Positions 1-64,000 of a stretch of DNA of 64,000 nt are shown here, piece by piece. This stretch comes from a virus, in IMG/VR virus record IMGVR_UViG_3300015371_000006, positions 32,001-96,000 of that record; one strand, 5' to 3'. Within the stretch, counting starts at the first letter, position 1. Every line of letters starts with the position of its first letter. The notes below the pieces were generated by a model that saw only the letters and a list, made by a program, of their open reading frames with translations, made no database searches and was not told the origin of the DNA. The translations under genes were made by a program, and so were the position numbers.

Positions 1-162
1 GCCGTCGTCGGCGATGTGCACGAGCATCCGCCAGCCGTCTAGTTTCGGCTCGGCGGTGAAGTGCGGGGCTGCGTATGGCGCAAGCCCTTGAACCTTCGGG
101 GCCTCGGCGTTCTGCGCCAGCTTCTCGGCGCTTGTCGGGGCGGTGGTGGTCAGCGTGGTCAT
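1..162 (-). CDS. ATP-dependent DNA ligase, N-terminal part (runs off window)
   Basis: Manual translation MTTLTTTAPT...FTAEPKLDGWRMLVHIADDG contains nucleotidyltransferase motif I (KxDGxR); RBS AAGGAGG upstream. Not in the ORF track. Confidence 0.75.
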   Translation of the reverse strand, partial: MTTLTTTAPTSAEKLAQNAEAPKVQGLAPYAAPHFTAEPKLDGWRMLVHIADDG

Positions 163-291
163 CGGGAACCTCCTTGGTCGGTGCTTCAGATCATAGCACA
201 CCCTAGCTACGATCTGTAGCGCGCTCCCGGTCCGCCCCGTTGCGGGGTGTGCTATCATGTGTAGCAGTTGTTCCCGACCAGGAGGTTCCCG
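163..291. promoter_or_regulatory. Divergent promoter region with three TGCTA-N7-TAGCA-like boxes and two CCGACC(A)AGGAGG leaders
   Basis: Boxes at 182-198, 205-221 and 250-266; leader motifs at 169-181 (-) and ~274-285 (+). Confidence 0.75.
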
Positions 292-723
292 ATGAGCCCT
301 CGCTCTACCTTCACCGTCCGCTTCTCCGACGCCGCGTATCAGCTCGTCTCCGAGGAGTGCCGTCAGGCCCGCGCCGTCGCGCGGGAGTTCCGCTTCGACC
401 CGCCCCGGTCGCTGACCAACGCGATCCGGCAGGCCCGCGCGTACCGCGAGGCCGGGGTCGAGGTGCTCTACGTCTACGAGCAGGCGTGGCAGCGCTGCGG
501 GTCCATCCAGGGCCTCGGCTCGATGGAGGAGCAGGTCGGGCCGACCCGCTACTTCGACCTCGACCGCTCCGAGTTGTCGTCCGACGAGCGCCACCTGCGC
601 GACTACCACTCCCGCCGGGCGTGGCTGAAGACGACGGCGGTCCGTTGGGGCGACGGCTCGACCCGGCGCGGCAAGCTGCTCGCGCTGCAGGTCGAGTACC
701 GGACGCTCGGGTTGGAGGTCTGA
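292..723 (+). CDS. hypothetical phage protein
   Basis: ORF 268..723; start moved to ATG 292, which follows GGAGG; high-GC3 codon usage. Confidence 0.7.
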   Translation: MSPRSTFTVRFSDAAYQLVSEECRQARAVAREFRFDPPRSLTNAIRQARAYREAGVEVLYVYEQAWQRCGSIQGLGSMEEQVGPTRYFDLDRSELSSDERHLRDYHSRRAWLKTTAVRWGDGSTRRGKLLALQVEYRTLGLEV

Positions 724-724
724 G

Positions 725-997
725 ATGGCCTCCGATCCCCGCCACCCGCTCGCCCTTCCCGACTCCCCGCTCGCCTGCGTGGTCTGCGAAGGCTTCGGCT
801 CCGTCTACGTCGACGGGTCCGGCTGCAACGACTACGACTGCGGCGCGTGCGATGCGCTCGGCTTCCACGCCGACCGCGTGACCGCGTTGCAGGTCGAGGC
901 GCTGTTGGAGGACGAGGCGCGCACCGAGGATGCGTGGCTCGCCGCCGAGGAGGCTTATCTGTTGTCCGTCAACCCGACCGAGGAGGTTCTGTCATGA
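725..997 (+). CDS. small zinc-binding (CxxC) hypothetical protein
   Basis: CVVC and CGAC motifs; starts 2 nt after the upstream stop. Confidence 0.65.
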   Translation: MASDPRHPLALPDSPLACVVCEGFGSVYVDGSGCNDYDCGACDALGFHADRVTALQVEALLEDEARTEDAWLAAEEAYLLSVNPTEEVLS

Positions 998-1245
998 ACG
1001 CCCCCACTCATTTCGAGGTCAGCCCCGAGGACGGCTCGGCCTACTACGTCATCCCCGCCAACGACCTGTTCCCCGACACCCTCATCCAGGTGCCGCTCGA
1101 CTCTGAGGGCGCGCCGCTGTTTGAGGCGTCCGACGACGACACGTTCTTCGGCGGCGGCGAGGTCGATTGGGCTCGCGGTTTCGAGGACGATGCCGACCGG
1201 GATCGCGTCCAGGCGATCTTCGAAAGGCTGCGGGCCGGTGTTTGA
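994..1245 (+). CDS. acidic hypothetical protein
   Basis: ATGA overlap with upstream gene; CCGACCGAGGAGG leader at 974-986. Confidence 0.65.
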   Translation: MNAPTHFEVSPEDGSAYYVIPANDLFPDTLIQVPLDSEGAPLFEASDDDTFFGGGEVDWARGFEDDADRDRVQAIFERLRAGV

Positions 1246-1393
1246 GCGGCCCGTCCACTTCCTGATCTTCCTCGCGGTGTTCTCTGCGCCCGTCGTGCTG
1301 ATCGCGCGGGTGCAGGGGCTGCCGTGGTGGCAGATCGGGGCGTGCTTCGCCGTTGCCGTCGTGCTCGTCGGCCTCCGGCGTTCCGTCCGCTGA
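1238..1393 (+). CDS. small two-TM membrane protein
   Basis: GTG start; two hydrophobic segments. Confidence 0.5.
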   Translation: MFERPVHFLIFLAVFSAPVVLIARVQGLPWWQIGACFAVAVVLVGLRRSVR

Positions 1394-1438
1394 TGTGCTA
1401 CAGTCTGTAGCTCCAGTTCCCGACCAAGGAGGCCCCTC
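1394..1438 (+). promoter_or_regulatory. TGCTA-N7-TAGC box plus CCGACCAAGGAGG leader
   Basis: tgtgctacagtctgtagct at 1394-1412; ccgaccaaggagg at 1420-1432. Confidence 0.75.
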
Positions 1439-2287
1439 ATGCGAGGCACCCACTCTCAGTTGATCGTCACCACGACCGTCGATGAAGCGACGGGCTCCGA
1501 GGTGCCGCTGTTCCATTTCCCCGTCCAGATCTGCAAGGCCACGTCGGATGCGTCGGAGGTCAAGTTCGACCGCGCCGCTCCGTCGGGCGGCGAGTTGACC
1601 CGGCAGGAGATCGACTCCGTGACCGGCGAGGTCGTCGCGTCCGAGGACGTGCTGCGCGGTGTGCGGACCGGGGATTCGTTCTCCACGATCCCGGCCGAGA
1701 AGATCGCCGAGATCACCGACGCGACCAAGCTCGATGACGTGCGCGTGATCGACACGGTCGAGTTGGACGCGGTCCCGCGTGATCGCGGTGTCGCCCGGTA
1801 CTTCCTGCAGTCGCCCGCCAAGGGCGGGTCGCCGCAGGCGTTCCGGCTCACCTACGAGGCGCTGCTCCCGGCGAAGAAGAAGGGCTCGACGCCCGCTCGC
1901 CCGGCGCTTGCGCTGAAGGTGAAGTTCGGCGGCACGACCCGGCAGAAGTTCGGCATCGTCTACGCCGACGTGGCGACCGAGTCGCTGATCCTGCAGCAGC
2001 TGGTGTTCGGCGCGCAGGTCCGCGAGGCCGACGAGCAGGTCCGCTCGCACCTCGCCGTCCAGGTCGAGGAGCCGATGATCGCCAAGGTGCGGGCCGTGCT
2101 CGACGGGATGCTCGACGAGTCTGCGGACTTCGACGAGCCCGCCGATGATCTGATCCCCGCCCGCGAGGCGCTGATCGAGATCGCCCTGTCCGGGCAGGCC
2201 ATCCCGGCTCCGGTCGCCGAGGCCGAGGTCGCCGCGACCGACAACGTCGAGGCTGCCCTTGAGGCGAGCCTCGCCGCGCTCGCCTAG
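1439..2287 (+). CDS. ku: Ku-like DNA end-binding protein
   Basis: Matches the prokaryotic Ku pattern by eye: FPVQICKAT..EVKF...GGELTRQEIDSVTGEVV..EDVLRG...RYFLQ; 282 aa. Confidence 0.75.
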   Translation: MRGTHSQLIVTTTVDEATGSEVPLFHFPVQICKATSDASEVKFDRAAPSGGELTRQEIDSVTGEVVASEDVLRGVRTGDSFSTIPAEKIAEITDATKLDDVRVIDTVELDAVPRDRGVARYFLQSPAKGGSPQAFRLTYEALLPAKKKGSTPARPALALKVKFGGTTRQKFGIVYADVATESLILQQLVFGAQVREADEQVRSHLAVQVEEPMIAKVRAVLDGMLDESADFDEPADDLIPAREALIEIALSGQAIPAPVAEAEVAATDNVEAALEASLAALA

Positions 2288-2310
2288 CGAGCAACCGCAT
2301 CGCATCCGAG

Positions 2311-2339
2311 CGACGGCCCCGCCTTGCGCGGGGTCGTCG
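2311..2339. terminator. GC-rich hairpin after ku
   Basis: cgacggccccgc-cttgc-gcggggtcgtcg. Confidence 0.55.
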
Positions 2340-2382
2340 TCGTCTTGTGGTCCCGCCGTCGGGGCGTGCCACCATTCACGCG

Positions 2383-2592
2383 ATGAGCCGCGACCGGGTG
2401 TTTCTCTACGTGCTCGGCGCGCTGTTCGGGTTCATGATCATGTTCGGGGCCGGGGCCATCATCGTGTCGCTGATCCGCGACCCGACCGAGGTGGTGACGC
2501 TGCGCGTCGTCGGTGCGCTGGCGTCGATGTTCTCGGCCGTCGTCGGCCTGATCCTGGGCTACCTGGTCGGGCGCAACGGCAACGGCGGCTAG
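2383..2592 (+). CDS. small two-TM membrane protein
   Basis: MSRDRVFLYVLGALFGFMIMFGAGAIIVSL...; two hydrophobic helices. Confidence 0.6.
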   Translation: MSRDRVFLYVLGALFGFMIMFGAGAIIVSLIRDPTEVVTLRVVGALASMFSAVVGLILGYLVGRNGNGG

Positions 2593-2732
2593 GCCAGCGC
2601 GCAGATGGCGAGCGCGAGGCCGAGCAGGAAGGTCAGCAGTCCGAACGGTCCGGCCTGATCGCCCGCGCCGCCCGCGACCATCAGCAGGTAGCCGACGAAG
2701 CCGACGAGGTAGAGGATCGCGAGCGCCGTCAT
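2589..2732 (-). CDS. 47-aa hydrophobic membrane protein
   Basis: Manual translation MTALAILYLVGFVGYLLMVAGGAGDQAGPFGLLTFLLGLALAICALA; abuts the ssb stop. Confidence 0.55.
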   Translation of the reverse strand: MTALAILYLVGFVGYLLMVAGGAGDQAGPFGLLTFLLGLALAICALA

Positions 2733-3185
2733 CTAGAACGGGATGTCGTCGTCGCTGCCGGTGACCTCGCCGCCGCCGGTCGCCGGGGGCAGGTCGGCGG
2801 TGTCGGCGGGCACGTCGGAGGTCTGTCCGCTCGCGCCGCTGCCGCCCGCTTCGTTGGGCTTGCCGCCGAGGAAGATCACGTCGTGCGCGACGATCTCGAC
2901 CGCCTGGCGCTTCGTCCCGTCCTTGGCCTCCCACTCGCGCCACTCCAGCCGTCCCTGCAGGCCGACCTTGCGGCCCTTCGCCAGGTACTCAGCGGCGTTC
3001 TCGCCCTGCTTGCCCCACACGGTCACGTCGAAGTAGTTGGGCTTGTCCACCCAATCGTTGCCCTCCTTGCGGCGGGTGTTGCTCGCCACGCGCATGTTGC
3101 AGACGGGGGTGCCGCCTCCGGTGTGGCGCAGCTCGGGGTCGCGGGTGAGATTGCCCGTCAGGACGACGGTGTTCAGCTCAGGCAT
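2733..3185 (-). CDS. ssb: single-stranded DNA-binding protein
   Basis: LNTVVLTGNLTRDPELRHT...YFDVTVWGKQGENAAEYLAKG...C-terminal DDDIPF; CCGACCAAGGAGG at 3191-3203. Confidence 0.95.
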   Translation of the reverse strand: MPELNTVVLTGNLTRDPELRHTGGGTPVCNMRVASNTRRKEGNDWVDKPNYFDVTVWGKQGENAAEYLAKGRKVGLQGRLEWREWEAKDGTKRQAVEIVAHDVIFLGGKPNEAGGSGASGQTSDVPADTADLPPATGGGEVTGSDDDIPF

Positions 3186-3220
3186 CGAGGCCTCCTTGGT
3201 CGGGTAACGATGCCAGGAGG

Positions 3221-3517
3221 CTACCGCACAGCGCGGCGGCGGGCGAGTGCTCGGGCGGCTTTCTCTGCCACGGTCTGTAGCGATCCGTTGGCCGCAGCGA
3301 GGCACTCGGCTTCGCTGTCGGTGAGGTAGATCTCAACGCCCGCCCGGCGTGAGCGCGGGCGCTTCGGGTTCGGTCTGCCGCTCGGGTAGGGCAGCGGCAG
3401 GCCCTCATGCTCCAGGCGGGTTTTCTCTGCCCGGCAGCTGGAGCCACAGGCGTGGGCGTCCACGCGCTTGCCGGTGATGTCGCCGCCACAGATGACGCAG
3501 ATGCGGGCCTGCTTCAT
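3221..3517 (-). CDS. zinc-finger putative DNA-binding protein
   Basis: CVICG...CGSSCR; basic middle region; C-terminal VEIYLTDSE resembles a ribbon-helix-helix start. Confidence 0.55.
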   Translation of the reverse strand: MKQARICVICGGDITGKRVDAHACGSSCRAEKTRLEHEGLPLPYPSGRPNPKRPRSRRAGVEIYLTDSEAECLAAANGSLQTVAEKAARALARRRAVR

Positions 3518-3837
3518 CCCAGCTGCGGTCGGACGCGCAGGACTTGCTTGCTCGGGAAGGTCTTGCGAACGCCGTTGGGGAAGGTGACCTCCACCTCGCT
3601 GTCGTAGAGCCCCGGTGTGTCCAGGTCGTCGTTGCCCCAGGGCACGGTCGCGCGGTTGCTGTCCACGACGGGCACGTCGCAGGTGACCGTGACGGCCTTG
3701 ACCCCCTCGCGCTGGTCGATTCGGAACACGACCGTTGAGCCGTCGACCAGCGGAACGGGGCCGTTGATGTCTGAGACCTCGATCTCCATCGGCTGGGTGT
3801 CGCCCTGGGTGAGTTCCACAACGGTCGCGTCAGCCAT
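3514..3837 (-). CDS. BppU N-terminal-like (Ig-fold) baseplate/tail protein
   Basis: ELTQGDT.P...DLDTPGLYDSEVEVTFPNG.RKTFPS pattern. Confidence 0.65.
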   Translation of the reverse strand: MADATVVELTQGDTQPMEIEVSDINGPVPLVDGSTVVFRIDQREGVKAVTVTCDVPVVDSNRATVPWGNDDLDTPGLYDSEVEVTFPNGVRKTFPSKQVLRVRPQLG

Positions 3838-3846
3838 GCCGGAACC

Positions 3847-6800
3847 CTAGCCCGGCTGGCGGATGCGCACAACAGCGCGGTCGTCGATGAGCCCCGCCTG
3901 GGCGGCGGTGTCCTGCGCGCGGGCGCGCGCGCGGGTGTCGATCAGCAGCGCCAGGGCGTTGACCGCCGCCACCATCCGCATCGTCAGCTCGCCCTCCACG
4001 GTCGGGGAGGTGATCGTGGTGAGGATCAGGGCGGCGGTGGTGGCCTGCGCTGCGGCCTCGGCCAGCAGCAGCGTCGTGGGCCCGCTGAGCGTGAGCTGCG
4101 CGTCCGACTGAGCTGCGGCGTGCAGCAGCAGCTTCAGGACCAGGGCGAGCGCCGCCGTCGACTCGCCGTTGGCCGCCGCCAGCACCACGGTCGCGGCCAC
4201 GCCGAGCTGCAGGTCGGCGTCCGAGGTCGCGGTCGCGTCGCTCAGCAGCAGGTCGGCGGCGACGCTCAGCCTCGCCGTTGCGTCGCTCAGGGCGGTCGCG
4301 GGGGCGAGGATCACGGTCGTCGGCGCGGTGATGGCCAGGGAGCCCGACGAGGTCGCAGCGGCGCTCAGATCGACGAACGTCGGCGCGGTGGTGAGTGCGA
4401 GGCTCGCGGTGGACTGGCCTGCAGCCGTCAGCGTCAGCCGCGCCGGGGCGGTGAGCGTCAGGCTCGCGCTCGACGTTGCGGCCGAGCTGCCGAGTGCCAC
4501 CAGGCCGGGCGCGGTCAGCGCCAGGGTGGCCGACGAGCTGCCCGCCGTCGACAGGGTGAGGTACGGGACCGTGTCGGTCTGCACGAACAGCGTCGCGTTC
4601 GACTGGGCGCTCGCCGCGTCGAGCTGCACATAGGTCTGCGCGCGCAGAGCGAGGCTCGCCGCCGAGCTGCCTGACGTGCTCAGCGTCAGCAGCGCCGGAG
4701 CTGTCAGCGCCAAGGTTGCTGAGCTGCTCACCGTCGAGCTGCCGAGCTGCACCGTGGTCGGGGCGCTCAGCGCGAGGGTTGCCGAGCTGCTCGCGGCGGC
4801 TGGGTCCAGCGCCACCTCGGTCTTCGCGGTGAGCTGCAGGGTCGCGGCCGAGGCTGCCGCCGACGACAGCGAGAGGTACGGCACGGTGTCGCTCTGCACG
4901 AAGCACGTCGCCGAGGACTGAGCGTTGGCCGGGTCGAGCGGGATTACCGTCTGCGCGGTGAGGGCCAGCGTCGCGCTGCTTTGCGCGGCTGCCGTGCCGA
5001 GCGGCAGGATGGCCGTCGCCGTCAGGGTCAGCGCAGCGGTGCTCTGTGCTGCGGCGGGGTCGAGGGGCACGGTGGTCGGTGCGGTCAGCGCGAGAGTGGC
5101 GCTGCTCTGCGCGGCCGCCGTGCCGAGCGGCACATAGGTCTGGGCGGTGAGCGCAAGGCTCCCCGTCGACGTCGACGCCGCCGTGCCGAGCACCACGCGG
5201 GCGGCCGCCGAGAGCGCGAGCGTTGCTGAGGACTGCGCCGCAGCCGTGCCGAGCGCCACCGTGGCCGGGGCGGTGAGTGCCAGGGTGGCCGCCGACTGCG
5301 CCGTGGCCGTGCCGAGGGCCACGCGGGTCTGCGCCGTCAACGCCAGGGTGGCACTCGATACCGCCGCCGAGGTGCCGAGCGGGATCTGCGTCTTCGCGGT
5401 GAGCGCCATCGTCGCGCTCGATTGCGCCGTGGAGGTCAGCGTCAGCAGAGCCGGTGCGGTGAGCGTCAGCGTCGCGGTCGAGGTCGCTGCCGCCGTGCCC
5501 AGCGTCAGCAGTGCCGGTGCGGTGAGGGCGAGGGTCGCCGAGGACTGTGCGGCTGCGCTGCCAAGCGCCACCGTCGTCTTCGCCGAGAGCGCGAGCGTGG
5601 CCGAGGACTGGGCGGCGGCCGCGCCGAGCGCGATGGTCGTCTGCGCGGTGAGCGCGAGGGTGGCACTCGACTGCCCGTCGCTCGCCCCCAGCGGGATGAT
5701 CGGGATGGTCGCCGGGATGGTGAGCGCGAGAGTGGCCTGCGCCCTTCCCAGGGTGGGGGTGCCCTGCAGCTCGCCGACGTGAACGTCATCGATGCTCTGC
5801 GCCCCGAAGACGCCGACATAGGCGCGCACCGTGGTCACCGACGAGGTGACCGACTTGCTCAGCACGACCGTCCACGTCGAGCTGGCGGCGGGCTTGTACC
5901 AGACGGTTGCGTCGCCGTTGGCCTCCAGCGAGACGCCGATCTGATCGCCGAGGGACAGCGGGTTGTCCTCGGTGCCGACGCCGTAGCCGTCGGCCGTCCC
6001 GGCCTCGTATGCGTTGACCTGGTACGGAAGGTCGGTGGGCTGGCCGGTCCAGGTGCCGGGCGCGATCTCGACCTCGACGCCGACGTTTGAGTTGCTCGCG
6101 TCGACGATCCCGAAGTACGACCAGATGGTCGGCTCCAGCTCGTCGCCGAGGGTGAAGAAGATCCCCGCCGGGGCGGTGAGGTCGTGCGGCCAGAGGGCGG
6201 CGGAACCGTCCTGCAGGTCGCTGATCGAGTGCAGTTCGTTGCCGCGAATCTCGGCCAGCGTCACCGGGTAGGCGCTGCCCGGCACACTGTCCCATCCAGC
6301 AGGGGGCGATTCGTCGGCGCGATTGAAGTCGTCGACCAGGGGCAGGCGGGCGAAGTCGTCAGCCTCGGTGGCCCCGTTCAGCGTCAGGATCGCCGGGGCG
6401 GTGAGTGCCAGAGTTGCCGAGGACGTGGCCGCTGAGGTGCCCAGCGCCACCTTCGTGGCAGCGGTCAGGGCCAGGGTCGCGCTCGACTGGGCGGCGGCGG
6501 TACCCAGGGCCACCGTGGTCTTCGCCGTCAGCGCCAGGGTGGCGCTGGAGGTGGCCTGGCTGCTTTGCAGCGGGATCGTGGTCTGCGCGGTGAGCGCGAG
6601 GGTCGCGTTGCTGAGCGCGTCGGCCTGCCCGAGCACCACCTTTGCCGGGGCCGTCAACGCAAGGGTGGCGCTCGATTGCGCCGTGCTGGTCGCCAGCGAC
6701 ACCGGAGCCGGGGTCGCCAGCGCCAGGGTGGCGGCCGCGACCGCGCCGCTGGCCTGCGGGAAGATCCAGGCCGACGACTCGTAGGTCCACGGGCTCGGGC

Positions 6801-7536
6801 CGGTCGTGATAACCGTCGTGCCGGTGACCGTGTTTCCGTCGTAGCCGTGGGCGGTGACATCGGCCACCGGAGTGGCGGCCGCGCTCTGATCGAACTCCAG
6901 CAGCTGGGCCGGAGACAGCGCCGCCCAGTCAGAGGTCGCCCGGTTCGTGACCAGGGACTCGATGTTGCCGTCGCTCAGGGCCGAGGTCCACTCGCCCACC
7001 ATCGAGAAGTCGACGGGGTAGTAGGCGATGATCGCCGAAGCGAGCCAGAAGAAGCCCCCCGTATGGTCGTTCGGGTTGCCCATCGTGCCCGCGCCGTCTT
7101 CGTGCGTCCACGCGCCGCCCTTGTAGATGTGGAAACGAGGGGTCGCTGTGCCGCTGGCCTTCGTGACCGCCGCGATCACCCAGCCATCCGAGTCGGTGAT
7201 CGTCGTCGTCGAGGTCCGCGCGGTGCTGCCGACGATGGCGAGGTTCAGCTGGTTGGACGCGTTGATCCGCAGGCTGAGCGCCTCGGCGAAGCCCGAGGTC
7301 GAGTGCAGGATCACGTAGTCCGCCGAGCCTGCGCGCGTGCGCCTGATCAGCGTTGCAATCGTGAACGCGCCGGTCAGGTTGACGGTGTCGCCGGTAATTA
7401 CATCGCTTGAGCCATTGAAGCTCCGGGCGGTGACCGGCGTCACCGTGGTCGGCGTCAGGCCACCTCGCGGGCCCGACATCGGTACGCGCAGACCAGCGCG
7501 TACCGGCTCGTTGCCGCCTGAGCCGATGTTCGCCAT
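3847..7536 (-). CDS. tail-fibre-like protein: N-terminal LamG/ConA domain, ~21-aa Ala/Thr/Leu repeats, inserted beta-sandwich domain
   Basis: LamG-like N-terminus (FTIATLIRR...WVIAAVTK); many repeats such as SSATLALTAxTxVxLGTAAAQ. Confidence 0.65.
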   Translation of the reverse strand: MANIGSGGNEPVRAGLRVPMSGPRGGLTPTTVTPVTARSFNGSSDVITGDTVNLTGAFTIATLIRRTRAGSADYVILHSTSGFAEALSLRINASNQLNLAIVGSTARTSTTTITDSDGWVIAAVTKASGTATPRFHIYKGGAWTHEDGAGTMGNPNDHTGGFFWLASAIIAYYPVDFSMVGEWTSALSDGNIESLVTNRATSDWAALSPAQLLEFDQSAAATPVADVTAHGYDGNTVTGTTVITTGPSPWTYESSAWIFPQASGAVAAATLALATPAPVSLATSTAQSSATLALTAPAKVVLGQADALSNATLALTAQTTIPLQSSQATSSATLALTAKTTVALGTAAAQSSATLALTAATKVALGTSAATSSATLALTAPAILTLNGATEADDFARLPLVDDFNRADESPPAGWDSVPGSAYPVTLAEIRGNELHSISDLQDGSAALWPHDLTAPAGIFFTLGDELEPTIWSYFGIVDASNSNVGVEVEIAPGTWTGQPTDLPYQVNAYEAGTADGYGVGTEDNPLSLGDQIGVSLEANGDATVWYKPAASSTWTVVLSKSVTSSVTTVRAYVGVFGAQSIDDVHVGELQGTPTLGRAQATLALTIPATIPIIPLGASDGQSSATLALTAQTTIALGAAAAQSSATLALSAKTTVALGSAAAQSSATLALTAPALLTLGTAAATSTATLTLTAPALLTLTSTAQSSATMALTAKTQIPLGTSAAVSSATLALTAQTRVALGTATAQSAATLALTAPATVALGTAAAQSSATLALSAAARVVLGTAASTSTGSLALTAQTYVPLGTAAAQSSATLALTAPTTVPLDPAAAQSTAALTLTATAILPLGTAAAQSSATLALTAQTVIPLDPANAQSSATCFVQSDTVPYLSLSSAAASAATLQLTAKTEVALDPAAASSSATLALSAPTTVQLGSSTVSSSATLALTAPALLTLSTSGSSAASLALRAQTYVQLDAASAQSNATLFVQTDTVPYLTLSTAGSSSATLALTAPGLVALGSSAATSSASLTLTAPARLTLTAAGQSTASLALTTAPTFVDLSAAATSSGSLAITAPTTVILAPATALSDATARLSVAADLLLSDATATSDADLQLGVAATVVLAAANGESTAALALVLKLLLHAAAQSDAQLTLSGPTTLLLAEAAAQATTAALILTTITSPTVEGELTMRMVAAVNALALLIDTRARARAQDTAAQAGLIDDRAVVRIRQPG

Positions 7537-8285
7537 TACGACCTACGCTGCGGAATCCACAGCGGCTTGTTCTGCGGGATGGCCAGGGCGTTGCCCATCG
7601 TCGCTGCCCGGAAGCACAGCGCCGTGGTCAGGGTTCGACTGGAGGTCGTGTTCGACGGCGTGATCGTCGCGGTGCCGGTCGAGCCCGAGGCCGTCAGCGA
7701 CTTGTAGCCGATCTCGGTGCCGTGTCCGGTGCCCGTGGTCGTGTGCGCGTCGTAGCCCTCGGTCAGCGTGGCGATGGTGAACGTGTGCGCGGTGTCGTTG
7801 ACGCGCATCCCCATCCCGATCCACAGCGAGTTCGTGTTCGACGGCGAGCAGGCGTTGACGGTGAACGAGGTCGTGCTCGCCTGATCCTGCGCGGTCGCCA
7901 GCGAGCCGTCCAGGGTCTCGATTGCGTAGCGGAACGAGAGAATGCGCGCTCCGGCCGAGTCGCCCGTCGTGCCGGTTGTCAGCGACGACCACTGGAAGGA
8001 GGCATCGTCGGCCGAGCCGCTGGTCGAGGTGGCGATCCGCGTGAAGACGTAGAACTTGCCGCCGCTCGCCGTAGCCGACGCCACCGGGAACCCCGAGACG
8101 GTGTTCCAGCCCGAGGGCGTGGCAGCCGTCGCGCTGTTGCTGCGCGAGTTCGTGATCAGCACCAGCAGGTCGCCCACCAGCCGCGTCGGCGCGGCGGGGG
8201 CGAGGGTCGTCGGCGTCACCACGTTATTCGCGGTGAACGCACCCGAGCCCGCCGCGACGAATTCCGGTGTGTTGGGCCAGGCCAT
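7536..8285 (-). CDS. Ser/Thr-rich virion structural protein
   Basis: Real start probably MAWPNTPEF (ATG overlapping upstream stop); GDLLVL...TPSGW beta-rich pattern. Confidence 0.6.
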   Translation of the reverse strand: MAWPNTPEFVAAGSGAFTANNVVTPTTLAPAAPTRLVGDLLVLITNSRSNSATAATPSGWNTVSGFPVASATASGGKFYVFTRIATSTSGSADDASFQWSSLTTGTTGDSAGARILSFRYAIETLDGSLATAQDQASTTSFTVNACSPSNTNSLWIGMGMRVNDTAHTFTIATLTEGYDAHTTTGTGHGTEIGYKSLTASGSTGTATITPSNTTSSRTLTTALCFRAATMGNALAIPQNKPLWIPQRRS

Positions 8286-9715
8286 CAGCGCAGCCTCGGC
8301 GCGGCGTTGACGATCAGCGTGCGGTCGGAGGGGCCGGTGGTCGCCACGAACCCCGCCGCCGTCGCCAGCGACAGGATGGTGGCTCCGCTCAGGGCGCTGT
8401 TCCAGACCGCCACCTCGTCCAGCCCTCCGTAGAACGGCGCATTGTTGGGCACGCCCGAGTCGCCGACGGTGAAGTTGCCCCGGTTCCCGGCTGAGCCGTT
8501 GTAGCCGTTGGCGATGCCGACGTTCTGCGTCGTCCCGATTTGCTGGCCGTTGATGTAGAGGCTCGCGGGGCAGGGGTCTACGTCCGTGTAGACGATGGCG
8601 ACGTGGAAGTTGACGCCGAGCGTGATCCCGGTCGAGGCGAACGACCAGCCGACGGCGGTGCCGAAGTTCGCGTCCCAGTTGATGTTGTTGCCCGCCACGT
8701 CGTAGTACAGCTCGGGCGCGTTGACGCCGCTGCCTCCCCAAAAGACGCGGTAGGTGGAGATGTCGTCGAGGCGCGCGATGCCGACGAAGGTGTTCGAACC
8801 TCCGGGCGTGAAGCAGTTGTAGGACGAGGAGCAGCGCGATGACGCCGTGGCGTTCATCGTGATCGCCTGGTCGCCGTCGGAGGGCAGCAGCGAGGTCGCC
8901 TTGCGCGTGACTCCGCTCGCCACGGTCGCGTTGCGAGCGTTGCCGGAGCGGTCCACCATGTCGCCGAAGGGCTCGTCGAGCCGGTAGTAGATCGCCGGGC
9001 TCTGCGCCATGACAGCGGCCGGGTAGGTGGCGGTGAGATCGTCCCAGGCTTCCAGGCCGGTGGTGACCGAAGTGCCCGTGGTCGAGACCTCGTCTGCGGT
9101 GCCGATGGTGTCCTGCACGGCGGTCCCGGTGCTGCTCTGCGTCAGCGGCCAGAAGGCGGCGGGCGTGGACTGCTCCCAGGCGGTGCGCGAGCTGACCAGG
9201 TTCTCCACAGCGGCGTCCGACAGCGCCGACGACCAGTAGCCGAGCGCCTGCATCTGGCCGTCCCAGCCGTTGCCCGCCGAGTCGTTGTCCTGGCCAATCC
9301 AGACCGCACTGGTGGCTCCGATGGCACCCAGGTCGGCCTGCGTCCCGCCGCCGTTCTCATGGACCCAGCTCTGCGTCGTGTAGTCGTAGATGTGGAAGCG
9401 CGGCGTCGAGGTGCCCGTCGCCTTGGTCACGCAGGCCAGGTGCCAGCGACCCGAGACGATGCGAGAGGCAGCGGAGTTGCGCTTGCCCCCGACCGCCTCG
9501 GTGAACAGCGCCACGCTCTCGTCGGCGTCGACCTGGAACGTCCAGGCGTTCGATCCGGCGGGGCCGAAGGCGGCGATCACCTTCGTGTTGGTCACGTCCG
9601 TCGTCTTGATGATGGCGGCGATGGACGAGCCCCCGCCCCACTCAAGGCCCGTGGTTCCGTTGTTGCAGTTGACCTCGGAGTCAGGCCGGACGAACGTGCG
9701 GGCGTAGGTAGCCAC
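8285..9715 (-). CDS. double LamG/concanavalin-like domain virion protein
   Basis: Two LamG-like domains (WHLACVT...; FHVAIVY...LYING...GGLDEVAVWNSALS); first domain paralogous to the N-terminus of 3847..7536. Confidence 0.75.
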   Translation of the reverse strand: MATYARTFVRPDSEVNCNNGTTGLEWGGGSSIAAIIKTTDVTNTKVIAAFGPAGSNAWTFQVDADESVALFTEAVGGKRNSAASRIVSGRWHLACVTKATGTSTPRFHIYDYTTQSWVHENGGGTQADLGAIGATSAVWIGQDNDSAGNGWDGQMQALGYWSSALSDAAVENLVSSRTAWEQSTPAAFWPLTQSSTGTAVQDTIGTADEVSTTGTSVTTGLEAWDDLTATYPAAVMAQSPAIYYRLDEPFGDMVDRSGNARNATVASGVTRKATSLLPSDGDQAITMNATASSRCSSSYNCFTPGGSNTFVGIARLDDISTYRVFWGGSGVNAPELYYDVAGNNINWDANFGTAVGWSFASTGITLGVNFHVAIVYTDVDPCPASLYINGQQIGTTQNVGIANGYNGSAGNRGNFTVGDSGVPNNAPFYGGLDEVAVWNSALSGATILSLATAAGFVATTGPSDRTLIVNAAPRLR

Positions 9716-9729
9716 GGCGGGCTACCTCG

Positions 9730-10032
9730 CTACTCGTACCCGCGTCCGAAGTGGACCGGCTTATCCGCTTCCCAGGACTTCTTCTGGTGCTTCGGCGTCT
9801 TGGTCTTGGTTTCCGGGTTCCAGACCTCGACCTCGACCTTGCTGTAGGTCGGGACCATGTGCGTCGTCCAGCCGTTCGGGTTCTCCTCGGTGCAGAGCGC
9901 GAAGTCCTGAATCGGCTGCTCCTCTTCGCCCGTGACCTCGGCGGCCTTCAGCACTACGCCGGTCCAGTAGCCGGTCGGCTTGCCGTTGTCTGCGTGGAAC
10001 TCCGCGCCTTCTGCGAGGTCGCCCAGTTGCAT
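9730..10032 (-). CDS. hypothetical protein
   Basis: ORF with typical codon usage within the operon. Confidence 0.6.
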   Translation of the reverse strand: MQLGDLAEGAEFHADNGKPTGYWTGVVLKAAEVTGEEEQPIQDFALCTEENPNGWTTHMVPTYSKVEVEVWNPETKTKTPKHQKKSWEADKPVHFGRGYE

Positions 10033-10035
10033 CGT

Positions 10036-10473
10036 TCACTCGTCCCAGTGGATGTAGAAATCGAAGAATTGCCCGGTACCCGTCGGCAAATTAATGATGA
10101 TCCCGTTGCCGGTACCTGCCGCTCGGATGATCCCATTCTCGCCAAACGTCCAGACCCAACCGGAGCCGATAGCAGCCCCGATGGAGACGTGGCCGAACGC
10201 CGCGCCCACGGCGGTCGAGTCCGACGACTGCGAGGTGAAGGCGGCAGCACCCGGCGTCGAGCCCGGATCGTCGAGCGCCACCTCGGTCAGGCCGCCCGCC
10301 TGCGTGCCGGAGGTCGAGATCAGCAGCAGCGACGCCGCGAAGGCGGTCGTGGTCGTGTTCGTGATCCCGATCTCGCGGATCTTGATCGACTTCGACGCGC
10401 CCGCGCACACGCCCGGTCCGCGCAGCGAAGTCGGGAGGTTCGTGACGCCGCGCCCACCTGCAGAGCAGCGCAT
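10036..10473 (-). CDS. putative virion structural protein
   Basis: Beta-rich, ends YIHWDE; located within the tail-like cluster. Confidence 0.55.
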   Translation of the reverse strand: MRCSAGGRGVTNLPTSLRGPGVCAGASKSIKIREIGITNTTTTAFAASLLLISTSGTQAGGLTEVALDDPGSTPGAAAFTSQSSDSTAVGAAFGHVSIGAAIGSGWVWTFGENGIIRAAGTGNGIIINLPTGTGQFFDFYIHWDE

Positions 10474-10479
10474 GGTGCC

Positions 10480-11010
10480 TCAGTCCAGCGTGATGACTAG
10501 CCCGCCGATGGCGACCGTCGGCGGCGTCTGCGTCGTCGAGATCACCGTCGAGGTCGCGGTGCCCCAAACGATGTTGTCGCCCGCGCCCGAGGACGAGCTG
10601 GCCAGCATCCAGAAGGTCACCGTGCCGCCGCCGGAGGTGACCGCCGGGAAGGTGATCGCCACGTCGTTGGTCACCGAGCCGCCCGAGGCCGCGCTCATGT
10701 TCGTGGAGCTGATCGCCTGGCGGGCGTAGGTGGTGTAGGTCAGCTCGCCCGCCGTGGCGGCCGTCGAGGTGTCGTCGAGCGTCGATGTCCACAGCGCCAG
10801 GTACGGAGCCGGGGCCGTGTAGGTCGCGTTGGCGACGAGGTGGTCGAGCACCTTGTTCTCGACCGCGTTGCCGATGGAAGCGTTGACGAGGCCGAGCGGC
10901 ACTTGCTGCCTGACCAGCGACCAGCCGTAGGGGGTCAGCCGTCCGGGGTTGAGCGTGATCCGGTTCTCGACCGGCTCGACACCCTGCACCGGCTCGATGT
11001 CACTCGCCAT
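10480..11010 (-). CDS. phage tail-associated structural protein (gp80-like)
   Basis: ENKVLDHL...YLALWT...GELT...YARQAI...NDVAITFP pattern; the true start may be further downstream. Confidence 0.65.
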   Translation of the reverse strand: MASDIEPVQGVEPVENRITLNPGRLTPYGWSLVRQQVPLGLVNASIGNAVENKVLDHLVANATYTAPAPYLALWTSTLDDTSTAATAGELTYTTYARQAISSTNMSAASGGSVTNDVAITFPAVTSGGGTVTFWMLASSSSGAGDNIVWGTATSTVISTTQTPPTVAIGGLVITLD

Positions 11011-11305
11011 GCTTTCTCCCTCCGTCCTCGATGGTCGGGCCGGTGAGGGCGTCCCACCCGGCCTTCGTGTTCTTCCAGCCCTTCTTCGCCTTGGTCGCGT
11101 CGCCGTCTGCTTCCAGGTCGGCGAGGATCTCCACCACCTCGTCTACGTCGAGGTCGAGGAAGTCGTCGCGCTCCACCCGCACCATCAGGTCTTCGACGCT
11201 GATGTGGTCGTCGTCGGGGTTGGCGAGGTTCGCCATCACTCGACGGTGGGCGTCGGAGGCGAAGTTGCCGCCGGGGTCCGGTCTGCTTCTGAAGGTGGCT
11301 GCCAT
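11000..11305 (-). CDS. hypothetical protein (possible winged helix)
   Basis: ORF; TAGCAT 7 nt upstream of ATG. Confidence 0.55.
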   Translation of the reverse strand: MAATFRSRPDPGGNFASDAHRRVMANLANPDDDHISVEDLMVRVERDDFLDLDVDEVVEILADLEADGDATKAKKGWKNTKAGWDALTGPTIEDGGRKHGE

Positions 11306-11351
11306 GAAAGCGATGCTAAGGCACCCTGCGCGCCCGCCTTAGATCGGACTT

Positions 11352-11909
11352 TCAGTCCGGTGGGATCGGCGGCGGGTACGCCTTCTCGCAGTCGGCGTAG
11401 ACGGCCTTGACGCGCACCTCGCGGTTCTTGGCGGTCTCGGTGCCGGGGTAGAGCTGCAGGCCCTGGGCTCGCAGCGGCTCCACCATGTCCATGAACCGCT
11501 CCTCGTAGTCGCGGATGGCCTGCTCGGTGGACTCCAGCTCGGTTCCGGTCTGCGACTCGGCGGCGGCGATGTTGCGGGCCTGGGCGTCGAGGATGAACCC
11601 CGCCAGCACGCCCCGGATCGCCGGGTTGCTGCGCGAGCAGGCGTCGCGCTGGGCGTCGACCAGCAGCGTGTCCTGCTCGTTGAGCTTCTTCTCCAGGTCG
11701 TCCTGGGAGTTGACGTTCAGCCGCCAGACGCTGACCACGGCGACCACCAGAATGAAGATGGAGGCGATGGTCCGCCAGCGCTGCCCGTACTCGATGGTGT
11801 CGAAGCGGTCCCTGTTGTGCTGGTGGCCTCTCTCCAGCCGGGCGATGCGCTGCTCGGCCGTCAGCGGCTCAGGTGCGGTGACGGGCTCGGGGGGCTCAGT
11901 CGTTGCCAT
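11352..11909 (-). CDS. single-TM membrane protein with coiled coil
   Basis: TM IASIFILVVAVVSVW; Cys pair (ACSRSN...DCEKAY). Confidence 0.65.
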   Translation of the reverse strand: MATTEPPEPVTAPEPLTAEQRIARLERGHQHNRDRFDTIEYGQRWRTIASIFILVVAVVSVWRLNVNSQDDLEKKLNEQDTLLVDAQRDACSRSNPAIRGVLAGFILDAQARNIAAAESQTGTELESTEQAIRDYEERFMDMVEPLRAQGLQLYPGTETAKNREVRVKAVYADCEKAYPPPIPPD

Positions 11910-12477
11910 CAGACGGCGGCGGGATCGGCTCGCCGGACAGGACGCTCTCGACCAGCGCCTTGCAGTCCTCGGTGTCCTCCAGTTGGCGCTGGACCTCTTC
12001 GAAGCGCTGTTGCAGCGGCGAGTCCTCGGGGATCGACTGGATTACGTCGTTGATCGAGTTCAGCACCTGCACGTCGAAGGCGTCCAGGTTGCTCAGGTCT
12101 GCGCCCGTTCCGAACGGCGGCTGGGCGAGCGAGGCTGCCACCAGCCTCGCCAGCAGCAAGTCCTGGTTGTTGTCGGTGTTGCATCCGCGCTCGATGATCG
12201 AGCTGAAACCAGACGTGCGAGCGGCACGCTCGTCGTTGATCTTGTCGATGGCCTCGGAGTTCTTGCTGATAGCCGCGTATGCCCCGCCGAGGGAGATCAG
12301 CACGGCCCCGAACAGGACGATGTAGCCCCGGAACGCGCGCTTGCGGTAGCGCTCGTGAGCCTCGCGCTCGGCGACGAACTCCGCGATCAGCTTGTCCTCG
12401 CGCCGTCGCTGGAAGTCGACCAGCTCGTCGGTGGTCATCTCCTCGAAAGGCTTGTCGGGCTTCATCTTGTCCGGCAT
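11896..12477 (-). CDS. single-TM membrane protein with coiled coil
   Basis: TM GYIVLFGAVLISLGGAYAAI; Cys pair (GCNTDN...DCKAL). Confidence 0.65.
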   Translation of the reverse strand: MPDKMKPDKPFEEMTTDELVDFQRRREDKLIAEFVAEREAHERYRKRAFRGYIVLFGAVLISLGGAYAAISKNSEAIDKINDERAARTSGFSSIIERGCNTDNNQDLLLARLVAASLAQPPFGTGADLSNLDAFDVQVLNSINDVIQSIPEDSPLQQRFEEVQRQLEDTEDCKALVESVLSGEPIPPPSDGND

Positions 12478-12482
12478 GGGCT

Positions 12483-12584
12483 CTAGGGCTTGACCAGGGT
12501 GAGCACGAGGATGACCGTGACGACAGCAGCGATGTAAAGCTCCACCAGCCGTCCGCCGTGCAATGCCCGCGCCAGCCTATCCAT
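12483..12584 (-). CDS. 33-aa membrane peptide
   Basis: MDRLARALHGGRLVELYIAAVVTVILVLTLVKP; start coupled to the upstream stop. Confidence 0.45.
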   Translation of the reverse strand: MDRLARALHGGRLVELYIAAVVTVILVLTLVKP

Positions 12585-12802
12585 CACTCGATCTCTTCGT
12601 CGAAGCCGTTTCGGCGCTTGCGGTCCCGGAGGTTGAGCGCGATCTGCCCCGCGATTACGTCGGGGAGGCCGAGCAGGCCCGCGATGAGCAGCCCCACCCA
12701 TGAGGGCAGCCCCGGCGGGTTCACGAACACGATGTAGGCCAGGAACAGCAGGCCCGAGCCTCTGCGAATCCAGTCCCAGGTCCGGTCTCCCTGTTCGTTC
12801 AT
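12584..12802 (-). CDS. small two-TM protein (holin-like candidate)
   Basis: Two hydrophobic segments and a charged C-terminus. Confidence 0.5.
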   Translation of the reverse strand: MNEQGDRTWDWIRRGSGLLFLAYIVFVNPPGLPSWVGLLIAGLLGLPDVIAGQIALNLRDRKRRNGFDEEIE

Positions 12803-12822
12803 TCACAATCCGCCGACCGGCC

Positions 12823-15800
12823 TTATGGCTTCAGCCCGGCCGCCTTGATGACAGCAACCAGGGTATCCGCGTTCTCGACGGCAGGATCGAGGTCAATGCC
12901 CTGGGTTGCGAGTTGCGCAAGGGCGCTCTGCACGGCGGCGGCATTCCAATCGGGGCCGAGCGACTGGGCGGCGTCCGCCAGCCGCTGGTCAGCCTCGGTT
13001 ACCTCGGGCTCGGCGTCCCACTCGTCGGCGCGGTCGACCGCCGCCTTGGCGTCCTTGTATACCTCCGGCGAGTCGTAGCTCTCGCCGGGCGTGGGCTTGA
13101 CCACCAGGTAGGTGCTCTTCGTCTTGACGATCTGCGTCCCGTTCGGCAGCGTCTCGGTGTGGCCGGGCTCGGCGTCGTTCAGCGTGGCGACTCGGTCGCT
13201 CATGTTCGGCGCGGCCGTCGGCGTCGGCTCCTCGGCGGGCGGCTCGCCGTGGTCGGCGAACGCCTTGGCCTCGATCTTCGCCGCCTTCGCGTCGGCCAGC
13301 ACCGAGTCCATGCCCCGCGCCTCCAGCTCGTTGTTGACCTGCTGGGCGGCCCACGGATCTTTGTCCTCGTAGCCGACCATCTGATCGGCGAGGCCCGCCA
13401 GCTTTGCGTCGCTCATCTTCGGGATGTTGCGGAGGTTGCCCTTCGCGGAGTAGGCGGGGCTCACCTTCTGATCGTCGCCCGGCTCGGGCTCGCCGGGGGT
13501 GAAGTCGGGAGTGGTGCCGGGCTTCGGCTGGTCGCCCAGGCCCGCCAGCGGATCTTCGCCGGAGGGCGTCGGCCCGCCCTTGTCCAGCGTCAGGTCGATC
13601 CACCCCACATCGCTCAGCGGCACGCCCTCGGCCTTCAGCGCAGTGGCGATCTCGTCGCGCACGGCGGTGTCGTTGACCTCCGGGTGGTCGGAGGAGATGA
13701 TGTCCATCGTGCCCTTGAGCATCATCTCCCGCTCGCCGGGCTCGGCGTTGACGATGGCCTTGACCATCCGGTCGACCGCCAGGTTGCCCTCGGGGCTGAA
13801 CATGCCCAGGTCCGGCGCGTCGTAGAGGGCCTTATCGGCGGCGTCGGCCTTCGCGCCTGGCTCGATGTAGGAGGCCGGTGGCGCATCCCCTGCCGGGTCG
13901 CCGCTCTTCGCGCCGACCGAGGCCACGCTCTTCTTCAGGAGGTCGTACAGGTCGTCGTCGTTTCCGGCCGTCTGCGCCGCCACGGGTGCCGGGGTGGGCT
14001 TCGGGGCGGGTTCGGGCGCAGAGGCGCTCACAGGCGCTGCCACAGGCGCAGGCGCGCCCGTGGTGAAGCCACGCGACTCCATCTCGGTCTGCACGGCCGC
14101 GTATCCGTCGGGATCGGCGTGCGCGTAGGGGCTCATGTCGGCCCACAGGTTCTTCAGCTTGCCGTCGTTCATCGCCTTGACGTTGCGGATGTTGCCCTTG
14201 GCCGAGCGCACCGGGCTCTCGGGGTTGACGGGCAGCGGGGCGGCCGGGGTGACGCTCCACTCGTCGCTGTAGTCGGGGTGCATGTCGCCGAACGCGCCAG
14301 GCGGCATCCGGTAGTGGAAGATGCGGCGCTTCTCGCCCTGGTACTTCGACGGGGCCGGGTCGGAGGTCAGGATCTCGCCCGTGGAGGGATCGATGGGCTT
14401 GGCGATCACCCAGTTGCCGTTCGCCTTGTGGACGACGTAGCCGTAGCCGTCGTGGATGAACTTCGTCCCGACGGGCACCTCGCCCAGCTCGGTCGAGGAG
14501 GTGTTGGGGGTGAAGCCGTCCGGCACGCTGCCGGGGCTCGCCTGCCCCAGCTTCAAGCCGCCCAGCTCGCTCAGCACCTTCGCGCTCGCCTTCTTGTCGG
14601 AGCCGTTCGCGTACTCATCCCAGGCGGGCAGCAGCACAGCGCTGACGTCCGGCGGTGAGCGGTCGAGTGCGTCGGCGAGCATGACCGCGTTGACGGGGAA
14701 GGTCTGCACCCGGCCGGTGACGCCGCCGGAGCTGATGTTGATTCCGTCGGGCGTGCGCTCCAGCTTCGCGCCGCTGTTGAGCTGCGTCTCGCCGAAGCGA
14801 TCCAGCTCAGCGCCGTTCTTCAGCAGGGTCACCTCGTACTGCGTGCCGACCGCCAGGCCGGGGCTGTACTGGCCGTAGTTCGGGTCGAGCATGTCGGCCG
14901 CTGCGTCGGCGATCTCGTTGTCGAAGCGGTCCTCGTCGCTGTAGAGGCCCCGCGAGGTGCCCTTCGGGTTGCCGTGCACGGTGTCGAGCGCGTCCTCCAG
15001 GCGCTGCAGCAGATCGACGTACTCCTGCGCGCGGTAGTCGTCGTGCTCGGCGACCACCGGGAACCAGTCGCTCTGCACGTCGCCCGCCAGGTCGTCGATG
15101 AACTCGCCGTCGGCGTCCTTGCCCTGCGCCTCCACCTTGGCGATCTCCGTCTCCCACAGCTTCGGGCTCGCCTGGCCATCCTTGCCGAAGATGACGCCCG
15201 TGCCCTTCGCCAGCGGGTGCACGCCCAGGCCCACGCCCTCGTCGACGGCGTCGGGAAGCTTCATCGGGTCCGGCCAGGGGTTCGCCTTCGCCCAGATGCC
15301 CGTGCCCTCGGCCTCCTGGCGCTTCGCCCGCGCAGCGTCGGCCTTGTTCGCGGCGGCCTGCGCCTTCGCCCCGCCCGCGAGGAAGCCGGGGTAGCCGGGG
15401 CTTTGCTGGCCGGGCAGCCGGTAGAGCTGGGCGCGGCCGTCCTTCCACACCTCGACGACGCCCTGCGCCTCGTTGACGTTCACCTCGTCGGCCTTCGGGA
15501 AGTGCTTGGCCTTCAGGTCGGCCTGCAGCTTCTCGCGGCTTTGGGCGGCCTTCGGATCGACCACCTTCATCGCCGGGCTGCGCTGGCCCATCTTGCGGTC
15601 GTCGATCTCGCGGTCGACGGCCTCGTCGCGCGCAGCTTCGTTGGCGAGTTCGTCGTGCAGCTCAGCGACGTCGTCGGGCGTCTTCGCGTCGCCGAAGACG
15701 AAGGTGCCCTCCAGGTCGGTGATGACGTAGCTGTGCTCGTCGTCGCGCGCGATGACGGCGTTCGGTGCGACCGCCACCTCGTCGCCCACGGCCAGCTTCT

Positions 15801-18800
15801 CGGCGGCGTCCAGCGCGTCCTCGCGGCTCAGCGACGAGGAGGGGCTCGCCTGGCCTCCGGCGAAGCGACGCAGGTCGGGGTAGGTGGCGGCGAATTGCGC
15901 GTCGCTCATCGGCCGCCCACGCACGGAGCCCGTGCTGCCGACGGTCTGCGGGTCGCCCTCGTAGATGTACCAGCCGCGTCCGGCTCGCTGGGCGACGACG
16001 CGCCCGCCGGTCAGGCCGGGCTCGGGGCCGGGGCGGTCCCACACGTACTCGTCCAGCTTGCCGCCCCGTTCCTTGCGCACCTCCAGGCGGCCGCTGCCGG
16101 GGCTGCTTCCGGGGCTCCACTGGCCGGTCTTCTGGATCGCCAGCGCAGCTTCGACGGCCGGGCGCGGGACCATCTCCTCGTAGTCGAACTTCAGCATCAC
16201 GGCGTCGCCGTCATCCTCGTCGAGAGCGCTCTGCAGTTGCTCCTTCGTGAAGGCCCAGGCCAGCATCCCCGGCTCGTCGGTGTAGTCGTAGCTCGCCTGG
16301 TCGGTGCGGCCCTGCGGGATGAAGCGCTTGCCTGACTTGTCTGGCGCGGTCGCGCCCAGGCGCGCGTAGATCTCGGGCTTGCCGCCGCTGGCGGTCATGA
16401 ACGCTTCGCTCTCGCGCTTGCCGTCCTTGCCCACCCGGTACGCCTTGCCGTTGGTCGTGATCCCGCCGTAGCCGGAGTTGCCGTAGATCATGAAGCGGTT
16501 GCCGTCGTTGTCGACCGCAGCGGTGCCGTACTTGTCGGCCCAGCTCTGCGAGTCGGCGTTGATCAGCTTGTCCATCGAGCCCCACACGTAGCGGGCCTTG
16601 GAGGTGTCGCCCTCCCAGCCCTTCGTCCAGCCGAGCTTCTTCTTGCCCGTGCCGGGTGACGCCTGGCCGGGGCTGTGCTGACCGCCCATCGAGTCGGTGA
16701 AGCCGGGCGGCGGTTCGACTTCCTGATCGCTGGTCTCGACCTTGTCCAGCGGGACCACGAGCGTGCCGTGGTTGTCGGTCTTGACCCGCAGCTGGCCGAA
16801 CTTGTGGTCGACGACCTCGCCCTGGACGAGATCCTCCTGCCCGCCGATCCTCGCCACCTTCGTGGTGATGTTCGTGCCCACCGGGTAGGCGGCCCTCGCC
16901 GCTGCGTCGCGCTCCTCGCGGCTGAGCTTTCCGCCGGGGCTGGCCTGGCCCAGTGGCCCCGTGGTCACCGGCACCGAACCGCCCGCGTTCTTGAGCTGGC
17001 GCTTCTCGCCCTTGGTCAGCTCGCGCTTCTCGGCGACCCGACTGAGCAGCTGGGCGATCTGCTTGTCCCGCATCTCGGCGTTCGCCGAGGTCCGGCTGCG
17101 GATCTGGCGGATCGAGCGCTGGATCGACTCGTGCTCGGGCGTCCCACCGAGGGTCATCGTGGGGCTGCGCTGACCCAGCGGCGGCATGCTGCTCACGCCA
17201 CCGGACGCCAGCCTGCGGTTGTGAGCGCCCTTCGCCCGCGCGTAGTCGTTGGCCTGCTTGCGGGCGAGGTAGTCCTGGTCGTCGAGGACGGCTTCGGCGG
17301 CTCGGGGCGGGTCGTATCCCTCCCCGACCGAACCGTCGGCGTAGTGGACGTCCACCAGCCCGTCCTCGCGGGCCTTCACCCAGGTCAGGCCATAGCTCTG
17401 CTCCTCGCCGGGCCAGAGGTAGTCGAGGTCGCCGACGATCTCGTCCTTGCTCAGCGCCTCGCCGGGGCTGCGCTGGCCGCCGGGCTTCGCGTCGCGCAGC
17501 TTGACGATCAGGTCGAGATCCTCGGGGTCGATGATCGTCTTGTTGCGCAGTGACTTCGCCAGGTTGCCGAACACCCGGCGGGTGTTCTCCTTGTTGACGC
17601 CGTTCTTCGCCACGTCGGCGGCTAGGTTGCCGTCGGTCATCTTGATCATCGACACCACGTCGTCCATCTCGGCGTCGCTCATGTGCGTGTCGATTCGGCT
17701 GCGCTTCTTCGCCAGCTGCCGCAGCATGTCGTGGTCGCTGAGGCCGGGGCTCGCCTGGTAGCTGTCGGCGCGCATCTTCTCCAGCGCCGCGTCGTAGTCC
17801 AGCTTCGGCAGCTCGGGTGCCTTGCCGGTGGACGGGACGCGCTTGCGGCGTTCCAGGGCTCGCCGCTGCGGCGCGAGGGAGCGCACGGCAGCGTCGGCCT
17901 CCTCGGAGGGCGCGGCCTGCAAGCTCGGCGGGGAGAGCTGCAGCTTGTGGCCCGCGACCATCACCGACTTGCCGTCGGGGGTCACCTTGCCGCGCGAGCC
18001 GCCCAGGCTCACGCTGTCGCCGGGACGCAGCACGCGGCCGCGCCCCTCGGGGGCGAAGGTGCCGTCGGGCAGGCGGCGGATGCGGGCGATCCGGGCGGCC
18101 AGCTCGGAGGTCTTGCGCGCGGCTCCGCGCAGGCTCGCCTCCAGCAGCTCGCAGGCGGCTTCCTGCACGTCGATGTTCGGGTAGCGGCGCTTGACGGCGG
18201 CGCGGACCTTCTTCTTCTCGTCGGCCGATCCGTGCTGGCTTACGCGCGCGAGCGCGTTGCGCGCGTGGGCCTCGTCGTGGATCGGGTAGCGGCGGTCCGG
18301 CAGCGCGAAGTCGGAGTCGGGACGCTTCTTCCGAGCGGCGGCCGTCAGCGTGCCCTCCTCGACCTCCTTCTTGTTCGCGGCCGCCTTGGCCTTGAACTTC
18401 TCGTCGCGGGCCTTGCTCAGGGAGTGGCCGCACTTCTTGCAGTCGGCGTTGCGGGCGCTCTGCTCGGTGCCGCACTCGGGACACTTGACGCTCTGCTCGG
18501 TTGTCTCGTCGCCCTTGCCCTCCTTCTCGGCCTTCGTGTCAGCCTCGGCCAGGCTCTGGTCGCGCTGGGGGTTGCGGGCGTTGCGCTTCTTGCGGCGCTT
18601 GTTGCGCTCGGCATCGGTCAGCTTCGGCTCGGGGGTGGAGGTATCAGCCGCAGGCTTGTTTCCCAGCAGGCGCTTGCGCAGCTTGCGCTTGTCCTGCGGG
18701 GTGAGCGCGCCTGGCGTGACTTGAGCCGCCTCGCCGCCTGAAAGCAGCGCCGTAGCAGTCTGGTGACCCACGATCCCGTCGACCATTAGCCCGTTTTCGC

Positions 18801-20346
18801 GCTGGTATTGCCTGACCGCCTGTTGGAAGCCCTGGCCGCCGCCGCCCACCTTGTCGGCGATGGCCGATCCCAGGCCACCGGAGGCCGAGCGGATGAACTG
18901 GCCGCCGCCGGTCCGGCCCTTCGCGGCGCGCGGGTGCTTCTTTTCGAAGTCGCCTCCGGCCGACTGGCCGTCGCGGCCCTTCGGCTTCTTGCCGTAGTTC
19001 ATCCCCCAGCGCGTGGTCCCGAAGGGCGTCGTGATCGACTTCGTGCGGAACTCCTCCACGTCGGCGATGCTCTCCTCCAGCTTGTCGCCGTTCTTGCCGT
19101 GGCGCTTGAGCAGCGCCCACGTCTCCGGCCCGATGGCCCCGTCGGCCTTCAGCCCGTAGCGGCGCTGGATGCGCTTGACGCCCTTCTCGGTCTCCGGCCC
19201 GAAGCGCCCGTCCGGCCCGGCGTCGCCGACGTAGGTGCCCATCGCACCCATCGCCTCCTGGGCGGCCTTGACGGAGGGGTCGCCCTCGCCCTGTCCGACG
19301 CCCCGGCCCTTCGCCAGCCAGACGTTCGCGCTGGGCGTATCCGTGGGCGTATCCGTGGGCGTATCGTCGGCGTCCGCGTCGCCCTCGGGCTCGCTCGGGT
19401 TCGCCTCCTCATCAGGATTTCCCCCATTGGGGGAACCGGCGCGCAGCTTCTCCACGTCCTCGGGCGAGGTGCCGCGCATGGCGATCCGGGTCTTGTCGCC
19501 CAGCACGCCGTCGGGCTTCAGCTCGTGGTCGCCCTGAAAGCTCTCGACCGCGCCCTTGGTCTCCTCGCCGTACTCCCCGTCGACGCCGACGTCGTAGCCC
19601 AGCGTCTTCAGCCTGGCCTGGGCCTGGCCTACGAGTTCCCCGGACCCTCCCTGCTTGAGGGTCAGCCCGTCGCTATGTGCCTCGGTAGGGCGGCCTCGTG
19701 GGCTACGCGCTTTGACCTTGGACATGCGCCGCTCTGCATCAGCGACCGGGTCGTCCTTGGCCTCGCGTACCTCCCCGCCCAATTCCTTGGCGAGAGCACG
19801 AAGCTCGGTTGCCTCGGTCAGCAGCGCTCTCGCTGCCTGCGCCTGAGCGCGGGGTTCGGCCGGTGGGCCACCCATCTGCACGATCCGCACGGATTCGCTG
19901 AGCGGAGTTTCGATCAGCTCGGGGACGGCCTTGACCAGTCCCGCCTTGCCCGTTGTCCTCGGTTCGCTGAGCGGTCCCAGCGCGCCCTCGATGACGACCA
20001 GCCGCGCTTGCACCTCGCGCAGCACCCGCGCCGCCTCCTCGTCGCTGAGGATCAGGTCGGCGACCTCGGCCTCGGTCAGCTTCTTGCGCGAGTGCTTCAG
20101 TCGCCCCGGATCGAACTTGTCGAGCAGCACGGCGCAGCGGCGGTTCGCGTGATCCTTGCTGAGCCCGTGCTTGACCTGGTCGCGCACGCAGGACGTGAAC
20201 GGGTGCGGTTTCGCCAGGTAGTGCTTCGCCAGCGGCGCGATCTTCTTCGTGTCGCCAGGGGTTACGTCCGCCGTGCCGGGCTTGCTGAAGGTCTCCACCT
20301 CTTCGAGGTCACGCCTCTCGGGCGGCTGTTGCTGCGCCTCGGCCAC
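12823..20346 (-). CDS. giant modular (polyvalent) protein: 3 peptidoglycan-binding domains, Zn ribbon, DUF6582-like domain, 13 (G)QxSP motifs delimiting small modules
   Basis: PG_binding_1 signatures (VDGEYGEETKGAV..FQ...DGVLG; DGRFGPETEKGV..IQ...DGAIG; QYQRENGLMVDGIVG); CPECG..CKKCG; DSDFALPDRRYPIHDEAHARNALAR. Start placed at GTG 20346, 6 nt after TACGAT. Confidence 0.8.
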   Translation of the reverse strand: MAEAQQQPPERRDLEEVETFSKPGTADVTPGDTKKIAPLAKHYLAKPHPFTSCVRDQVKHGLSKDHANRRCAVLLDKFDPGRLKHSRKKLTEAEVADLILSDEEAARVLREVQARLVVIEGALGPLSEPRTTGKAGLVKAVPELIETPLSESVRIVQMGGPPAEPRAQAQAARALLTEATELRALAKELGGEVREAKDDPVADAERRMSKVKARSPRGRPTEAHSDGLTLKQGGSGELVGQAQARLKTLGYDVGVDGEYGEETKGAVESFQGDHELKPDGVLGDKTRIAMRGTSPEDVEKLRAGSPNGGNPDEEANPSEPEGDADADDTPTDTPTDTPSANVWLAKGRGVGQGEGDPSVKAAQEAMGAMGTYVGDAGPDGRFGPETEKGVKRIQRRYGLKADGAIGPETWALLKRHGKNGDKLEESIADVEEFRTKSITTPFGTTRWGMNYGKKPKGRDGQSAGGDFEKKHPRAAKGRTGGGQFIRSASGGLGSAIADKVGGGGQGFQQAVRQYQRENGLMVDGIVGHQTATALLSGGEAAQVTPGALTPQDKRKLRKRLLGNKPAADTSTPEPKLTDAERNKRRKKRNARNPQRDQSLAEADTKAEKEGKGDETTEQSVKCPECGTEQSARNADCKKCGHSLSKARDEKFKAKAAANKKEVEEGTLTAAARKKRPDSDFALPDRRYPIHDEAHARNALARVSQHGSADEKKKVRAAVKRRYPNIDVQEAACELLEASLRGAARKTSELAARIARIRRLPDGTFAPEGRGRVLRPGDSVSLGGSRGKVTPDGKSVMVAGHKLQLSPPSLQAAPSEEADAAVRSLAPQRRALERRKRVPSTGKAPELPKLDYDAALEKMRADSYQASPGLSDHDMLRQLAKKRSRIDTHMSDAEMDDVVSMIKMTDGNLAADVAKNGVNKENTRRVFGNLAKSLRNKTIIDPEDLDLIVKLRDAKPGGQRSPGEALSKDEIVGDLDYLWPGEEQSYGLTWVKAREDGLVDVHYADGSVGEGYDPPRAAEAVLDDQDYLARKQANDYARAKGAHNRRLASGGVSSMPPLGQRSPTMTLGGTPEHESIQRSIRQIRSRTSANAEMRDKQIAQLLSRVAEKRELTKGEKRQLKNAGGSVPVTTGPLGQASPGGKLSREERDAAARAAYPVGTNITTKVARIGGQEDLVQGEVVDHKFGQLRVKTDNHGTLVVPLDKVETSDQEVEPPPGFTDSMGGQHSPGQASPGTGKKKLGWTKGWEGDTSKARYVWGSMDKLINADSQSWADKYGTAAVDNDGNRFMIYGNSGYGGITTNGKAYRVGKDGKRESEAFMTASGGKPEIYARLGATAPDKSGKRFIPQGRTDQASYDYTDEPGMLAWAFTKEQLQSALDEDDGDAVMLKFDYEEMVPRPAVEAALAIQKTGQWSPGSSPGSGRLEVRKERGGKLDEYVWDRPGPEPGLTGGRVVAQRAGRGWYIYEGDPQTVGSTGSVRGRPMSDAQFAATYPDLRRFAGGQASPSSSLSREDALDAAEKLAVGDEVAVAPNAVIARDDEHSYVITDLEGTFVFGDAKTPDDVAELHDELANEAARDEAVDREIDDRKMGQRSPAMKVVDPKAAQSREKLQADLKAKHFPKADEVNVNEAQGVVEVWKDGRAQLYRLPGQQSPGYPGFLAGGAKAQAAANKADAARAKRQEAEGTGIWAKANPWPDPMKLPDAVDEGVGLGVHPLAKGTGVIFGKDGQASPKLWETEIAKVEAQGKDADGEFIDDLAGDVQSDWFPVVAEHDDYRAQEYVDLLQRLEDALDTVHGNPKGTSRGLYSDEDRFDNEIADAAADMLDPNYGQYSPGLAVGTQYEVTLLKNGAELDRFGETQLNSGAKLERTPDGINISSGGVTGRVQTFPVNAVMLADALDRSPPDVSAVLLPAWDEYANGSDKKASAKVLSELGGLKLGQASPGSVPDGFTPNTSSTELGEVPVGTKFIHDGYGYVVHKANGNWVIAKPIDPSTGEILTSDPAPSKYQGEKRRIFHYRMPPGAFGDMHPDYSDEWSVTPAAPLPVNPESPVRSAKGNIRNVKAMNDGKLKNLWADMSPYAHADPDGYAAVQTEMESRGFTTGAPAPVAAPVSASAPEPAPKPTPAPVAAQTAGNDDDLYDLLKKSVASVGAKSGDPAGDAPPASYIEPGAKADAADKALYDAPDLGMFSPEGNLAVDRMVKAIVNAEPGEREMMLKGTMDIISSDHPEVNDTAVRDEIATALKAEGVPLSDVGWIDLTLDKGGPTPSGEDPLAGLGDQPKPGTTPDFTPGEPEPGDDQKVSPAYSAKGNLRNIPKMSDAKLAGLADQMVGYEDKDPWAAQQVNNELEARGMDSVLADAKAAKIEAKAFADHGEPPAEEPTPTAAPNMSDRVATLNDAEPGHTETLPNGTQIVKTKSTYLVVKPTPGESYDSPEVYKDAKAAVDRADEWDAEPEVTEADQRLADAAQSLGPDWNAAAVQSALAQLATQGIDLDPAVENADTLVAVIKAAGLKP

Positions 20347-20374
20347 GTCGTCATCGTAACCGCGCCCTGGGCGG

Positions 20375-20584
20375 CTACCCCGGTTGGACTTCGATCCGTA
20401 GCGGCGTGTTGCCCGGTGCGGTGACGTGGATGATCCGGCGGCGGTGCTCGGTGCGGACCTCGCTGATCTTGATATCGGGGTCGGCGACCAGCGCCTGCTC
20501 GACGCCACTGAAGCCCCGGTTCAGCCGCTCGCGCGTGTCAGGCGGCGACGAGGAGGTCTTCGTCTCGGGCGTCGATGAGTCCAT
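20375..20584 (-). CDS. hypothetical protein
   Basis: Short ORF in the operon. Confidence 0.45.
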   Translation of the reverse strand: MDSSTPETKTSSSPPDTRERLNRGFSGVEQALVADPDIKISEVRTEHRRRIIHVTAPGNTPLRIEVQPG

Positions 20585-20837
20585 CGATGAGGGCGTTGAT
20601 GTCGAGCGGGGAGCCGATCCCGAGGTAGCAGCTCTCCCACGCCGGTCGGGTGTCTAGGAGGACGCGCTTCCATTCATGGCGGTTCTCCTTGTCGTGGGGC
20701 CAGACGATTCGTTGCTGGGCGATCCGCCAAGCGTGGTCGAAGGCGAGGCCCTTGCGCTTCATCCGCACCAGCTCCTCGCAGAGCTGTCGGGGCGGGGGAA
20801 CGCTCCTACGCCTCGCCTGTTCCAGCTCCGTTGCCAT
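20538..20837 (-). CDS. hypothetical protein
   Basis: MATELEQARR...; GGAGGG upstream. Confidence 0.55.
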   Translation of the reverse strand: MATELEQARRRSVPPPRQLCEELVRMKRKGLAFDHAWRIAQQRIVWPHDKENRHEWKRVLLDTRPAWESCYLGIGSPLDINALIDGLIDARDEDLLVAA

Positions 20838-21012
20838 CTCTGCCCTCCAGCTGCAGTCGCGTGTCATTGCGATACGTGCGGATGACGCCGAGGGTGTCGG
20901 TGAGGTCGCGCTCTAGGACCGACAGTGCGCGGTCGCGCTCTGCGGGGTCGGTGAGGGTCGCCTGCGTGCGCTCGACGTGTGCCCGGAGATCCTTCAGCAC
21001 CTGCGGGGCCAT
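20806..21012 (-). CDS. hypothetical protein
   Basis: Short helical ORF. Confidence 0.5.
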   Translation of the reverse strand: MAPQVLKDLRAHVERTQATLTDPAERDRALSVLERDLTDTLGVIRTYRNDTRLQLEGRDGNGAGTGEA

Positions 21013-21028
21013 GTGCGCGAGATAGTAG

Positions 21029-21229
21029 CTAGCCGTCGGACGGAATGGGGCCGTCTGTCGGAATGTCGGAGTGGTAGATGGAGCGAGTCGCCTGCCAGCG
21101 GTTCGGTGCGTCGTCGAAGACTTGCTCGGCGATGGTGCGCGCCTTGTCCCATCGGTCGCGGTTCTCAGGCGTCACCACGAAGGGCGGGTACTCCTCGGGT
21201 TCGGCCGCTGGCCGGGCCTCATCTGCCAC
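21029..21229 (-). CDS. hypothetical protein
   Basis: GTG start 6 nt after TACGCT. Confidence 0.5.
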   Translation of the reverse strand: MADEARPAAEPEEYPPFVVTPENRDRWDKARTIAEQVFDDAPNRWQATRSIYHSDIPTDGPIPSDG

Positions 21230-21255
21230 CCGGCCAGCGTACCGTTCTCGTCGGC

Positions 21256-21789
21256 CTACCCCTTCGGCTCGCGGTTGCCGAGCCGCACGCAGTCGCCGCA
21301 CCACTCGGTGCCGTTGTCGATCACGGCGTCGGGGTCGGTGGTGTCGATCTCGTCGCCGCAGCCGTCGCACATGGCGAAGCCGTGCGGCTCGCGGTCGAGC
21401 ACCGGCCAGTCCCACTCCATCTGGAAGCCGTCGCTCTCGACGCCCTCCCGGCCCTCGCGCTCGATGGCGAGCAGCCTGCCCCACACGGCGCTGTAGGTGC
21501 CCGCGCGCTCGTATCCGCAGCGCTGTCCGACCGCGTTCTTGAAGTTGTCGTAGTCGATGTCCCATGCGAGACGCTCTACGACCTTCGCCCACTCGGCCTT
21601 GGCGAGCACGATCCTTGCGGGGTAGTCCGCGCCCTTGATCCCTTCGATGATCTCCGGGGCCGTGTCGCGCTCCAGCAGCTCGATGAGACGCTCCAGGTCG
21701 GCGCGGGCGCGTGCCCGGACCATCACCAGGGTGTCGTCATCGCGGTGCTCGACGGCGCTGTAGAACCCGATGTCTGTCATCAGCCACAT
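21256..21789 (-). CDS. conserved phage hypothetical protein with C-terminal Zn finger
   Basis: MWLMTDIGFYSAV...VRARAR.DLE...DYPAR...IDYDNFK; CDGC..CGDC. Confidence 0.7.
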   Translation of the reverse strand: MWLMTDIGFYSAVEHRDDDTLVMVRARARADLERLIELLERDTAPEIIEGIKGADYPARIVLAKAEWAKVVERLAWDIDYDNFKNAVGQRCGYERAGTYSAVWGRLLAIEREGREGVESDGFQMEWDWPVLDREPHGFAMCDGCGDEIDTTDPDAVIDNGTEWCGDCVRLGNREPKG

Positions 21790-21791
21790 GG

Positions 21792-22196
21792 CTAGGCCTC
21801 CTGCTTCGCGTCGAGGTGCTCGCGCATCTCGCCGAGCCCGCTGAGGGTCGAGTTCTGCATGCCGTTCATGCTCGGCAGCCGCTGCGAGGCGAAGCCGACC
21901 GCGTCGGCCTGCCGCTCCGCAAGGTGCGCCTGCGAGCCCCGGACCAGCCCCAGGATGTAGTCGGTGTCGTCGCCGTCGTCGGTGACGATCTCGACCGGGA
22001 TCGCCCGCAGCTTGCGCGGCTGCAGGACGTAGCCCTCGACCTGGAACGTGGTGCCGTAGCTGAGGTACTTGTGCTCGTTCGCCTCCTCGTCGGTGACCAG
22101 GGTGCTGGTCGCCAGGAAGATGTTGAGGCTGTCCGCTCCGCTGCCCATGAACTCGCGCAGCTCGGCGGTGTCGGTGATGTAGTCGTTGTTGCTCAT
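21792..22196 (-). CDS. hypothetical protein
   Basis: RBS GAGGA; typical codon usage. Confidence 0.65.
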   Translation of the reverse strand: MSNNDYITDTAELREFMGSGADSLNIFLATSTLVTDEEANEHKYLSYGTTFQVEGYVLQPRKLRAIPVEIVTDDGDDTDYILGLVRGSQAHLAERQADAVGFASQRLPSMNGMQNSTLSGLGEMREHLDAKQEA

Positions 22197-22211
22197 GTTG
22201 TCCTCTCTGCC

Positions 22212-22721
22212 CTAGACCGCGTACTCGCGGAGGTCGGGCATGGTCGGGTCGTTCATGACCTGCTCGGCGCGGTCCGCGCCCTCTGCGGTCAGTTCCTGCT
22301 TCGGCAGCCGCGCCTTGATGTGGATGTCGAAGCCGTGGGCGGGCCAGAAGCGCCTGCCCTCGTCGTCGACCTCCGGCAGGGTCGCGTCCTCGTCCAGCTT
22401 CAGGACGAAGCCGGGGCTGCAGGGGCACATCGAGCAGCCCGCGTGCTGGTCCCACCGGAGGGTGCCGCTGATGCCCAGCTCGGCGAGCGCCACCTTGGCG
22501 ATCTTCCGGTAGAGCGCCGTCGGGCGGCTCGTCCGGTTCGCCATGTTCTCCAGCAGGTTCTCGCCCTCCGGCCAGACGTAGACGCGGGGGGCCTTGTTCC
22601 GGCTGCGCCAGCTGCGCTCGTAGCGCCTGCCGCTGATCGCCGCCTTGACGTCCAGGCCGTCGGCCGGGGTGCGGCGGGTCTTGATCGTCCGGTATCCGTC
22701 CTTGTCGGTGCGTGTGCTCAT
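22212..22721 (-). CDS. hypothetical phage protein (AGCSMCPCSPGF motif)
   Basis: Start at 22721, after GGAGGTTCCCG and the promoter box at 22751-22767. Confidence 0.7.
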   Translation of the reverse strand: MSTRTDKDGYRTIKTRRTPADGLDVKAAISGRRYERSWRSRNKAPRVYVWPEGENLLENMANRTSRPTALYRKIAKVALAELGISGTLRWDQHAGCSMCPCSPGFVLKLDEDATLPEVDDEGRRFWPAHGFDIHIKARLPKQELTAEGADRAEQVMNDPTMPDLREYAV

Positions 22722-22798
22722 CGGGAACCTCCTGTAGTTGGTCGGGCTACTGCTACAGATGGTAGCACATGACGACGGCGGTGATACGGTGGTGCGCA

Positions 22799-23527
22799 AT
22801 GGGGATTGCGGTCGTCAAGCGCGACGTCTGTTCGGTGCCGGACCCGCTTCCGTTCTGGCACGCCGTGGGCGCTGACCGCGTGGACGGCAAGCCCGAGGAG
22901 CAGTCGACGTCGCTCGCCCAGGTCACGCCCAGCCGCATCGACTGGTTCGCCTCCGGGGGCCCCGGCAACCGGCCCTTCCGACGGCTGCGGGTTCTGCCCG
23001 GCGATGAGTGCTTCGGGGAGCGGTGCGAGTTGGGCAACAACGGCCAGCCGACGTTCTTCGTCTATGCGCCCGAGACCTATTCGGTCACCCGCTATCACCT
23101 GCGGCTCGGCCCCTTCCCGCTCGACACCCGGTCGTGGCAGGTGGTGACGCAGTTCAAGCAGGTGCAGCCGCACCCGCGCGAGGACACCAACGGCTCGCCG
23201 ATCCTCGCCATCGAGGCCAACGAGGGGCGCTGGTGGTTGAAGTCGTCGGGCGAGAAGGTGCTCCAGGGGCCGCCCGCAGCGCTCGCGCGGTGGACGTTCC
23301 TGTCGCTGAAGGTGCGCTGGTCGCTGACCGGGGGCCGGGTGCAGTTCATCGTCGACGACTGGCGCTCGGAGGTGCGCTCGATGCGGACGCTGAAGTTCGC
23401 CGCCGAGGCCGGGCGCGGGTTCGCTGCCGGTGATCCGATCCCCTGCCACCTCCGCATCGGTCCGTACCACGCCACGGGGCTGCCCGAGGCCGTGGTCGAC
23501 GTCGCCAACGTCCGCGTGCTGGCCTGA
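22799..23527 (+). CDS. polysaccharide lyase / heparin-lyase-like ConA-fold protein
   Basis: ERCEL...WQVVTQFKQ...SPILAI...HLRIGPYH pattern; no signal peptide. Confidence 0.6.
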   Translation: MGIAVVKRDVCSVPDPLPFWHAVGADRVDGKPEEQSTSLAQVTPSRIDWFASGGPGNRPFRRLRVLPGDECFGERCELGNNGQPTFFVYAPETYSVTRYHLRLGPFPLDTRSWQVVTQFKQVQPHPREDTNGSPILAIEANEGRWWLKSSGEKVLQGPPAALARWTFLSLKVRWSLTGGRVQFIVDDWRSEVRSMRTLKFAAEAGRGFAAGDPIPCHLRIGPYHATGLPEAVVDVANVRVLA

Positions 23528-23534
23528 ACGACAT

Positions 23535-23557
23535 GAGCCCGGCGCGTGGCCGGGCTC
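23535..23557. terminator. hairpin between convergent genes
   Basis: gagcccggc-gcgtg-gccgggctc. Confidence 0.55.
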
Positions 23558-23600
23558 TGTCGCATAGGGGTGCGCAGTCAGGTCGCGCGACCCTATCGCC

Positions 23601-24632
23601 TCATGCAGCGAGCACCAGGTCCAGACCCTTCTGCTTGAGGTTCTGATCCTCGAAGCTCCGCTGCACCTGGTCGGTGCGCTTCGTGACCCGCCGGAAGTGG
23701 TCGGCGAATTCCGCGACCGCGTTCGCGGCCACCCACTTCGTGCCGGGGCTGTTCCCGGTCGTGTCGCCGTCCGGCGCGGTGCCGTTGAAGAGCGCGTTCA
23801 GCAGCTCGCGGTTGTCCTCGCGGTTGCGGATTGCGATCTTGCGGTCGGCGTCGCGCATCTCGGCCTCCTGCGCCTCGGTGAATCCGATCAGCGGCCGGAC
23901 CACCTTCTTGTCGAAGCGGTCGGGGCTCATCGCCTCGCGGGCGAGTTCGTCGCCGAGCTTCTTCATGGCGGCGTTCCAGTTGAGGGTGATGTCCATGACC
24001 TTGCGGGCCTCGCCCAGCTTCTCGGCCATGTCACCCGTGTGCCGGAACTTGTAGGTGCGGGGGCTGTTCTCCGACTTGGAGAGCGCCCATCCGAGGGTGT
24101 TCGCGCAGACGATCCGCACGTCGGTCGCGGCAGCAGTGACCGCCATCGAGCCGTCGTGCGAGTTGGCGCAGTAGACGTAGCGGGCGATCTCGTCGCCGCC
24201 GATCTCCACCAGCTCGGGGATCTTCGCCAGCACCCACACGCGGCGTCCGTTGCCGAGGCTGCCTGCCGTCTCGATCTCGATCTCGCCGCCGAGCAGCGCG
24301 TCGAGCCAGAGGAAGGCGTCGCGGTTCGGGACCACCTTGTAGTCGTTGCTGACGATCCCGAGGACTTCCGAGGTGTCCTCGCGGATGTTCGCCCGCCAGT
24401 TCGCAGCCTGCACGAGGTTGCTCTCCATCTGCGGGACGAAGATGCCGGGCATGCCCTCCTGCGGGGGGAGCGCGACGAACACGTCGCCCTGGTTGACGGC
24501 CCAGGTCAGCTCGGCCTTCTCCAGCGCCTCGTCGATGGACTTCGGATAGTCGTCGAGGACGACGCCGAGTCCGTGCCAGGGCATGCTGCGGACGCTGAAC
24601 ATGCTGTCCGCTTCCTTGATTCCGTGAGCCAT
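23601..24632 (-). CDS. DUF932 family phage/plasmid protein (TIGR03299-like)
   Basis: PWHGLG...LGIVSNDYKVVPN...ETAGSLGNGRRVW...NSHDGS...VRIVCANTL; CCGACCAAGGAGG at 24638-24650. Confidence 0.9.
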   Translation of the reverse strand: MAHGIKEADSMFSVRSMPWHGLGVVLDDYPKSIDEALEKAELTWAVNQGDVFVALPPQEGMPGIFVPQMESNLVQAANWRANIREDTSEVLGIVSNDYKVVPNRDAFLWLDALLGGEIEIETAGSLGNGRRVWVLAKIPELVEIGGDEIARYVYCANSHDGSMAVTAAATDVRIVCANTLGWALSKSENSPRTYKFRHTGDMAEKLGEARKVMDITLNWNAAMKKLGDELAREAMSPDRFDKKVVRPLIGFTEAQEAEMRDADRKIAIRNREDNRELLNALFNGTAPDGDTTGNSPGTKWVAANAVAEFADHFRRVTKRTDQVQRSFEDQNLKQKGLDLVLAA

Positions 24633-24832
24633 GTTGGCCTCCTTGGTCGGTTGACCGGACAGCCTACCAGCAATTTCTTACGGCTATTTATTACTGCGGC
24701 TCAGGGTGCCCGCCAGCCGGATCGGGCAGGCGCGCGCGTGTGAGGTCGTCTCGCGGTCGCAGATGCGGCAGTAGTCGCCGAGGCCGGGGTAGCGGCGGTG
24801 GCCGTTGATCCAGATCCAGTAGAACGCGTCGC

Positions 24833-25264
24833 TCAGCGTGGATCGCCCCATTGCGCCTCCTCCAGCTCGACCTCGCACTCGGGCACGCGCGCGTCGTTGA
24901 GGCCGCGCCGCCAGAACTCCAGCACGCGGATCGGCTCGCTGTTCATCGTCGGGCCGCTTGCGCAGCAGCCCGCGTTGGGCGGGTCGCCGTAGTGCAGCCC
25001 GTTGCCCTTGCGCAGCGCGTTCTCCATCTCGTTGGGGCTCCAGTGGAATCCCTTCGGCCCGAAGTTGCCGGGCGTGTTGCTGATCGCCACCTTGAAGTGC
25101 GTGTGGCAGTTCTGGCAGCGGATCTCCAGCAGCGCGATCTCGTTCGCGTAGATGTGCGCCCCCTCGTCGGGGCCGAACTCGCAGTAGCGGGGCACGCCGT
25201 CCTCGTCCCACCACTTCGGCCGCTCGTCGATGCGGTCGATGATGTCGCGGTAGTGGTGGTGCAT
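24833..25264 (-). CDS. Cys-rich conserved phage hypothetical protein
   Basis: PKWWDEDGVPRYCEF...CQNC...LHYGDPPN.GCC. Confidence 0.65.
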   Translation of the reverse strand: MHHHYRDIIDRIDERPKWWDEDGVPRYCEFGPDEGAHIYANEIALLEIRCQNCHTHFKVAISNTPGNFGPKGFHWSPNEMENALRKGNGLHYGDPPNAGCCASGPTMNSEPIRVLEFWRRGLNDARVPECEVELEEAQWGDPR

Positions 25265-25441
25265 CAGGCCGGGTCGGGCTCGTCCGGCATCATTGCGCCG
25301 ATGTAGTCGAGGCCCAGCTTGATCGGCATGTCCGATCCCTCCCACCAGCCGATCCAGCGGCCGTCGGCGGCGATCCCGACGCGGATGAAGGTGTCGCCCT
25401 CGCCGTCGGTGAAGCGCTCCTCGGTGCAGGCTTCGCTCGGG

Positions 25442-25723
25442 CTAGTCAACGCGCCACCCGGCTTCCAGCATCTCGTCGAGCGTCGCGTATTCGGTCTGCT
25501 CCAGCTTGTCGATCCCGTCGTGGCTTGTGACGTGCTCGGCCAGGTCGTACCAGTTGACGTGGTGCACGCGCGTGAGCCCGCGCCCGAGGATCAGGCAGCC
25601 AAGCGTCGGCCGGTCGGCGCTGTCCAGCTGCGCGAAGTTCTTCATCGGCAGCACGCTGCCCATCGACCAGCTCGCCGGGTTGCGGATGATCTGACGGTCG
25701 CGTGTCGGGTCGGGAAGGCTCAC
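25442..25723 (-). CDS. hypothetical protein
   Basis: Ends YATLDEMLEAGWRVD; GTG start. Confidence 0.55.
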   Translation of the reverse strand: MSLPDPTRDRQIIRNPASWSMGSVLPMKNFAQLDSADRPTLGCLILGRGLTRVHHVNWYDLAEHVTSHDGIDKLEQTEYATLDEMLEAGWRVD

Positions 25724-25931
25724 CCGACCGCCCTGTATTCGACCAGCTTCATCGACGTGCGCTTGTGCGAGGCCCCCGCCGGGCCGGTGCAGGCGTAGCT
25801 GGTGCGCGCGCCGCCGGGCTGCTTGCCGACCAGGCCGCATTCGGGGCAGACGGGCAGCTCGACGCTGCGCGCTGCCTCGGGGACCGGGGTGCCGTTCATG
25901 TGCTCGGTGAAGCGTTCCATCGGCCGCGACC

Positions 25932-26213
25932 CTAGCGCGCCTGCTTGACGCCCTCGTCGGTGGCCCAATAGGCCACGCCGCTCAGCCCGTCCGGGCGCTG
26001 CACCTGGTCGATCAGGCCCTGGCGGTGCAGGCTGGTGAGGCTGGAGATGATCCGCTGCGCCGGGTTGAACACCCGGTGGCCCTTGCCGCGCCCGCCCTGC
26101 CCCCGTCCGCCGTGGACGGGGGTCATGCCGATGCCGTGGGCGATCTGCGCCGGGGTCTGCGCCTGCTCGCGGAGGCTGAGCCAGCGCAGGATGTCGAGCT
26201 GGCGCTCGGTCAC
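25932..26213 (-). CDS. putative winged-helix DNA-binding protein
   Basis: TERQLDILRWL...TPAQIAHGIG...SLTSLHRQGLI...YWATDEG. Confidence 0.55.
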   Translation of the reverse strand: MTERQLDILRWLSLREQAQTPAQIAHGIGMTPVHGGRGQGGRGKGHRVFNPAQRIISSLTSLHRQGLIDQVQRPDGLSGVAYWATDEGVKQAR

Positions 26214-26416
26214 GCCCGCCTCGCTGCCGTGCGCAGGATCGCCGCGCGCTCGTCGTGCGTCTCGCGCTGCCAGCGCATCGCGTCGGCCATGCTCACCCGG
26301 CGGCAGGCCCCGCAGATGTCCTCGCCCTCGCGCGCGAAGCCGTTGCGCTCGCGCGGGATCGGCCGACCGCACTTCGTCCACAGGCTGTTGCCGGGGTAGT
26401 AGGCGTGCTCCTTCAC
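26210..26416 (-). CDS. small Zn-binding hypothetical protein
   Basis: TKCG...CGAC. Confidence 0.5.
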   Translation of the reverse strand: MKEHAYYPGNSLWTKCGRPIPRERNGFAREGEDICGACRRVSMADAMRWQRETHDERAAILRTAARRA

Positions 26417-26492
26417 TTGCGCGCCCCCTGCGGCCCGGCCAGAATTGCGAGGCCCGCAGCTTTGGTCGCCTGCAGGCCCCGCAGGTAGGCCC

Positions 26493-26696
26493 TTACGTAT
26501 GCCGCTTCGTGTGGCGCTTCTCTGCGACCTTCGTATGCCGCTTCGTGTGGCGCTTCGTGTGCCGCTTCGTGTGGCGCTTCTCCTGCGCGGAGGTCACCTT
26601 CGTGTGCCGCTTCGCCGTCGCGGTCGCCCCGAAGGACGCCCCCGTGAAGGCCAGGGCCAGGGTCGTTGCCGCCACGGCCAGACGCTTTCCGAACAT
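26493..26696 (-). CDS. secreted cationic peptide with KRHT repeats
   Basis: Signal-peptide-like N-terminus; 7 KRHT units encoded by 12-bp repeats; RBS GGGAGG. Confidence 0.6.
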   Translation of the reverse strand: MFGKRLAVAATTLALAFTGASFGATATAKRHTKVTSAQEKRHTKRHTKRHTKRHTKVAEKRHTKRHT

Positions 26697-26777
26697 CGTT
26701 CCTCCCGGTTGCGGGGTCGGTTGTCCGGGCCACGCTACTCGGCGGCAGCCCCGCCGTCCAGCCCTTGTGTCGGGGCA

Positions 26778-27113
26778 TCAGACGCGCTCCCACTCTGCGG
26801 CGGCGATGGCGCGCTCGCACGCGGGGCACTCGGTGTCGACGTCGCCCGCGTACTCGCCATGCGTCGGGCAGCGCTGCATCTCGCCGCGAAGCTCGCCGTC
26901 CTCGTCGAGGCGCGCGCGCTCCCACTCGCGCTGCAGGTCGACGAGCGCCTGCGCGGTCGGGTAGTTGGTCGGGCTCGGGCCGGTGAGCCGGTCGCCCGCC
27001 CACTCCACGAAGTCGTCGGCGTGCTCGGCCGAGGCGAACAGCGGTCCGCCGATGGTCTGCCCGGTCGTCGTGTCGTAGAGCGCGAAGGCCAAGTTGTCGG
27101 TGGCGCGGATCAT
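26778..27113 (-). CDS. hypothetical protein
   Basis: ATGA overlap; CPTH...CPAC. Confidence 0.6.
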   Translation of the reverse strand: MIRATDNLAFALYDTTTGQTIGGPLFASAEHADDFVEWAGDRLTGPSPTNYPTAQALVDLQREWERARLDEDGELRGEMQRCPTHGEYAGDVDTECPACERAIAAAEWERV

Positions 27114-27403
27114 GCTGCGACCTCCAGTTCGTCGGTGACGTATTCCTCGTCGTAATCGCCGGGGTAGCGGACCGGGCTCGCCAGCTCGGATTCGAACTCC
27201 GACTCCTCGGGGTCGCCGGGGAAGCGGACCGTGATCCGGGGGCAGATCAGGTAGACCCGCTCCGGGGCGTCGCGGTCGTCGATGTCCGGTTCGTGGATGG
27301 CGGTGATGATCCCGATCTCGGCCGGGTCGTCGGCGTAGGGCGCGGTGACCTTTCCGCCGACCTTCAGCTCGCGCTTGCCTGCGTCCGTCAGGGTGAATTC
27401 CAT
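27110..27403 (-). CDS. acidic hypothetical protein
   Basis: Coupled to neighbouring genes. Confidence 0.6.
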   Translation of the reverse strand: MEFTLTDAGKRELKVGGKVTAPYADDPAEIGIITAIHEPDIDDRDAPERVYLICPRITVRFPGDPEESEFESELASPVRYPGDYDEEYVTDELEVAA

Positions 27404-27639
27404 CAGCTCATCTCCAGCCGGAACTCGTCGCAGAAGGCGAAGCTGCCGCTTGCGCCGTCGGGGATCGCCATCGTCTGCAGGTCGCCGTCGGGCTTGCGGA
27501 CCGCGAGGCCGTTCTCCACGTTGGCGGTGAAGGTGACCTTCATGCGGCCGGGCATGCTCTGGCTCGCGCGCAGGCTCAGCTCGGCAAGTTTGGGCGTGCC
27601 GTCCTCGTTCGTGAGGAGGGCGAGGGGTCGTGTGCTCAT
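27403..27639 (-). CDS. hypothetical protein
   Basis: MSTRPLALL start after AAGGAG; promoter box at 27670-27686. Confidence 0.6.
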   Translation of the reverse strand: MSTRPLALLTNEDGTPKLAELSLRASQSMPGRMKVTFTANVENGLAVRKPDGDLQTMAIPDGASGSFAFCDEFRLEMS

Positions 27640-27698
27640 CTGTCGCTCCTTCGGTAGTGCCTTGGTCGGTGCTACCGACTGTAGCACACCGGGCGGCG

Positions 27699-28052
27699 CT
27701 AACGGAAGGCTGCGGGGGCCGTTGAGTGGAGCGCGGTGAGCAGCCGTTGGCGGGTCGCGCGCGGGGTGGCCCTGAAGGTGAGGCCCTCGCTGAGTTGCGC
27801 CCGTCGGTACGCCTTGCGGCACTTCGTCTTGCCGATGCCCGGCGTGTGGATGATCAGCGCGGCGATGCGCATCGTCGTCAGCCACTCCGGGTCTTCGTGG
27901 GGGTGTCGCCCAAGCAGCTCCTCCAGCGTGACCTCGCCGGACTTGAGTTGCCCCTTCAGCTTTGACCTTGAGGACCGATGCGCGTTCGCCTTGCGCAGCG
28001 CCCTCTCGCGCTGCTCCAGCTGGTGGCCGGTCCCTGCAACCGATATCGCCAT
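27699..28052 (-). CDS. mihF: actinobacterial-type integration host factor (mIHF-like)
   Basis: QRERALRKANAHRSSRSKLKGQLKSGEVTLEELL...TPGIGKTKCRK...RQRLL matches the mIHF/sIHF architecture. Confidence 0.75.
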   Translation of the reverse strand: MAISVAGTGHQLEQRERALRKANAHRSSRSKLKGQLKSGEVTLEELLGRHPHEDPEWLTTMRIAALIIHTPGIGKTKCRKAYRRAQLSEGLTFRATPRATRQRLLTALHSTAPAAFR

Positions 28053-28067
28053 GCGCGGCACGCTACC

Positions 28068-31000
28068 TCACGAGTCCAGCTCACGGACCCGGTTCACGCC
28101 GCTGACCAGGAACGCCTTGCCGGTCGCGGGCCGCCAGATCAGAACCAGGCCCCCTCCGGCGGCCTGCACGTAGATGTATTCGTTGCCGCCCTTGTCGCGG
28201 AAGCCCTGGCCCGGCATCAGATCCTTGACGTGGGGGTGCTTGTATTTCCCGCCGCTTCCCCATGCGGATTTGTAGCCCAGCAGATCGGTCATCGGGACGC
28301 CGCTGATGCTCCCGTGCTCGGCGAGGATCTTCGCCAGCAGCGCCTTCGCGTCGCCGCCCGTGTTCGTCTCGGCCTCCACGTCGGGGCTGCTCAGCTCGGT
28401 CGCAGCCTTCGGCTGCACGTCGTCGAGCTTGGTCTGGTCGCTGACCACCTGCAGCAGCCCGCTCTGCAGATCCTTGACGATCACCTGGTTGCCCTGGCTC
28501 GGGCCGGGCGGGGTCTTGAAGGCGACCACCTGGAAGGGATGCCCGCTCGCGTTCTCGAACTCGTACTCGGGTTCCATGTCGTAGAGGTAGCCCCCGGTGA
28601 ACGGCGTCGTCTCGGTTTCGGCCTCCGGGTCGGCGGCGGGCGGTTGCTCGGGGAGGTCCGCCAGCGGCGTGCCGGGGCTCACCTTGGTCATCCCGGCGGC
28701 GTCGGGGCCGGAAGGCCCCACGACCTTCTCGCCGTTCGCCAGCTCGGCCACGACGATCCACGGCTCGCCATCCGGGCCGGTGAAGGTTTCGCCGCCCTGC
28801 AGCTGGTCGATGTTCGTCGGCTCGGGGTCGGGCGGTGTCGGCGCGACGCTGATCTTCGCGGGCTTCAGCGCCCCGACCACTCCGGTGATCGTTGACTCGG
28901 TGCCGTTCTGCAGGCTGACCGCCTTCTCGTGGTCCGACTTCATGAACTTGTAGCCGCCGTATTCGTAGGTGCTGCCGATGGGCAGGTCGTCGACGGCGAG
29001 GCCTTCGGTGTTGTCGTAGGTCGGCGGGTCGTGGTCGGGGATCGTCTGCGTCGGCGTCGGCGTCTGTGGCGGCAGCGCCATGCCGCCGGGCGGGCCGGGC
29101 ACAAAGCCCTCTTCGAACTTCAGCGTCTCGCCGGGGTCGCCGCTACTCCCGAAGCTCTTCTTCAGCAGCGTCACCTCGACCTGTCCGTTGACCGGGCCGC
29201 CCTGCACCTCGTAGATCGAGCCGGAGGCCATCTTGATCTGCGTCCCTGCGGGCATCTCGCCCAGCGTGGCGGTGGTCGGCTGGAAGGCCGCTTCGGGGAA
29301 CGGCGCGGCCAGGCCCTCGGGCGGCTCCACGCTGATCGGCGTGCCCCCTCCCGCCGGGGTCGCCAGCGCCTTCACGTCCTTGGCGTAAACCATCTTCAGG
29401 CCGCCCGTGGTGTAGACGCCCTTGATCCCGGTGCCCGCCACCTGGTTGTCGGTGATCTTGACCGTCTGCCCGTCCGTCAGCTCCACGACGTCGCCGTTCG
29501 CCAGCGAGTTGAAGAGTTCCTCCTGGTCGGCGGTTGCGATTCCCGCCTCGGGCGCTGGCCAGGTGATGACGGTCGGGTTGTCGACCGTCGTGTCCATCGG
29601 CACGGTGCCCCCGGTCGCCACGTTCTCCAGGTCGACGAAGCCGTCGAAGTTGTTCGTCACCTTGTAGCGGACGTCCTGGTAGATGACGGTCTGCCCCACC
29701 GGGATGTCGGCGAGCTTCACCTGCGCGCCGGTGGCCCCCGGAGGTGCCGCAACAGCGCCCGGCTCGTCTACGTCGGTCATCTGCGGCCCCGGCTGCGTGA
29801 CCACCTTCTCCAGGCTGACCGTGTACTCCTTCTGGCCCTTCTGGATCAGCAGCGCGTCCTTGCCCGACGGCGTGGTCGCTGATCCGACCACGGTGCCGGT
29901 CCAGGTCTTGCCGTCGGCGCGCTTCATCTCGACCGTCTGCCCCAGCTCGTAGCCGTGGTGCTTGATCGGCTCAGCGGGTGCCATGTCCAGGCCCTGTCCC
30001 GGCGGCGGCGGGGCGTCCATCGTCTCCTCGGGCAGCTCGCGCACGCGCAGCTTTCCGCTCACGGTGAAGTTCGTCTGCCCGTCGGAGATGATCGGCTCGT
30101 CGCCCGCGACCTGCAGCTTGAACAGCTTTCCGGTCTTGTCGCGGAACACGGTCCCGGCGGGCAGGTTCTTGATCCGCTCGTGCTTGTAGGCCCCGCCCGG
30201 CCCGTGGGAGGACTTGTAGGGCACCAGCTGGTCGCCGATGTCGAACAGCGCGTCCTCGGCCTGCTCGGACTGGTTGAGGCTCGGCGACGTGGTTGCGGGC
30301 TTGAGCGCAGGGTGGCTTTCGCCGTAGGTGACGTTGTCGCTCGGGGCGGGCATCGTCGTCTTCTGCGGGTTCAGCGTCCCGTCCTCGCGGATCAGGTTGC
30401 CGGTGATCTGCTTCTCGCCCGACTCGCCGACCGACACGCCGGTCACCTGCCACACCTTGCCGTCGTGGATGAACGTGTCGAAGTTCTCCAGCTGCTCGGC
30501 TTGGACCGTGTCGCCCGGCTTCAGCTCGGAGTGCGGGGTCAGCGACTTCGGCGGCCCGGACTTCTTGACCTGGCTCTCGTTGGTCGGGCTCTCGTGGTCG
30601 TGCCCCACGCCACCGTCTGCCGACTCCAGGGACTTGACCTTCTTCTTCAGCAGCGCCTTGCCGGTCTCCCCGGTGTCCAGGTTCGTGAAGTAGACCCAGC
30701 TCTCGTCCTTGCTGTCCACGCGGTAGGGGCGGATGCGCGAGCCCCGGCCGCCGTGGAACAGGTCGCCGTCGGCGAGGTCGCCCATCTGCGTGGACTTGCC
30801 GATCTTCCACGCCTTCGGGTTGAACAGGCCCTGCAGCGCGTCGTTGTCAGGGTCGATCTGCACGACCTTCGCGCCGGGCTTGGCCTCCTTGATCGAGACG
30901 ATGCCGTTCTTCTTGACCGAGGTGACGACGTGCTTGGCCCCGTTGTAGGCCAGCGTCATCCCCTTCTCCGGCGGCTGCTTCAGCTTGAAGTAGCCCTCGA

Positions 31001-32939
31001 TTTCGACCAGCTGCACGGCCTTGTAGTCGCCGTTGATGGTGCCGGTCAGGCCGCTGTTCAGGTCTTGGATCTGCGTCAGGCCCAGCGTGGGCGTGTCCTT
31101 GATCTCATACGGCGTCCCGTTGACCTTGAACTTGTCGCCGATCTGCATCTTGGCGATGGGCTTCGCGTCGTCGGTGCCGAATTGCCAGGCGGCCGGGTCG
31201 AAGCCGCTCTCCTCGACCTTGGTCGGCGGCACGTTGCCCAGCAGCTTGTAGTTCGGGTAGCCCTCTTGGAAGGCCATCTCCTCGCCGTTGTATTTCAGCC
31301 CGCCCTCGCCGTCGGGCACGATCTTGTGGATGCGCAGCCCGCTGGGGCTGGCAGGGTCGGCGTTGACGTAGTAGAGGGTGCCCTGCAGGCCCATCAGGAA
31401 GTCACCTGCGCCCGCGTGCGACTCGGCTGCCTCCAGCGCCTCGGGGTTGCCGTTGGGGTCGAGGTTGTCGAATGGCAGCCCCAGCTTCCCCAGCTCCTCG
31501 GGTGACCAGCCGGACTTGATCTCGGGCAGCTTGTCGGCGTACTCCTCCAGCGCGGTGATCGCAGCGGGCGGTGGCGGCAGGTGCGCCGAGCCCTTCATCT
31601 TGATCTCGGCTGCGACCGGCGGCACGGGCAGCGGCTCGCCGCCTCGGACAGCCGACAGGAACATGCGGATCGTGTCGCCGCCTCGGGGCTGCTTGGTCAT
31701 CTTCCCCAGCCACTGGCGGTAGCCGGACGGCACCTCGTCGTTGTGGTAGCTGATCGCCTGGTCCGGGTCCAGCACCATCTGGTAGGGGATCGCCACCTCC
31801 TGCTCGCCGTGGCAGCTCCCCTGCGCGTTCTTCATCGGCCCCGAGACGTAGGTCGCCATGACGATGTGGCGCATGCTGACCGCCGTCGCCACGCCGGTCT
31901 GCTTCTTGCCGATGGCCTCGCTGTTGAAGCTGCAGCTCAGGCCGCTGAACACCCTCGCCTTGCCGCTGATGAACTTCTTCCACCACGAGGTCGGCTTCGC
32001 CGGGCTCAGGTAGCCGGACTTGTGGATGATCGTCAGGTCGGGGCTGCGGGTGCGGTTGTAGAGATCCCAGGCGTAGGCGTCGCGGATCAGGCCCTGCAGC
32101 TCCATCGCCTGCTCGCGCTTGGCCCGCGCGGACTCCAGCGTCTTCGGGTTCTTCTCGTGCATGTTGATGATCCCGGCGAGGCTCAGCGACATGCCCGACG
32201 AGCTGCCGTACTGCGAGCTGAAGCCGCCGCTGACGAGCTGTCCGATCTCGGCGTCGTAGCCCTGGTACGCCTTCGTGATCAGCTGGCTGGCCTTGAGCTT
32301 GCCGTACTCGCCGTAGCGCTTCTGCAGGTCGGTGTAGTGGAGCTGCTCGGCACGACCGAAGGCGGCCCACTCCTCGGCGGTCAGCGCGCTGTTGGGCGGG
32401 ATCGGGATCGAGGGGTCGTGCGTCTTCGGGTCGACGTGCGGGTTGACGGCCGTGACCGTGGACTTCGGGCCGCCCGCGTGCTCGCCCTTGCCGCCGATGA
32501 CCGCCACGGGCTTAGCCCGCTTCGCGCCGGTCAGCTCCTGGGCGGGGCCGCCGGTCGTGGTCGGGTCCAGCACCACGGTCTTCGCCACCTCGCCGCCGGT
32601 CTTGTGGGCGATGATCTGCCCCTGCCCGTCGGGCCCCGCGACGATGTTGGCGATCTCGTAGGTGTCGCCCTTGAAGTCGAAGGTCTGCCCCACGCGCATG
32701 AACTTGCCGCCCAGGCCGCCCGGCGTCCCGGCGGGCCAGCGCGGGTGCAGGTGCTCCTCGACCGACGTCCACGGTCCGGCGGCCGCCTCCTCCAGGTTCT
32801 CGCCCTCGACGTCGGGCTCTCGGGGCTCCGGCCCACGCTCCCTGCGCCCACCCTGCTCGGCCGCTGCTCGGATCAGCCCCAGCGGGTCGTCGGAGTTCGC
32901 GTCGGGGGGCGTCGGCAGCGGAACGAGGACGGTCGTCAC
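28068..32939 (-). CDS. giant modular protein: ADP-ribosyltransferase-like domain plus >12 small beta-barrel-like repeats
   Basis: HPRWPAGTPGGLGGKF near the N-terminus; ART-like motifs IIHKS / GLSCSFN / GEQEVAI; repeats of the form (D/E)LxxGxxFxxxGxxYxV. Start GTG 32939. Confidence 0.7.
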   Translation of the reverse strand: MTTVLVPLPTPPDANSDDPLGLIRAAAEQGGRRERGPEPREPDVEGENLEEAAAGPWTSVEEHLHPRWPAGTPGGLGGKFMRVGQTFDFKGDTYEIANIVAGPDGQGQIIAHKTGGEVAKTVVLDPTTTGGPAQELTGAKRAKPVAVIGGKGEHAGGPKSTVTAVNPHVDPKTHDPSIPIPPNSALTAEEWAAFGRAEQLHYTDLQKRYGEYGKLKASQLITKAYQGYDAEIGQLVSGGFSSQYGSSSGMSLSLAGIINMHEKNPKTLESARAKREQAMELQGLIRDAYAWDLYNRTRSPDLTIIHKSGYLSPAKPTSWWKKFISGKARVFSGLSCSFNSEAIGKKQTGVATAVSMRHIVMATYVSGPMKNAQGSCHGEQEVAIPYQMVLDPDQAISYHNDEVPSGYRQWLGKMTKQPRGGDTIRMFLSAVRGGEPLPVPPVAAEIKMKGSAHLPPPPAAITALEEYADKLPEIKSGWSPEELGKLGLPFDNLDPNGNPEALEAAESHAGAGDFLMGLQGTLYYVNADPASPSGLRIHKIVPDGEGGLKYNGEEMAFQEGYPNYKLLGNVPPTKVEESGFDPAAWQFGTDDAKPIAKMQIGDKFKVNGTPYEIKDTPTLGLTQIQDLNSGLTGTINGDYKAVQLVEIEGYFKLKQPPEKGMTLAYNGAKHVVTSVKKNGIVSIKEAKPGAKVVQIDPDNDALQGLFNPKAWKIGKSTQMGDLADGDLFHGGRGSRIRPYRVDSKDESWVYFTNLDTGETGKALLKKKVKSLESADGGVGHDHESPTNESQVKKSGPPKSLTPHSELKPGDTVQAEQLENFDTFIHDGKVWQVTGVSVGESGEKQITGNLIREDGTLNPQKTTMPAPSDNVTYGESHPALKPATTSPSLNQSEQAEDALFDIGDQLVPYKSSHGPGGAYKHERIKNLPAGTVFRDKTGKLFKLQVAGDEPIISDGQTNFTVSGKLRVRELPEETMDAPPPPGQGLDMAPAEPIKHHGYELGQTVEMKRADGKTWTGTVVGSATTPSGKDALLIQKGQKEYTVSLEKVVTQPGPQMTDVDEPGAVAAPPGATGAQVKLADIPVGQTVIYQDVRYKVTNNFDGFVDLENVATGGTVPMDTTVDNPTVITWPAPEAGIATADQEELFNSLANGDVVELTDGQTVKITDNQVAGTGIKGVYTTGGLKMVYAKDVKALATPAGGGTPISVEPPEGLAAPFPEAAFQPTTATLGEMPAGTQIKMASGSIYEVQGGPVNGQVEVTLLKKSFGSSGDPGETLKFEEGFVPGPPGGMALPPQTPTPTQTIPDHDPPTYDNTEGLAVDDLPIGSTYEYGGYKFMKSDHEKAVSLQNGTESTITGVVGALKPAKISVAPTPPDPEPTNIDQLQGGETFTGPDGEPWIVVAELANGEKVVGPSGPDAAGMTKVSPGTPLADLPEQPPAADPEAETETTPFTGGYLYDMEPEYEFENASGHPFQVVAFKTPPGPSQGNQVIVKDLQSGLLQVVSDQTKLDDVQPKAATELSSPDVEAETNTGGDAKALLAKILAEHGSISGVPMTDLLGYKSAWGSGGKYKHPHVKDLMPGQGFRDKGGNEYIYVQAAGGGLVLIWRPATGKAFLVSGVNRVRELDS

Positions 32940-33137
32940 CCGTCCATTGTGAACCCCGCGCAAGCGGGAGGGCGATTCAGACCACGGAGACGATGCCCTG
33001 GTGGCGGCGTTGCCACCAGCGCGCGCCCGCGCGCGTGAGCGCGAGGTGCGCGATCTCCTCGCCATAGGCGGTCGGCATCACCACCCGCCAGCGCCAGGGT
33101 CTCGGGTCGCCGCAGCAGGTGCGCTCGACCCGGCCCT

Positions 33138-33503
33138 TCACTTGACGGCTCTCCAGCCCTTCGGCTTCTCGCCGCCCTTCGGCGCGTTGGCCTGGGCGTT
33201 TCGCAGCTTCCGGTTCCAGCTGGTGTGCTTGTGGCCGCCCCACTCGGTGTAGCGGTCCGCCTCGCTGCGCTTGAAGGGCAGTCCGCTGAAGGCCCGGCGG
33301 AACTTCGCGTTGCCGTCCATCTGCTTCGGCTGGGGGATGTCGCCCAGCGCATGCGACTGCGCCTTACGCGAGCCCCGGCGCAGGTGCCCGACGTTGCGCG
33401 ACTCCATCTTCTCCTCCACAGAGCGAGTGCCCTGGCGACGGTTGGCACGGCGCTGTTGGCGGTGGGTCAGGCCCCGGCCGCCCCGCTTGGCCCGGATGCT
33501 CAC
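33138..33503 (-). CDS. highly basic small protein
   Basis: Arg/Lys-rich; CCGACCGAGGAGG leader at 33512-33524. Confidence 0.6.
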   Translation of the reverse strand: MSIRAKRGGRGLTHRQQRRANRRQGTRSVEEKMESRNVGHLRRGSRKAQSHALGDIPQPKQMDGNAKFRRAFSGLPFKRSEADRYTEWGGHKHTSWNRKLRNAQANAPKGGEKPKGWRAVK

Positions 33504-33541
33504 TTCGCGTACCTCCTCGGTCGGGTGTTGACCGGGGCAGC

Positions 33542-36500
33542 CTAACGGGGCTTGACGACGGCGTCGACCACGGTCGCCCCGTCGATGAGCTTGCTGCCGG
33601 TGATGCGAATCGACGTGCGCCGGGGCAGCACCACGCGGCCGGGCGTCGGATCGGTGACGGTGTCGAGCGTCGAGGGCATCAGCGCGTGCGCTCCGGTCGG
33701 GACCGTGAGCCGCAGGGTGACCACGCCGGGCGTCGGCGCGTACTGCGTCTCGGCGTTGAGGTAGCTCTTCTCGGTCATCCACTTCCCGGCCAGCTCGCCT
33801 GCGTTGTCGGCGTTGATCTTGCTGTCGGCGGGCAGCGGGACGTAGGCGTAGAAGTCCTCGTCGACTCGGGTCACCCTGTCGCCCAGCAGGGCGTCCAGCT
33901 GCGCCACGGTGCCCTGCGTCTCGGCGTCGGCGGCCGCGCGCTTGGCCCCGGAGCGCAGGTGGGCGTCCACCACGTCGTGGCCCTGGCCCAGGTAGTGCTC
34001 CATCGCTGCGTCCTCCTCGGGGTAGGTCTCCAGCGATGCGTCGCGCGCGCTGAATTCGTCGAGCACCTCCTCGCCGCTCAGCGGCTCGGGGATCTCCTCC
34101 TCGCCTCGGCTGTAGCGCCCCAACCAGGCGACTCGGGCCTTGAGGTTCTCGCGGACGCGCTCGCGCATCTCCTCATCGTCGAACGGGGCCGCGTCCACCA
34201 GCGCGTCGATGCGCTCGGGGGTCAGACGCAGCTCGGCGTCCTTGGCGGCGGCCCGCATCCCCTCCTCGGTGATCGCCATCCGCGTCCACGCCTGCCCGCC
34301 AGGCTTGTTCATCGTCCACAGCTCGGTCGGCACCGGCCCGAACGGCTTCGGCCCGCCCATCGCCCGGTACTCCAGGGTGCCGCCCTGGTCGAGTCGGATC
34401 GGGGTGTCGCCGTTCCACAGCACGTTGTCCTGCGCCAGGCCGACCACGTCCCAGTTGCCCAGCAGCGCGTCGGCGACGAAGCCGTCGGCCAGCGTTTCAT
34501 CGGCGTGTTGCCACTGGCGCTCCTCGCCGTCCACGAGCGGGTAGGTCAGCGCGCGGGTCTTGCCGAACTTCGGCACGTTCACCTCGGTGTAGCCCGCGTT
34601 CGGGACGGTGATCCCCAGCTCGCGGTAGATCGAGTTCGCCAGCAGCTCGGTTGCCACGCGGTCGCGGTTGCCCTTGTACGTCTTCACCAGCCAGCGGCGG
34701 CCCTCGGCGTCCTCGGCCATCCGCGCCCCGTTCGACCCTCCTGCGGGCTTGACGTCCTTGAGCTTCGTGGCGGTGTAGTCGGGGATGCCCTGCACCGGCT
34801 CGGGCGGGGCTTCCATCTCGGAGCGCTCGACCTCTTCGGTGCGCTCGGGCTTGCCGCCGTCCCAGCTCGCCTGCATCTTCGCCAGGAACGCCTTCATCCC
34901 CGGCAGCTCAGGTGGGCTGGCCTGGCCTACTCCTCCGGCTTCTCCTCCGGCTTCTCCTCCGGCTCCGGGTCCGACTCGTAGCGCAGCGTCTCCCCCTCCA
35001 GGTACTCCGCTGCGTCCGGCGGGAGATCCGGGGCTGGCGGCGGCTGCTCCTTCGGGTCCATCGAGGCCCATCCTACCCTGCGCCAGGAAGCCGTCCATCT
35101 TCTCGGCGTCGAGAATCTTCAGCTCGCCGCCCACATCCTTGTCGGCGATCAGCTTCGCGGGCTCGCCGCGCGGCACGTCGGTGTCCCACACCCGCAGCCG
35201 CAGCCAGGGGAGTTCGTCGTCGTACTCGGTGAAGCGCTGGGGCACGCTGCGGTAGGCGTTGTCGACGATGTGGTCGGGCACGGTGCGGCCGCTGCGCTCG
35301 GCGCGCTCGGCCACGCGGACCTTGCCCTTTTCGTGGGGGAGGTGGGCGACGTCGACCTCCACGTCGTAGCCGTCGGCGTGCGCCTGCTCCAGCTTCTCGC
35401 GGAAGCGCCCCGCGCCGGAGTTGCCGACGCCGTCGATCAGCACGTCGAGGCCCCGGTTGAAGGCTCGCGCGCGCAGCGTCCGGGCGATGATCGAGGACTC
35501 CTCATGCACGCCCGCGCCGCTGTAGGGGTCGCGCGCTTCGATCATCGCCTGGTACTCGGGCAGCTTCTCCTTGATCGCGTCGGGGTTGACCTCGACCATG
35601 CCGGTGGCCTCGGCGCTCAGCATCGAGGACTTGCCCGAGCCCGGTCCGCCTGCGGTGAACGCCGCGCGCGGCTTGCGGCCCGAGGGTGGTTCGTGGCCTT
35701 CCAAGAAGCTGTTGATGATCTCCTCGTGCAGCGCCCGGCGCTCGTCGGCGTAGACCCGGCCGGTCGGGGTCATGCGCGACCACTTCGCCTCGGTGTCGAC
35801 GGCCTCGCCCAGCACCTCATTGGCCGTCGGCCCCTTCTCCACCTGCAGCCGATCCTCGGGGCGCTCGGCGGGGCTGGCCTGGCCCATCATCACCGAGCTG
35901 AGCGCATCCCAGGCGTTGGCTGCCAGCTGCTCCTCTGAGGCCGCGTCGGCGTCACGGATCGCCTCCAGGGCGCGCACCTCCTCTTCGTCTCGCAGCGTCG
36001 TGATCGCCGGTTCGACCTCCTCGCGGCTCAGCCCGTCAACCGAACCCACGTCGCGCTTGACCGCGTAGGTGCGCGTGCCGTCGCGGTCGCGGGTGACGCT
36101 TACCTCGCTGCCGTCGCTCAGGGTGATCGTCGATGCGTCGGGCTGACCGGGGTAGAAGTCCAGCTCGTCGAGGTTCCTGCGGTCGCGGTCGCTCAGCGGC
36201 CTGCGGCCGAAGCCGGTCGGGCGGGGGCGGTCCAGTGCGCCCCGCCAGGCGGCGAGCGCAGGCATCGGCCCCGCTGCTCCGAGGGTCTGCACGCGCTGGG
36301 CATAGGGATTCCACGCCACATGGCGCGACAGGTGCAGGCCGGGGCTGGCCTGCCCGCCTTGCGCCTCCAGGGATTCGCGGTCGAGCAGCAGCTCGTTCTC
36401 GCCCGCCAGCTTGCCCAGCCACAGCGCCTTGGTCCCGGCGGGCACCGTGACCTCCTGAACGTCGCCGAATCGCTCGGCATCAGCCTTTCGCGTGCTGGTG

Positions 36501-39500
36501 CTCACGAACGGCCCGCGCAGCTTGCCGTCGTCGGCCCCGCCTCGGTAGACCGTGACCGCCTCGGGGAGCGCCCTCATCGCCCTGCGCAGCATCTTGACCT
36601 GCGGCCCCAGCTTGTACTCGCGGTCGAGCGAGGGGTCGTAGAGGATCTCGTCGGGATCGTCCGACTCTTGGAACGGCGTGCTGTCAACGATGTACAGCTC
36701 AGCCGCGTTCTGTTGGCGCGGTCCCAGCTCGGGCGCATTCGCGTCGAGCATCTCCTCAGCCGCCTTACCCTTCAGTCCGGGGCTGGCCTGGCCAGTCGCC
36801 TTACTGATTGCGGCCTTCACCAGCGAGTCGTCGAGCGCCCGGCGCTCCTCCGGCGTGCGGTCGGGGTCGTCGTCGGCGTGCTGATCCATCGCGTCGGCGA
36901 TCAGCGCCTCCAGGTCGGCGGTGTCCTCGCCGGGCTCGACCCAGCCGTTGAGCATCGACTTCGTCAGCTCGTCCTGCACGGCCTGGCGCTGCTCAGGGGT
37001 CAGCTGGTCGAGGCCGGGGCTGGCCTGGCCTGCCATCGCGCGCAGGCGCGGGTCGTCTGACTGGGACAGGTACTCCTGCTTGCGGGCCTGCAGCGAGTCG
37101 GCGATCTCGCTGCCCACCGGCTCGCCGTCGCGGGTGTAGCGGGCCTGGTGGCCGTAGTACGCCTGCGACCAGTTGTAGCCGTCGGTAAGCCGGTAGCCGT
37201 GGTCGATGACCTTGCCCTTGTTCTGCGCCTCCAGCTCGCGCATCAGCTGGGTGGCGATGCCCCGGCGCTGGAACTCGGGGATGACCTCGATCTTGTCGAT
37301 GCCGATGTCGGCGTTGGCCTCGCGCGCTTTCTTGCCGATGGCGGGCCGGTAGCGGCTGTAGGTCAGCTTGCCCACCTCCCTGCCGTCTACCTCGGCCACC
37401 AGGCCGTCGAAGTATTCGGTGTCGCCTCGCTTGCGCGGCTTGATCTCGGCGGGGCTCAGCTGGCCCGACTTGACCGCGTCGTCTACCTGGGGGTTCCAGG
37501 CGTCCAGGGTTGCGGGCGGACTCGCCTGCCCCAGCGCGAGCTTCGTGTCCGGCATCAGGCCCTTGCCTGCGGGCTGGGCGACACCGGAGCGCACGGCGAT
37601 GCCGTAGCTCTCGGCGTTGCTCATCCGGTTCGTGGTCGCGTAGCGCTTCCGTGAGCCGTCGGGGCGTTCGATCAGCACGCTGTCGCCGCGCTTGCCTCGG
37701 GTGATCGTCGAGCCATCGGCGGCCTGCAGGCTGTCGCCTCGCTGCAGCGCTCGGACCTTGCGGATCAGCGCCCGGCGCGGGTCGGAGTAGTTGTGCGGGT
37801 CGAAGCTGCCGGGCTCGATGTCGAGCGCCTCGGCGTTCGGCTCGGCGATCCCCATCTCCTTCATCGTCCGCTTGACGAAGACGCGGTCCTTCTCCTTCTC
37901 GGCTTCGGGCAGGTCGGCGTAGGGCTTCAGCAGCTCCGGCTGGTCGGCCTTCGCCCAGCTCTGGTTGCGGTCGATCCAGGCGTCGTGCACCTCGGAGGCC
38001 AGCCGCTCCATGTCGAGCGCACCCTCCTCATCGCGCATCCGGGTGATCGCGTCGTAGGCCGACGCCGCGCCGTCGCGGTTCTCGGCTTGGAACTTCTCGG
38101 GCAGCTCGTCGTAGGTCATGTCGGCGATGTCGATGGTCCCGCCCCCATAGGGCTTGGGCCGGGGCTCGTAGTTGCGGTCCTTGCGCCACTGTTCGTGGGC
38201 CTGTGCCGCGACCCTCTCTACGACCTTGTCTCGCTGCATGGCAGCGCCTGTGAGCGGTTGTTCGGGCGCGCCCTCTGCACCCTGCCCCTCCGGGGCGTCG
38301 CCGCCTCTGGCGCGCTTACGGCTCTCCGCTCCAGGGCGGGCTCGGGACACGTCGAGGACGCTCGACTCGCGCAGCAGCACCATCTCGCCGTCCTCGGTGA
38401 GCGCCTCGGCCTTCCAGCCCAGCGCGTCGTCGTCCTCGACCTTGCGCAGCTCGGCCACGGTGATGTCGCCGTTGTTCTGCTTGATCCGCACCACATCGCC
38501 CTCCGCGACCGGGCCGGTGATGTTGTTGCCCTTCAGGTTGCGCCGGGGCGGATCGGCCAGGAACTCCACGTCGTCGGGGTCGGGGTAGCGGGTGACGGTG
38601 TCCACGATCTGGCCGTTGTGGTCGCGCAGCTTGACCTCGACCTCGGCGTACCAGCGCCCGTCCTCGCCCACCATCGCGTCGGTGACCACGCCCTCCCAGG
38701 GCTCCTTGCGCCCCGTCACGCGCACGCGCGCGCCCGCGCGGATGCGCATGCGGTGGTCGGTGTAGTTGGGCTGGCGCAGCACCTCCGCTCCGGCGGCCCC
38801 CGGCCCGGCGAAGTGCTCGACCGTCCTCGCCATCAGGTCGCGCGCTCGCGCCTCGCCCTTCTCGGGGGTGACGCCCTGCGCGCCTGCCAGCAGCCCGCCG
38901 AGGATCTCGAAACGCTTCTCGGGGTCGGCGCTGAAGGCCAGGTTGTGCAGCAGCTCGCGGCGGTTCTCCAGCGGGACGTGGGCTTCGTCGAGCAGGAGCC
39001 CGAGCGCTGCGCGCTGGGGCAGGTAGGTGCCCTGGGCTCGGATGTCGTCGGGCTTGCGGCCCAGCCAGCGCAGGACGTCGTGCTGTCCGTTGCGCTTCAG
39101 CAACTCGACCGCCCACTCGTGAGCCATCTCCTCGGTCAGCGCCTCGTCGAGGCTGAAGTGCTCCGGCTGGGCGAAGGTCTCGGGGTTGATCGGGTTGACG
39201 CCGTGGGAGGCCTCGTGCATCGCCGTGCGGTAGGCGTTGTAGACGCCCGCTGCGGTGTCGTCGTCGAGCCGCCGCTTCTCCACGCGGGCGGCGTGGGCGG
39301 CCTGCAGGTGCACCTGGGCGGCCCGGCCGACTTGCACCTCGCCGTCCCAGCTGCGAAAGCCGCCCGTGTCCTCGTCGGCTTCGTTGATGCGGATCGACTT
39401 CAGCACCACCTGGCGGCCGTGCGTGTCGCCGATTTGCTGTGCAAGCCCGGCCACTCCGGCGGCAAGACCGGAGAAGTCCTCTGGTGCGCCAGCCTTCTGG

Positions 39501-40705
39501 GCCGCCATATTGCCTGCAAAGGGCACAGGAACTGGAGAAGACGTCGGGCCCCCGGCTCCATCCGGCACATCCGGCACATCCGGCGTCCCAGCAGGCATCC
39601 CGCCGGGTGCCGCCTGGCCCCCGACCTGCGTGGTGACCCTTGCTGGGATCGGGTCCGACCCGCGCTGCGCGAGCTTCGGCGCGTCCGTGCCGTGCAGGAA
39701 CCGGAGCACGTCGTTGAGGCTGATCCTCGGCGCAAAACCCCCGCGTCTTGGGCGGAAACGGCCGCCCCACACCGTGCCCTTGGCGAACCGCTCGTCCCAG
39801 GCGACCTCCTCCATGTCGAGCACGAGGTCTGCGGGTGGGACATCGGTGCCCTCGGGCTGGGACATACCGCCGGACATATCCCCAGTCAGAGACACGAGAA
39901 AGTCACCATTTGCAGGGGTTTCGCCGTTCGAGCTGAGGGACATCTCCAGGGACATCTCGGTGACACGTTCGGCCAGTAGGGCCTCTTGCAGCAGGCCGTA
40001 TCGCTCAGCGATCTGCTGGGCGCGCCGGTCGGCCGCCTCGGTGTCGGGAGCCTCGGCTCCCATCAGCCCCATGTCGTATGCCTCGTCGTGCGTGAGCAGC
40101 TCGCAGCGGCAGCCCGTGTGCGTCGGCGGGTTGATCCGGTCGAGCACGCTCCAGGGCCACCAGCCGACCGTCGCCATCGCCAGGCAGTCCGGGGTGTGCT
40201 CCTTGACCGCTTCGCTGAGGTGCCAGAACGCGCCCTCGGGGCTCAGCCTGCGGACCATGCCCCTGCGCGCGGTCGCCTGCACGCGAGCGGCCGCCGCCTC
40301 GTGGTGTGCCTCGGTGAACCGCCGCTCGCGCTCCAGCACCCGCTTGACCGCCGCCTCGGGTTCGTCGCGCTGCAGGGCCGCCGGGATGTCGCGGCGCATC
40401 CGCTCCTCCATGCGCCGGTAGAACTCGACGTCGCGCTCCTGCTCGACCCGCGCGGCCTCGGCCAGCTCGGCATCGCTCACGTCGGCGCGTGCGAACTCCG
40501 GTCGGATCGCCTTGACGATCCAGTCCGCGCCCTTGCTGCGCCGCCTCAGCGCCGCGACGGCCGCCCCGATGGCGGCCCCGGCCTGTCCCGAGGCCACCTC
40601 GCCCCCAGCAGCGTCGTCGTCGCCGGAGGCTGCGATGACGCCCCCCGCTGCGGCCGCCGCCAGGATCGCCTCGGTGTTGTCGTCCTGCTTCGCGCGCGTC
40701 GGCAT
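33542..40705 (-). CDS. MuF (minor head protein)-fused polyvalent effector protein: zincin, SH3-like, RyR, GNAT, ART, zeta toxin, HipA/PI-kinase-like, degenerate ART
   Basis: PPTHTGCRC (MuF); HEASH...DEALTE; AHEQW/VHDAW...PYADLPEAEKEKDR; VIPEFQRRGIATQL; VYRG/FVSTS/GENE; GGPGSGKS; GGSN..LVK..E...DALLGNWD...N...LDQGG. Confidence 0.85.
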   Translation of the reverse strand: MPTRAKQDDNTEAILAAAAAGGVIAASGDDDAAGGEVASGQAGAAIGAAVAALRRRSKGADWIVKAIRPEFARADVSDAELAEAARVEQERDVEFYRRMEERMRRDIPAALQRDEPEAAVKRVLERERRFTEAHHEAAAARVQATARRGMVRRLSPEGAFWHLSEAVKEHTPDCLAMATVGWWPWSVLDRINPPTHTGCRCELLTHDEAYDMGLMGAEAPDTEAADRRAQQIAERYGLLQEALLAERVTEMSLEMSLSSNGETPANGDFLVSLTGDMSGGMSQPEGTDVPPADLVLDMEEVAWDERFAKGTVWGGRFRPRRGGFAPRISLNDVLRFLHGTDAPKLAQRGSDPIPARVTTQVGGQAAPGGMPAGTPDVPDVPDGAGGPTSSPVPVPFAGNMAAQKAGAPEDFSGLAAGVAGLAQQIGDTHGRQVVLKSIRINEADEDTGGFRSWDGEVQVGRAAQVHLQAAHAARVEKRRLDDDTAAGVYNAYRTAMHEASHGVNPINPETFAQPEHFSLDEALTEEMAHEWAVELLKRNGQHDVLRWLGRKPDDIRAQGTYLPQRAALGLLLDEAHVPLENRRELLHNLAFSADPEKRFEILGGLLAGAQGVTPEKGEARARDLMARTVEHFAGPGAAGAEVLRQPNYTDHRMRIRAGARVRVTGRKEPWEGVVTDAMVGEDGRWYAEVEVKLRDHNGQIVDTVTRYPDPDDVEFLADPPRRNLKGNNITGPVAEGDVVRIKQNNGDITVAELRKVEDDDALGWKAEALTEDGEMVLLRESSVLDVSRARPGAESRKRARGGDAPEGQGAEGAPEQPLTGAAMQRDKVVERVAAQAHEQWRKDRNYEPRPKPYGGGTIDIADMTYDELPEKFQAENRDGAASAYDAITRMRDEEGALDMERLASEVHDAWIDRNQSWAKADQPELLKPYADLPEAEKEKDRVFVKRTMKEMGIAEPNAEALDIEPGSFDPHNYSDPRRALIRKVRALQRGDSLQAADGSTITRGKRGDSVLIERPDGSRKRYATTNRMSNAESYGIAVRSGVAQPAGKGLMPDTKLALGQASPPATLDAWNPQVDDAVKSGQLSPAEIKPRKRGDTEYFDGLVAEVDGREVGKLTYSRYRPAIGKKAREANADIGIDKIEVIPEFQRRGIATQLMRELEAQNKGKVIDHGYRLTDGYNWSQAYYGHQARYTRDGEPVGSEIADSLQARKQEYLSQSDDPRLRAMAGQASPGLDQLTPEQRQAVQDELTKSMLNGWVEPGEDTADLEALIADAMDQHADDDPDRTPEERRALDDSLVKAAISKATGQASPGLKGKAAEEMLDANAPELGPRQQNAAELYIVDSTPFQESDDPDEILYDPSLDREYKLGPQVKMLRRAMRALPEAVTVYRGGADDGKLRGPFVSTSTRKADAERFGDVQEVTVPAGTKALWLGKLAGENELLLDRESLEAQGGQASPGLHLSRHVAWNPYAQRVQTLGAAGPMPALAAWRGALDRPRPTGFGRRPLSDRDRRNLDELDFYPGQPDASTITLSDGSEVSVTRDRDGTRTYAVKRDVGSVDGLSREEVEPAITTLRDEEEVRALEAIRDADAASEEQLAANAWDALSSVMMGQASPAERPEDRLQVEKGPTANEVLGEAVDTEAKWSRMTPTGRVYADERRALHEEIINSFLEGHEPPSGRKPRAAFTAGGPGSGKSSMLSAEATGMVEVNPDAIKEKLPEYQAMIEARDPYSGAGVHEESSIIARTLRARAFNRGLDVLIDGVGNSGAGRFREKLEQAHADGYDVEVDVAHLPHEKGKVRVAERAERSGRTVPDHIVDNAYRSVPQRFTEYDDELPWLRLRVWDTDVPRGEPAKLIADKDVGGELKILDAEKMDGFLAQGRMGLDGPEGAAAASPGSPAGRSGVPGGGDAALRVGPGAGGEAGGEAGGVGQASPPELPGMKAFLAKMQASWDGGKPERTEEVERSEMEAPPEPVQGIPDYTATKLKDVKPAGGSNGARMAEDAEGRRWLVKTYKGNRDRVATELLANSIYRELGITVPNAGYTEVNVPKFGKTRALTYPLVDGEERQWQHADETLADGFVADALLGNWDVVGLAQDNVLWNGDTPIRLDQGGTLEYRAMGGPKPFGPVPTELWTMNKPGGQAWTRMAITEEGMRAAAKDAELRLTPERIDALVDAAPFDDEEMRERVRENLKARVAWLGRYSRGEEEIPEPLSGEEVLDEFSARDASLETYPEEDAAMEHYLGQGHDVVDAHLRSGAKRAAADAETQGTVAQLDALLGDRVTRVDEDFYAYVPLPADSKINADNAGELAGKWMTEKSYLNAETQYAPTPGVVTLRLTVPTGAHALMPSTLDTVTDPTPGRVVLPRRTSIRITGSKLIDGATVVDAVVKPR
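34927..35061 (-). CDS. nested out-of-frame 44-aa acidic peptide (candidate zeta-domain antitoxin)
   Basis: MDPKEQPPPAPDLPPDAAEYLEGETLRYESDPEPEEKPEEKPEE*; 41/44 codons end in G/C, versus 18/45 in the host frame; TAGGAT 8 nt upstream. Confidence 0.65.
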   Translation of the reverse strand: MDPKEQPPPAPDLPPDAAEYLEGETLRYESDPEPEEKPEEKPEE

Positions 40706-40813
40706 GCCCAACGAGTCTAAGCCCGAAAGCGGCGAGCGGCCCAGGTCGCCCTGGACCGCCCTCCCAGCGCCGCTCGATTGCCTTTCTTCGCCGCCGGGTG
40801 CCGCTCTCCTGCC

Positions 40814-41032
40814 CTAGACCAGAGCAGCCTTCAGGCGCATCTCATCGACGCGCCGGTCCAGCCACTCCAGCGGAGACTCTTCGCGTTCGGGCTCGGGCTC
40901 GACCGGGACGACCGGGACGTAGGTCGTCTCCTGTTGCCAGCTGGTCGTCGGCCAGGTGGTGATCGACGTCGTGCCCCCGGTCGTGTTGAACCAGGGGGAC
41001 ACCTGGACGTAGCGGTCGCCGAAGGCAGCCAT
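40814..41032 (-). CDS. hypothetical protein
   Basis: Coupled ORF. Confidence 0.55.
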   Translation of the reverse strand: MAAFGDRYVQVSPWFNTTGGTTSITTWPTTSWQQETTYVPVVPVEPEPEREESPLEWLDRRVDEMRLKAALV

Positions 41033-41394
41033 CAGCCGTTCTCCGGCTCCGGCGGCTCAGGCAGCGCGTGTCCGGCCGCGCGCTCATAGACCTCCGCGTA
41101 GCGCTCCTCGCGCTTGCGGAGTTCGTTCCAGCACGCCGCCGTGACCGATACGGCCTTGGCCTGCTTCGCGTGCCAGCGCCCGACGCGCTCGCGGTAGTCG
41201 AGACGAACGTCCTCGGGGACCGCCGCGTGCGCATGCGCCTTGGCGATCTCGTCGGAGGTGTTCGGGTCCAGCGCCAGCAGCGCCTTGGACTCGATGTCGC
41301 GGATCTGCTCGCCGAGCTTCTCCAGCGCGACGGCCTCGTCCTCCATCCCGGCTGCCTCGTTGAGCAGCTCCAGCGTGGTGACTGCTTCAGGCAT
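41032..41394 (-). CDS. helical hypothetical protein
   Basis: RBS AAGGAGG; typical codon usage. Confidence 0.65.
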   Translation of the reverse strand: MPEAVTTLELLNEAAGMEDEAVALEKLGEQIRDIESKALLALDPNTSDEIAKAHAHAAVPEDVRLDYRERVGRWHAKQAKAVSVTAACWNELRKREERYAEVYERAAGHALPEPPEPENG

Positions 41395-41878
41395 GCTCGA
41401 CCTCCTTGGCCGCGCCGTTGCCGTTGTCGGTGATCTGCTTGTCGACGGTGACGACGGGGAGCCGCTTCAGGATCTGCTCCTGCAGCGCCGTGATGCGGTC
41501 GACCTCCTCGGTCATCCGCGTCCGGGTGAACTCCATCTCCTTTTCGAACGCCTCGCGCTCGCGGGAGAGGTTGCCCTCGCGGACGGCCAGCTCGGCCTCC
41601 TTGACGGCGATGTCGCGCTCGGCCTCGCCGCGCAGCTTCTCCAGGCCGACCTTGTGTTCGACCTCTCGCAGCTGGCGCTCGTTTTCCTCCTCGCGCTTCG
41701 ACTTGCTGATCTCCAGGTCGGTGATCTGATGCTTCAGCTTCTTGACCTCGTCGCTGAGTCGGATCGCCTCCCGGCGTCCCTTCTGTTCGCCCCGAAGCTT
41801 CGTGACCTCTTCGGTCAGCGCCTCCAGGCGGTTGAGCACTTCCTGCGTCGCAGGGTGCTCCTCGCGCTTCTTCAACAT
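41387..41878 (-). CDS. coiled-coil protein
   Basis: Glu/Lys/Arg heptads; GAGGAGG RBS preceded by CCGACC. Confidence 0.7.
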   Translation of the reverse strand: MLKKREEHPATQEVLNRLEALTEEVTKLRGEQKGRREAIRLSDEVKKLKHQITDLEISKSKREEENERQLREVEHKVGLEKLRGEAERDIAVKEAELAVREGNLSREREAFEKEMEFTRTRMTEEVDRITALQEQILKRLPVVTVDKQITDNGNGAAKEVEHA

Positions 41879-42160
41879 CGGCCCTCCTCGGGTCGGTCGG
41901 GTTGTTCTATGAAGCGCGTGTTCGGCAGCCGCCGCCCGTGAAGGTTGCGGCCGGGCCTCATCGCGGCGAACGACCGCCTGCGGGGTTCGACGTTCCTGCC
42001 GTCTGGACCGCACGGTCGTTCACGGCCGGGCAAGCTATCAGGCGCTTCGGTTGTTAGCTAGCCAGCGCGACGATCAGGGCTGTCAGGCCGACGATGATCG
42101 CGGCGATGAGCACCGGAACCCACCAGTGCACGCTGCTCGTCGTCATCGTCGGCCCTGCCC

Positions 42161-42568
42161 CTATACGCCGTAGTTGTAGCCGCTGTTGCTCGTGTCGGCG
42201 CTCGCGGCGATGATGATGATCAGGACGACGATGGCCGCGCCGATGATCCCGAGGACGAGCCCGGCGGTTGCCATGCCCCCTCCGGTCTGCATCCCGTTGC
42301 TCTCGCGGATGTTCTTCTTGGCGACGGCCGCGAAGATGATCGCCAGGATGCTCAGGACGCCGTAGCCCCACAGCAGGCCGCAGACGAGGCTGGCGATTGC
42401 CATGCCGGACGTCTTCGCCTGCGCCGCCGGTCCGGTGACGGTCTGCGCCGGGGCGCGGTTGTCGGTCCACTCCGAGCCGGTCCAGTAGCGGACGGTGCTC
42501 GGGTCGTTCGGGTCCGGGTACCAGCCCGCGCCGGGTGCGGCCGGGGCTGCCGGAGTTGCGTCGCTCAT
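42161..42568 (-). CDS. DUF2510 + DUF4190 membrane protein
   Basis: GWYPDP...RYWTGSEWT; GMAIASLVCG...GMATAGLVLG; CCGACCAAGGAGG at 42575-42587. Confidence 0.85.
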   Translation of the reverse strand: MSDATPAAPAAPGAGWYPDPNDPSTVRYWTGSEWTDNRAPAQTVTGPAAQAKTSGMAIASLVCGLLWGYGVLSILAIIFAAVAKKNIRESNGMQTGGGMATAGLVLGIIGAAIVVLIIIIAASADTSNSGYNYGV

Positions 42569-42693
42569 ATTGGTCCTCCTTGGTCGGGTGGAGCGATTGA
42601 TTGTCGCAACCTACCACGCCCGCGCCTCAATGGTCATGACCCGCCCGATGTGCTACAGTCGTTAGCAGTTGTTCCCGACCAAAGGAGTTCCCG

Positions 42694-43380
42694 ATGAACG
42701 ACGGACCCCACCTCACCGATGCCCAGTCGACGGCCCTTCGCATGGCCGCCGTCGAGTACCTTCGCCGCCGCCCCGAGCTGGTGGGCCGCGTCGAGGGCGA
42801 CGATCCCTTCGCCGCCTCCGTCGAGGACGAGCGCTACTGCCGCCGCGTATCCGGCATGGCCGCAGGCACCCGCCGCGTCCTTGAGGAGCGCGGGCTGCTT
42901 GAGCGCGAGACCTCGCCCTCGGGCGGCGTCGAGTACATCGTCGTCAGCGACGCGGGCATGGAGTTGGCGCGGATGATCTACAACGACGAGTACGGGCTCG
43001 ACGCTTTCGAGAACACCCTCGTCGAGCGGATCGATGCGGCGGCTGCGGCCGAGCGCGAGTACGAGGAGCGCCAGAACGCGTTCCGCCATCGCGCGATGCT
43101 CGTCGGCGATGTCCTGTCCGGCCTCCGTGGCCCGGCCAACTACCTCAACATCCGCCCCGAGGACTACCCGGACCTCGGCGCGGAGATCGTCCGGCTGTTT
43201 GAGCGGCCCGACGCGCATCGCCCCGAGCCGACCGAGAAGATCAGCCTGCGCCTGCAGGACTTGGAGGCGCTGATCGCGCGCGTGTACGCGCACGGGCTCG
43301 ATGTTCAGGCCGGGCATGAGGTGTCCGGCCGCCTGCGCGATGCCATCGAGGACATCGACATGCAGGTCAACGCTTCCTGA
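42694..43380 (+). CDS. hypothetical protein
   Basis: Preceded by the promoter box 42651-42667 and CCGACCAAAGGAG; followed by a hairpin. Confidence 0.75.
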   Translation: MNDGPHLTDAQSTALRMAAVEYLRRRPELVGRVEGDDPFAASVEDERYCRRVSGMAAGTRRVLEERGLLERETSPSGGVEYIVVSDAGMELARMIYNDEYGLDAFENTLVERIDAAAAAEREYEERQNAFRHRAMLVGDVLSGLRGPANYLNIRPEDYPDLGAEIVRLFERPDAHRPEPTEKISLRLQDLEALIARVYAHGLDVQAGHEVSGRLRDAIEDIDMQVNAS

Positions 43381-43401
43381 CTTCGTCGGGAACCGAAGCG
43401 C

Positions 43402-43429
43402 GACGGCCCCGCTGAGATGCGGGGCCGTC
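43402..43429. terminator. hairpin between convergent genes
   Basis: gacggccccgc-tgagat-gcggggccgtc. Confidence 0.6.
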
Positions 43430-43642
43430 TGCGTCTTGCGGTTAGGACGTCTCCTTGGAGTCGCGGGTCTTGTCCCGGTTCTCCTTGTCGTCCTGCGGCG
43501 GCTCCGTCGTTGCCGGATCGACGCCGCGCTGCTCGGTGGCCGGATGCGGACCGGCGTCGGGCTTCTGCTCGTCCGCCTTGTCCTTCTGCTCGGTGTCACC
43601 CATCGGTGATCCCTTCCGTTGCTTGCCAGCTACGTCTACCCG

Positions 43643-44125
43643 CTATTCGGGTTCCGTCACCATCGCCGTGAAGGGCGCGGAGCCGTTGTGCTCCAGGCCC
43701 GCGTCATAGCTCGCGTCGGCGACGATGATCGCCATCCACTCCTTGACGTGCTGGCGCACCATGTCCTTGAACGCCTTGCGCTGCACCTGGTCGGTGAAGG
43801 TCGCGTCGCAGAGCGTCAGCAGCCGCCCGACGAGGTTGTCGACCTCCTGCCAGTTGATCCCGTACAGCGTCTTGCCGTGCGAGCCGCCGTACTCGATGGT
43901 CAGCAGCTGGCCGTTGGCGCTGACGCGGATCTTCGCCCCGCTCTCGGGGTAGCTGCCCGCGCCCAGCAGCTCGACCTGGATGTGTTCGGCCGCTTCCTTG
44001 TCGAACTCGTCGCGCTCGCGGCTTCCGTCGCCGCGCCACGGCCGCGACTGGATCGGTCCGGTGGTGCCGGTGCTCGCGTAGACCTCGCCGCCGCTCGACG
44101 TGAGTTCAGTGATGCCGTCGCCCAT
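43643..44125 (-). CDS. hypothetical protein
   Basis: RBS AAGGAGG. Confidence 0.65.
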   Translation of the reverse strand: MGDGITELTSSGGEVYASTGTTGPIQSRPWRGDGSRERDEFDKEAAEHIQVELLGAGSYPESGAKIRVSANGQLLTIEYGGSHGKTLYGINWQEVDNLVGRLLTLCDATFTDQVQRKAFKDMVRQHVKEWMAIIVADASYDAGLEHNGSAPFTAMVTEPE

Positions 44126-44220
44126 GAGGGCCTCCTTGACTTGACGCCGGGGCTGCGCCTCGCGCTGGCCCGGCTATGACTTGACTTGACCGGGCCAGCG
44201 TAGGTGCGCAAGCAGACGGA

Positions 44221-44592
44221 TCAGTTCAGCCGTGCGTGCTGCGCCATGTGGAGCGCGATCAGCTGGTTGAGCGGATCGTTCGGGTCGGTGACCTCGACGC
44301 ACATCTCGGCGGCTTCGTCCTCGTGCAGCGGATCGTGGCAGTGGCGCTCGGCGAAGGCGCGGGGCATCGGCGGCTGCCCCAGCAGCCCGCCGGTCAGGTT
44401 CCACAGCCGGAACGCCTCGGTGTACTTGCCGAGGGTCTGCGCGATGTCGCGCTCGCGCAGGTCGCGGTAGGTGCAGTTGTCCTCGATGTAGCCCACGAAC
44501 TCGTCGCAGCAGTCCGTCTCGCCCAGGCGGTGGATGCGGCCGCAGTAGCAGCGGGTGCTCTCCTGCGGGCTGTTGGGCTCGATGCAGCTCAT
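44221..44592 (-). CDS. Cys/His-rich hypothetical protein
   Basis: CCGACCAAGGAGG at 44598-44610. Confidence 0.65.
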   Translation of the reverse strand: MSCIEPNSPQESTRCYCGRIHRLGETDCCDEFVGYIEDNCTYRDLRERDIAQTLGKYTEAFRLWNLTGGLLGQPPMPRAFAERHCHDPLHEDEAAEMCVEVTDPNDPLNQLIALHMAQHARLN

Positions 44593-44741
44593 CGTGTCCT
44601 CCTTGGTCGGGGTGCCTTCCCCTACTACGTCGCTCGGCCTCCCGAACTTCTGACACGAGTTGTACCCGCTGTTTCTCGGGCTTTGTGACCTGGACGAGCG
44701 AACCCCGCAGCGGTTGACCGGCGCTGCGGGGCTCGTCGTGC

Positions 44742-45014
44742 TCACTCGGGCTTCGGCTTGGCCTTCTGCCCCTTGCGGTCGCGCCCCTTGAGCCCGTAGG
44801 TGCCGGGCATGGTGCGGACGAAGGTATCCCCCTTCGTCGCTGCGACGCTGAGCTGGGCCTGCATGGTCGCCTTCGGGGTCTTGCCCTTGGACTTGACCAG
44901 CCCGCGCTCCAGCGCGACCTCGGTGATGTCGTCGGCCTTCATCGGGCCTTCGGCCTCTTCGAGAATTCGCGCCGCTGCCTGCTTCATCGGCAGGGTTTCC
45001 GTTGCTGTCGCCAT
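44742..45014 (-). CDS. HARE-HTH winged-helix protein
   Basis: AAARILEEAEGPM..DDI...ALERGLV.SKGKTP.ATM.AQL...FVR..PG.YGL. Confidence 0.8.
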   Translation of the reverse strand: MATATETLPMKQAAARILEEAEGPMKADDITEVALERGLVKSKGKTPKATMQAQLSVAATKGDTFVRTMPGTYGLKGRDRKGQKAKPKPE

Positions 45015-45238
45015 CGGAGTCCTCCTTTCGGTGGCGGACCGGACAAGCTACCGACAATCGCTCCTCAACGGGCTTTTTCGGCCCAGTGCGGGCAGGATTC
45101 TTCGTGCCCGATGGTGATCGTCTTGCCGACGTGGACGACCGGGCGGCAGGTGCAGCCGGTGGCCGCGAGCGTGACTCGGATCAGCGCATCCCACGTTCCG
45201 CCCCGGCACAGGTAGAGCTGGGGCGTGGCGGGCACGGC

Positions 45239-45571
45239 CTACACCAGCTCGGCCTTGACTGCCTGTCGCCGCTCGTCGGTGCCCTGGTAGTTGCCGGTCG
45301 CCTCGGCGCGCACGATGTAGGTGCCGGGGTCGGCCAGGTCGACGTCGATGTAGTAGCGCCCGGCTGCCACCCGGACCACCTCGACGTCGTCGTCGTAGAC
45401 GTAGGCGCTCTGCGTGAAGTCGGGGTTGCGGACGCGGATCGTCAGCACGGTCGGGTCCACGTAGGCCAGCGTGCCGGGATCTCGGACCGTCACGCTGTGG
45501 CGGACGCCGTCGCCCTCGGGCAGCGGCCCCACGGGCTTGTCGACGGTGATCTCGACTAGCCCTGCCGCCAT
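45239..45571 (-). CDS. Ig-like putative structural protein
   Basis: DP...IRVRNPD...GRYYIDV....PGTYIVR pattern; downstream of portal. Confidence 0.55.
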   Translation of the reverse strand: MAAGLVEITVDKPVGPLPEGDGVRHSVTVRDPGTLAYVDPTVLTIRVRNPDFTQSAYVYDDDVEVVRVAAGRYYIDVDLADPGTYIVRAEATGNYQGTDERRQAVKAELV

Positions 45572-45722
45572 CGCAGCACCTTCGGCCGGGAGGTTGACGT
45601 GCTGGCCGCCGGTTGCCGCCGCGCCGCCAGCCTCTGGCGCATGACGAGGATGAACGCCTTCTTCGCCGGGCTCTTGGGCAGCGGCTCGTCGGCTTCCCAG
45701 GACGTCCGCGACGTGTAGGTGC

Positions 45723-47729
45723 TCATTGGCCCAGCTCCCTGATCGGCTTCGTGATGTCGTCGAAGTCGTCGGCGGCCCGTTTCGCCTGCTCGCGCACACG
45801 GCGCTGGGCCTCCTCGGTGCGCAGGCGGTCGACCATCTGCTCCTCCAGGTCCGACAGGGCCTGCTCGCGCGTGACGTAGCGGCTCTCGGTTGGCCCGTAG
45901 GGGTTGGCCTCCGGCGTCGAGGCCGCCATCGGCGCGCCGTAGGGGTTGGCCTCGCCCTGCGGGGCCCCGCCGTTGCCGTTGATGGTGATCCCTGGCGGGA
46001 GCTGCTCCTGGGGCTGTTGCTGTTGCTGCAGCGCTTCCATCGCCGGGTCGGTGTAGCCGGGCGGGAACACCTTCTCGGTGACCTCGGCCGGGTCGCTCAT
46101 CTCCAGGCCCTCGCCGATGGCGATGCTGAACAGCGTCCGGGTCAGCTCGATGTTGGTCCCGTTCGGGTCGAAGGTGCGCGCCACGGTGGCGACGCTGTTC
46201 ACCAGCTCGGTCATCATCCGCCGCAGCGGGCTCGGCAGGGAGAAGTCGTAGCTGAGATCGCGCTTGCGCTCGTCCTCGGGCACCTCCTCGGGGATCTCGC
46301 CGTCCTCGTCGGTCGGGTCGGGCGCGCCCAGCTCGGCCTGGGTGTCGGCCTTCGGCGGCGTCGGCACGGCGGGGGCGTCCTCGGTGCCCTCCTGCTCGCG
46401 GTCCTCCTGGCGCTCTGCCCACTCCTCGTAGCTCAGCTCCTCGGTCAGCCGCCCGGCCTCCAGGGCCTCGTGGATCACCTGGTCGCAGAACCAGCGGAAC
46501 ATCTGCTCGAAGACCTCTTGGCGCGATTCGACCGCCTTCAGCACGGGCAGCTCCATCGAGGTGGCCGTCGCCAGGTTCGCCGAGCCGATGTCGCCGAGGT
46601 AGTGCTGGGGGAAGTGCGTCGCGGCGCTGATCTGCGAGCGGATCATCTGCCCGTCCACGTTCGCGCCGGTCGCCCCGCTGTCCAGCTTGAAGCTCTCGTG
46701 CTCGACCTGCTCGTTCTCGGTGATGATCGAGCCGCCGCTCGGCCCAGCGACCACGGAGGTGTCGGAGTCCACGGTCCGCCCCAGCTCGCCTCGGGTGCTC
46801 AGCGCCTGGTTGGCCATCTTGCGGATCTGGTTCGGCGTGCCCTTGACCTTGCGCTTCATGATGAACGCGGCGGCTGCCTTCGCGGCATCCACGCGGGCCT
46901 CCATCAGCGAGTTGAAGGCGTTGGCCCAGCGCAGCACCCGGTGCATGGTCGGGTGCCCGAAGGCCATCTCGGAGGTCTTGTTGACGGCGACGTGGTAGAC
47001 GCGGCCCTTGCCGGTCTTGTTCGCCGGGGGCTTGAGCCCGCCCTTCTCGTTGTTCCAGTGCTGGTAGTAGAGGATGCGCTGGCCGCGCTCGGGCGCGTCG
47101 TAGAGCAGCTGGGGGCCGTCCTTTTGGAAGTCCCACTTCATCTGCTTGCGGCGGCTGACGTAGTAGAGGACGCGCAGGCGGTTGTCGGGATCGCGGACGA
47201 CGTTCTCGACGCTGTCGTGCTCCAGCATCCCGAGCTTGACCTTGCCGTCGTCGCCCGTGAACTTCAGCAGGAAGATGTTGCTCTGCAGGGTGATGTCGGT
47301 CCCGAGCGCGAGCTGCGCCGGGTAGCTGGTCAGCGCCAGCTGGTTGTCCTCGTCGTCCCAGGCTTCGTCGAGGATCTCCTGCACCTTCTCGTCGCGGGCC
47401 TTCGGACGCGGGACGCCCCGGCCCAGGCAGAAGTCGTTCATCAGGTCGGTGGCCGCGCCGAGCTGCGCGTCCTGTTGCCAGGCTACCCGCGCTTGCTGCA
47501 CCAGCGCCCGGCGCTTGACCGCCTGCAGATCCTGCTCGGAGCCGCCCTCGTAGTCCAGCAGGGTCCAGCCGATCAGGTCGAGCTGTTGGCGCAGCACTCG
47601 CCGGTCCTCGACCATCGCCTCCATGACGTCGAGTTCGTCGGCGTCGACGGTCGTCTCGCCCCGGTTGCTCAGGCGCGTGCGCGCCCAGCGGTCGAGGAAG
47701 CCCTCGCGCTTCTCGTCGTCCTCAGCCAC
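45723..47729 (-). CDS. phage portal protein
   Basis: FCLGRGV..PK...VQEILDEAWDD..N...FPQHYLGD...ANLATATSMELP...RQ; same strand as, and downstream of, terminase. Confidence 0.8.
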   Translation of the reverse strand: MAEDDEKREGFLDRWARTRLSNRGETTVDADELDVMEAMVEDRRVLRQQLDLIGWTLLDYEGGSEQDLQAVKRRALVQQARVAWQQDAQLGAATDLMNDFCLGRGVPRPKARDEKVQEILDEAWDDEDNQLALTSYPAQLALGTDITLQSNIFLLKFTGDDGKVKLGMLEHDSVENVVRDPDNRLRVLYYVSRRKQMKWDFQKDGPQLLYDAPERGQRILYYQHWNNEKGGLKPPANKTGKGRVYHVAVNKTSEMAFGHPTMHRVLRWANAFNSLMEARVDAAKAAAAFIMKRKVKGTPNQIRKMANQALSTRGELGRTVDSDTSVVAGPSGGSIITENEQVEHESFKLDSGATGANVDGQMIRSQISAATHFPQHYLGDIGSANLATATSMELPVLKAVESRQEVFEQMFRWFCDQVIHEALEAGRLTEELSYEEWAERQEDREQEGTEDAPAVPTPPKADTQAELGAPDPTDEDGEIPEEVPEDERKRDLSYDFSLPSPLRRMMTELVNSVATVARTFDPNGTNIELTRTLFSIAIGEGLEMSDPAEVTEKVFPPGYTDPAMEALQQQQQPQEQLPPGITINGNGGAPQGEANPYGAPMAASTPEANPYGPTESRYVTREQALSDLEEQMVDRLRTEEAQRRVREQAKRAADDFDDITKPIRELGQ

Positions 47730-48114
47730 TCTTCGCCTTCGCCTTCGACTTGGACTTGGACTTCGGCTCGGGCTCCTCGTCGCCGTCACCGTTCGTGCCC
47801 TGCTCGCCCTTGCGCGCTGCATCGCGCAGGATCGCGGCCGCCTCGCGGTAGGCCATCTGCGCCTTGTTGGAGTTCGGCATCCCCGACGTGCGGGCCAGCG
47901 CTTGGTCGAGCATGTCGGCCGAGGTCTCCAGCAGCACTGAGCGGCCGTTCGTGGCGGCGTGCTCGTCCTCTGCCTCGGCTCTGCCCTCTTCGCGGCCCCG
48001 CTCGTAGTTGCGCTTCAGTAGGTCGCGGACCTCCTTGGCGGTGTCGCGCGTGTCGCCCCCCTTGATCGCAATCCGGCGGGCATCAGCCGCCAGCCGTCGT
48101 CGGTTGTCAGCCAT
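47722..48114 (-). CDS. hypothetical protein
   Basis: Overlaps the portal start. Confidence 0.6.
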   Translation of the reverse strand: MADNRRRLAADARRIAIKGGDTRDTAKEVRDLLKRNYERGREEGRAEAEDEHAATNGRSVLLETSADMLDQALARTSGMPNSNKAQMAYREAAAILRDAARKGEQGTNGDGDEEPEPKSKSKSKAKAKSG

Positions 48115-48313
48115 TGCTGCCGTTGTCCTTTCTGACGAGTCGATAGCGCAGGGCTTCGTCGCGGTGCAGCAGCCGGGTGGTCATCAACGAGGCATCCTCA
48201 ACCAGCCACGCCGGGTGTCCATCCTCGCTCTCGACTTCCTTGATCACGAACAGCAGCCGTTCCTCGTCGGTTAGGTAGTCGCCCTCCTGTGGTGCTCGGA
48301 CGGCGACTGCCAT
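48107..48313 (-). CDS. hypothetical protein
   Basis: Coupled ORF. Confidence 0.55.
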   Translation of the reverse strand: MAVAVRAPQEGDYLTDEERLLFVIKEVESEDGHPAWLVEDASLMTTRLLHRDEALRYRLVRKDNGSNG

Positions 48314-48663
48314 GTCTGCCCCTCAGCTGGGCCTCGGGTCTCGCGGCGCTGCGGCGGCCAGTTCCGCCTCCAGCTCCTTCGCCTTGCGCTTCCAGGTTTC
48401 TCTCTTGTTCCGTCGCCAGATCGGGCAGTGCTCGTACCCGGTCCGGTCTGACTGCGGCCCCGCGCAGAAGGTGGTCAGCGAACCACTGTTCTCGTCGCGG
48501 GTGATCGTCTCCATCGACAGGCGGCAGTAGCACGCTGGGCCACGCAGGGTTTCCTCGACGGCGGCTCCGGCGGGGCAGCGAATGGCATCTGCGGCTGGGG
48601 CGATGGCGCTCACTGCCCGGTAAGTGTAAGCGCACGCGGCGGATGACCGGGCACTTCTATCGA

Positions 48664-48736
48664 TAGCGGGGGTGGGACTCGAACCCACGGCCTCCGGGTT
48701 ATGAGCCCAGCGATCTACCAGCTGATCTACCCCGCA
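48664..48736 (-). tRNA. tRNA-Met(CAT), initiator (fMet) type
   Basis: TGCGGGGTAGATCAGCTGGTAGATCGCTGGGCTCATAACCCGGAGGCCGTGGGTTCGAGTCCCACCCCCGCTA: cloverleaf, 1:72 mismatch, GGG/CCC anticodon stem; no encoded CCA. Confidence 0.9.
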
Positions 48737-48744
48737 GCGCGGGC

Positions 48745-49050
48745 CTAGCGTATCGCGCGCTCGGGGAACGGCGGATCGTGGCGGGTGACGCGGAAGACCT
48801 CGCGGTGGCCCCGGTGCAGCGTGTCGGTCAGGAACGGCTGCGTGGCGATCTCCCACTTCGCGCCCCGGTGCAGCGTCTTCATCCCGGTGCGCTCCAGCCA
48901 CATCTCCAGAATCTCGACCAGCGGCCAGTCGGGCACGTTGGTCTGCCGGGCCACCAGGTCGCTGCGCGCCACGTCGAAGCGCTCGCTCATCTCGCCGTAG
49001 CGCCCGGTGTAGACGACCTCAACCGGGACGATGTCCCTTTCGAGCGTCAC
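48745..49050 (-). CDS. hypothetical protein
   Basis: ORF with typical codon usage. Confidence 0.55.
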   Translation of the reverse strand: MTLERDIVPVEVVYTGRYGEMSERFDVARSDLVARQTNVPDWPLVEILEMWLERTGMKTLHRGAKWEIATQPFLTDTLHRGHREVFRVTRHDPPFPERAIR

Positions 49051-49245
49051 CTACCGGCGATCCCTGTCGTGCCACCAGCGGGGCGGGAAGCTCAGGAGCA
49101 AGCCCAGCAGCTTGCGGATCAAAGTGTCGGCCTCTCCCGTCCGCCTACCGACTCGCCGGTTTCGACTACCGGCCCCTCTTCAGCGGGGCTGTTGCGCATC
49201 GTTGAGAGGCTTCCCCGTTGCGCCCTGCACGGTACCAAGAGCCGC

Positions 49246-49482
49246 TCACGCATACCAGCGGGCGAAGTCGAGGTGGCGGACCACCAGCGCGGCTCCCGCG
49301 AGCGCGCGCGCGTCCTCGGCCGTCAGGGCGTCGTCGCGCCAGATCGCCTCCAGCACGTCGCGGTACAGCTCGTCCTCGGCCTTGTGCCAGTCGCTCTCGT
49401 CGCCGCGCTCCTCTTGGATCGCGATGCGGATCGAGTTCGCCCGCTGTTGGACGACGCTTTCGGTGAGCCTCTCCTCGGTCAT
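49246..49482 (-). CDS. conserved phage hypothetical protein
   Basis: D.E..H.AEDELY.DVL.AI...F.RWYA pattern. Confidence 0.6.
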   Translation of the reverse strand: MTEERLTESVVQQRANSIRIAIQEERGDESDWHKAEDELYRDVLEAIWRDDALTAEDARALAGAALVVRHLDFARWYA

Positions 49483-49796
49483 CAGTCGGGACAGCCGGGG
49501 CCGGAGGTCGGGTCTGCTCCCAGGTCGAGGCGCTCGGCGTGCGCAGTCAGCAACCCGACGATCTGCTTGAGGACCGCATCGCCGTGCTCGGCGTGGACGC
49601 CCACCATCACGATGTCGATGGCCGGAAGGTCATCCGGGTTGTGGCCCTGGGTCTCGGCCTGGTCGCGCGCGTTGCCGACCAGGCGGGCCAGCGCGTCGAT
49701 GACCATGTTCCCGTTGCCTGGCGAGAGGTGCTCGATACCGACCACGCGCAGGTCGTCCTGCGCCCACTGGCCGATTACCTCCGTCCTCTCGCTCAC
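49482..49796 (-). CDS. hypothetical protein
   Basis: GTGA overlap. Confidence 0.55.
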   Translation of the reverse strand: MSERTEVIGQWAQDDLRVVGIEHLSPGNGNMVIDALARLVGNARDQAETQGHNPDDLPAIDIVMVGVHAEHGDAVLKQIVGLLTAHAERLDLGADPTSGPGCPD

Positions 49797-49993
49797 GTCG
49801 CCCGTGTGAGGTCGATCTTGCCGTCGGCGACCAGCTGCAGCACGGTCCGCGCGATCTCGGCCAGTCCTCGGTCGGCGTTGGACTTGCTGTCGTAGACCTC
49901 GGTGCCCAGCTGCTTCTCGCCGTTGCCGCCGAACACCTGCGCCTTGACGCGGCCCTCCTCCAGCTCGTCGTACTCGATCCTCGGTGCTCCCAT
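49793..49993 (-). CDS. DUF1508/YegP-like protein
   Basis: GGNGEKQLGTEVYDSKSNADRG. Confidence 0.6.
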   Translation of the reverse strand: MGAPRIEYDELEEGRVKAQVFGGNGEKQLGTEVYDSKSNADRGLAEIARTVLQLVADGKIDLTRAT

Positions 49994-50193
49994 GTCGGGG
50001 CTCCTTTCGGTCGGGGTCGCTCAGAACGCTAGCCCACATCGGGGACAGTAGGAGTTGCGCGTCCGCCCTCCGCACTCCGAGCACTCGCCTCGCAGTTCGA
50101 CCGGGGCCGTCAGCTTCGGCGGCGGGGGCGGCTCCACCTTGTCCGGGGTCCAGGGTCGGTTGCGGTAGCGGCGTCGACGACGACGCCGCCCGA

Positions 50194-51918
50194 TCACTGG
50201 TCGAATCCGGGCTCGTAGACGTCCACCTTGCTCTCCAGCTGCACGGTGCCCCGGTCCAGCTCCGTGCGTTCGAAGTCGTACATCTCTTCGAAGCTCATCG
50301 TCTCGCCCTGCTCCAGCTCGTTGACGCCGGTCTGCCAGAGGAAGACCTCTTTGGCGAGCATGTCGTAGACCTCGGCCATCGCGTGGTCGAACGGCTGCCC
50401 GCCGTTGACGTACTCGACCTTCATCTGGCCCTTCTCGTTCTCCTCCTGCACGCGCGTGAGCGCCTGTAGCTGCTCGACGTAGTCGGTCGGCCGGGTCTCC
50501 GGGCTCGGCAGCAGGTTGCGTTGCTGGCGGATCGCGTCGAAGGTCGCGTCGATGGCGGGGGTCCGCTGCACGCTCACGGCCCGCATCTCCGGCTCGACCT
50601 TCATCACCTCGTTGTGCGTCCCGAAGCGGGCGAGGTAGATGCGGCCGGGGAAGCGCTCGGCCAGCTGGCGGGCCAGGCGGCCTTCGGGCAGGTGGTCGAT
50701 GCAGAGGATGTTCACGGAGTAGCGGTCCATCAGCTCGCCGACCTGGCCGAAGCTCTCGACCTCGCCGACGAACAGCGGCGTCTTGTACGGGTCGCCGCCG
50801 CCCTTGCGCTTGGGCTCGTGGTGCAGGCTGATCCGCACGTTCAGGTTGCGCGTCGTGGCGACGTCGACGCCTCCGGTGACCAGCGAGCCGCCGCTGTAGG
50901 GGTCGGCGATAGCGGGGAGGTCGCGGGTGGCCGCTTCGATTGCAGCATCGGTCAGGCGGCCCTCTGCCGGTGCCCACGCCTCGGCGAGATCCTTGTTGAA
51001 GTGGACCTGGCGCTCGTAGGCGTTCGTCTTGTAGTGCGCCGCGACGATGGTCGGGATGTCGGCGTGCGCCACGATCAGGCGGGGCATGTGGTACCCGCGC
51101 ACCAGCCGGTCGGGGTGCTTTGCCACCCACTCGCCGCCCAGCACATCGAGGGGCTTCCGGCACTTCGTGCAGACCAGGTGGGCGTCGGGCCACTCGTCGT
51201 TGACCGGCGTGCCCTCCTCGATGTTCGCGTAGCTCGGCGTTTGCTGCTCGCCGCAGCGCTCGCACTTGACCATCCAGAAGCGCTGGTCGGTGCGGTTGAA
51301 GGCGCGGTCGATCCCGTAGCCGGGGATGGAGGGGACGCCGACCCGTCGGGTCTTGCCGTCCAGCGACCCGGAGATCCGGCGCTCGGCGTCAGGGATGTTC
51401 TCCTGGCGCAGCGTGTCGTACTCATCCAGCGCGAGGATGTCGGCCGGGACCGCATCGAGGTCGTGCTTTGACTCGCTCCCGCGCGCGTAGAGGTGGCCGC
51501 GCCCGATCTTCTTCAGGCCCTTGTTGTTCACGTCGCCGACGGGGATGCGCTTGCTCAGGTACGGGCTCGCCAGGATCGCCGCCTTCACCCGCGCGTCGGA
51601 GAAGTCGTACATCTGCTGGCGCTTCGGGAACACGTAGAGGCTGTCGGTCGCGCGCACGTCGCAGTGCCACATGACCCAGCGCAGCAGGTAGGTGCTGACG
51701 CCGACCTGGGTGGCCTTCTTGACCACGGCCTCCTTCGCCATCGCTCCCGGCGTGTCGTACAGCTCGCGTTGGAACGGGTAGCGGTTGAAGTCCAGCTTGC
51801 CGGTCTTCGGCTCGGGCACCAGCAGGGACCATTCGAAGAAGCTGATGATCATCCCCGCGCGGTGCTCGCGACGTCGGTTGACGCTCTCCATGAACGCGCT
51901 GCCGGGGGTTGCCGTCAC
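50194..51918 (-). CDS. terL: terminase large subunit (lambda GpA-type)
   Basis: YPFQRE; KKATQVGVST (GpA Walker A variant); ILALDEYD (Walker B); CERCG/CTKC Zn motif; GGVDV nuclease; DHAMA. Confidence 0.9.
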   Translation of the reverse strand: MTATPGSAFMESVNRRREHRAGMIISFFEWSLLVPEPKTGKLDFNRYPFQRELYDTPGAMAKEAVVKKATQVGVSTYLLRWVMWHCDVRATDSLYVFPKRQQMYDFSDARVKAAILASPYLSKRIPVGDVNNKGLKKIGRGHLYARGSESKHDLDAVPADILALDEYDTLRQENIPDAERRISGSLDGKTRRVGVPSIPGYGIDRAFNRTDQRFWMVKCERCGEQQTPSYANIEEGTPVNDEWPDAHLVCTKCRKPLDVLGGEWVAKHPDRLVRGYHMPRLIVAHADIPTIVAAHYKTNAYERQVHFNKDLAEAWAPAEGRLTDAAIEAATRDLPAIADPYSGGSLVTGGVDVATTRNLNVRISLHHEPKRKGGGDPYKTPLFVGEVESFGQVGELMDRYSVNILCIDHLPEGRLARQLAERFPGRIYLARFGTHNEVMKVEPEMRAVSVQRTPAIDATFDAIRQQRNLLPSPETRPTDYVEQLQALTRVQEENEKGQMKVEYVNGGQPFDHAMAEVYDMLAKEVFLWQTGVNELEQGETMSFEEMYDFERTELDRGTVQLESKVDVYEPGFDQ

Positions 51919-52082
51919 GCCTCCATCCTAATTGCCGAGGTCGGCTACCCGGCCAGCAGCCAGATGATCCAGGCCCAGGCCGTGAGGTACAGCGCGCAGG
52001 CCGCCCAGCCGTCGCGCGCGTAGTTGTCGGAGGTCAGCTTCACGCCCCACCCATCGGCAGGCGCGGCCGGAGATTGAGGGCT

Positions 52083-52919
52083 TCAGGTCAGCTTTCGTAC
52101 AACCGTCCGCCAGGCGTCGAGCGCCGCCGGGGAGCTGTCCACGCGCCAGTCGCGTTCCTGCGGGCGGTCGTACCAGACGGCCGCCTTGATCCGGGGCAGG
52201 TGGTTGGGGATCGCGCGCAGGAAGCCGCCTCTGATCCAGGTGTTCTTGTCGCCGCCCGCCTCCACCGAGGCCACCTCGCCCAGCATGATCGGTCGCTGGC
52301 TCAGGCCCTGCAGCGTCCGGTAGCTCGGCTCGAAGACTTCGCGCAGCGTCTGCCACTTCCCCGGCCCCCCGCCCGGCCCCCAGTTGTAGCCGTCGAGCGC
52401 CATCCAGTGGACGAAGTTCGCGCCGGGCCAGTACGGGCGGATCGGGTAGTTGCCGTAGTCCACGTTCGGGCACCAGACGGTGCGCACGTTGGGCGCTGCT
52501 CGCAGCCGCCCCGCGACCCGCCGGAACGCGGCGACGTACTCGCCGGGCTGTTTGCCCCAGCCGTACCAGTCGCCGTTCATCTCATGGGCGAAGCGGATCA
52601 GGATCTTGAACGGCTGCTCCAGCGCCAGCGCGCAGGCCGCGTCGATGTAGCTGTCGTAGACGCCCCTGGCGACGTCGGCCAGCGGGATCGTCGGCCCTTC
52701 CCAGCCCGAGCGGTAGAGCTGCCAGGTGATCATCGGGGTCGTCGCGTGCGCTTTGACGTTGGCGATCTCCGCGTCGGTCAGCAGCGGGTCGGTGATGTTG
52801 CGGTAGTCGTGCAGGATCGCCGGGTGGTGGCCGGTGCGCCCGATGTAGGCGTCGAGCGTCGCTGCGCTCTCCAGCCCCGATGACTCCCCCTGCCGCGCGG
52901 TGTAGACGCCGAGTTGCAC
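52083..52919 (-). CDS. glycoside hydrolase family 26
   Basis: IRFAHEMNGDWYGWG; YWPG..VHWMALDGYNWG; PIMLGEVA. Confidence 0.85.
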   Translation of the reverse strand: MQLGVYTARQGESSGLESAATLDAYIGRTGHHPAILHDYRNITDPLLTDAEIANVKAHATTPMITWQLYRSGWEGPTIPLADVARGVYDSYIDAACALALEQPFKILIRFAHEMNGDWYGWGKQPGEYVAAFRRVAGRLRAAPNVRTVWCPNVDYGNYPIRPYWPGANFVHWMALDGYNWGPGGGPGKWQTLREVFEPSYRTLQGLSQRPIMLGEVASVEAGGDKNTWIRGGFLRAIPNHLPRIKAAVWYDRPQERDWRVDSSPAALDAWRTVVRKLT

Positions 52920-53155
52920 AGGCCCAGCCTACGCCCCAAGCAGGAGGGCCCGGCGATCTACCGGGCCCATCGGTCCTGCCGCCCCGTCGCTTCCCGCCAG
53001 CTTTCGCGGTTCCGCTCTGACGGCTACGGCCATCTGTCCACACCGTGGGGCGTCGCGTTTGCGGCTGCCGGGCTTCACCACGCGCAGGCGGTACTTGGCC
53101 CGGCGGTCCGGCCTAGTGCACCTCGGTCGGCTCGGCCGCGCTATCGACTGTAGCA

Positions 53156-53701
53156 CTATGGCAGCTCGGATGTGAGCGGCCAGCTGTTTTCGTGGCAGCC
53201 CTGCAGCCCGTAGGTCTGTTGCTGCATCACCGGGGCGGGGTTGCCCGCGCCCGTGCAGAAGCGATGGCCCTGTCCTATCCGGTGGCCGAATTCGTGGCAG
53301 ATGACCATCTGGCGGTAGGTCTTCACGCTGCCCTTCCAGTGCGGGACGGCGTCCATCCAGCGGTCGTGGTTGAAGACGACGCGCTGGCCGATGCTGCAGC
53401 TCACCTGGCCGTCGGTCTGCAGCGGTGCGCACAGCCGGTCGACCGTGTGCGGCTTCGCCAGGTAGACGTAGGTGCTCGCGTTTCGCTCGACCCGTTGGAA
53501 GCGCACGCCGCCGCCTCGGGTCCAGCCTCGCGGGTCGGCCAGCGTCCGGTCGATCATCGCGGCGACCTTGTCGCGCTGCAGACCCAGCCCTTGCTGCACG
53601 AACACCGTGTAGGTGAACAGCGGGCCGCCTCGCCCGCACACCTCGGTGGCACCCATGCAGCGGTTGAAGGTCGCACCCTCGACCTCGATGGTCTCGCTCA
53701 C
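53156..53701 (-). CDS. DUF3152 zinc metalloprotease
   Basis: TLADPRGW...TVDRLCAPL...YRQMVICHEFGH.IG.GH..C...APVMQQQT. Confidence 0.85.
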   Translation of the reverse strand: MSETIEVEGATFNRCMGATEVCGRGGPLFTYTVFVQQGLGLQRDKVAAMIDRTLADPRGWTRGGGVRFQRVERNASTYVYLAKPHTVDRLCAPLQTDGQVSCSIGQRVVFNHDRWMDAVPHWKGSVKTYRQMVICHEFGHRIGQGHRFCTGAGNPAPVMQQQTYGLQGCHENSWPLTSELP

Positions 53702-54132
53702 GCCGGGGAGGCTATCCGCTCTGGCGGCCAGGGCCAGGTATCGCCCTTTGCGTTGTTGCACGGGCTGCACATCGTCTGCAGGTTGCGGTCGTCGTTGGTC
53801 CCGCCCTTGGAGCGGGGCTTGATGTGGTCGATGGTCAGCGCCTTGCCGGTCGGGTCGTTGAGCCCGCAGCCCATGCAGGTGTAGCTGTCGCGCAGGTAGA
53901 TGCGCGCGCGGCGGCCCAGCGTGATCCGCTTCGACTTGCCGCCGTTGTTGTAGCCGTTGGGCGGGGCACCCTCGCGGGTCTTGACCTGCTTCCAGCCGGG
54001 CCGGTAGCCCTTGCGGTGGCGGCAGATTTCGCAGTCCACCGGGCAGAGTCGCTGAAACCACACGGTGCCGCAGGCCCAGCAGCGCCAGCCCGTCCGCCAG
54101 GCGCGCGTCAGCCCTCCGGCGTCCGTGCTCAC
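53698..54132 (-). CDS. HNH endonuclease
   Basis: RDSYTCMGCG...TIDHIKPRSKGG...NLQTMCSPCNNAKG. Confidence 0.85.
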   Translation of the reverse strand: MSTDAGGLTRAWRTGWRCWACGTVWFQRLCPVDCEICRHRKGYRPGWKQVKTREGAPPNGYNNGGKSKRITLGRRARIYLRDSYTCMGCGLNDPTGKALTIDHIKPRSKGGTNDDRNLQTMCSPCNNAKGDTWPWPPERIASPA

Positions 54133-54383
54133 CGGAGGGCCTCCGCGTCGGCGTCGAGCTTCGCCGTGCGCCGGGCCGCCTTGTCCAGGTCGCGGTCCAG
54201 CTCGCGCATGTATCCGTCCTCGTCCTCGGTGCCCTTCGTGTGGATCAGGCACTTCGGGCCGGGGTTGTAGCCGTTCAGCAGGGTGATGCAGCCCTCCTGG
54301 GCGCACGGGCGGTCGGCCCCGCCGTAGGGGCTGTACTGGCGGATCGCCAGCGGGTGCAGCTTGCTCCGGCTGATGCTCGGCAT
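54129..54383 (-). CDS. small Cys/His protein
   Basis: RPCAQEGCITLLNGYN...CLIH. Confidence 0.55.
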   Translation of the reverse strand: MPSISRSKLHPLAIRQYSPYGGADRPCAQEGCITLLNGYNPGPKCLIHTKGTEDEDGYMRELDRDLDKAARRTAKLDADAEALR

Positions 54384-54440
54384 AACCCGAGCCGCCGTGT
54401 TGCGAGGGCTGGGGTTAGGTCGAGCGGCGGGTGCGCACTC

Positions 54441-54509
54441 CGGCAACCTGGATCACGTTCGTTGGGCGACCCGCTACGGCAACCTGGATCACGTTCGTTG
54501 GGCGACCCG
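54441..54509. repeat. perfect 33-bp tandem direct repeat (period 36)
   Basis: cggcaacctggatcacgttcgttgggcgacccg at 54441-54473 and 54477-54509. Confidence 0.9.
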
Positions 54510-54653
54510 AGTTCGGATCGGGCTTCGGACTCAGGCAGGCGATCAGGTCGCGCGGCATCTGCGCTTCGGTCCTGACGGGAAAGCCATGCCATGTCCGGTA
54601 GCCCATGCGTGGCAGGGTGCCAGCTGGTCCGGCGGAAGTCAACGGTTCGCGCG

Positions 54654-56177
54654 TCACATCAGCTCCATCTGCCCGGCCTCGCGGTGCTCTCGCTTCGCCG
54701 CGTCGGAGGCTGTGCCCAGCTGCAGCGCTTCGGCGGTGTCGCGGCCCTCGTGCTTGACCCACCAGTCGATGCGGGCGCGCGCGACCGGGACGTACTCTGC
54801 CTCGCGCTCGACGCCGATGAAGTCCACGCCCTCCAGCACGGCAGCGCAGCCGGTCGTTCCGCTGCCGGTGAACGGGTCGAGCACCGTGCCGCCGGGCGGG
54901 GTGACCATGCGGATCAGCCAGCGCATCAGGTCGATGGGCTTCACCGTCGGGTGCGGGTTCTTGGTCGGCAGCACCAGGTTGGGCGCACCGTCGGCCTTCA
55001 GCTGGTGGACCTTCTTCAGCGCGGCGTAGTCCTCTGACGGGTTCTCCACCTCGGGGAAGTCCTCCAGCCCGGCGTTGCGCTCGGCCTTGCTGGCCTTGGC
55101 GATGTAGAAGAACCGGCTCGGTCCGCCGCTGTCGCCGTACTGCGCCGCCGTCACACCGTCGATGTCGATGCTCGCCGGACCGTCGAAGCTGCCGCCGCCC
55201 TTGTCGTAGAACCCGGCGCTGCGGGCCGGTCCGGCCTGCGCGTCCAGCTCAGCGGCCGCCTCGGGGCTCAGGGCCATGTTCGCGGGCCAGCGTCCCTCGG
55301 CGTGGTACTCGATGGCCTTGCGCGTACCGTCGGATTCGAAGCCGCTGTAGGCGACCCGGTCCTCGGGGCTCACCCACTCGCGCCCGTCCACGTTCTCGCG
55401 GTCGGCGTCATCGACGGGGATGCGCGTCGCGTCGATGTTCAGGGCTCCGGTGCCGTGCTCCTGCACGTTGTGCGCCACCGTTGTGGGGATCGGCTTGCGC
55501 GCCATGACGATGGGCTCCCAGCTCGGCTTCAGGGCCGTGCCCCAGCCCTCCCACGCCTTCGCCTCGTCGGTGCAGGGCCGCGTCACGTCTACGGTGCCGC
55601 CGTTGTCCTGCCCGGCGCGGTTGAACACGTCGCCCTTGCCCTGCCAGCGGTCGGGGATCGTCTCGACCACCTCGGGTTCGGCTCCGTTGGCCTTGTCGAT
55701 GGCCTTGGCGACGTTCAGCGACTTCGGGAAGCCCGAGCCGTAGTTCCAGGTGAGGCAGTCGCGGATCTCGAACCCGGCGTCCTCGATACCCGCCGCCAGC
55801 CGGTGGTAGGTCCGGGTGCCGCCGAAGGCCAGCAGGTGGCCGCCGGGCTTGAGCACTCGCAGCGCCTCGGTCGCCCAGGTCTCGCACCACTCTTGGAAGG
55901 CCCGCCCGCCCTTGACCGGCCCGGCGATGATCGCCTCGTTGCCGAAGGCCGAAGAGGATCGCGGCTCGGCCCTGCCCGGCCTGCTCGGGGAGTGGTCGCC
56001 CAGCGACTTGCGCGTCGCTCGGTCGCGCTCGGCCGCCGCGCTGATCGCTTTGCCGTCCCACTCCTTGCCCATGAACGAGATCCCGTAGGGCGGGTCGCAC
56101 ACCACGGCGTCGATGCTCTCTGCGTCCATCGCCTGCATCGCCTCGATGCAGTCGGCGTGGCAGACCTCCCAGCTCAC
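54654..56177 (-). CDS. DNA methyltransferase, N4C/N6A beta class
   Basis: N-terminal DPPY; HPTVKP; VLDPFTGSGTTG at the C-terminus. Confidence 0.92.
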   Translation of the reverse strand: MSWEVCHADCIEAMQAMDAESIDAVVCDPPYGISFMGKEWDGKAISAAAERDRATRKSLGDHSPSRPGRAEPRSSSAFGNEAIIAGPVKGGRAFQEWCETWATEALRVLKPGGHLLAFGGTRTYHRLAAGIEDAGFEIRDCLTWNYGSGFPKSLNVAKAIDKANGAEPEVVETIPDRWQGKGDVFNRAGQDNGGTVDVTRPCTDEAKAWEGWGTALKPSWEPIVMARKPIPTTVAHNVQEHGTGALNIDATRIPVDDADRENVDGREWVSPEDRVAYSGFESDGTRKAIEYHAEGRWPANMALSPEAAAELDAQAGPARSAGFYDKGGGSFDGPASIDIDGVTAAQYGDSGGPSRFFYIAKASKAERNAGLEDFPEVENPSEDYAALKKVHQLKADGAPNLVLPTKNPHPTVKPIDLMRWLIRMVTPPGGTVLDPFTGSGTTGCAAVLEGVDFIGVEREAEYVPVARARIDWWVKHEGRDTAEALQLGTASDAAKREHREAGQMELM

Positions 56178-56530
56178 AGGCCGCCCTTGACGCGGCCCAG
56201 CTCATCGGGGTCGGGCCGCTGGGGGTCGCCGTTCGTGAGCGCCGTCAGCGCAGCATTCGCCTCGTCGAGCGCTCGCTCGGCGATCAGCGCTCCGCTCGGC
56301 CGGGGGCCACGGTAGTCCTCGCCTGCGATCTCCCTCAGCGATCCCATCGCGCGTTGCAGGATTGCGTAGATCTGCAGCTCGGCCTGGCGCTGGCTGTTCG
56401 CCTTGTCGTGCACGACGACCCGTCGGCACGCCTTGTCGCAGAAGGGGCAGTAGCCCCGGTTGCCGTCGGCCCCGGTGACGAAGCCGCAGGCCGGGGTGTC
56501 GCACACGTCGATCTGCCAGGTGTTGTTCAT
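56174..56530 (-). CDS. Zn-finger hypothetical protein
   Basis: CDTPACG...CPFC. Confidence 0.55.
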   Translation of the reverse strand: MNNTWQIDVCDTPACGFVTGADGNRGYCPFCDKACRRVVVHDKANSQRQAELQIYAILQRAMGSLREIAGEDYRGPRPSGALIAERALDEANAALTALTNGDPQRPDPDELGRVKGGL

Positions 56531-56663
56531 CGATCCATGCCCGACGCAAGGAATGCACACCCGATGGCGATCTGTGCACAGCCGATGGCGATCCAGGCCG
56601 TGTCTGCTCCGGCGGCGACCGACCCGAACGCGAAGGCGGCGGCCACGAACATGAGGCAGGCGG

Positions 56664-56894
56664 CTACTGCCATTCGCGGTACAGCTTCCAGCCGCAGTAG
56701 GCCACGCCGACCAGCTCTGCTCCGATCAGCGTCCACAGGAACCAGTCCCGCAGCGAGTCGGCCAGGGCGAACGTGCAGAGGGCGATGACCAGCGAGCGCA
56801 GTCCCATGACGTGCAGCCAGTACTGCGTGTGCTCAACGGCCAGCTTGTCTCGCCAGCGACGCTCTACCTGTCGCCGGTCCTCGGCGTCGTTCAT
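56664..56894 (-). CDS. small membrane protein
   Basis: Two hydrophobic segments. Confidence 0.5.
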   Translation of the reverse strand: MNDAEDRRQVERRWRDKLAVEHTQYWLHVMGLRSLVIALCTFALADSLRDWFLWTLIGAELVGVAYCGWKLYREWQ

Positions 56895-57115
56895 GCGCCT
56901 ATCCGCAGTTGGATTGCCTCTCCTGTACCCAGCTCAACGGTACGCCTCACCTCGTCGAGGCGCTCTTCGCTCACCTGCGCCGAGTCGCCGACGCCGTGCA
57001 GCTTGCCCTCGCAGATGCATTGGCAGTCGGCGACCGGGCCGCGCGCGGCGTGACAGGCTGCATCGCAGCGGCGCTCGGTTCCCTGCGGTGTGCGGACGGC
57101 GATCAGGGTGGTCAT
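56891..57115 (-). CDS. Cys-rich hypothetical protein
   Basis: RCDAACH.A....CQCICEG..HG. Confidence 0.6.
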   Translation of the reverse strand: MTTLIAVRTPQGTERRCDAACHAARGPVADCQCICEGKLHGVGDSAQVSEERLDEVRRTVELGTGEAIQLRIGA

Positions 57116-57323
57116 CGCTCGGGGGGGCTGTCGCCCCACAGCTCGACCATGAACGCGCAGTCATCGCGGTGGCCGGGGTACTTGCCGGGCGCTCCGGGGT
57201 AGTGCGAGCCGAGTTCGCAGCCGCAGGCTTCGCAGACCGTGACGCCGTTCGCGTCGTGGACGTAGCGGGGAACGTCGGCGGGCGGGTCGAGTTGTTCGGT
57301 GCTCATGGTCGGGTGCGGGCACC

Positions 57324-57962
57324 CTACCCGGACTCGCCGACGGCCTCCAGCGCGAGCGCCGGGGTCACCTCTCTGGCGGTCCCTTGCAGCGCCTCGTCGA
57401 ACTCGTCGTTGATCGACTTCGCCACGTCGTCGGTCAGCAGATCGTGGCGCTCCAGGATGTCTGTCAGTCGCTCGGCAAGGTCGAGGATGTTGATCTGCAC
57501 GCGGACCTCCTGGGCCTCGCTCGGGAGCACGCCGACGCTCTGCAGGAACTTCGCCTTGTCGAACAGCGCCCGGATGCGCGCGGTCACGGCGTTGACTCGG
57601 GCCGTGCCCTTCTCCCTCGCCGCCAGCGCAGCCAGCTCGCTGATCCCGGCGTCGATCTGCGCGGTCATTGCCTCGATTACGTCCAGCGGGTTGGCGCGCG
57701 TGAGCCGGGGGCCCTCTGCTCGCACGCCCTTGATGATCTCGCGGACGGTCGGCACGGTCAGCGCATAGGTGGCGGCCAGGTCGTAGTCGCTGATCCCGCG
57801 CAGATGCGCCCGGTAGATCTCGATATCGCGCTGCACCTGGTCGTAGCGCCCGCCCTCGCGCGGCCCCTTGTCACCCGCCTTGGCGACCTTCTTCGTGTCC
57901 TCGACTCGCTGCGCCTTGGTCCGCTTGCGCTGTCGGGGCTTCGGCTTCTTCGGCTCAGCCAC
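57324..57962 (-). CDS. putative terminase small subunit / HTH protein
   Basis: N-terminal HTH (RDIEIY...GIS.YDLA....LTVPTV) followed by a helical region ending LQSVGVLP; same strand, upstream of terL. Confidence 0.5.
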   Translation of the reverse strand: MAEPKKPKPRQRKRTKAQRVEDTKKVAKAGDKGPREGGRYDQVQRDIEIYRAHLRGISDYDLAATYALTVPTVREIIKGVRAEGPRLTRANPLDVIEAMTAQIDAGISELAALAAREKGTARVNAVTARIRALFDKAKFLQSVGVLPSEAQEVRVQINILDLAERLTDILERHDLLTDDVAKSINDEFDEALQGTAREVTPALALEAVGESG

Positions 57963-58411
57963 GCCTCAGATTGTCGCAGGCATCACGGCAGCTTTGGGGG
58001 TTCACCCTTGCCGGTATTGAGTTCGAAGTCGAAGGGAGCCCTGATCGTCAGCAGGCCGCCCTCGGTCAGCGTGTGTTCGCGCCCCTCGGCCTCCAGCGTC
58101 ACCTTCCCTCGGCGGGCTCGGACGATGCGCACCTCGGTCTCGGTGAAGCCGTGGGCCTCTGCTCGGCGCAGGCTCACGGTCTCGCCCTCGCGCGGGTCCA
58201 CGCCTTGATCGCGCCCTCGGCCTCCAGCGCCGCCATCTGCACCTCGTAGGGCACGTTGCTGCGCGGCTCGCCTCCGGGGCGGTTGATCCACTCGGCCATC
58301 CTGGCCGCTGCGCTCTGCAGCTGGTCACCGGGGGCGATCAGGGCTGTCAGCGGGTGCTGCGAGGGCAGCGCGTCGGTCTCGGAGTTGGCGAGCTTCTGCA
58401 CCAGGTCCGGC

Positions 58412-59239
58412 CTACTCATCGTCGGGCTCGATGCCGGGCTGGGGCTCGGGCTCATCGTCGCCGGGCACCTCGATGCCGGGCACCGGGTACGGGGGCTCGG
58501 GCTTTTCTGCGGTCGATCCCATGTGGCCGCCCTCGGGGGCCATCGACTCGGGCTCGGGGTTCTCCATGTCGTCCTCCTGTCGTCCGGTGAATGGTTTCGT
58601 GAAGGTTGTCATCGTCCAGCCGTCGTCCTCGCTGATCGCCGTCTTCGGCGTCTTGACCGTGGCGATCCGCGCGCGCAGCTTCGTGCACAGCATGTGGTAG
58701 CGGTGCGGGTCGTCCATGCCGTCGGTGTACTCGATGCAGCTTTCGATCTCCTCCACCAGCCAGTCGAGGTCTGCGTCGGCGTCGTCGCGCTGGGTGCGCA
58801 TCTGCTCGGCCACGCGCTGGGCCATGTCGGCGGCGGGCTCGCGGAGCCGGTCCACGGCCGCGCGCATCGCATCGACCAGCAGCTCTGAGCCCTGCACCAG
58901 CCGCTCCATGATCGGCTCGTCGCGCTCGCCCAGCCTGCCGGGGTGCAGCGTGCCGGGGCCGTCGATCAGGTCGGCGCAGTAGCGCAGGATGCCGTCGACG
59001 TCGCCCGCCCGCGCGAACTCCCCGCCTTCGTCGCCGCACACCAGCCACTCGCCCTCCCGCGCGACCCACACCCGGTCGGCAGGGGTCAGCCGCCAGCCCC
59101 GGACCTCCAGCTCGCTGAGGAACTCGGCCAGGACGTGACTCGGGGCTCCGTTGATCCAGCGGCCGTTGCGGGTGGTGGCGAACGCCTGCAGCGCCACCGT
59201 GATCTCGCGCTGGTGCATCTCGCGGTCGGTCGCCATCAC
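58412..59239 (-). CDS. hypothetical protein (possible internal in-frame start at MENPEP)
   Basis: ORF with typical codon usage. Confidence 0.5.
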   Translation of the reverse strand: MMATDREMHQREITVALQAFATTRNGRWINGAPSHVLAEFLSELEVRGWRLTPADRVWVAREGEWLVCGDEGGEFARAGDVDGILRYCADLIDGPGTLHPGRLGERDEPIMERLVQGSELLVDAMRAAVDRLREPAADMAQRVAEQMRTQRDDADADLDWLVEEIESCIEYTDGMDDPHRYHMLCTKLRARIATVKTPKTAISEDDGWTMTTFTKPFTGRQEDDMENPEPESMAPEGGHMGSTAEKPEPPYPVPGIEVPGDDEPEPQPGIEPDDE

Positions 59240-59733
59240 TCGCCCCTCATCAGTTCGTCGAGCCGGAACTTAGTGCCCAGCGCATCATCGACGGTCACGT
59301 CGTCACCCGCCCAGCCCAGCCGCCGTCCGTCGTAGACAGTCGCGTACTTGCGCACCACGCGGCGGCGGTGCAGGAACTCCTCGCCCTCGCGCGTCACCAG
59401 CCACCAGCCCGAGCGCCCGCCGTCCTCGCGCCGGGCTGTCTCCTCGGCCACCAGCCCGAACAGCGCCAGCTTGCCTACCTCCCCGCCAAAGACGTTCGTG
59501 CCCCGCAGGACGGTCGGGCCGTGGACGTAGCGCTCCGTCCCACCCGCCCGGTAGAGCGCCACCAGCGCCCGGATCATCGTCGCGTTCAGCTTGCGCCTGT
59601 AGACGCGGGCGTACTGTTCACAGCAGGGGCACCTCGCGCCGTCGTAGAGCCGTTCGCGCAGCCAGTCGCGGGCTTCGGTCAGCGTCGCACCGCTCTGCGG
59701 TGTCGGTGCCTGTCCGTTAGGTGATGTAGCCAT
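59236..59733 (-). CDS. Zn-ribbon + winged-helix-like hypothetical protein
   Basis: CPCCEQ..KVYRRKL...GWWLVTREG. Confidence 0.65.
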   Translation of the reverse strand: MATSPNGQAPTPQSGATLTEARDWLRERLYDGARCPCCEQYARVYRRKLNATMIRALVALYRAGGTERYVHGPTVLRGTNVFGGEVGKLALFGLVAEETARREDGGRSGWWLVTREGEEFLHRRRVVRKYATVYDGRRLGWAGDDVTVDDALGTKFRLDELMRGE

Positions 59734-60016
59734 TCGGATTCTCCTCGTCGATTCGCTTCGCCATCTTCTGCGCCATGCGCGCGGCGTCCTCCCAGCTGTC
59801 GTAGCGACACCGTGCCATGAAGGCGGCGTCGCGGCTCGACGGCTGGGGTTCGAACTCCCACTCGGCGTCCTTGTTCGCGCAGCGGCCTCGCCAGGTCACG
59901 GCCCAGGTCGCGCCGTCGGGGTTGCCTCGCTCGACGATTCGCACCTCGCCGATCTGCGGCGGGCCGATCCGCCACTCGACGGCGGTGATCGCCAGCTGCT
60001 CTGCGGTCAGGGTCAT
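59717..60016 (-). CDS. conserved phage hypothetical protein
   Basis: WAV...G.C.NKD.EWEFEPQPSSRD..F.ARCRY. Confidence 0.65.
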   Translation of the reverse strand: MTLTAEQLAITAVEWRIGPPQIGEVRIVERGNPDGATWAVTWRGRCANKDAEWEFEPQPSSRDAAFMARCRYDSWEDAARMAQKMAKRIDEENPNGYIT

Positions 60017-60546
60017 GCAGGCCCCCGCAGGCTGCCGTCGGGGTAGACCACGCTGTCGACCATCTCGCGCAGCCAGCCGTAGATGCCGTCCAGGCCACCG
60101 TAGGCCCAGGCCCGGTAGGCCATGTCGCCGAGCGAGAAGCCGATGTCGGTGTAGCAGGGGCCGCCGATGAAGTCGCACTCCTCTGCCGGGCCGGGCGCTC
60201 CGTCGTAGGTCGGCCAGCGGCAGTGAATCCACACCGGCCCCTTGGTCGGGCCGAGGCTGTAGTGCGGGCCGTACTTGCGCTTCAGGATGTCCTCGGTTTC
60301 GGGCAGCGGCTCTGCGCTCAGCAGCTCCCACTCGGCGGCGGCGGTTCCGGCGGGGTGCACCGAGGTGAAGAACATGCACAGGCTGCCGCGCCCGTAGGTC
60401 CGGCTGATGTCCTGGTGCTCGACCTCTGCGTCGTAGGCCGCTCGGGTCACCAGCCAGCGCCCGTAGCCGTCGTTGCCGGACGGCAGCTTCAGGCGGCTGA
60501 TGTGGGGCTTGGGCTTGCGGTCGGTCGCCTCCGTGGCCTCAGCCAT
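60013..60546 (-). CDS. hypothetical protein
   Basis: GAGGAGG RBS; CDFIGGPCY. Confidence 0.6.
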   Translation of the reverse strand: MAEATEATDRKPKPHISRLKLPSGNDGYGRWLVTRAAYDAEVEHQDISRTYGRGSLCMFFTSVHPAGTAAAEWELLSAEPLPETEDILKRKYGPHYSLGPTKGPVWIHCRWPTYDGAPGPAEECDFIGGPCYTDIGFSLGDMAYRAWAYGGLDGIYGWLREMVDSVVYPDGSLRGPA

Positions 60547-60958
60547 GTTTTCCTCCTCGGTCGAGTTCGCGCAGTGCGTGTCGGATGGTTGACTCGTCAA
60601 CGTTCATCAGCTCAGCCACCTTACGGCGGCTCATCCCCGACGACACCAGCCTGTAGGCGCGATCTCGCAGCCTCGGGGTCAGCGCCGTGCGCCCGTAGCG
60701 ATAGGCCAGCTCGCGGTGCGTCATCGGCTCACGATGGCGCGGCCTCACGCACAGGGTCTCCCCGCATAGCGATCCGAGCACCTTGCCCTTCGGCACGGGG
60801 CCGTTCTTGCGCTCCCACAGCGCCTTGGCGGCGGTGGTGTTGCCCTGCGTGGTGTGGATCACCGGGGTTCCGTCGCGGTCGGTCTGTCCGTCCCACAGGT
60901 GGCAGCCGCACACGTAGGCGTTCTCGCCGTCCTCGGGTGTCGCCAGGTGCCAGGTCAT
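60539..60958 (-). CDS. degenerate HNH-like domain + C-terminal HTH
   Basis: GCHLWDG...GPVPKG.VL..LCG..LCVRP.H; SGMSRRKVAELMNVDESTI. Confidence 0.65.
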   Translation of the reverse strand: MTWHLATPEDGENAYVCGCHLWDGQTDRDGTPVIHTTQGNTTAAKALWERKNGPVPKGKVLGSLCGETLCVRPRHREPMTHRELAYRYGRTALTPRLRDRAYRLVSSGMSRRKVAELMNVDESTIRHALRELDRGGKHG

Positions 60959-61287
60959 GTCCACGGCAGCTTCAGCCCGTCGTCCTTGTGCCGGGGCAGC
61001 AGGTGGATGTGCAGGTGGTGAACGGTCTGCGTCGCCGCGTCGCCCTTGGAGGTGATCAGGTTCCAGTCGCCGGGGTGGCGGGCGGCCCACCAGCTCGCCA
61101 GCTTCATCGCCCAGGCGCTCACCGTCGGGTTCTGCGCGAAGTCGTTGACGTGCGAGAAGGGGACCACGAGCAGGTGTCCCTTGGTCACCGGGTGCAGCGG
61201 CTCGATGATGTAGCCGTAGCGGCCCTGGTACAGCGGCTTGCTCGGGCCGGTGTAGTCGCAGAAGGGGCAGTCGTCGCGGCGGCTCAT
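60955..61287 (-). CDS. HIT family hydrolase
   Basis: CPFC; GHLLVVP..H; QTVHHLHIHLLPR. Confidence 0.9.
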   Translation of the reverse strand: MSRRDDCPFCDYTGPSKPLYQGRYGYIIEPLHPVTKGHLLVVPFSHVNDFAQNPTVSAWAMKLASWWAARHPGDWNLITSKGDAATQTVHHLHIHLLPRHKDDGLKLPWT

Positions 61288-61542
61288 CGCTTCAGTCGAC
61301 GGGGGTCAGCTCGTTGAGCAGCTGGATTCCGCTGCCGACCCACGGCGGTTCGACGCTGATCGGGATCGCCTCGGCGTTGCAGACGCTGATCGCTGCCTGC
61401 TCCATCGCCTCGCGCTTGGTCGCGGCGGTGCCGCTTCCCCAGTTGGTCTGATTGAGTGCCCCGCTCGGCAGGAAGCTCTCCTCATAGACGCGCCACGTCC
61501 AGCCGCCTGCGCCGGTCGGCTCGATGGTCACCTTCGTCTGCC

Positions 61543-61977
61543 TCACAGGACCACCACCAGGACGACGGCGACGATCACCATCATCAGCGCGCAGAGGATG
61601 ATCGCCAGGCCGAGGCCGCTCGCGGCGTGCTGGCCCTCCCACCAGTCGTTGTCGAGGTGCGACCGGCTTGCCGGTACCGGGACCGGCTCGCCCCGTTCGT
61701 TGGGCTTGGTCGTGCGCGGGTTGTGCCAGCGCCAGCAGGTGTAGACCTCGCTGTCTGAGCGAAAGACCTTGATCCAGTGCAGCCGGTCGCCGTCGCCGTA
61801 GCGCTCCACGCCCTGCTCGGCGTAGGCCACGGCGTCGGCCTGATTGTCGAACTTCGCCGCCTGCGGCACGGGCGGGCCGCCGTCGTCGGCCATGTACCAG
61901 ACCGTGTGCGGGTGCTCGGGGTAGCCGCAGCTCGGCGGGTCGCGCAGCTCGGGGCTGATCGGAGTCGGTTCGCTCAT
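61543..61977 (-). CDS. hypothetical protein with C-terminal TM
   Basis: GGAGG RBS; hydrophobic C-terminus. Confidence 0.55.
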   Translation of the reverse strand: MSEPTPISPELRDPPSCGYPEHPHTVWYMADDGGPPVPQAAKFDNQADAVAYAEQGVERYGDGDRLHWIKVFRSDSEVYTCWRWHNPRTTKPNERGEPVPVPASRSHLDNDWWEGQHAASGLGLAIILCALMMVIVAVVLVVVL

Positions 61978-62459
61978 CCGCGTGTCCTCCATTCGGTCAT
62001 GCTCGGGATCGGGGCGGGGCTCGCCCGCCACACTAGGTGGTGGTCGTCGTCCTGGGTGAAGCTGCACGCGGTGGCGCGGACGACGCCCAGCGGCTGTCCG
62101 TCGTCGGGCCTCTCGGCCCACACGACGCCGCTGTCACGTCCGTTGCGCCGGTCCTGGTAGTCGCGCCCGTTGAGCCAGGGGCAGTTCTCCCAGGCGAAGT
62201 CGAAGCAGTCGGGGTGCATCGGCGGCTCGCCGAAGCTGTTGCGCTCGACCGACCCGGCGAAGCCGATCAGGATCATCTGCCCGCGCATCTGCTCGCCGCA
62301 GAGCTGGCAGAGGTTCCGCATCGCGCAGCGCTGGCGGTTGCCCTCGTCGTGGACCCTGAAGTCGGGCCGTCCATCGATGATCGCGGTGACGTAGGGGATC
62401 GGCAGGCTGCCGTGCTGCGGGCGCTTCGCCAGGGCAGGGATCACGATTGGTCGGGTCAC
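61974..62459 (-). CDS. conserved Cys-rich hypothetical protein
   Basis: LPIPY...PDF...LCQLCG...EPPMH..C...CPWL. Confidence 0.65.
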   Translation of the reverse strand: MTRPIVIPALAKRPQHGSLPIPYVTAIIDGRPDFRVHDEGNRQRCAMRNLCQLCGEQMRGQMILIGFAGSVERNSFGEPPMHPDCFDFAWENCPWLNGRDYQDRRNGRDSGVVWAERPDDGQPLGVVRATACSFTQDDDHHLVWRASPAPIPSMTEWRTRG

Positions 62460-62689
62460 TCGGCGGCACCTTACCCGGAACGCTCGGACGTGCAAGCAGC
62501 CTGTACGCTCGCGGCCGCCGTGGACCCGGACCGCCTCCTCAGACTCATCCTCGTCGGCCTGCTCGCAGTCGGCGTTATCTGCTGGATCTTCGTCGCGGTG
62601 TTCCTGGGCTACCTGGTGTTCGAGGGCTGACTTTCCGCCCGTCGGTGTGCTATCGTCTGTAGCACGTTATCCGACCAAGGAGGTTCCCG

Positions 62690-63199
62690 ATGGAGTTCGT
62701 GATTCCCGAGTTTGAGGTCACCACGCGCAAGGCCGTTGCCGACGCGCTGCGGATCGGCGGGCGCGCTCGCGTGTCCGTGAAGTCACTCGCCACGGGCCAG
62801 CATCTGACCGTGCGGCTCGCCTGCAAGCGCCGGGGCGAGGACGGCAAGTTCATTTCTCGCGCACGCAAGGTCGGCCGGGTCGGCTTCGACGAGTGCGACG
62901 CCCTGTTCGTTGACGGCGATGCCGCCTTCGACGGGTGGATCGCGACGTGGTACGCCGACGAGGGCGAGTGGCGGCAGCCCAAGTCCTACGTCGATCCGCG
63001 TGGCGCGCATTACGCGTGGGCCGCGAAGGCGGTCGTCGCGTGGGCGCTCGACGGGGCCGTCGGCCTTGAGGAGCAGGCCGAGATCCGGCTCGCCAACGAG
63101 TGCTGCATCTGCGGCCACAAGTTGGAGCACCCCGAGTCGGTGGATCGCGGGATCGGCCCCGAGTGCCTCGGGAAGCTGACGGCCGGTCAGCACGTCTAG
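62690..63199 (+). CDS. DUF6011 domain protein
   Basis: CCICGHKLEHPESVDRGIGPEC; promoter box 62648-62664 and CCGACCAAGGAGG at 62671-62683. Confidence 0.85.
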   Translation: MEFVIPEFEVTTRKAVADALRIGGRARVSVKSLATGQHLTVRLACKRRGEDGKFISRARKVGRVGFDECDALFVDGDAAFDGWIATWYADEGEWRQPKSYVDPRGAHYAWAAKAVVAWALDGAVGLEEQAEIRLANECCICGHKLEHPESVDRGIGPECLGKLTAGQHV

Positions 63200-63225
63200 C
63201 CGCCGCGCGCCCTCGCTCTCGGTTG

Positions 63226-63251
63226 AAGGCCCCGCTTCGGCGGGGCTTTCT
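63226..63251 (+). terminator. intrinsic terminator
   Basis: aaggccccgc-ttcg-gcggggcttt, followed by a short T-rich tail. Confidence 0.7.
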
Positions 63252-63455
63252 CGTCTCGCCACGCCTCCAGCATTCCGGCGTGCCAGAGGGCGACCCGAAC
63301 GCTGTTGAGCGTCAGCTCGGCCCCCTTGCCGATCATCCAGCGGAGCGCCCGCACGCGGCCAGGGTAGGTGCCGGGGGTGCCGGTGCCCCGTTCGGACCTA
63401 CGATCCGCTCAGAGGTGCTGCTACGGCGTCTGACGGGCCGTCGTAGGCTTGCTCG

Positions 63456-63617
63456 ATGCGGGTGTTGGAGGTCTATCGCGTCGAGGACGCCGGGCGGCGG
63501 GTCCGGGTGCTCGGGCTGCGCGTGCACCACGGCTTGCTCGGAGCGAGCCTTGCTGCGCTCGGGCTGGTGCTCGTGTGGCACGACCGGCGCGACTGGCCCT
63601 GGCGCTTGTTGGATTAG
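63456..63617 (+). CDS. 53-aa membrane protein
   Basis: Manual translation MRVLEVYRVEDAGRRVRVLGLRVHHGLLGASLAALGLVLVWHDRRDWPWRLLD; TAGGCT 6 nt upstream. Confidence 0.5.
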   Translation: MRVLEVYRVEDAGRRVRVLGLRVHHGLLGASLAALGLVLVWHDRRDWPWRLLD

Positions 63618-63660
63618 GTCCGCTTCCGGTCGCCCCCAGGTCCGCTAGTACGATCCCGGC

Positions 63661-64000
63661 ATGGCGACGTTCTCGGCCCAGCGCTCGGTCACCACAGCGG
63701 CCACCTTGCTGTCCGACGATCCCGACGCGCTCGCCGAGGCCGATGTCGTGCTGCGCAACACCGACGGGGCTGCCTCAGTGTTCATCGGCGGTCCGACGAT
63801 CACCGACTCCGACGGCGTCGATGAGGTGCAGGTCGTCACGATCAGCGGCGCGCCGACGGGCGGCAGCTTCAAGCTCACCTTCCAGGGCCAGCAGACGGCG
63901 ACCATCGCCTACAACGCAGCGGCGGCCACGGTCGAGTCGGCGCTGGAGGCGCTGTCGAACCTTGCGCCCGCCGACGTCGCGGTCGCCGGGTCTGCCGGTG
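63661..64000 (+). CDS. virion structural protein, N-terminal part (runs off window)
   Basis: Manual translation includes EVQVVTISGAPTGGSFKLTFQGQQTATIAYNAAAATVESALEAL, a domain typical of actinophage structural/minor tail proteins. Confidence 0.7.
   Translation, partial: MATFSAQRSVTTAATLLSDDPDALAEADVVLRNTDGAASVFIGGPTITDSDGVDEVQVVTISGAPTGGSFKLTFQGQQTATIAYNAAAATVESALEALSNLAPADVAVAGSAG

Follow-up and report, generated by a model that had tools for sequence, protein, structure and literature searches.

A giant head-module protein of an uncultured phage with constant ends, shuffled enzyme cassettes and a recurring five-residue linker

Results

A 2,387-residue protein is encoded downstream of the terminase and portal genes

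The window analysed is a stretch of 64,000 nucleotides, positions 32,001 to 96,000 of IMGVR_UViG_3300015371_000006, a 111.6-kb IMG/VR record of an uncultured high-GC phage. Inside its head module lies a giant gene that is a single real ORF. The frame is open from 40711 to 33542 on the minus strand (2,389 codons from a TTG); translation from the ATG at 40705 yields 2,387 aa, as in the protein-database entry, with a mass of ~250-255 kDa. The GC3 of the gene (0.91) is in the range of real genes in the window. The gene and its setting comprise:

33542..40705, minus strand: 2,387-aa polyvalent protein, whole gene (ATG start; TTG at 40711)
45723..47822, minus strand: portal gene, upstream (phrog_10963, E 2e-28)
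50194..51918, minus strand: large terminase gene (phrog_675, E 2e-86; PF05876)
12823..20508, minus strand: second giant protein, 2,561 aa (three PG_binding_1 domains; 12 G-Q-x-S-P and one Y-Q-A-S-P)

The order in the record is large terminase, portal, 2,387-aa gene, with ~5 kb of small ORFs between the last two. The next gene encodes a conserved 1,665-aa neighbour, for which no match was found among cultured phages. The intervening 476-bp gap contains no high-GC3 ORF and therefore no obvious immunity gene. Pfam searches for this phage detected neither a prohead protease (Pfam S78) nor an HK97-type capsid protein (PF05065).

The N-terminal unit is constant and contains MuF-like and metallopeptidase domains

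A family of giant proteins has the N-terminal ~1,060 aa in common, and this constant unit contains the following features:

40067..40534, minus strand: divergent MuF-like domain, residues ~60-215 (hhalign and invariant columns)
39722..39799, minus strand: Gly/Arg motif AKGTVWGGRFRPRRGGF, residues 305-330 (conserved; low-confidence part of the model)
38816..39514, minus strand: gluzincin-type metallopeptidase, residues ~400-632 (HEASH 499-503 and E523; predicted fold)
38333..38752, minus strand: two small beta-barrels, tandem Tudor/SH3/KOW-like, residues 654-722 and 724-793 (model comparison)
37853..38098, minus strand: RyR-like helical stretch, residues ~872-953 (PF02026 below threshold)
37580..37813, minus strand: family-conserved segment, residues 967-1044, end of the constant unit (conservation in relatives)

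The first of these appears to be a divergent MuF domain, linked to PF04233 solely through profile-profile comparison. Using hhalign, a 61-sequence family of the N-terminal region was aligned to five true PF04233 domains over 122 columns (probability 92%, E 6e-7); this likeness extends from end to end of the domain, with its C-terminal H-x-x-C-x-C motif, and H172/C176...H198/C201/C203 are invariant in the family. One relative, P0055, matches PF04233 at E 1e-3. The PF04233 model itself matched neither the 2,387-aa protein nor any other part of the genome at E <= 10, so that its gathering score was not reached, and NCBIfam/TIGR models were silent on the region. The family HMM found no match in P0012 or P0013, two relatives with typical MuF domains, and a search iterated from true MuF domains over five rounds never recruited the 2,387-aa protein. 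The AKGTVWGGRFRPRRGGF motif that follows resembles an HPR..KG..GG.F motif of the 2,561-aa protein.

The metallopeptidase segment is predicted with pLDDT >90 in the N-terminal model. It shows the zincin fold, with HExxH followed by a downstream Glu on the next helix, and a moderate fold score against M1/gluzincin catalytic domains (Z 8.4 over 192 residues, predicted model). H499, E500, H503, E523 and E527 are invariant in a 10-sequence alignment, and thermolysin has the same +20 spacing to its downstream Glu as HEASH 499-503 and E523. In the same model the two barrels resemble KOW, Tudor and Sm barrels (Z 7-8), with a Foldseek probability of 0.96-1.0 for tandem Tudor/Agenet domains. The RyR-like stretch scores below threshold with PF02026 (23.5 bits; cut-off 27.4), gives weak but consistent matches to PDB RyR chains (E 0.0025-0.3) and is modelled at low confidence. 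Residues 967-1044, modelled at pLDDT <50, are 45-65% identical in most relatives and 39-41% in two.

No relative of the N-terminal 830 aa was found among proteins of 456-1,453 aa, nor any close IMG/VR relative in a single-query search. Searching BFVD for folds like that of the 1,060-residue model was uninformative: the best matches (E 3e-4) were a mix of SprT-like and KOW proteins, with one MuF-like capsid protein at probability 0.47.

Five cassettes bounded by G-Q-A-S-P occupy the middle of the chain

Between the constant ends, the chain is divided by a recurring five-residue linker as follows:

34913..37531, minus strand: six G-Q-A-S-P linkers, Q at residues 1062, 1229, 1308, 1454, 1611 and 1930 (sequence motif)
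37028..37531, minus strand: cassette 1, GNAT acetyltransferase, residues 1061-1228 (PF00583 and PF13508)
36791..37027, minus strand: cassette 2, 79-aa acidic helical module (linker-bounded)
36353..36790, minus strand: cassette 3, ADP-ribosyltransferase, ART1 (PF03496 and motifs)
35882..36352, minus strand: cassette 4, 157-aa module (homologous module in the relative P0003)
34925..35881, minus strand: cassette 5, zeta-toxin-type P-loop kinase, then a Gly-rich tail (PF06414 and 1gvn alignment)

The first cassette matches PF00583 with 25.5-30.8 bits (cut-off 20.7) and, with the segment alone, PF13508 above its cut-off; it carries the GNAT motif Q/R-x-x-G-x-A as QRRGIAT at 1148-1154. The catalytic R-S-E triad of ART1 is intact (R1390, S1404-T-S1406, E1438-N-E1440) and the module is 41% identical to its counterpart in the relative P0028, while its match to PF03496/ADPrib_exo_Tox is borderline: 24.5 bits with the whole protein against 23.4, and 21.3 with the segment alone. 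A PDB sequence search with the GNAT-to-ART1 stretch found no match. The fifth cassette matches PF06414 (Zeta_toxin) at E 1e-22 to 8e-24, with K1694 in Walker A. Upon alignment to the 1gvn zeta structure, D1711 falls on the Asp of the zeta motif DNDTFK, which we take to be the catalytic D67.

The 79-aa module has no known relatives in Pfam or NCBIfam. For the 157-aa module, P0003 has a linker-bounded counterpart at 57% identity, and searches of Pfam, NCBIfam and the ESM Atlas gave no match. An internal repeat relating this module to residues 967-1044 through a common STIT...DG.R.YA pattern was rejected, the local score being indistinguishable from shuffles (z = 0.6). Following the zeta domain, GC3 over residues 1876-1920 is 0.47 in frame versus 0.9 in the +1 frame, which we read as low complexity or a compensated frameshift. 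A hidden ORF at this place could not be shown as a gene: the +1 peptide is without relatives, and the in-frame Gly-rich tail aligns with the tail of another relative, P0024. Two other low-confidence linkers show a milder GC3 dip of the same sort.

The constant C-terminal module pairs an atypical kinase with a degenerate ART fold

Relatives share the C-terminal 460 aa as a constant module. Its folds were assigned from an AlphaFold2 model of residues 1930-2389 (pLDDT 91.6):

34088..34783, minus strand: part 1, atypical protein-kinase-like domain, residues 1977-2208 (AlphaFold2 model)
33545..34087, minus strand: part 2, C3/VIP2-like ART fold, residues 2209-2389 (AlphaFold2 model)

At the level of the fold group, part 1 has a bilobal protein-kinase-like fold. 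Its closest folds are Helicobacter pylori CtkA (Z 14.3), Bacillus CotH (13.8), PI4KII-alpha (13.7) and HipA (11.8), compared over ~190-215 residues at 11-18% identity; unlike these, it is fused to an ART fold. It retains a Gly loop at 1991-1995 (G1991/G1992/G1995), K2010, E2022, the catalytic Asp/Asn and a metal-binding Asp (D2088, D2095-N2096, D2108). No Pfam model matched this domain, and a PDB sequence search with the 460 aa found no match.

Part 2 is close in fold to VIP2 (Z 20.8) and C3 (Z 20.2; Foldseek E 1e-9), but the positions of Arg, Ser-Thr-Ser and Glu-x-Glu read YAYV, AET and PGR. Lacking all three catalytic motifs, it is probably a pseudo-enzyme and is therefore not counted as an activity; some relatives keep YRG/STS/xE at these positions. 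The kinase plus ART-fold module recurs in more than 3,600 cluster representatives at E <= 1e-3, and cultured phages carry it either without annotation or under the sole label of ADP-ribosyltransferase.

These results largely bear out a preliminary description made from the sequence alone. The motifs lie where it had placed them: PPTHTGCRC at residues 195-203 (40103-40129), HEASH at 499-503 (39203-39217), VYRG/FVSTS/ENE at 1388-1440 and GGPGSGKS at 1688-1695. All ten units that it had named find support, with the RyR-like stretch below threshold, the MuF domain reached by profile-profile comparison and the second ART devoid of catalytic motifs. The segment-wise fold check that it had proposed, done by Foldseek and structure comparison of predicted models, matched the zincin, barrel, kinase-like and second ART folds. 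Its count of at least five candidate enzymes stands with the zincin, GNAT, ART1, zeta kinase and atypical kinase, and the chain thus seems to hold five apparently working enzymes and one that is apparently dead.

Giant relatives share the ends of the chain and exchange the middle

Residues 60-800, 967-1044 and 1927-2389 recur in relatives of 2,300-5,300 aa, but the middles of these proteins differ and contain Nudix, LigT, zeta, GNAT and ART modules. As judged by these alignments, the family appears to be built of constant N- and C-terminal parts with shuffled cassettes between them. The zincin is kept in about 45 of the best 150 relatives, including every giant relative found with the full-length query. 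In related phages a portal-sized ORF of ~710 aa is followed by the giant gene and then by a homologue of the 1,665-aa neighbour (present in loci L002, L006 and L008). A cultured relative, Actinomycetia phage DSL-LC01, has a gene of 3,289 aa at the equivalent position. Two relatives, P0012 and P0013, fuse typical PF04233 MuF domains directly to the same kinase module.

The linker marks cassette borders and is rewritten between phages

G-Q-A-S-P is present at every cassette border of the 2,387-aa protein, the G codons starting at 37531, 37030, 36793, 36355, 35884 and 34927; the same protein has one G-Q-L-S-P at 37465. The resulting seven G-Q-x-S-P compare with 0.023 expected, and none of 20,000 shuffles reached seven. 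The 2,561-aa protein has 12, and elsewhere in the 111.6-kb record only three raw six-frame matches occur. Modules common to the 2,387-aa protein and P0003 are bracketed by linkers in both, in a different order.

The linkers of relatives read GQASP (15), GMASP (13), GEKGD (10), MATPT (8) and GLASP. Phage G001 has 28 occurrences of the M-A-S-P coding pattern on the coding strand versus none in the control; they are spread over three giant proteins that include the orthologue of the 2,561-aa protein, and the majority of linker sites read ATGGCATCGCC. In phage G002, GEKG[DG] occurs 15 times on one strand versus none in the control. At the DNA level, the linker Ser codon is AGY in 18 of 19 sites (background ~0.47) and the Pro codon is CCC in 15 of 19. 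The AGY bias hints at copying of DNA, so the linker may act as a recombination joint, either alongside processing or in its place.

Discussion

The 2,387-aa protein adds a rich new member to a class described before, the polyvalent proteins. These carry 2-15 disparate domains per chain, with MuF, zincin metallopeptidase, ART, GNAT and zeta-like kinase among the domains recorded, and both their injection and autoproteolytic processing by the zincin have been predicted (Iyer, Burroughs, Anand, de Souza, Aravind 2017, J Bacteriol, PMC5512222). As in that class, many unrelated activities (predicted peptidase, acetyltransferase, ART and two kinases) are joined in one chain, encoded in a virus record among virion genes with large terminase and portal upstream. 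The multi-pronged payload proposed in the preliminary description is the published inference for this class and would be consistent with the position of the gene near the portal. Two features are added here to what is known of polyvalent proteins: constant ends around a shuffled middle, and a border linker that recurs within a phage and is rewritten between phages. The text of PMC5512222 names no processing site, whereas here a fixed five-residue linker stands at every border. RyR, to which one stretch here is similar, is absent from PMC5512222. The kinase that it records, set beside ours by description, is without the C-terminal subdomain and occurs mainly in phages of Verrucomicrobia-Chlamydia and Bacteroidetes.

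We consider it probable that the gene encodes a virion-associated polyvalent carrier composed of the constant N-terminal unit, linker-bounded cassettes and the constant C-terminal module, which is cut at the linkers and injected in pieces. The most likely role of the N-terminal ~1,060 residues would be to hold the chain in the head close to the portal and to provide a protease, and the chain would most likely be cut at the G-Q-A-S-P borders into domain-sized pieces. The freed pieces would then exit the capsid with the DNA and may modify host targets early in infection. Phage T4 offers a parallel by description rather than by sequence: Alt is a head-packaged ADP-ribosyltransferase injected with the DNA, and T4 head proteins are trimmed by the prohead protease at a short recurring motif; there, the players are separate gene products, not one polyprotein.

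The linker is most likely a processing signal. In its fuller form, with chances that we put a little under even, this reading holds that a protease of the phage, for which the built-in zincin is the likeliest candidate, cuts a five-residue signal specific to each phage (G-[Q/M/L/K]-A-[S/T]-P in this phage and close relatives; elsewhere GEKGD or RSEGI), that this signal marks several giant virion proteins per phage and co-evolves with the protease, and that its DNA serves as a joint for cassette exchange. The 2,561-aa protein has no HExxH motif, and cutting there would therefore have to occur in trans. We find it unlikely, and less so than other alternatives, that the chain stays intact, with G-Q-A-S-P as uncut flexible spacers whose DNA provides short homology for swapping cassettes between phages. 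The cassettes shared with P0003 are indeed reordered and always linker-bounded, the motif codons are narrower than the amino acids need (Ser AGY, Pro CCC and, in G001, mostly one DNA sequence), and the N4 virion RNA polymerase, a zincin-bearing polyvalent protein, is packaged uncut (PMC5512222). However, neither a spacer nor a joint needs a fixed five-residue peptide in which one position differs from phage to phage (Q, M, L, K) and A-S/T-P is kept, or one common to unrelated giant proteins of the same phage, and the conservation of the zincin in the giant relatives argues against it as well.

The preliminary description had set the protein against MuF toxins. A single C-terminal toxin is indeed the rule in the MuF polymorphic toxins of temperate phages, which pair one variable toxin at the C-terminus with an immunity gene next to it (Jamet et al. 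2017, BMC Biol, PMC5576092); the class to compare with, though, is that of the polyvalent proteins. A MuF-like N-terminus carrying toxin-type domains (zeta kinase, ART) is shared with the family of PMC5576092 and would fit a classical toxin of a temperate phage, released against competing bacteria and paired with a neighbouring immunity gene. We regard this as very improbable: there are five or six enzymes instead of one, the middle is variable and the C-terminal 460 aa constant, and the downstream gap and the conserved 1,665-aa neighbour leave no evident immunity gene. Equally hard to credit is an enzyme complex that acts late inside the cell, never enters the virion and, for example, modifies phage or host components during assembly. 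The weakness of the MuF homology would be in keeping with such a complex, but the gene sits within the terminase-portal block, its relatives directly follow a portal-sized ORF, and P0012 and P0013, in which typical MuF domains are fused directly to this kinase module, speak for packaging.

A phage is thought to fire polyvalent proteins into the cell as its first weapons, and to our knowledge almost none of these proteins has been studied experimentally. With five enzymes whose catalytic motifs are intact, one clear pseudo-enzyme and sharp borders, the 2,387-aa protein is unusually readable, and it bears on how a 250-kDa chain fits into the capsid and becomes active. The recurring linker makes the published idea of autoproteolytic processing directly testable. 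If the signal is cut by a phage protease, it would be the first defined processing code for polyvalent proteins.

Genomic setting of the MuF giant

The window (70% G+C) covers bases 32001-96000 of a linear, 89% complete IMG/VR virus record that is 111,596 bases long. The MuF giant is encoded by one uninterrupted ORF, with a GC3 (0.91) on par with the other real genes of the window. An identical database protein (P0002; 2,387 aa) starts at the ATG at 40705, in agreement with the gene placed at 33542-40705 by the preliminary description. The surrounding genes are:

50194-51918 (-): large terminase, upstream of the MuF giant (phrog_675, E 2e-86; PF05876)
45723-47822 (-): portal, upstream of the MuF giant (phrog_10963, E 2e-28)
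33542-40711 (-): ORF of the MuF giant
28068-33065 (-): 1,665-aa ORF directly downstream, without Pfam or PHROG family
12823-20508: 2,561-aa ORF further downstream, with three PG_binding_1 domains

Across the whole 111.6 kb, Pfam detected neither an HK97-type capsid (PF05065) nor an S78 prohead protease, which leaves the main head genes of this virus unrecognised. No cultured phage close at the DNA level was found, and tblastn against cultured phages returned matches to single domains only. For the 1,665-aa ORF, cultured phages gave no match. In related IMG/VR phages this ORF is kept after the MuF giant, at 29-36% identity. A 1,229-aa ORF at 3847-7536 (-), with about 18 copies of the short repeat SSATLALTA, probably encodes a fibre-like tail protein.

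Enzyme-like domains of the MuF giant

The MuF giant was scanned against Pfam as the entire protein and as ten separate segments. Zeta_toxin was recovered at E 1e-22 to 8e-24, GNAT (PF00583 and PF13508) exceeded the cut-off when its segment was scanned alone, and ADPrib_exo_Tox was borderline for the first ART (24.5 bits; cut-off 23.4), which carries a complete triad (R1390, S1404-T-S1406, E1438-N-E1440). Alignment of the zeta domain to zeta toxin 1gvn showed that the Walker A loop is kept (GGPGSGK1694S) and that D1711 lies opposite the Asp of zeta's DNDTFK, which we take to be catalytic D67. The GNAT, R-S-E ART and zeta P-loop kinase first noticed from the sequence alone were thus all recovered. 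The RyR-like domain stayed below the Pfam threshold (23.5 vs 27.4); this match, taken together with weak, consistent matches to RyR-domain structures (6uhi, E 0.0025; 6uag, 3nrt, 4n05), makes it probable.

A model of the N-terminal 1,060 residues, built from an alignment with 46 relatives, was confident at residues 50-240, 400-640 and 650-800 and poor elsewhere. M1-type zinc aminopeptidases aligned through their catalytic domains with residues 389-632 (1z1w, 192 aligned at Z 8.4; several more), and H499-E500-x-x-H503 and E523 were invariant in a 10-sequence alignment, with a spacing of +20 from second His to Glu, as in thermolysin. The complete motif and the moderate fold score identify the HEASH region, as proposed, as a predicted zincin of the gluzincin type. 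At residues 654-722 and 724-793 the two suspected SH3-like units were modelled as small barrels of KOW/Tudor/Sm type (rmsd about 2 at Z 7-8), jointly resembling tandem Tudor/Agenet domains (Foldseek probability 0.96-1.0).

The MuF assignment is the weakest of the domain calls. Direct searches with Pfam, NCBIfam and, genome-wide, PF04233 gave no match. An alignment of 61 N-terminal relatives matched five true PF04233 domains (hhalign probability 92%, E 6e-7, 122 columns), finishing on an H-x-G-C-x-C motif; one relative matches PF04233 at E 1e-3, and in the proteins P0012 and P0013 a true MuF domain is directly followed by the same kinase module. A divergent MuF domain at the N-terminus is therefore probable.

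A short Gly/Arg motif is common to the MuF giant (AKGTVWGGRFRPRRGGF, 39722-39799 (-)) and the 2,561-aa protein (HPRAAKGRTGGGQF, about 18880-18936 (-)). Nine other kinase-module proteins carry it in the form HPRxxKGxxxGGxF, and a related word, LHPRGRGG, occurs in up to four copies in still other proteins. The motif may serve in targeting or binding.

The constant C-terminal module

HMMER retrieved 3,656 relatives of the C-terminal 460 aa at E <= 1e-3 among 1.84 billion cluster representatives, most within proteins of 800-5,300 aa. AlphaFold2, given an alignment of 41 relatives, returned a model (pLDDT 91.6, pTM 0.85) of two parts:

protein residues 1977-2208 (model 48-279): atypical kinase-like domain, fold match to atypical kinases
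model residues 280-460: ART fold, matching VIP2 and C3 exoenzymes

The kinase part is closest to CtkA (Z 14.3, rmsd 3.6, 202 aligned), followed by CotH (Z 13.8), PI4KII-alpha (13.7), Fam20C (12.1), MavQ (11.9) and HipA (11.8), so that the original label, HipA/PI3-4-kinase-like, was apt. Because the Gly-rich loop, K2010, E2022, D2088, D2095-N2096 and D2108-Q-G-G are kept across the family, the kinase looks active. The second ART holds as a fold (VIP2, Z 20.8, rmsd 2.2, 178 aligned; C3 exoenzymes, Z about 20; Foldseek E 1e-9), and relatives match PF03496 at 1e-10. Its catalytic motifs do not hold: since YAYV, AET and PGR replace the YRG, STS and x-E found in some relatives, this domain, one of six enzyme-like domains, is probably dead.

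Two cultured phages carry the same kinase module: Actinomycetia phage DSL-LC01 (OQ999401.1 52800-62669), as part of a 3,289-aa protein that lacks annotation and is encoded three genes downstream of the portal, and Pseudomonas phage Dolphis, in the 1,222-aa gp117, annotated as ADP-ribosyltransferase only.

A repeated linker at cassette borders

G-Q-A-S-P occurs six times in the MuF giant, exactly at the cassette borders, together with one G-Q-L-S-P; the 2,561-aa protein holds 12 G-Q-x-S-P and one Y-Q-A-S-P, and the remainder of the 111.6-kb record only three more matches, counted over six frames irrespective of coding status. Shuffled MuF giants had a mean of 0.023 sites, and seven were reached in 0 of 20,000 shuffles. 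Relatives use other versions: GMASP (13 copies in P0003), GQASP (15 in P0028, 5,304 aa), MATPT (eight in P0017), GLASP (P0014) and GEKGD (10 in L101). In G001, a related phage, the coding pattern for M-A-S-P occurred 28 times on the coding strand vs 0 in the reversed control. The orthologue of the 2,561-aa protein there (3,794 aa) carries 18 sites, its MuF giant eight, and the orthologue of the 1,665-aa protein four, in an extra N-terminal stretch of about 430 aa; in G002, GEKG[DG] occurred 15 times on one strand vs 0 in the control.

Because the peptide is fixed within a phage, common to unrelated giants of that phage and rewritten between phages, it has the features expected of a protease site. 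For the cutting enzyme, the obvious candidate is the zincin within the MuF giant; HExxH is absent from the 2,561-aa protein, and no prohead protease was detected. The linker DNA is also alike beyond the needs of the peptide: of the 19 sites in the two giants (12823-20508 and 33542-40711), 18 encode Ser by AGY (background about 0.47) and 15 encode Pro by CCC, and most G001 sites read ATGGCATCGCC. This narrow codon choice is consistent with cassette exchange via linker DNA.

In the Gly-rich tail that follows the zeta domain (34927-35075 (-), residues ~1876-1929), GC3 falls to 0.47 in the gene frame vs about 0.9 in the +1 frame, where a 44-codon acidic peptide ends at a TAG just before the last GQASP. 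The in-frame tail aligns with that of the protein P0024, and no relatives of the +1 peptide were found. We read the dip as low-complexity sequence or a frameshift that was compensated rather than as a demonstrated hidden gene.

Family architecture and relation to polyvalent proteins

Whole-query searches matched twelve proteins of 1,300-3,400 aa, and other parts of the MuF giant recur in many of the 150 top matches to the kinase module. The constant parts are residues about 60-800, 967-1044 and 1927-2389, whereas the middle varies (Nudix, LigT-like, zeta, GNAT, ART); module order differs between P0002 and P0003, with homologous modules flanked by the linker in both. The single-toxin MuF family (Jamet et al. 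2017, PMC5576092), against which the protein had been measured, is the wrong yardstick; polymorphic toxins vary at the C-terminal tip.

Polyvalent proteins of phages and conjugative elements, which join 2-15 unrelated domains per chain and are thought to be injected early, have zincin metallopeptidase, ART and MuF as network hubs, with GNAT and zeta-like kinase fusions on record (Iyer et al. 2017, PMC5512222). Zincin-driven processing was predicted there in general terms; that paper names no processing site or linker, and a further literature search found none. The MuF giant shares zincin, ART, GNAT and zeta-like kinase, and probably MuF, in one chain with this class. The multi-enzyme gene first described is real, and its product is an unusually complete polyvalent protein of a class already known, which, we infer on good grounds, would be packaged, cut and injected.
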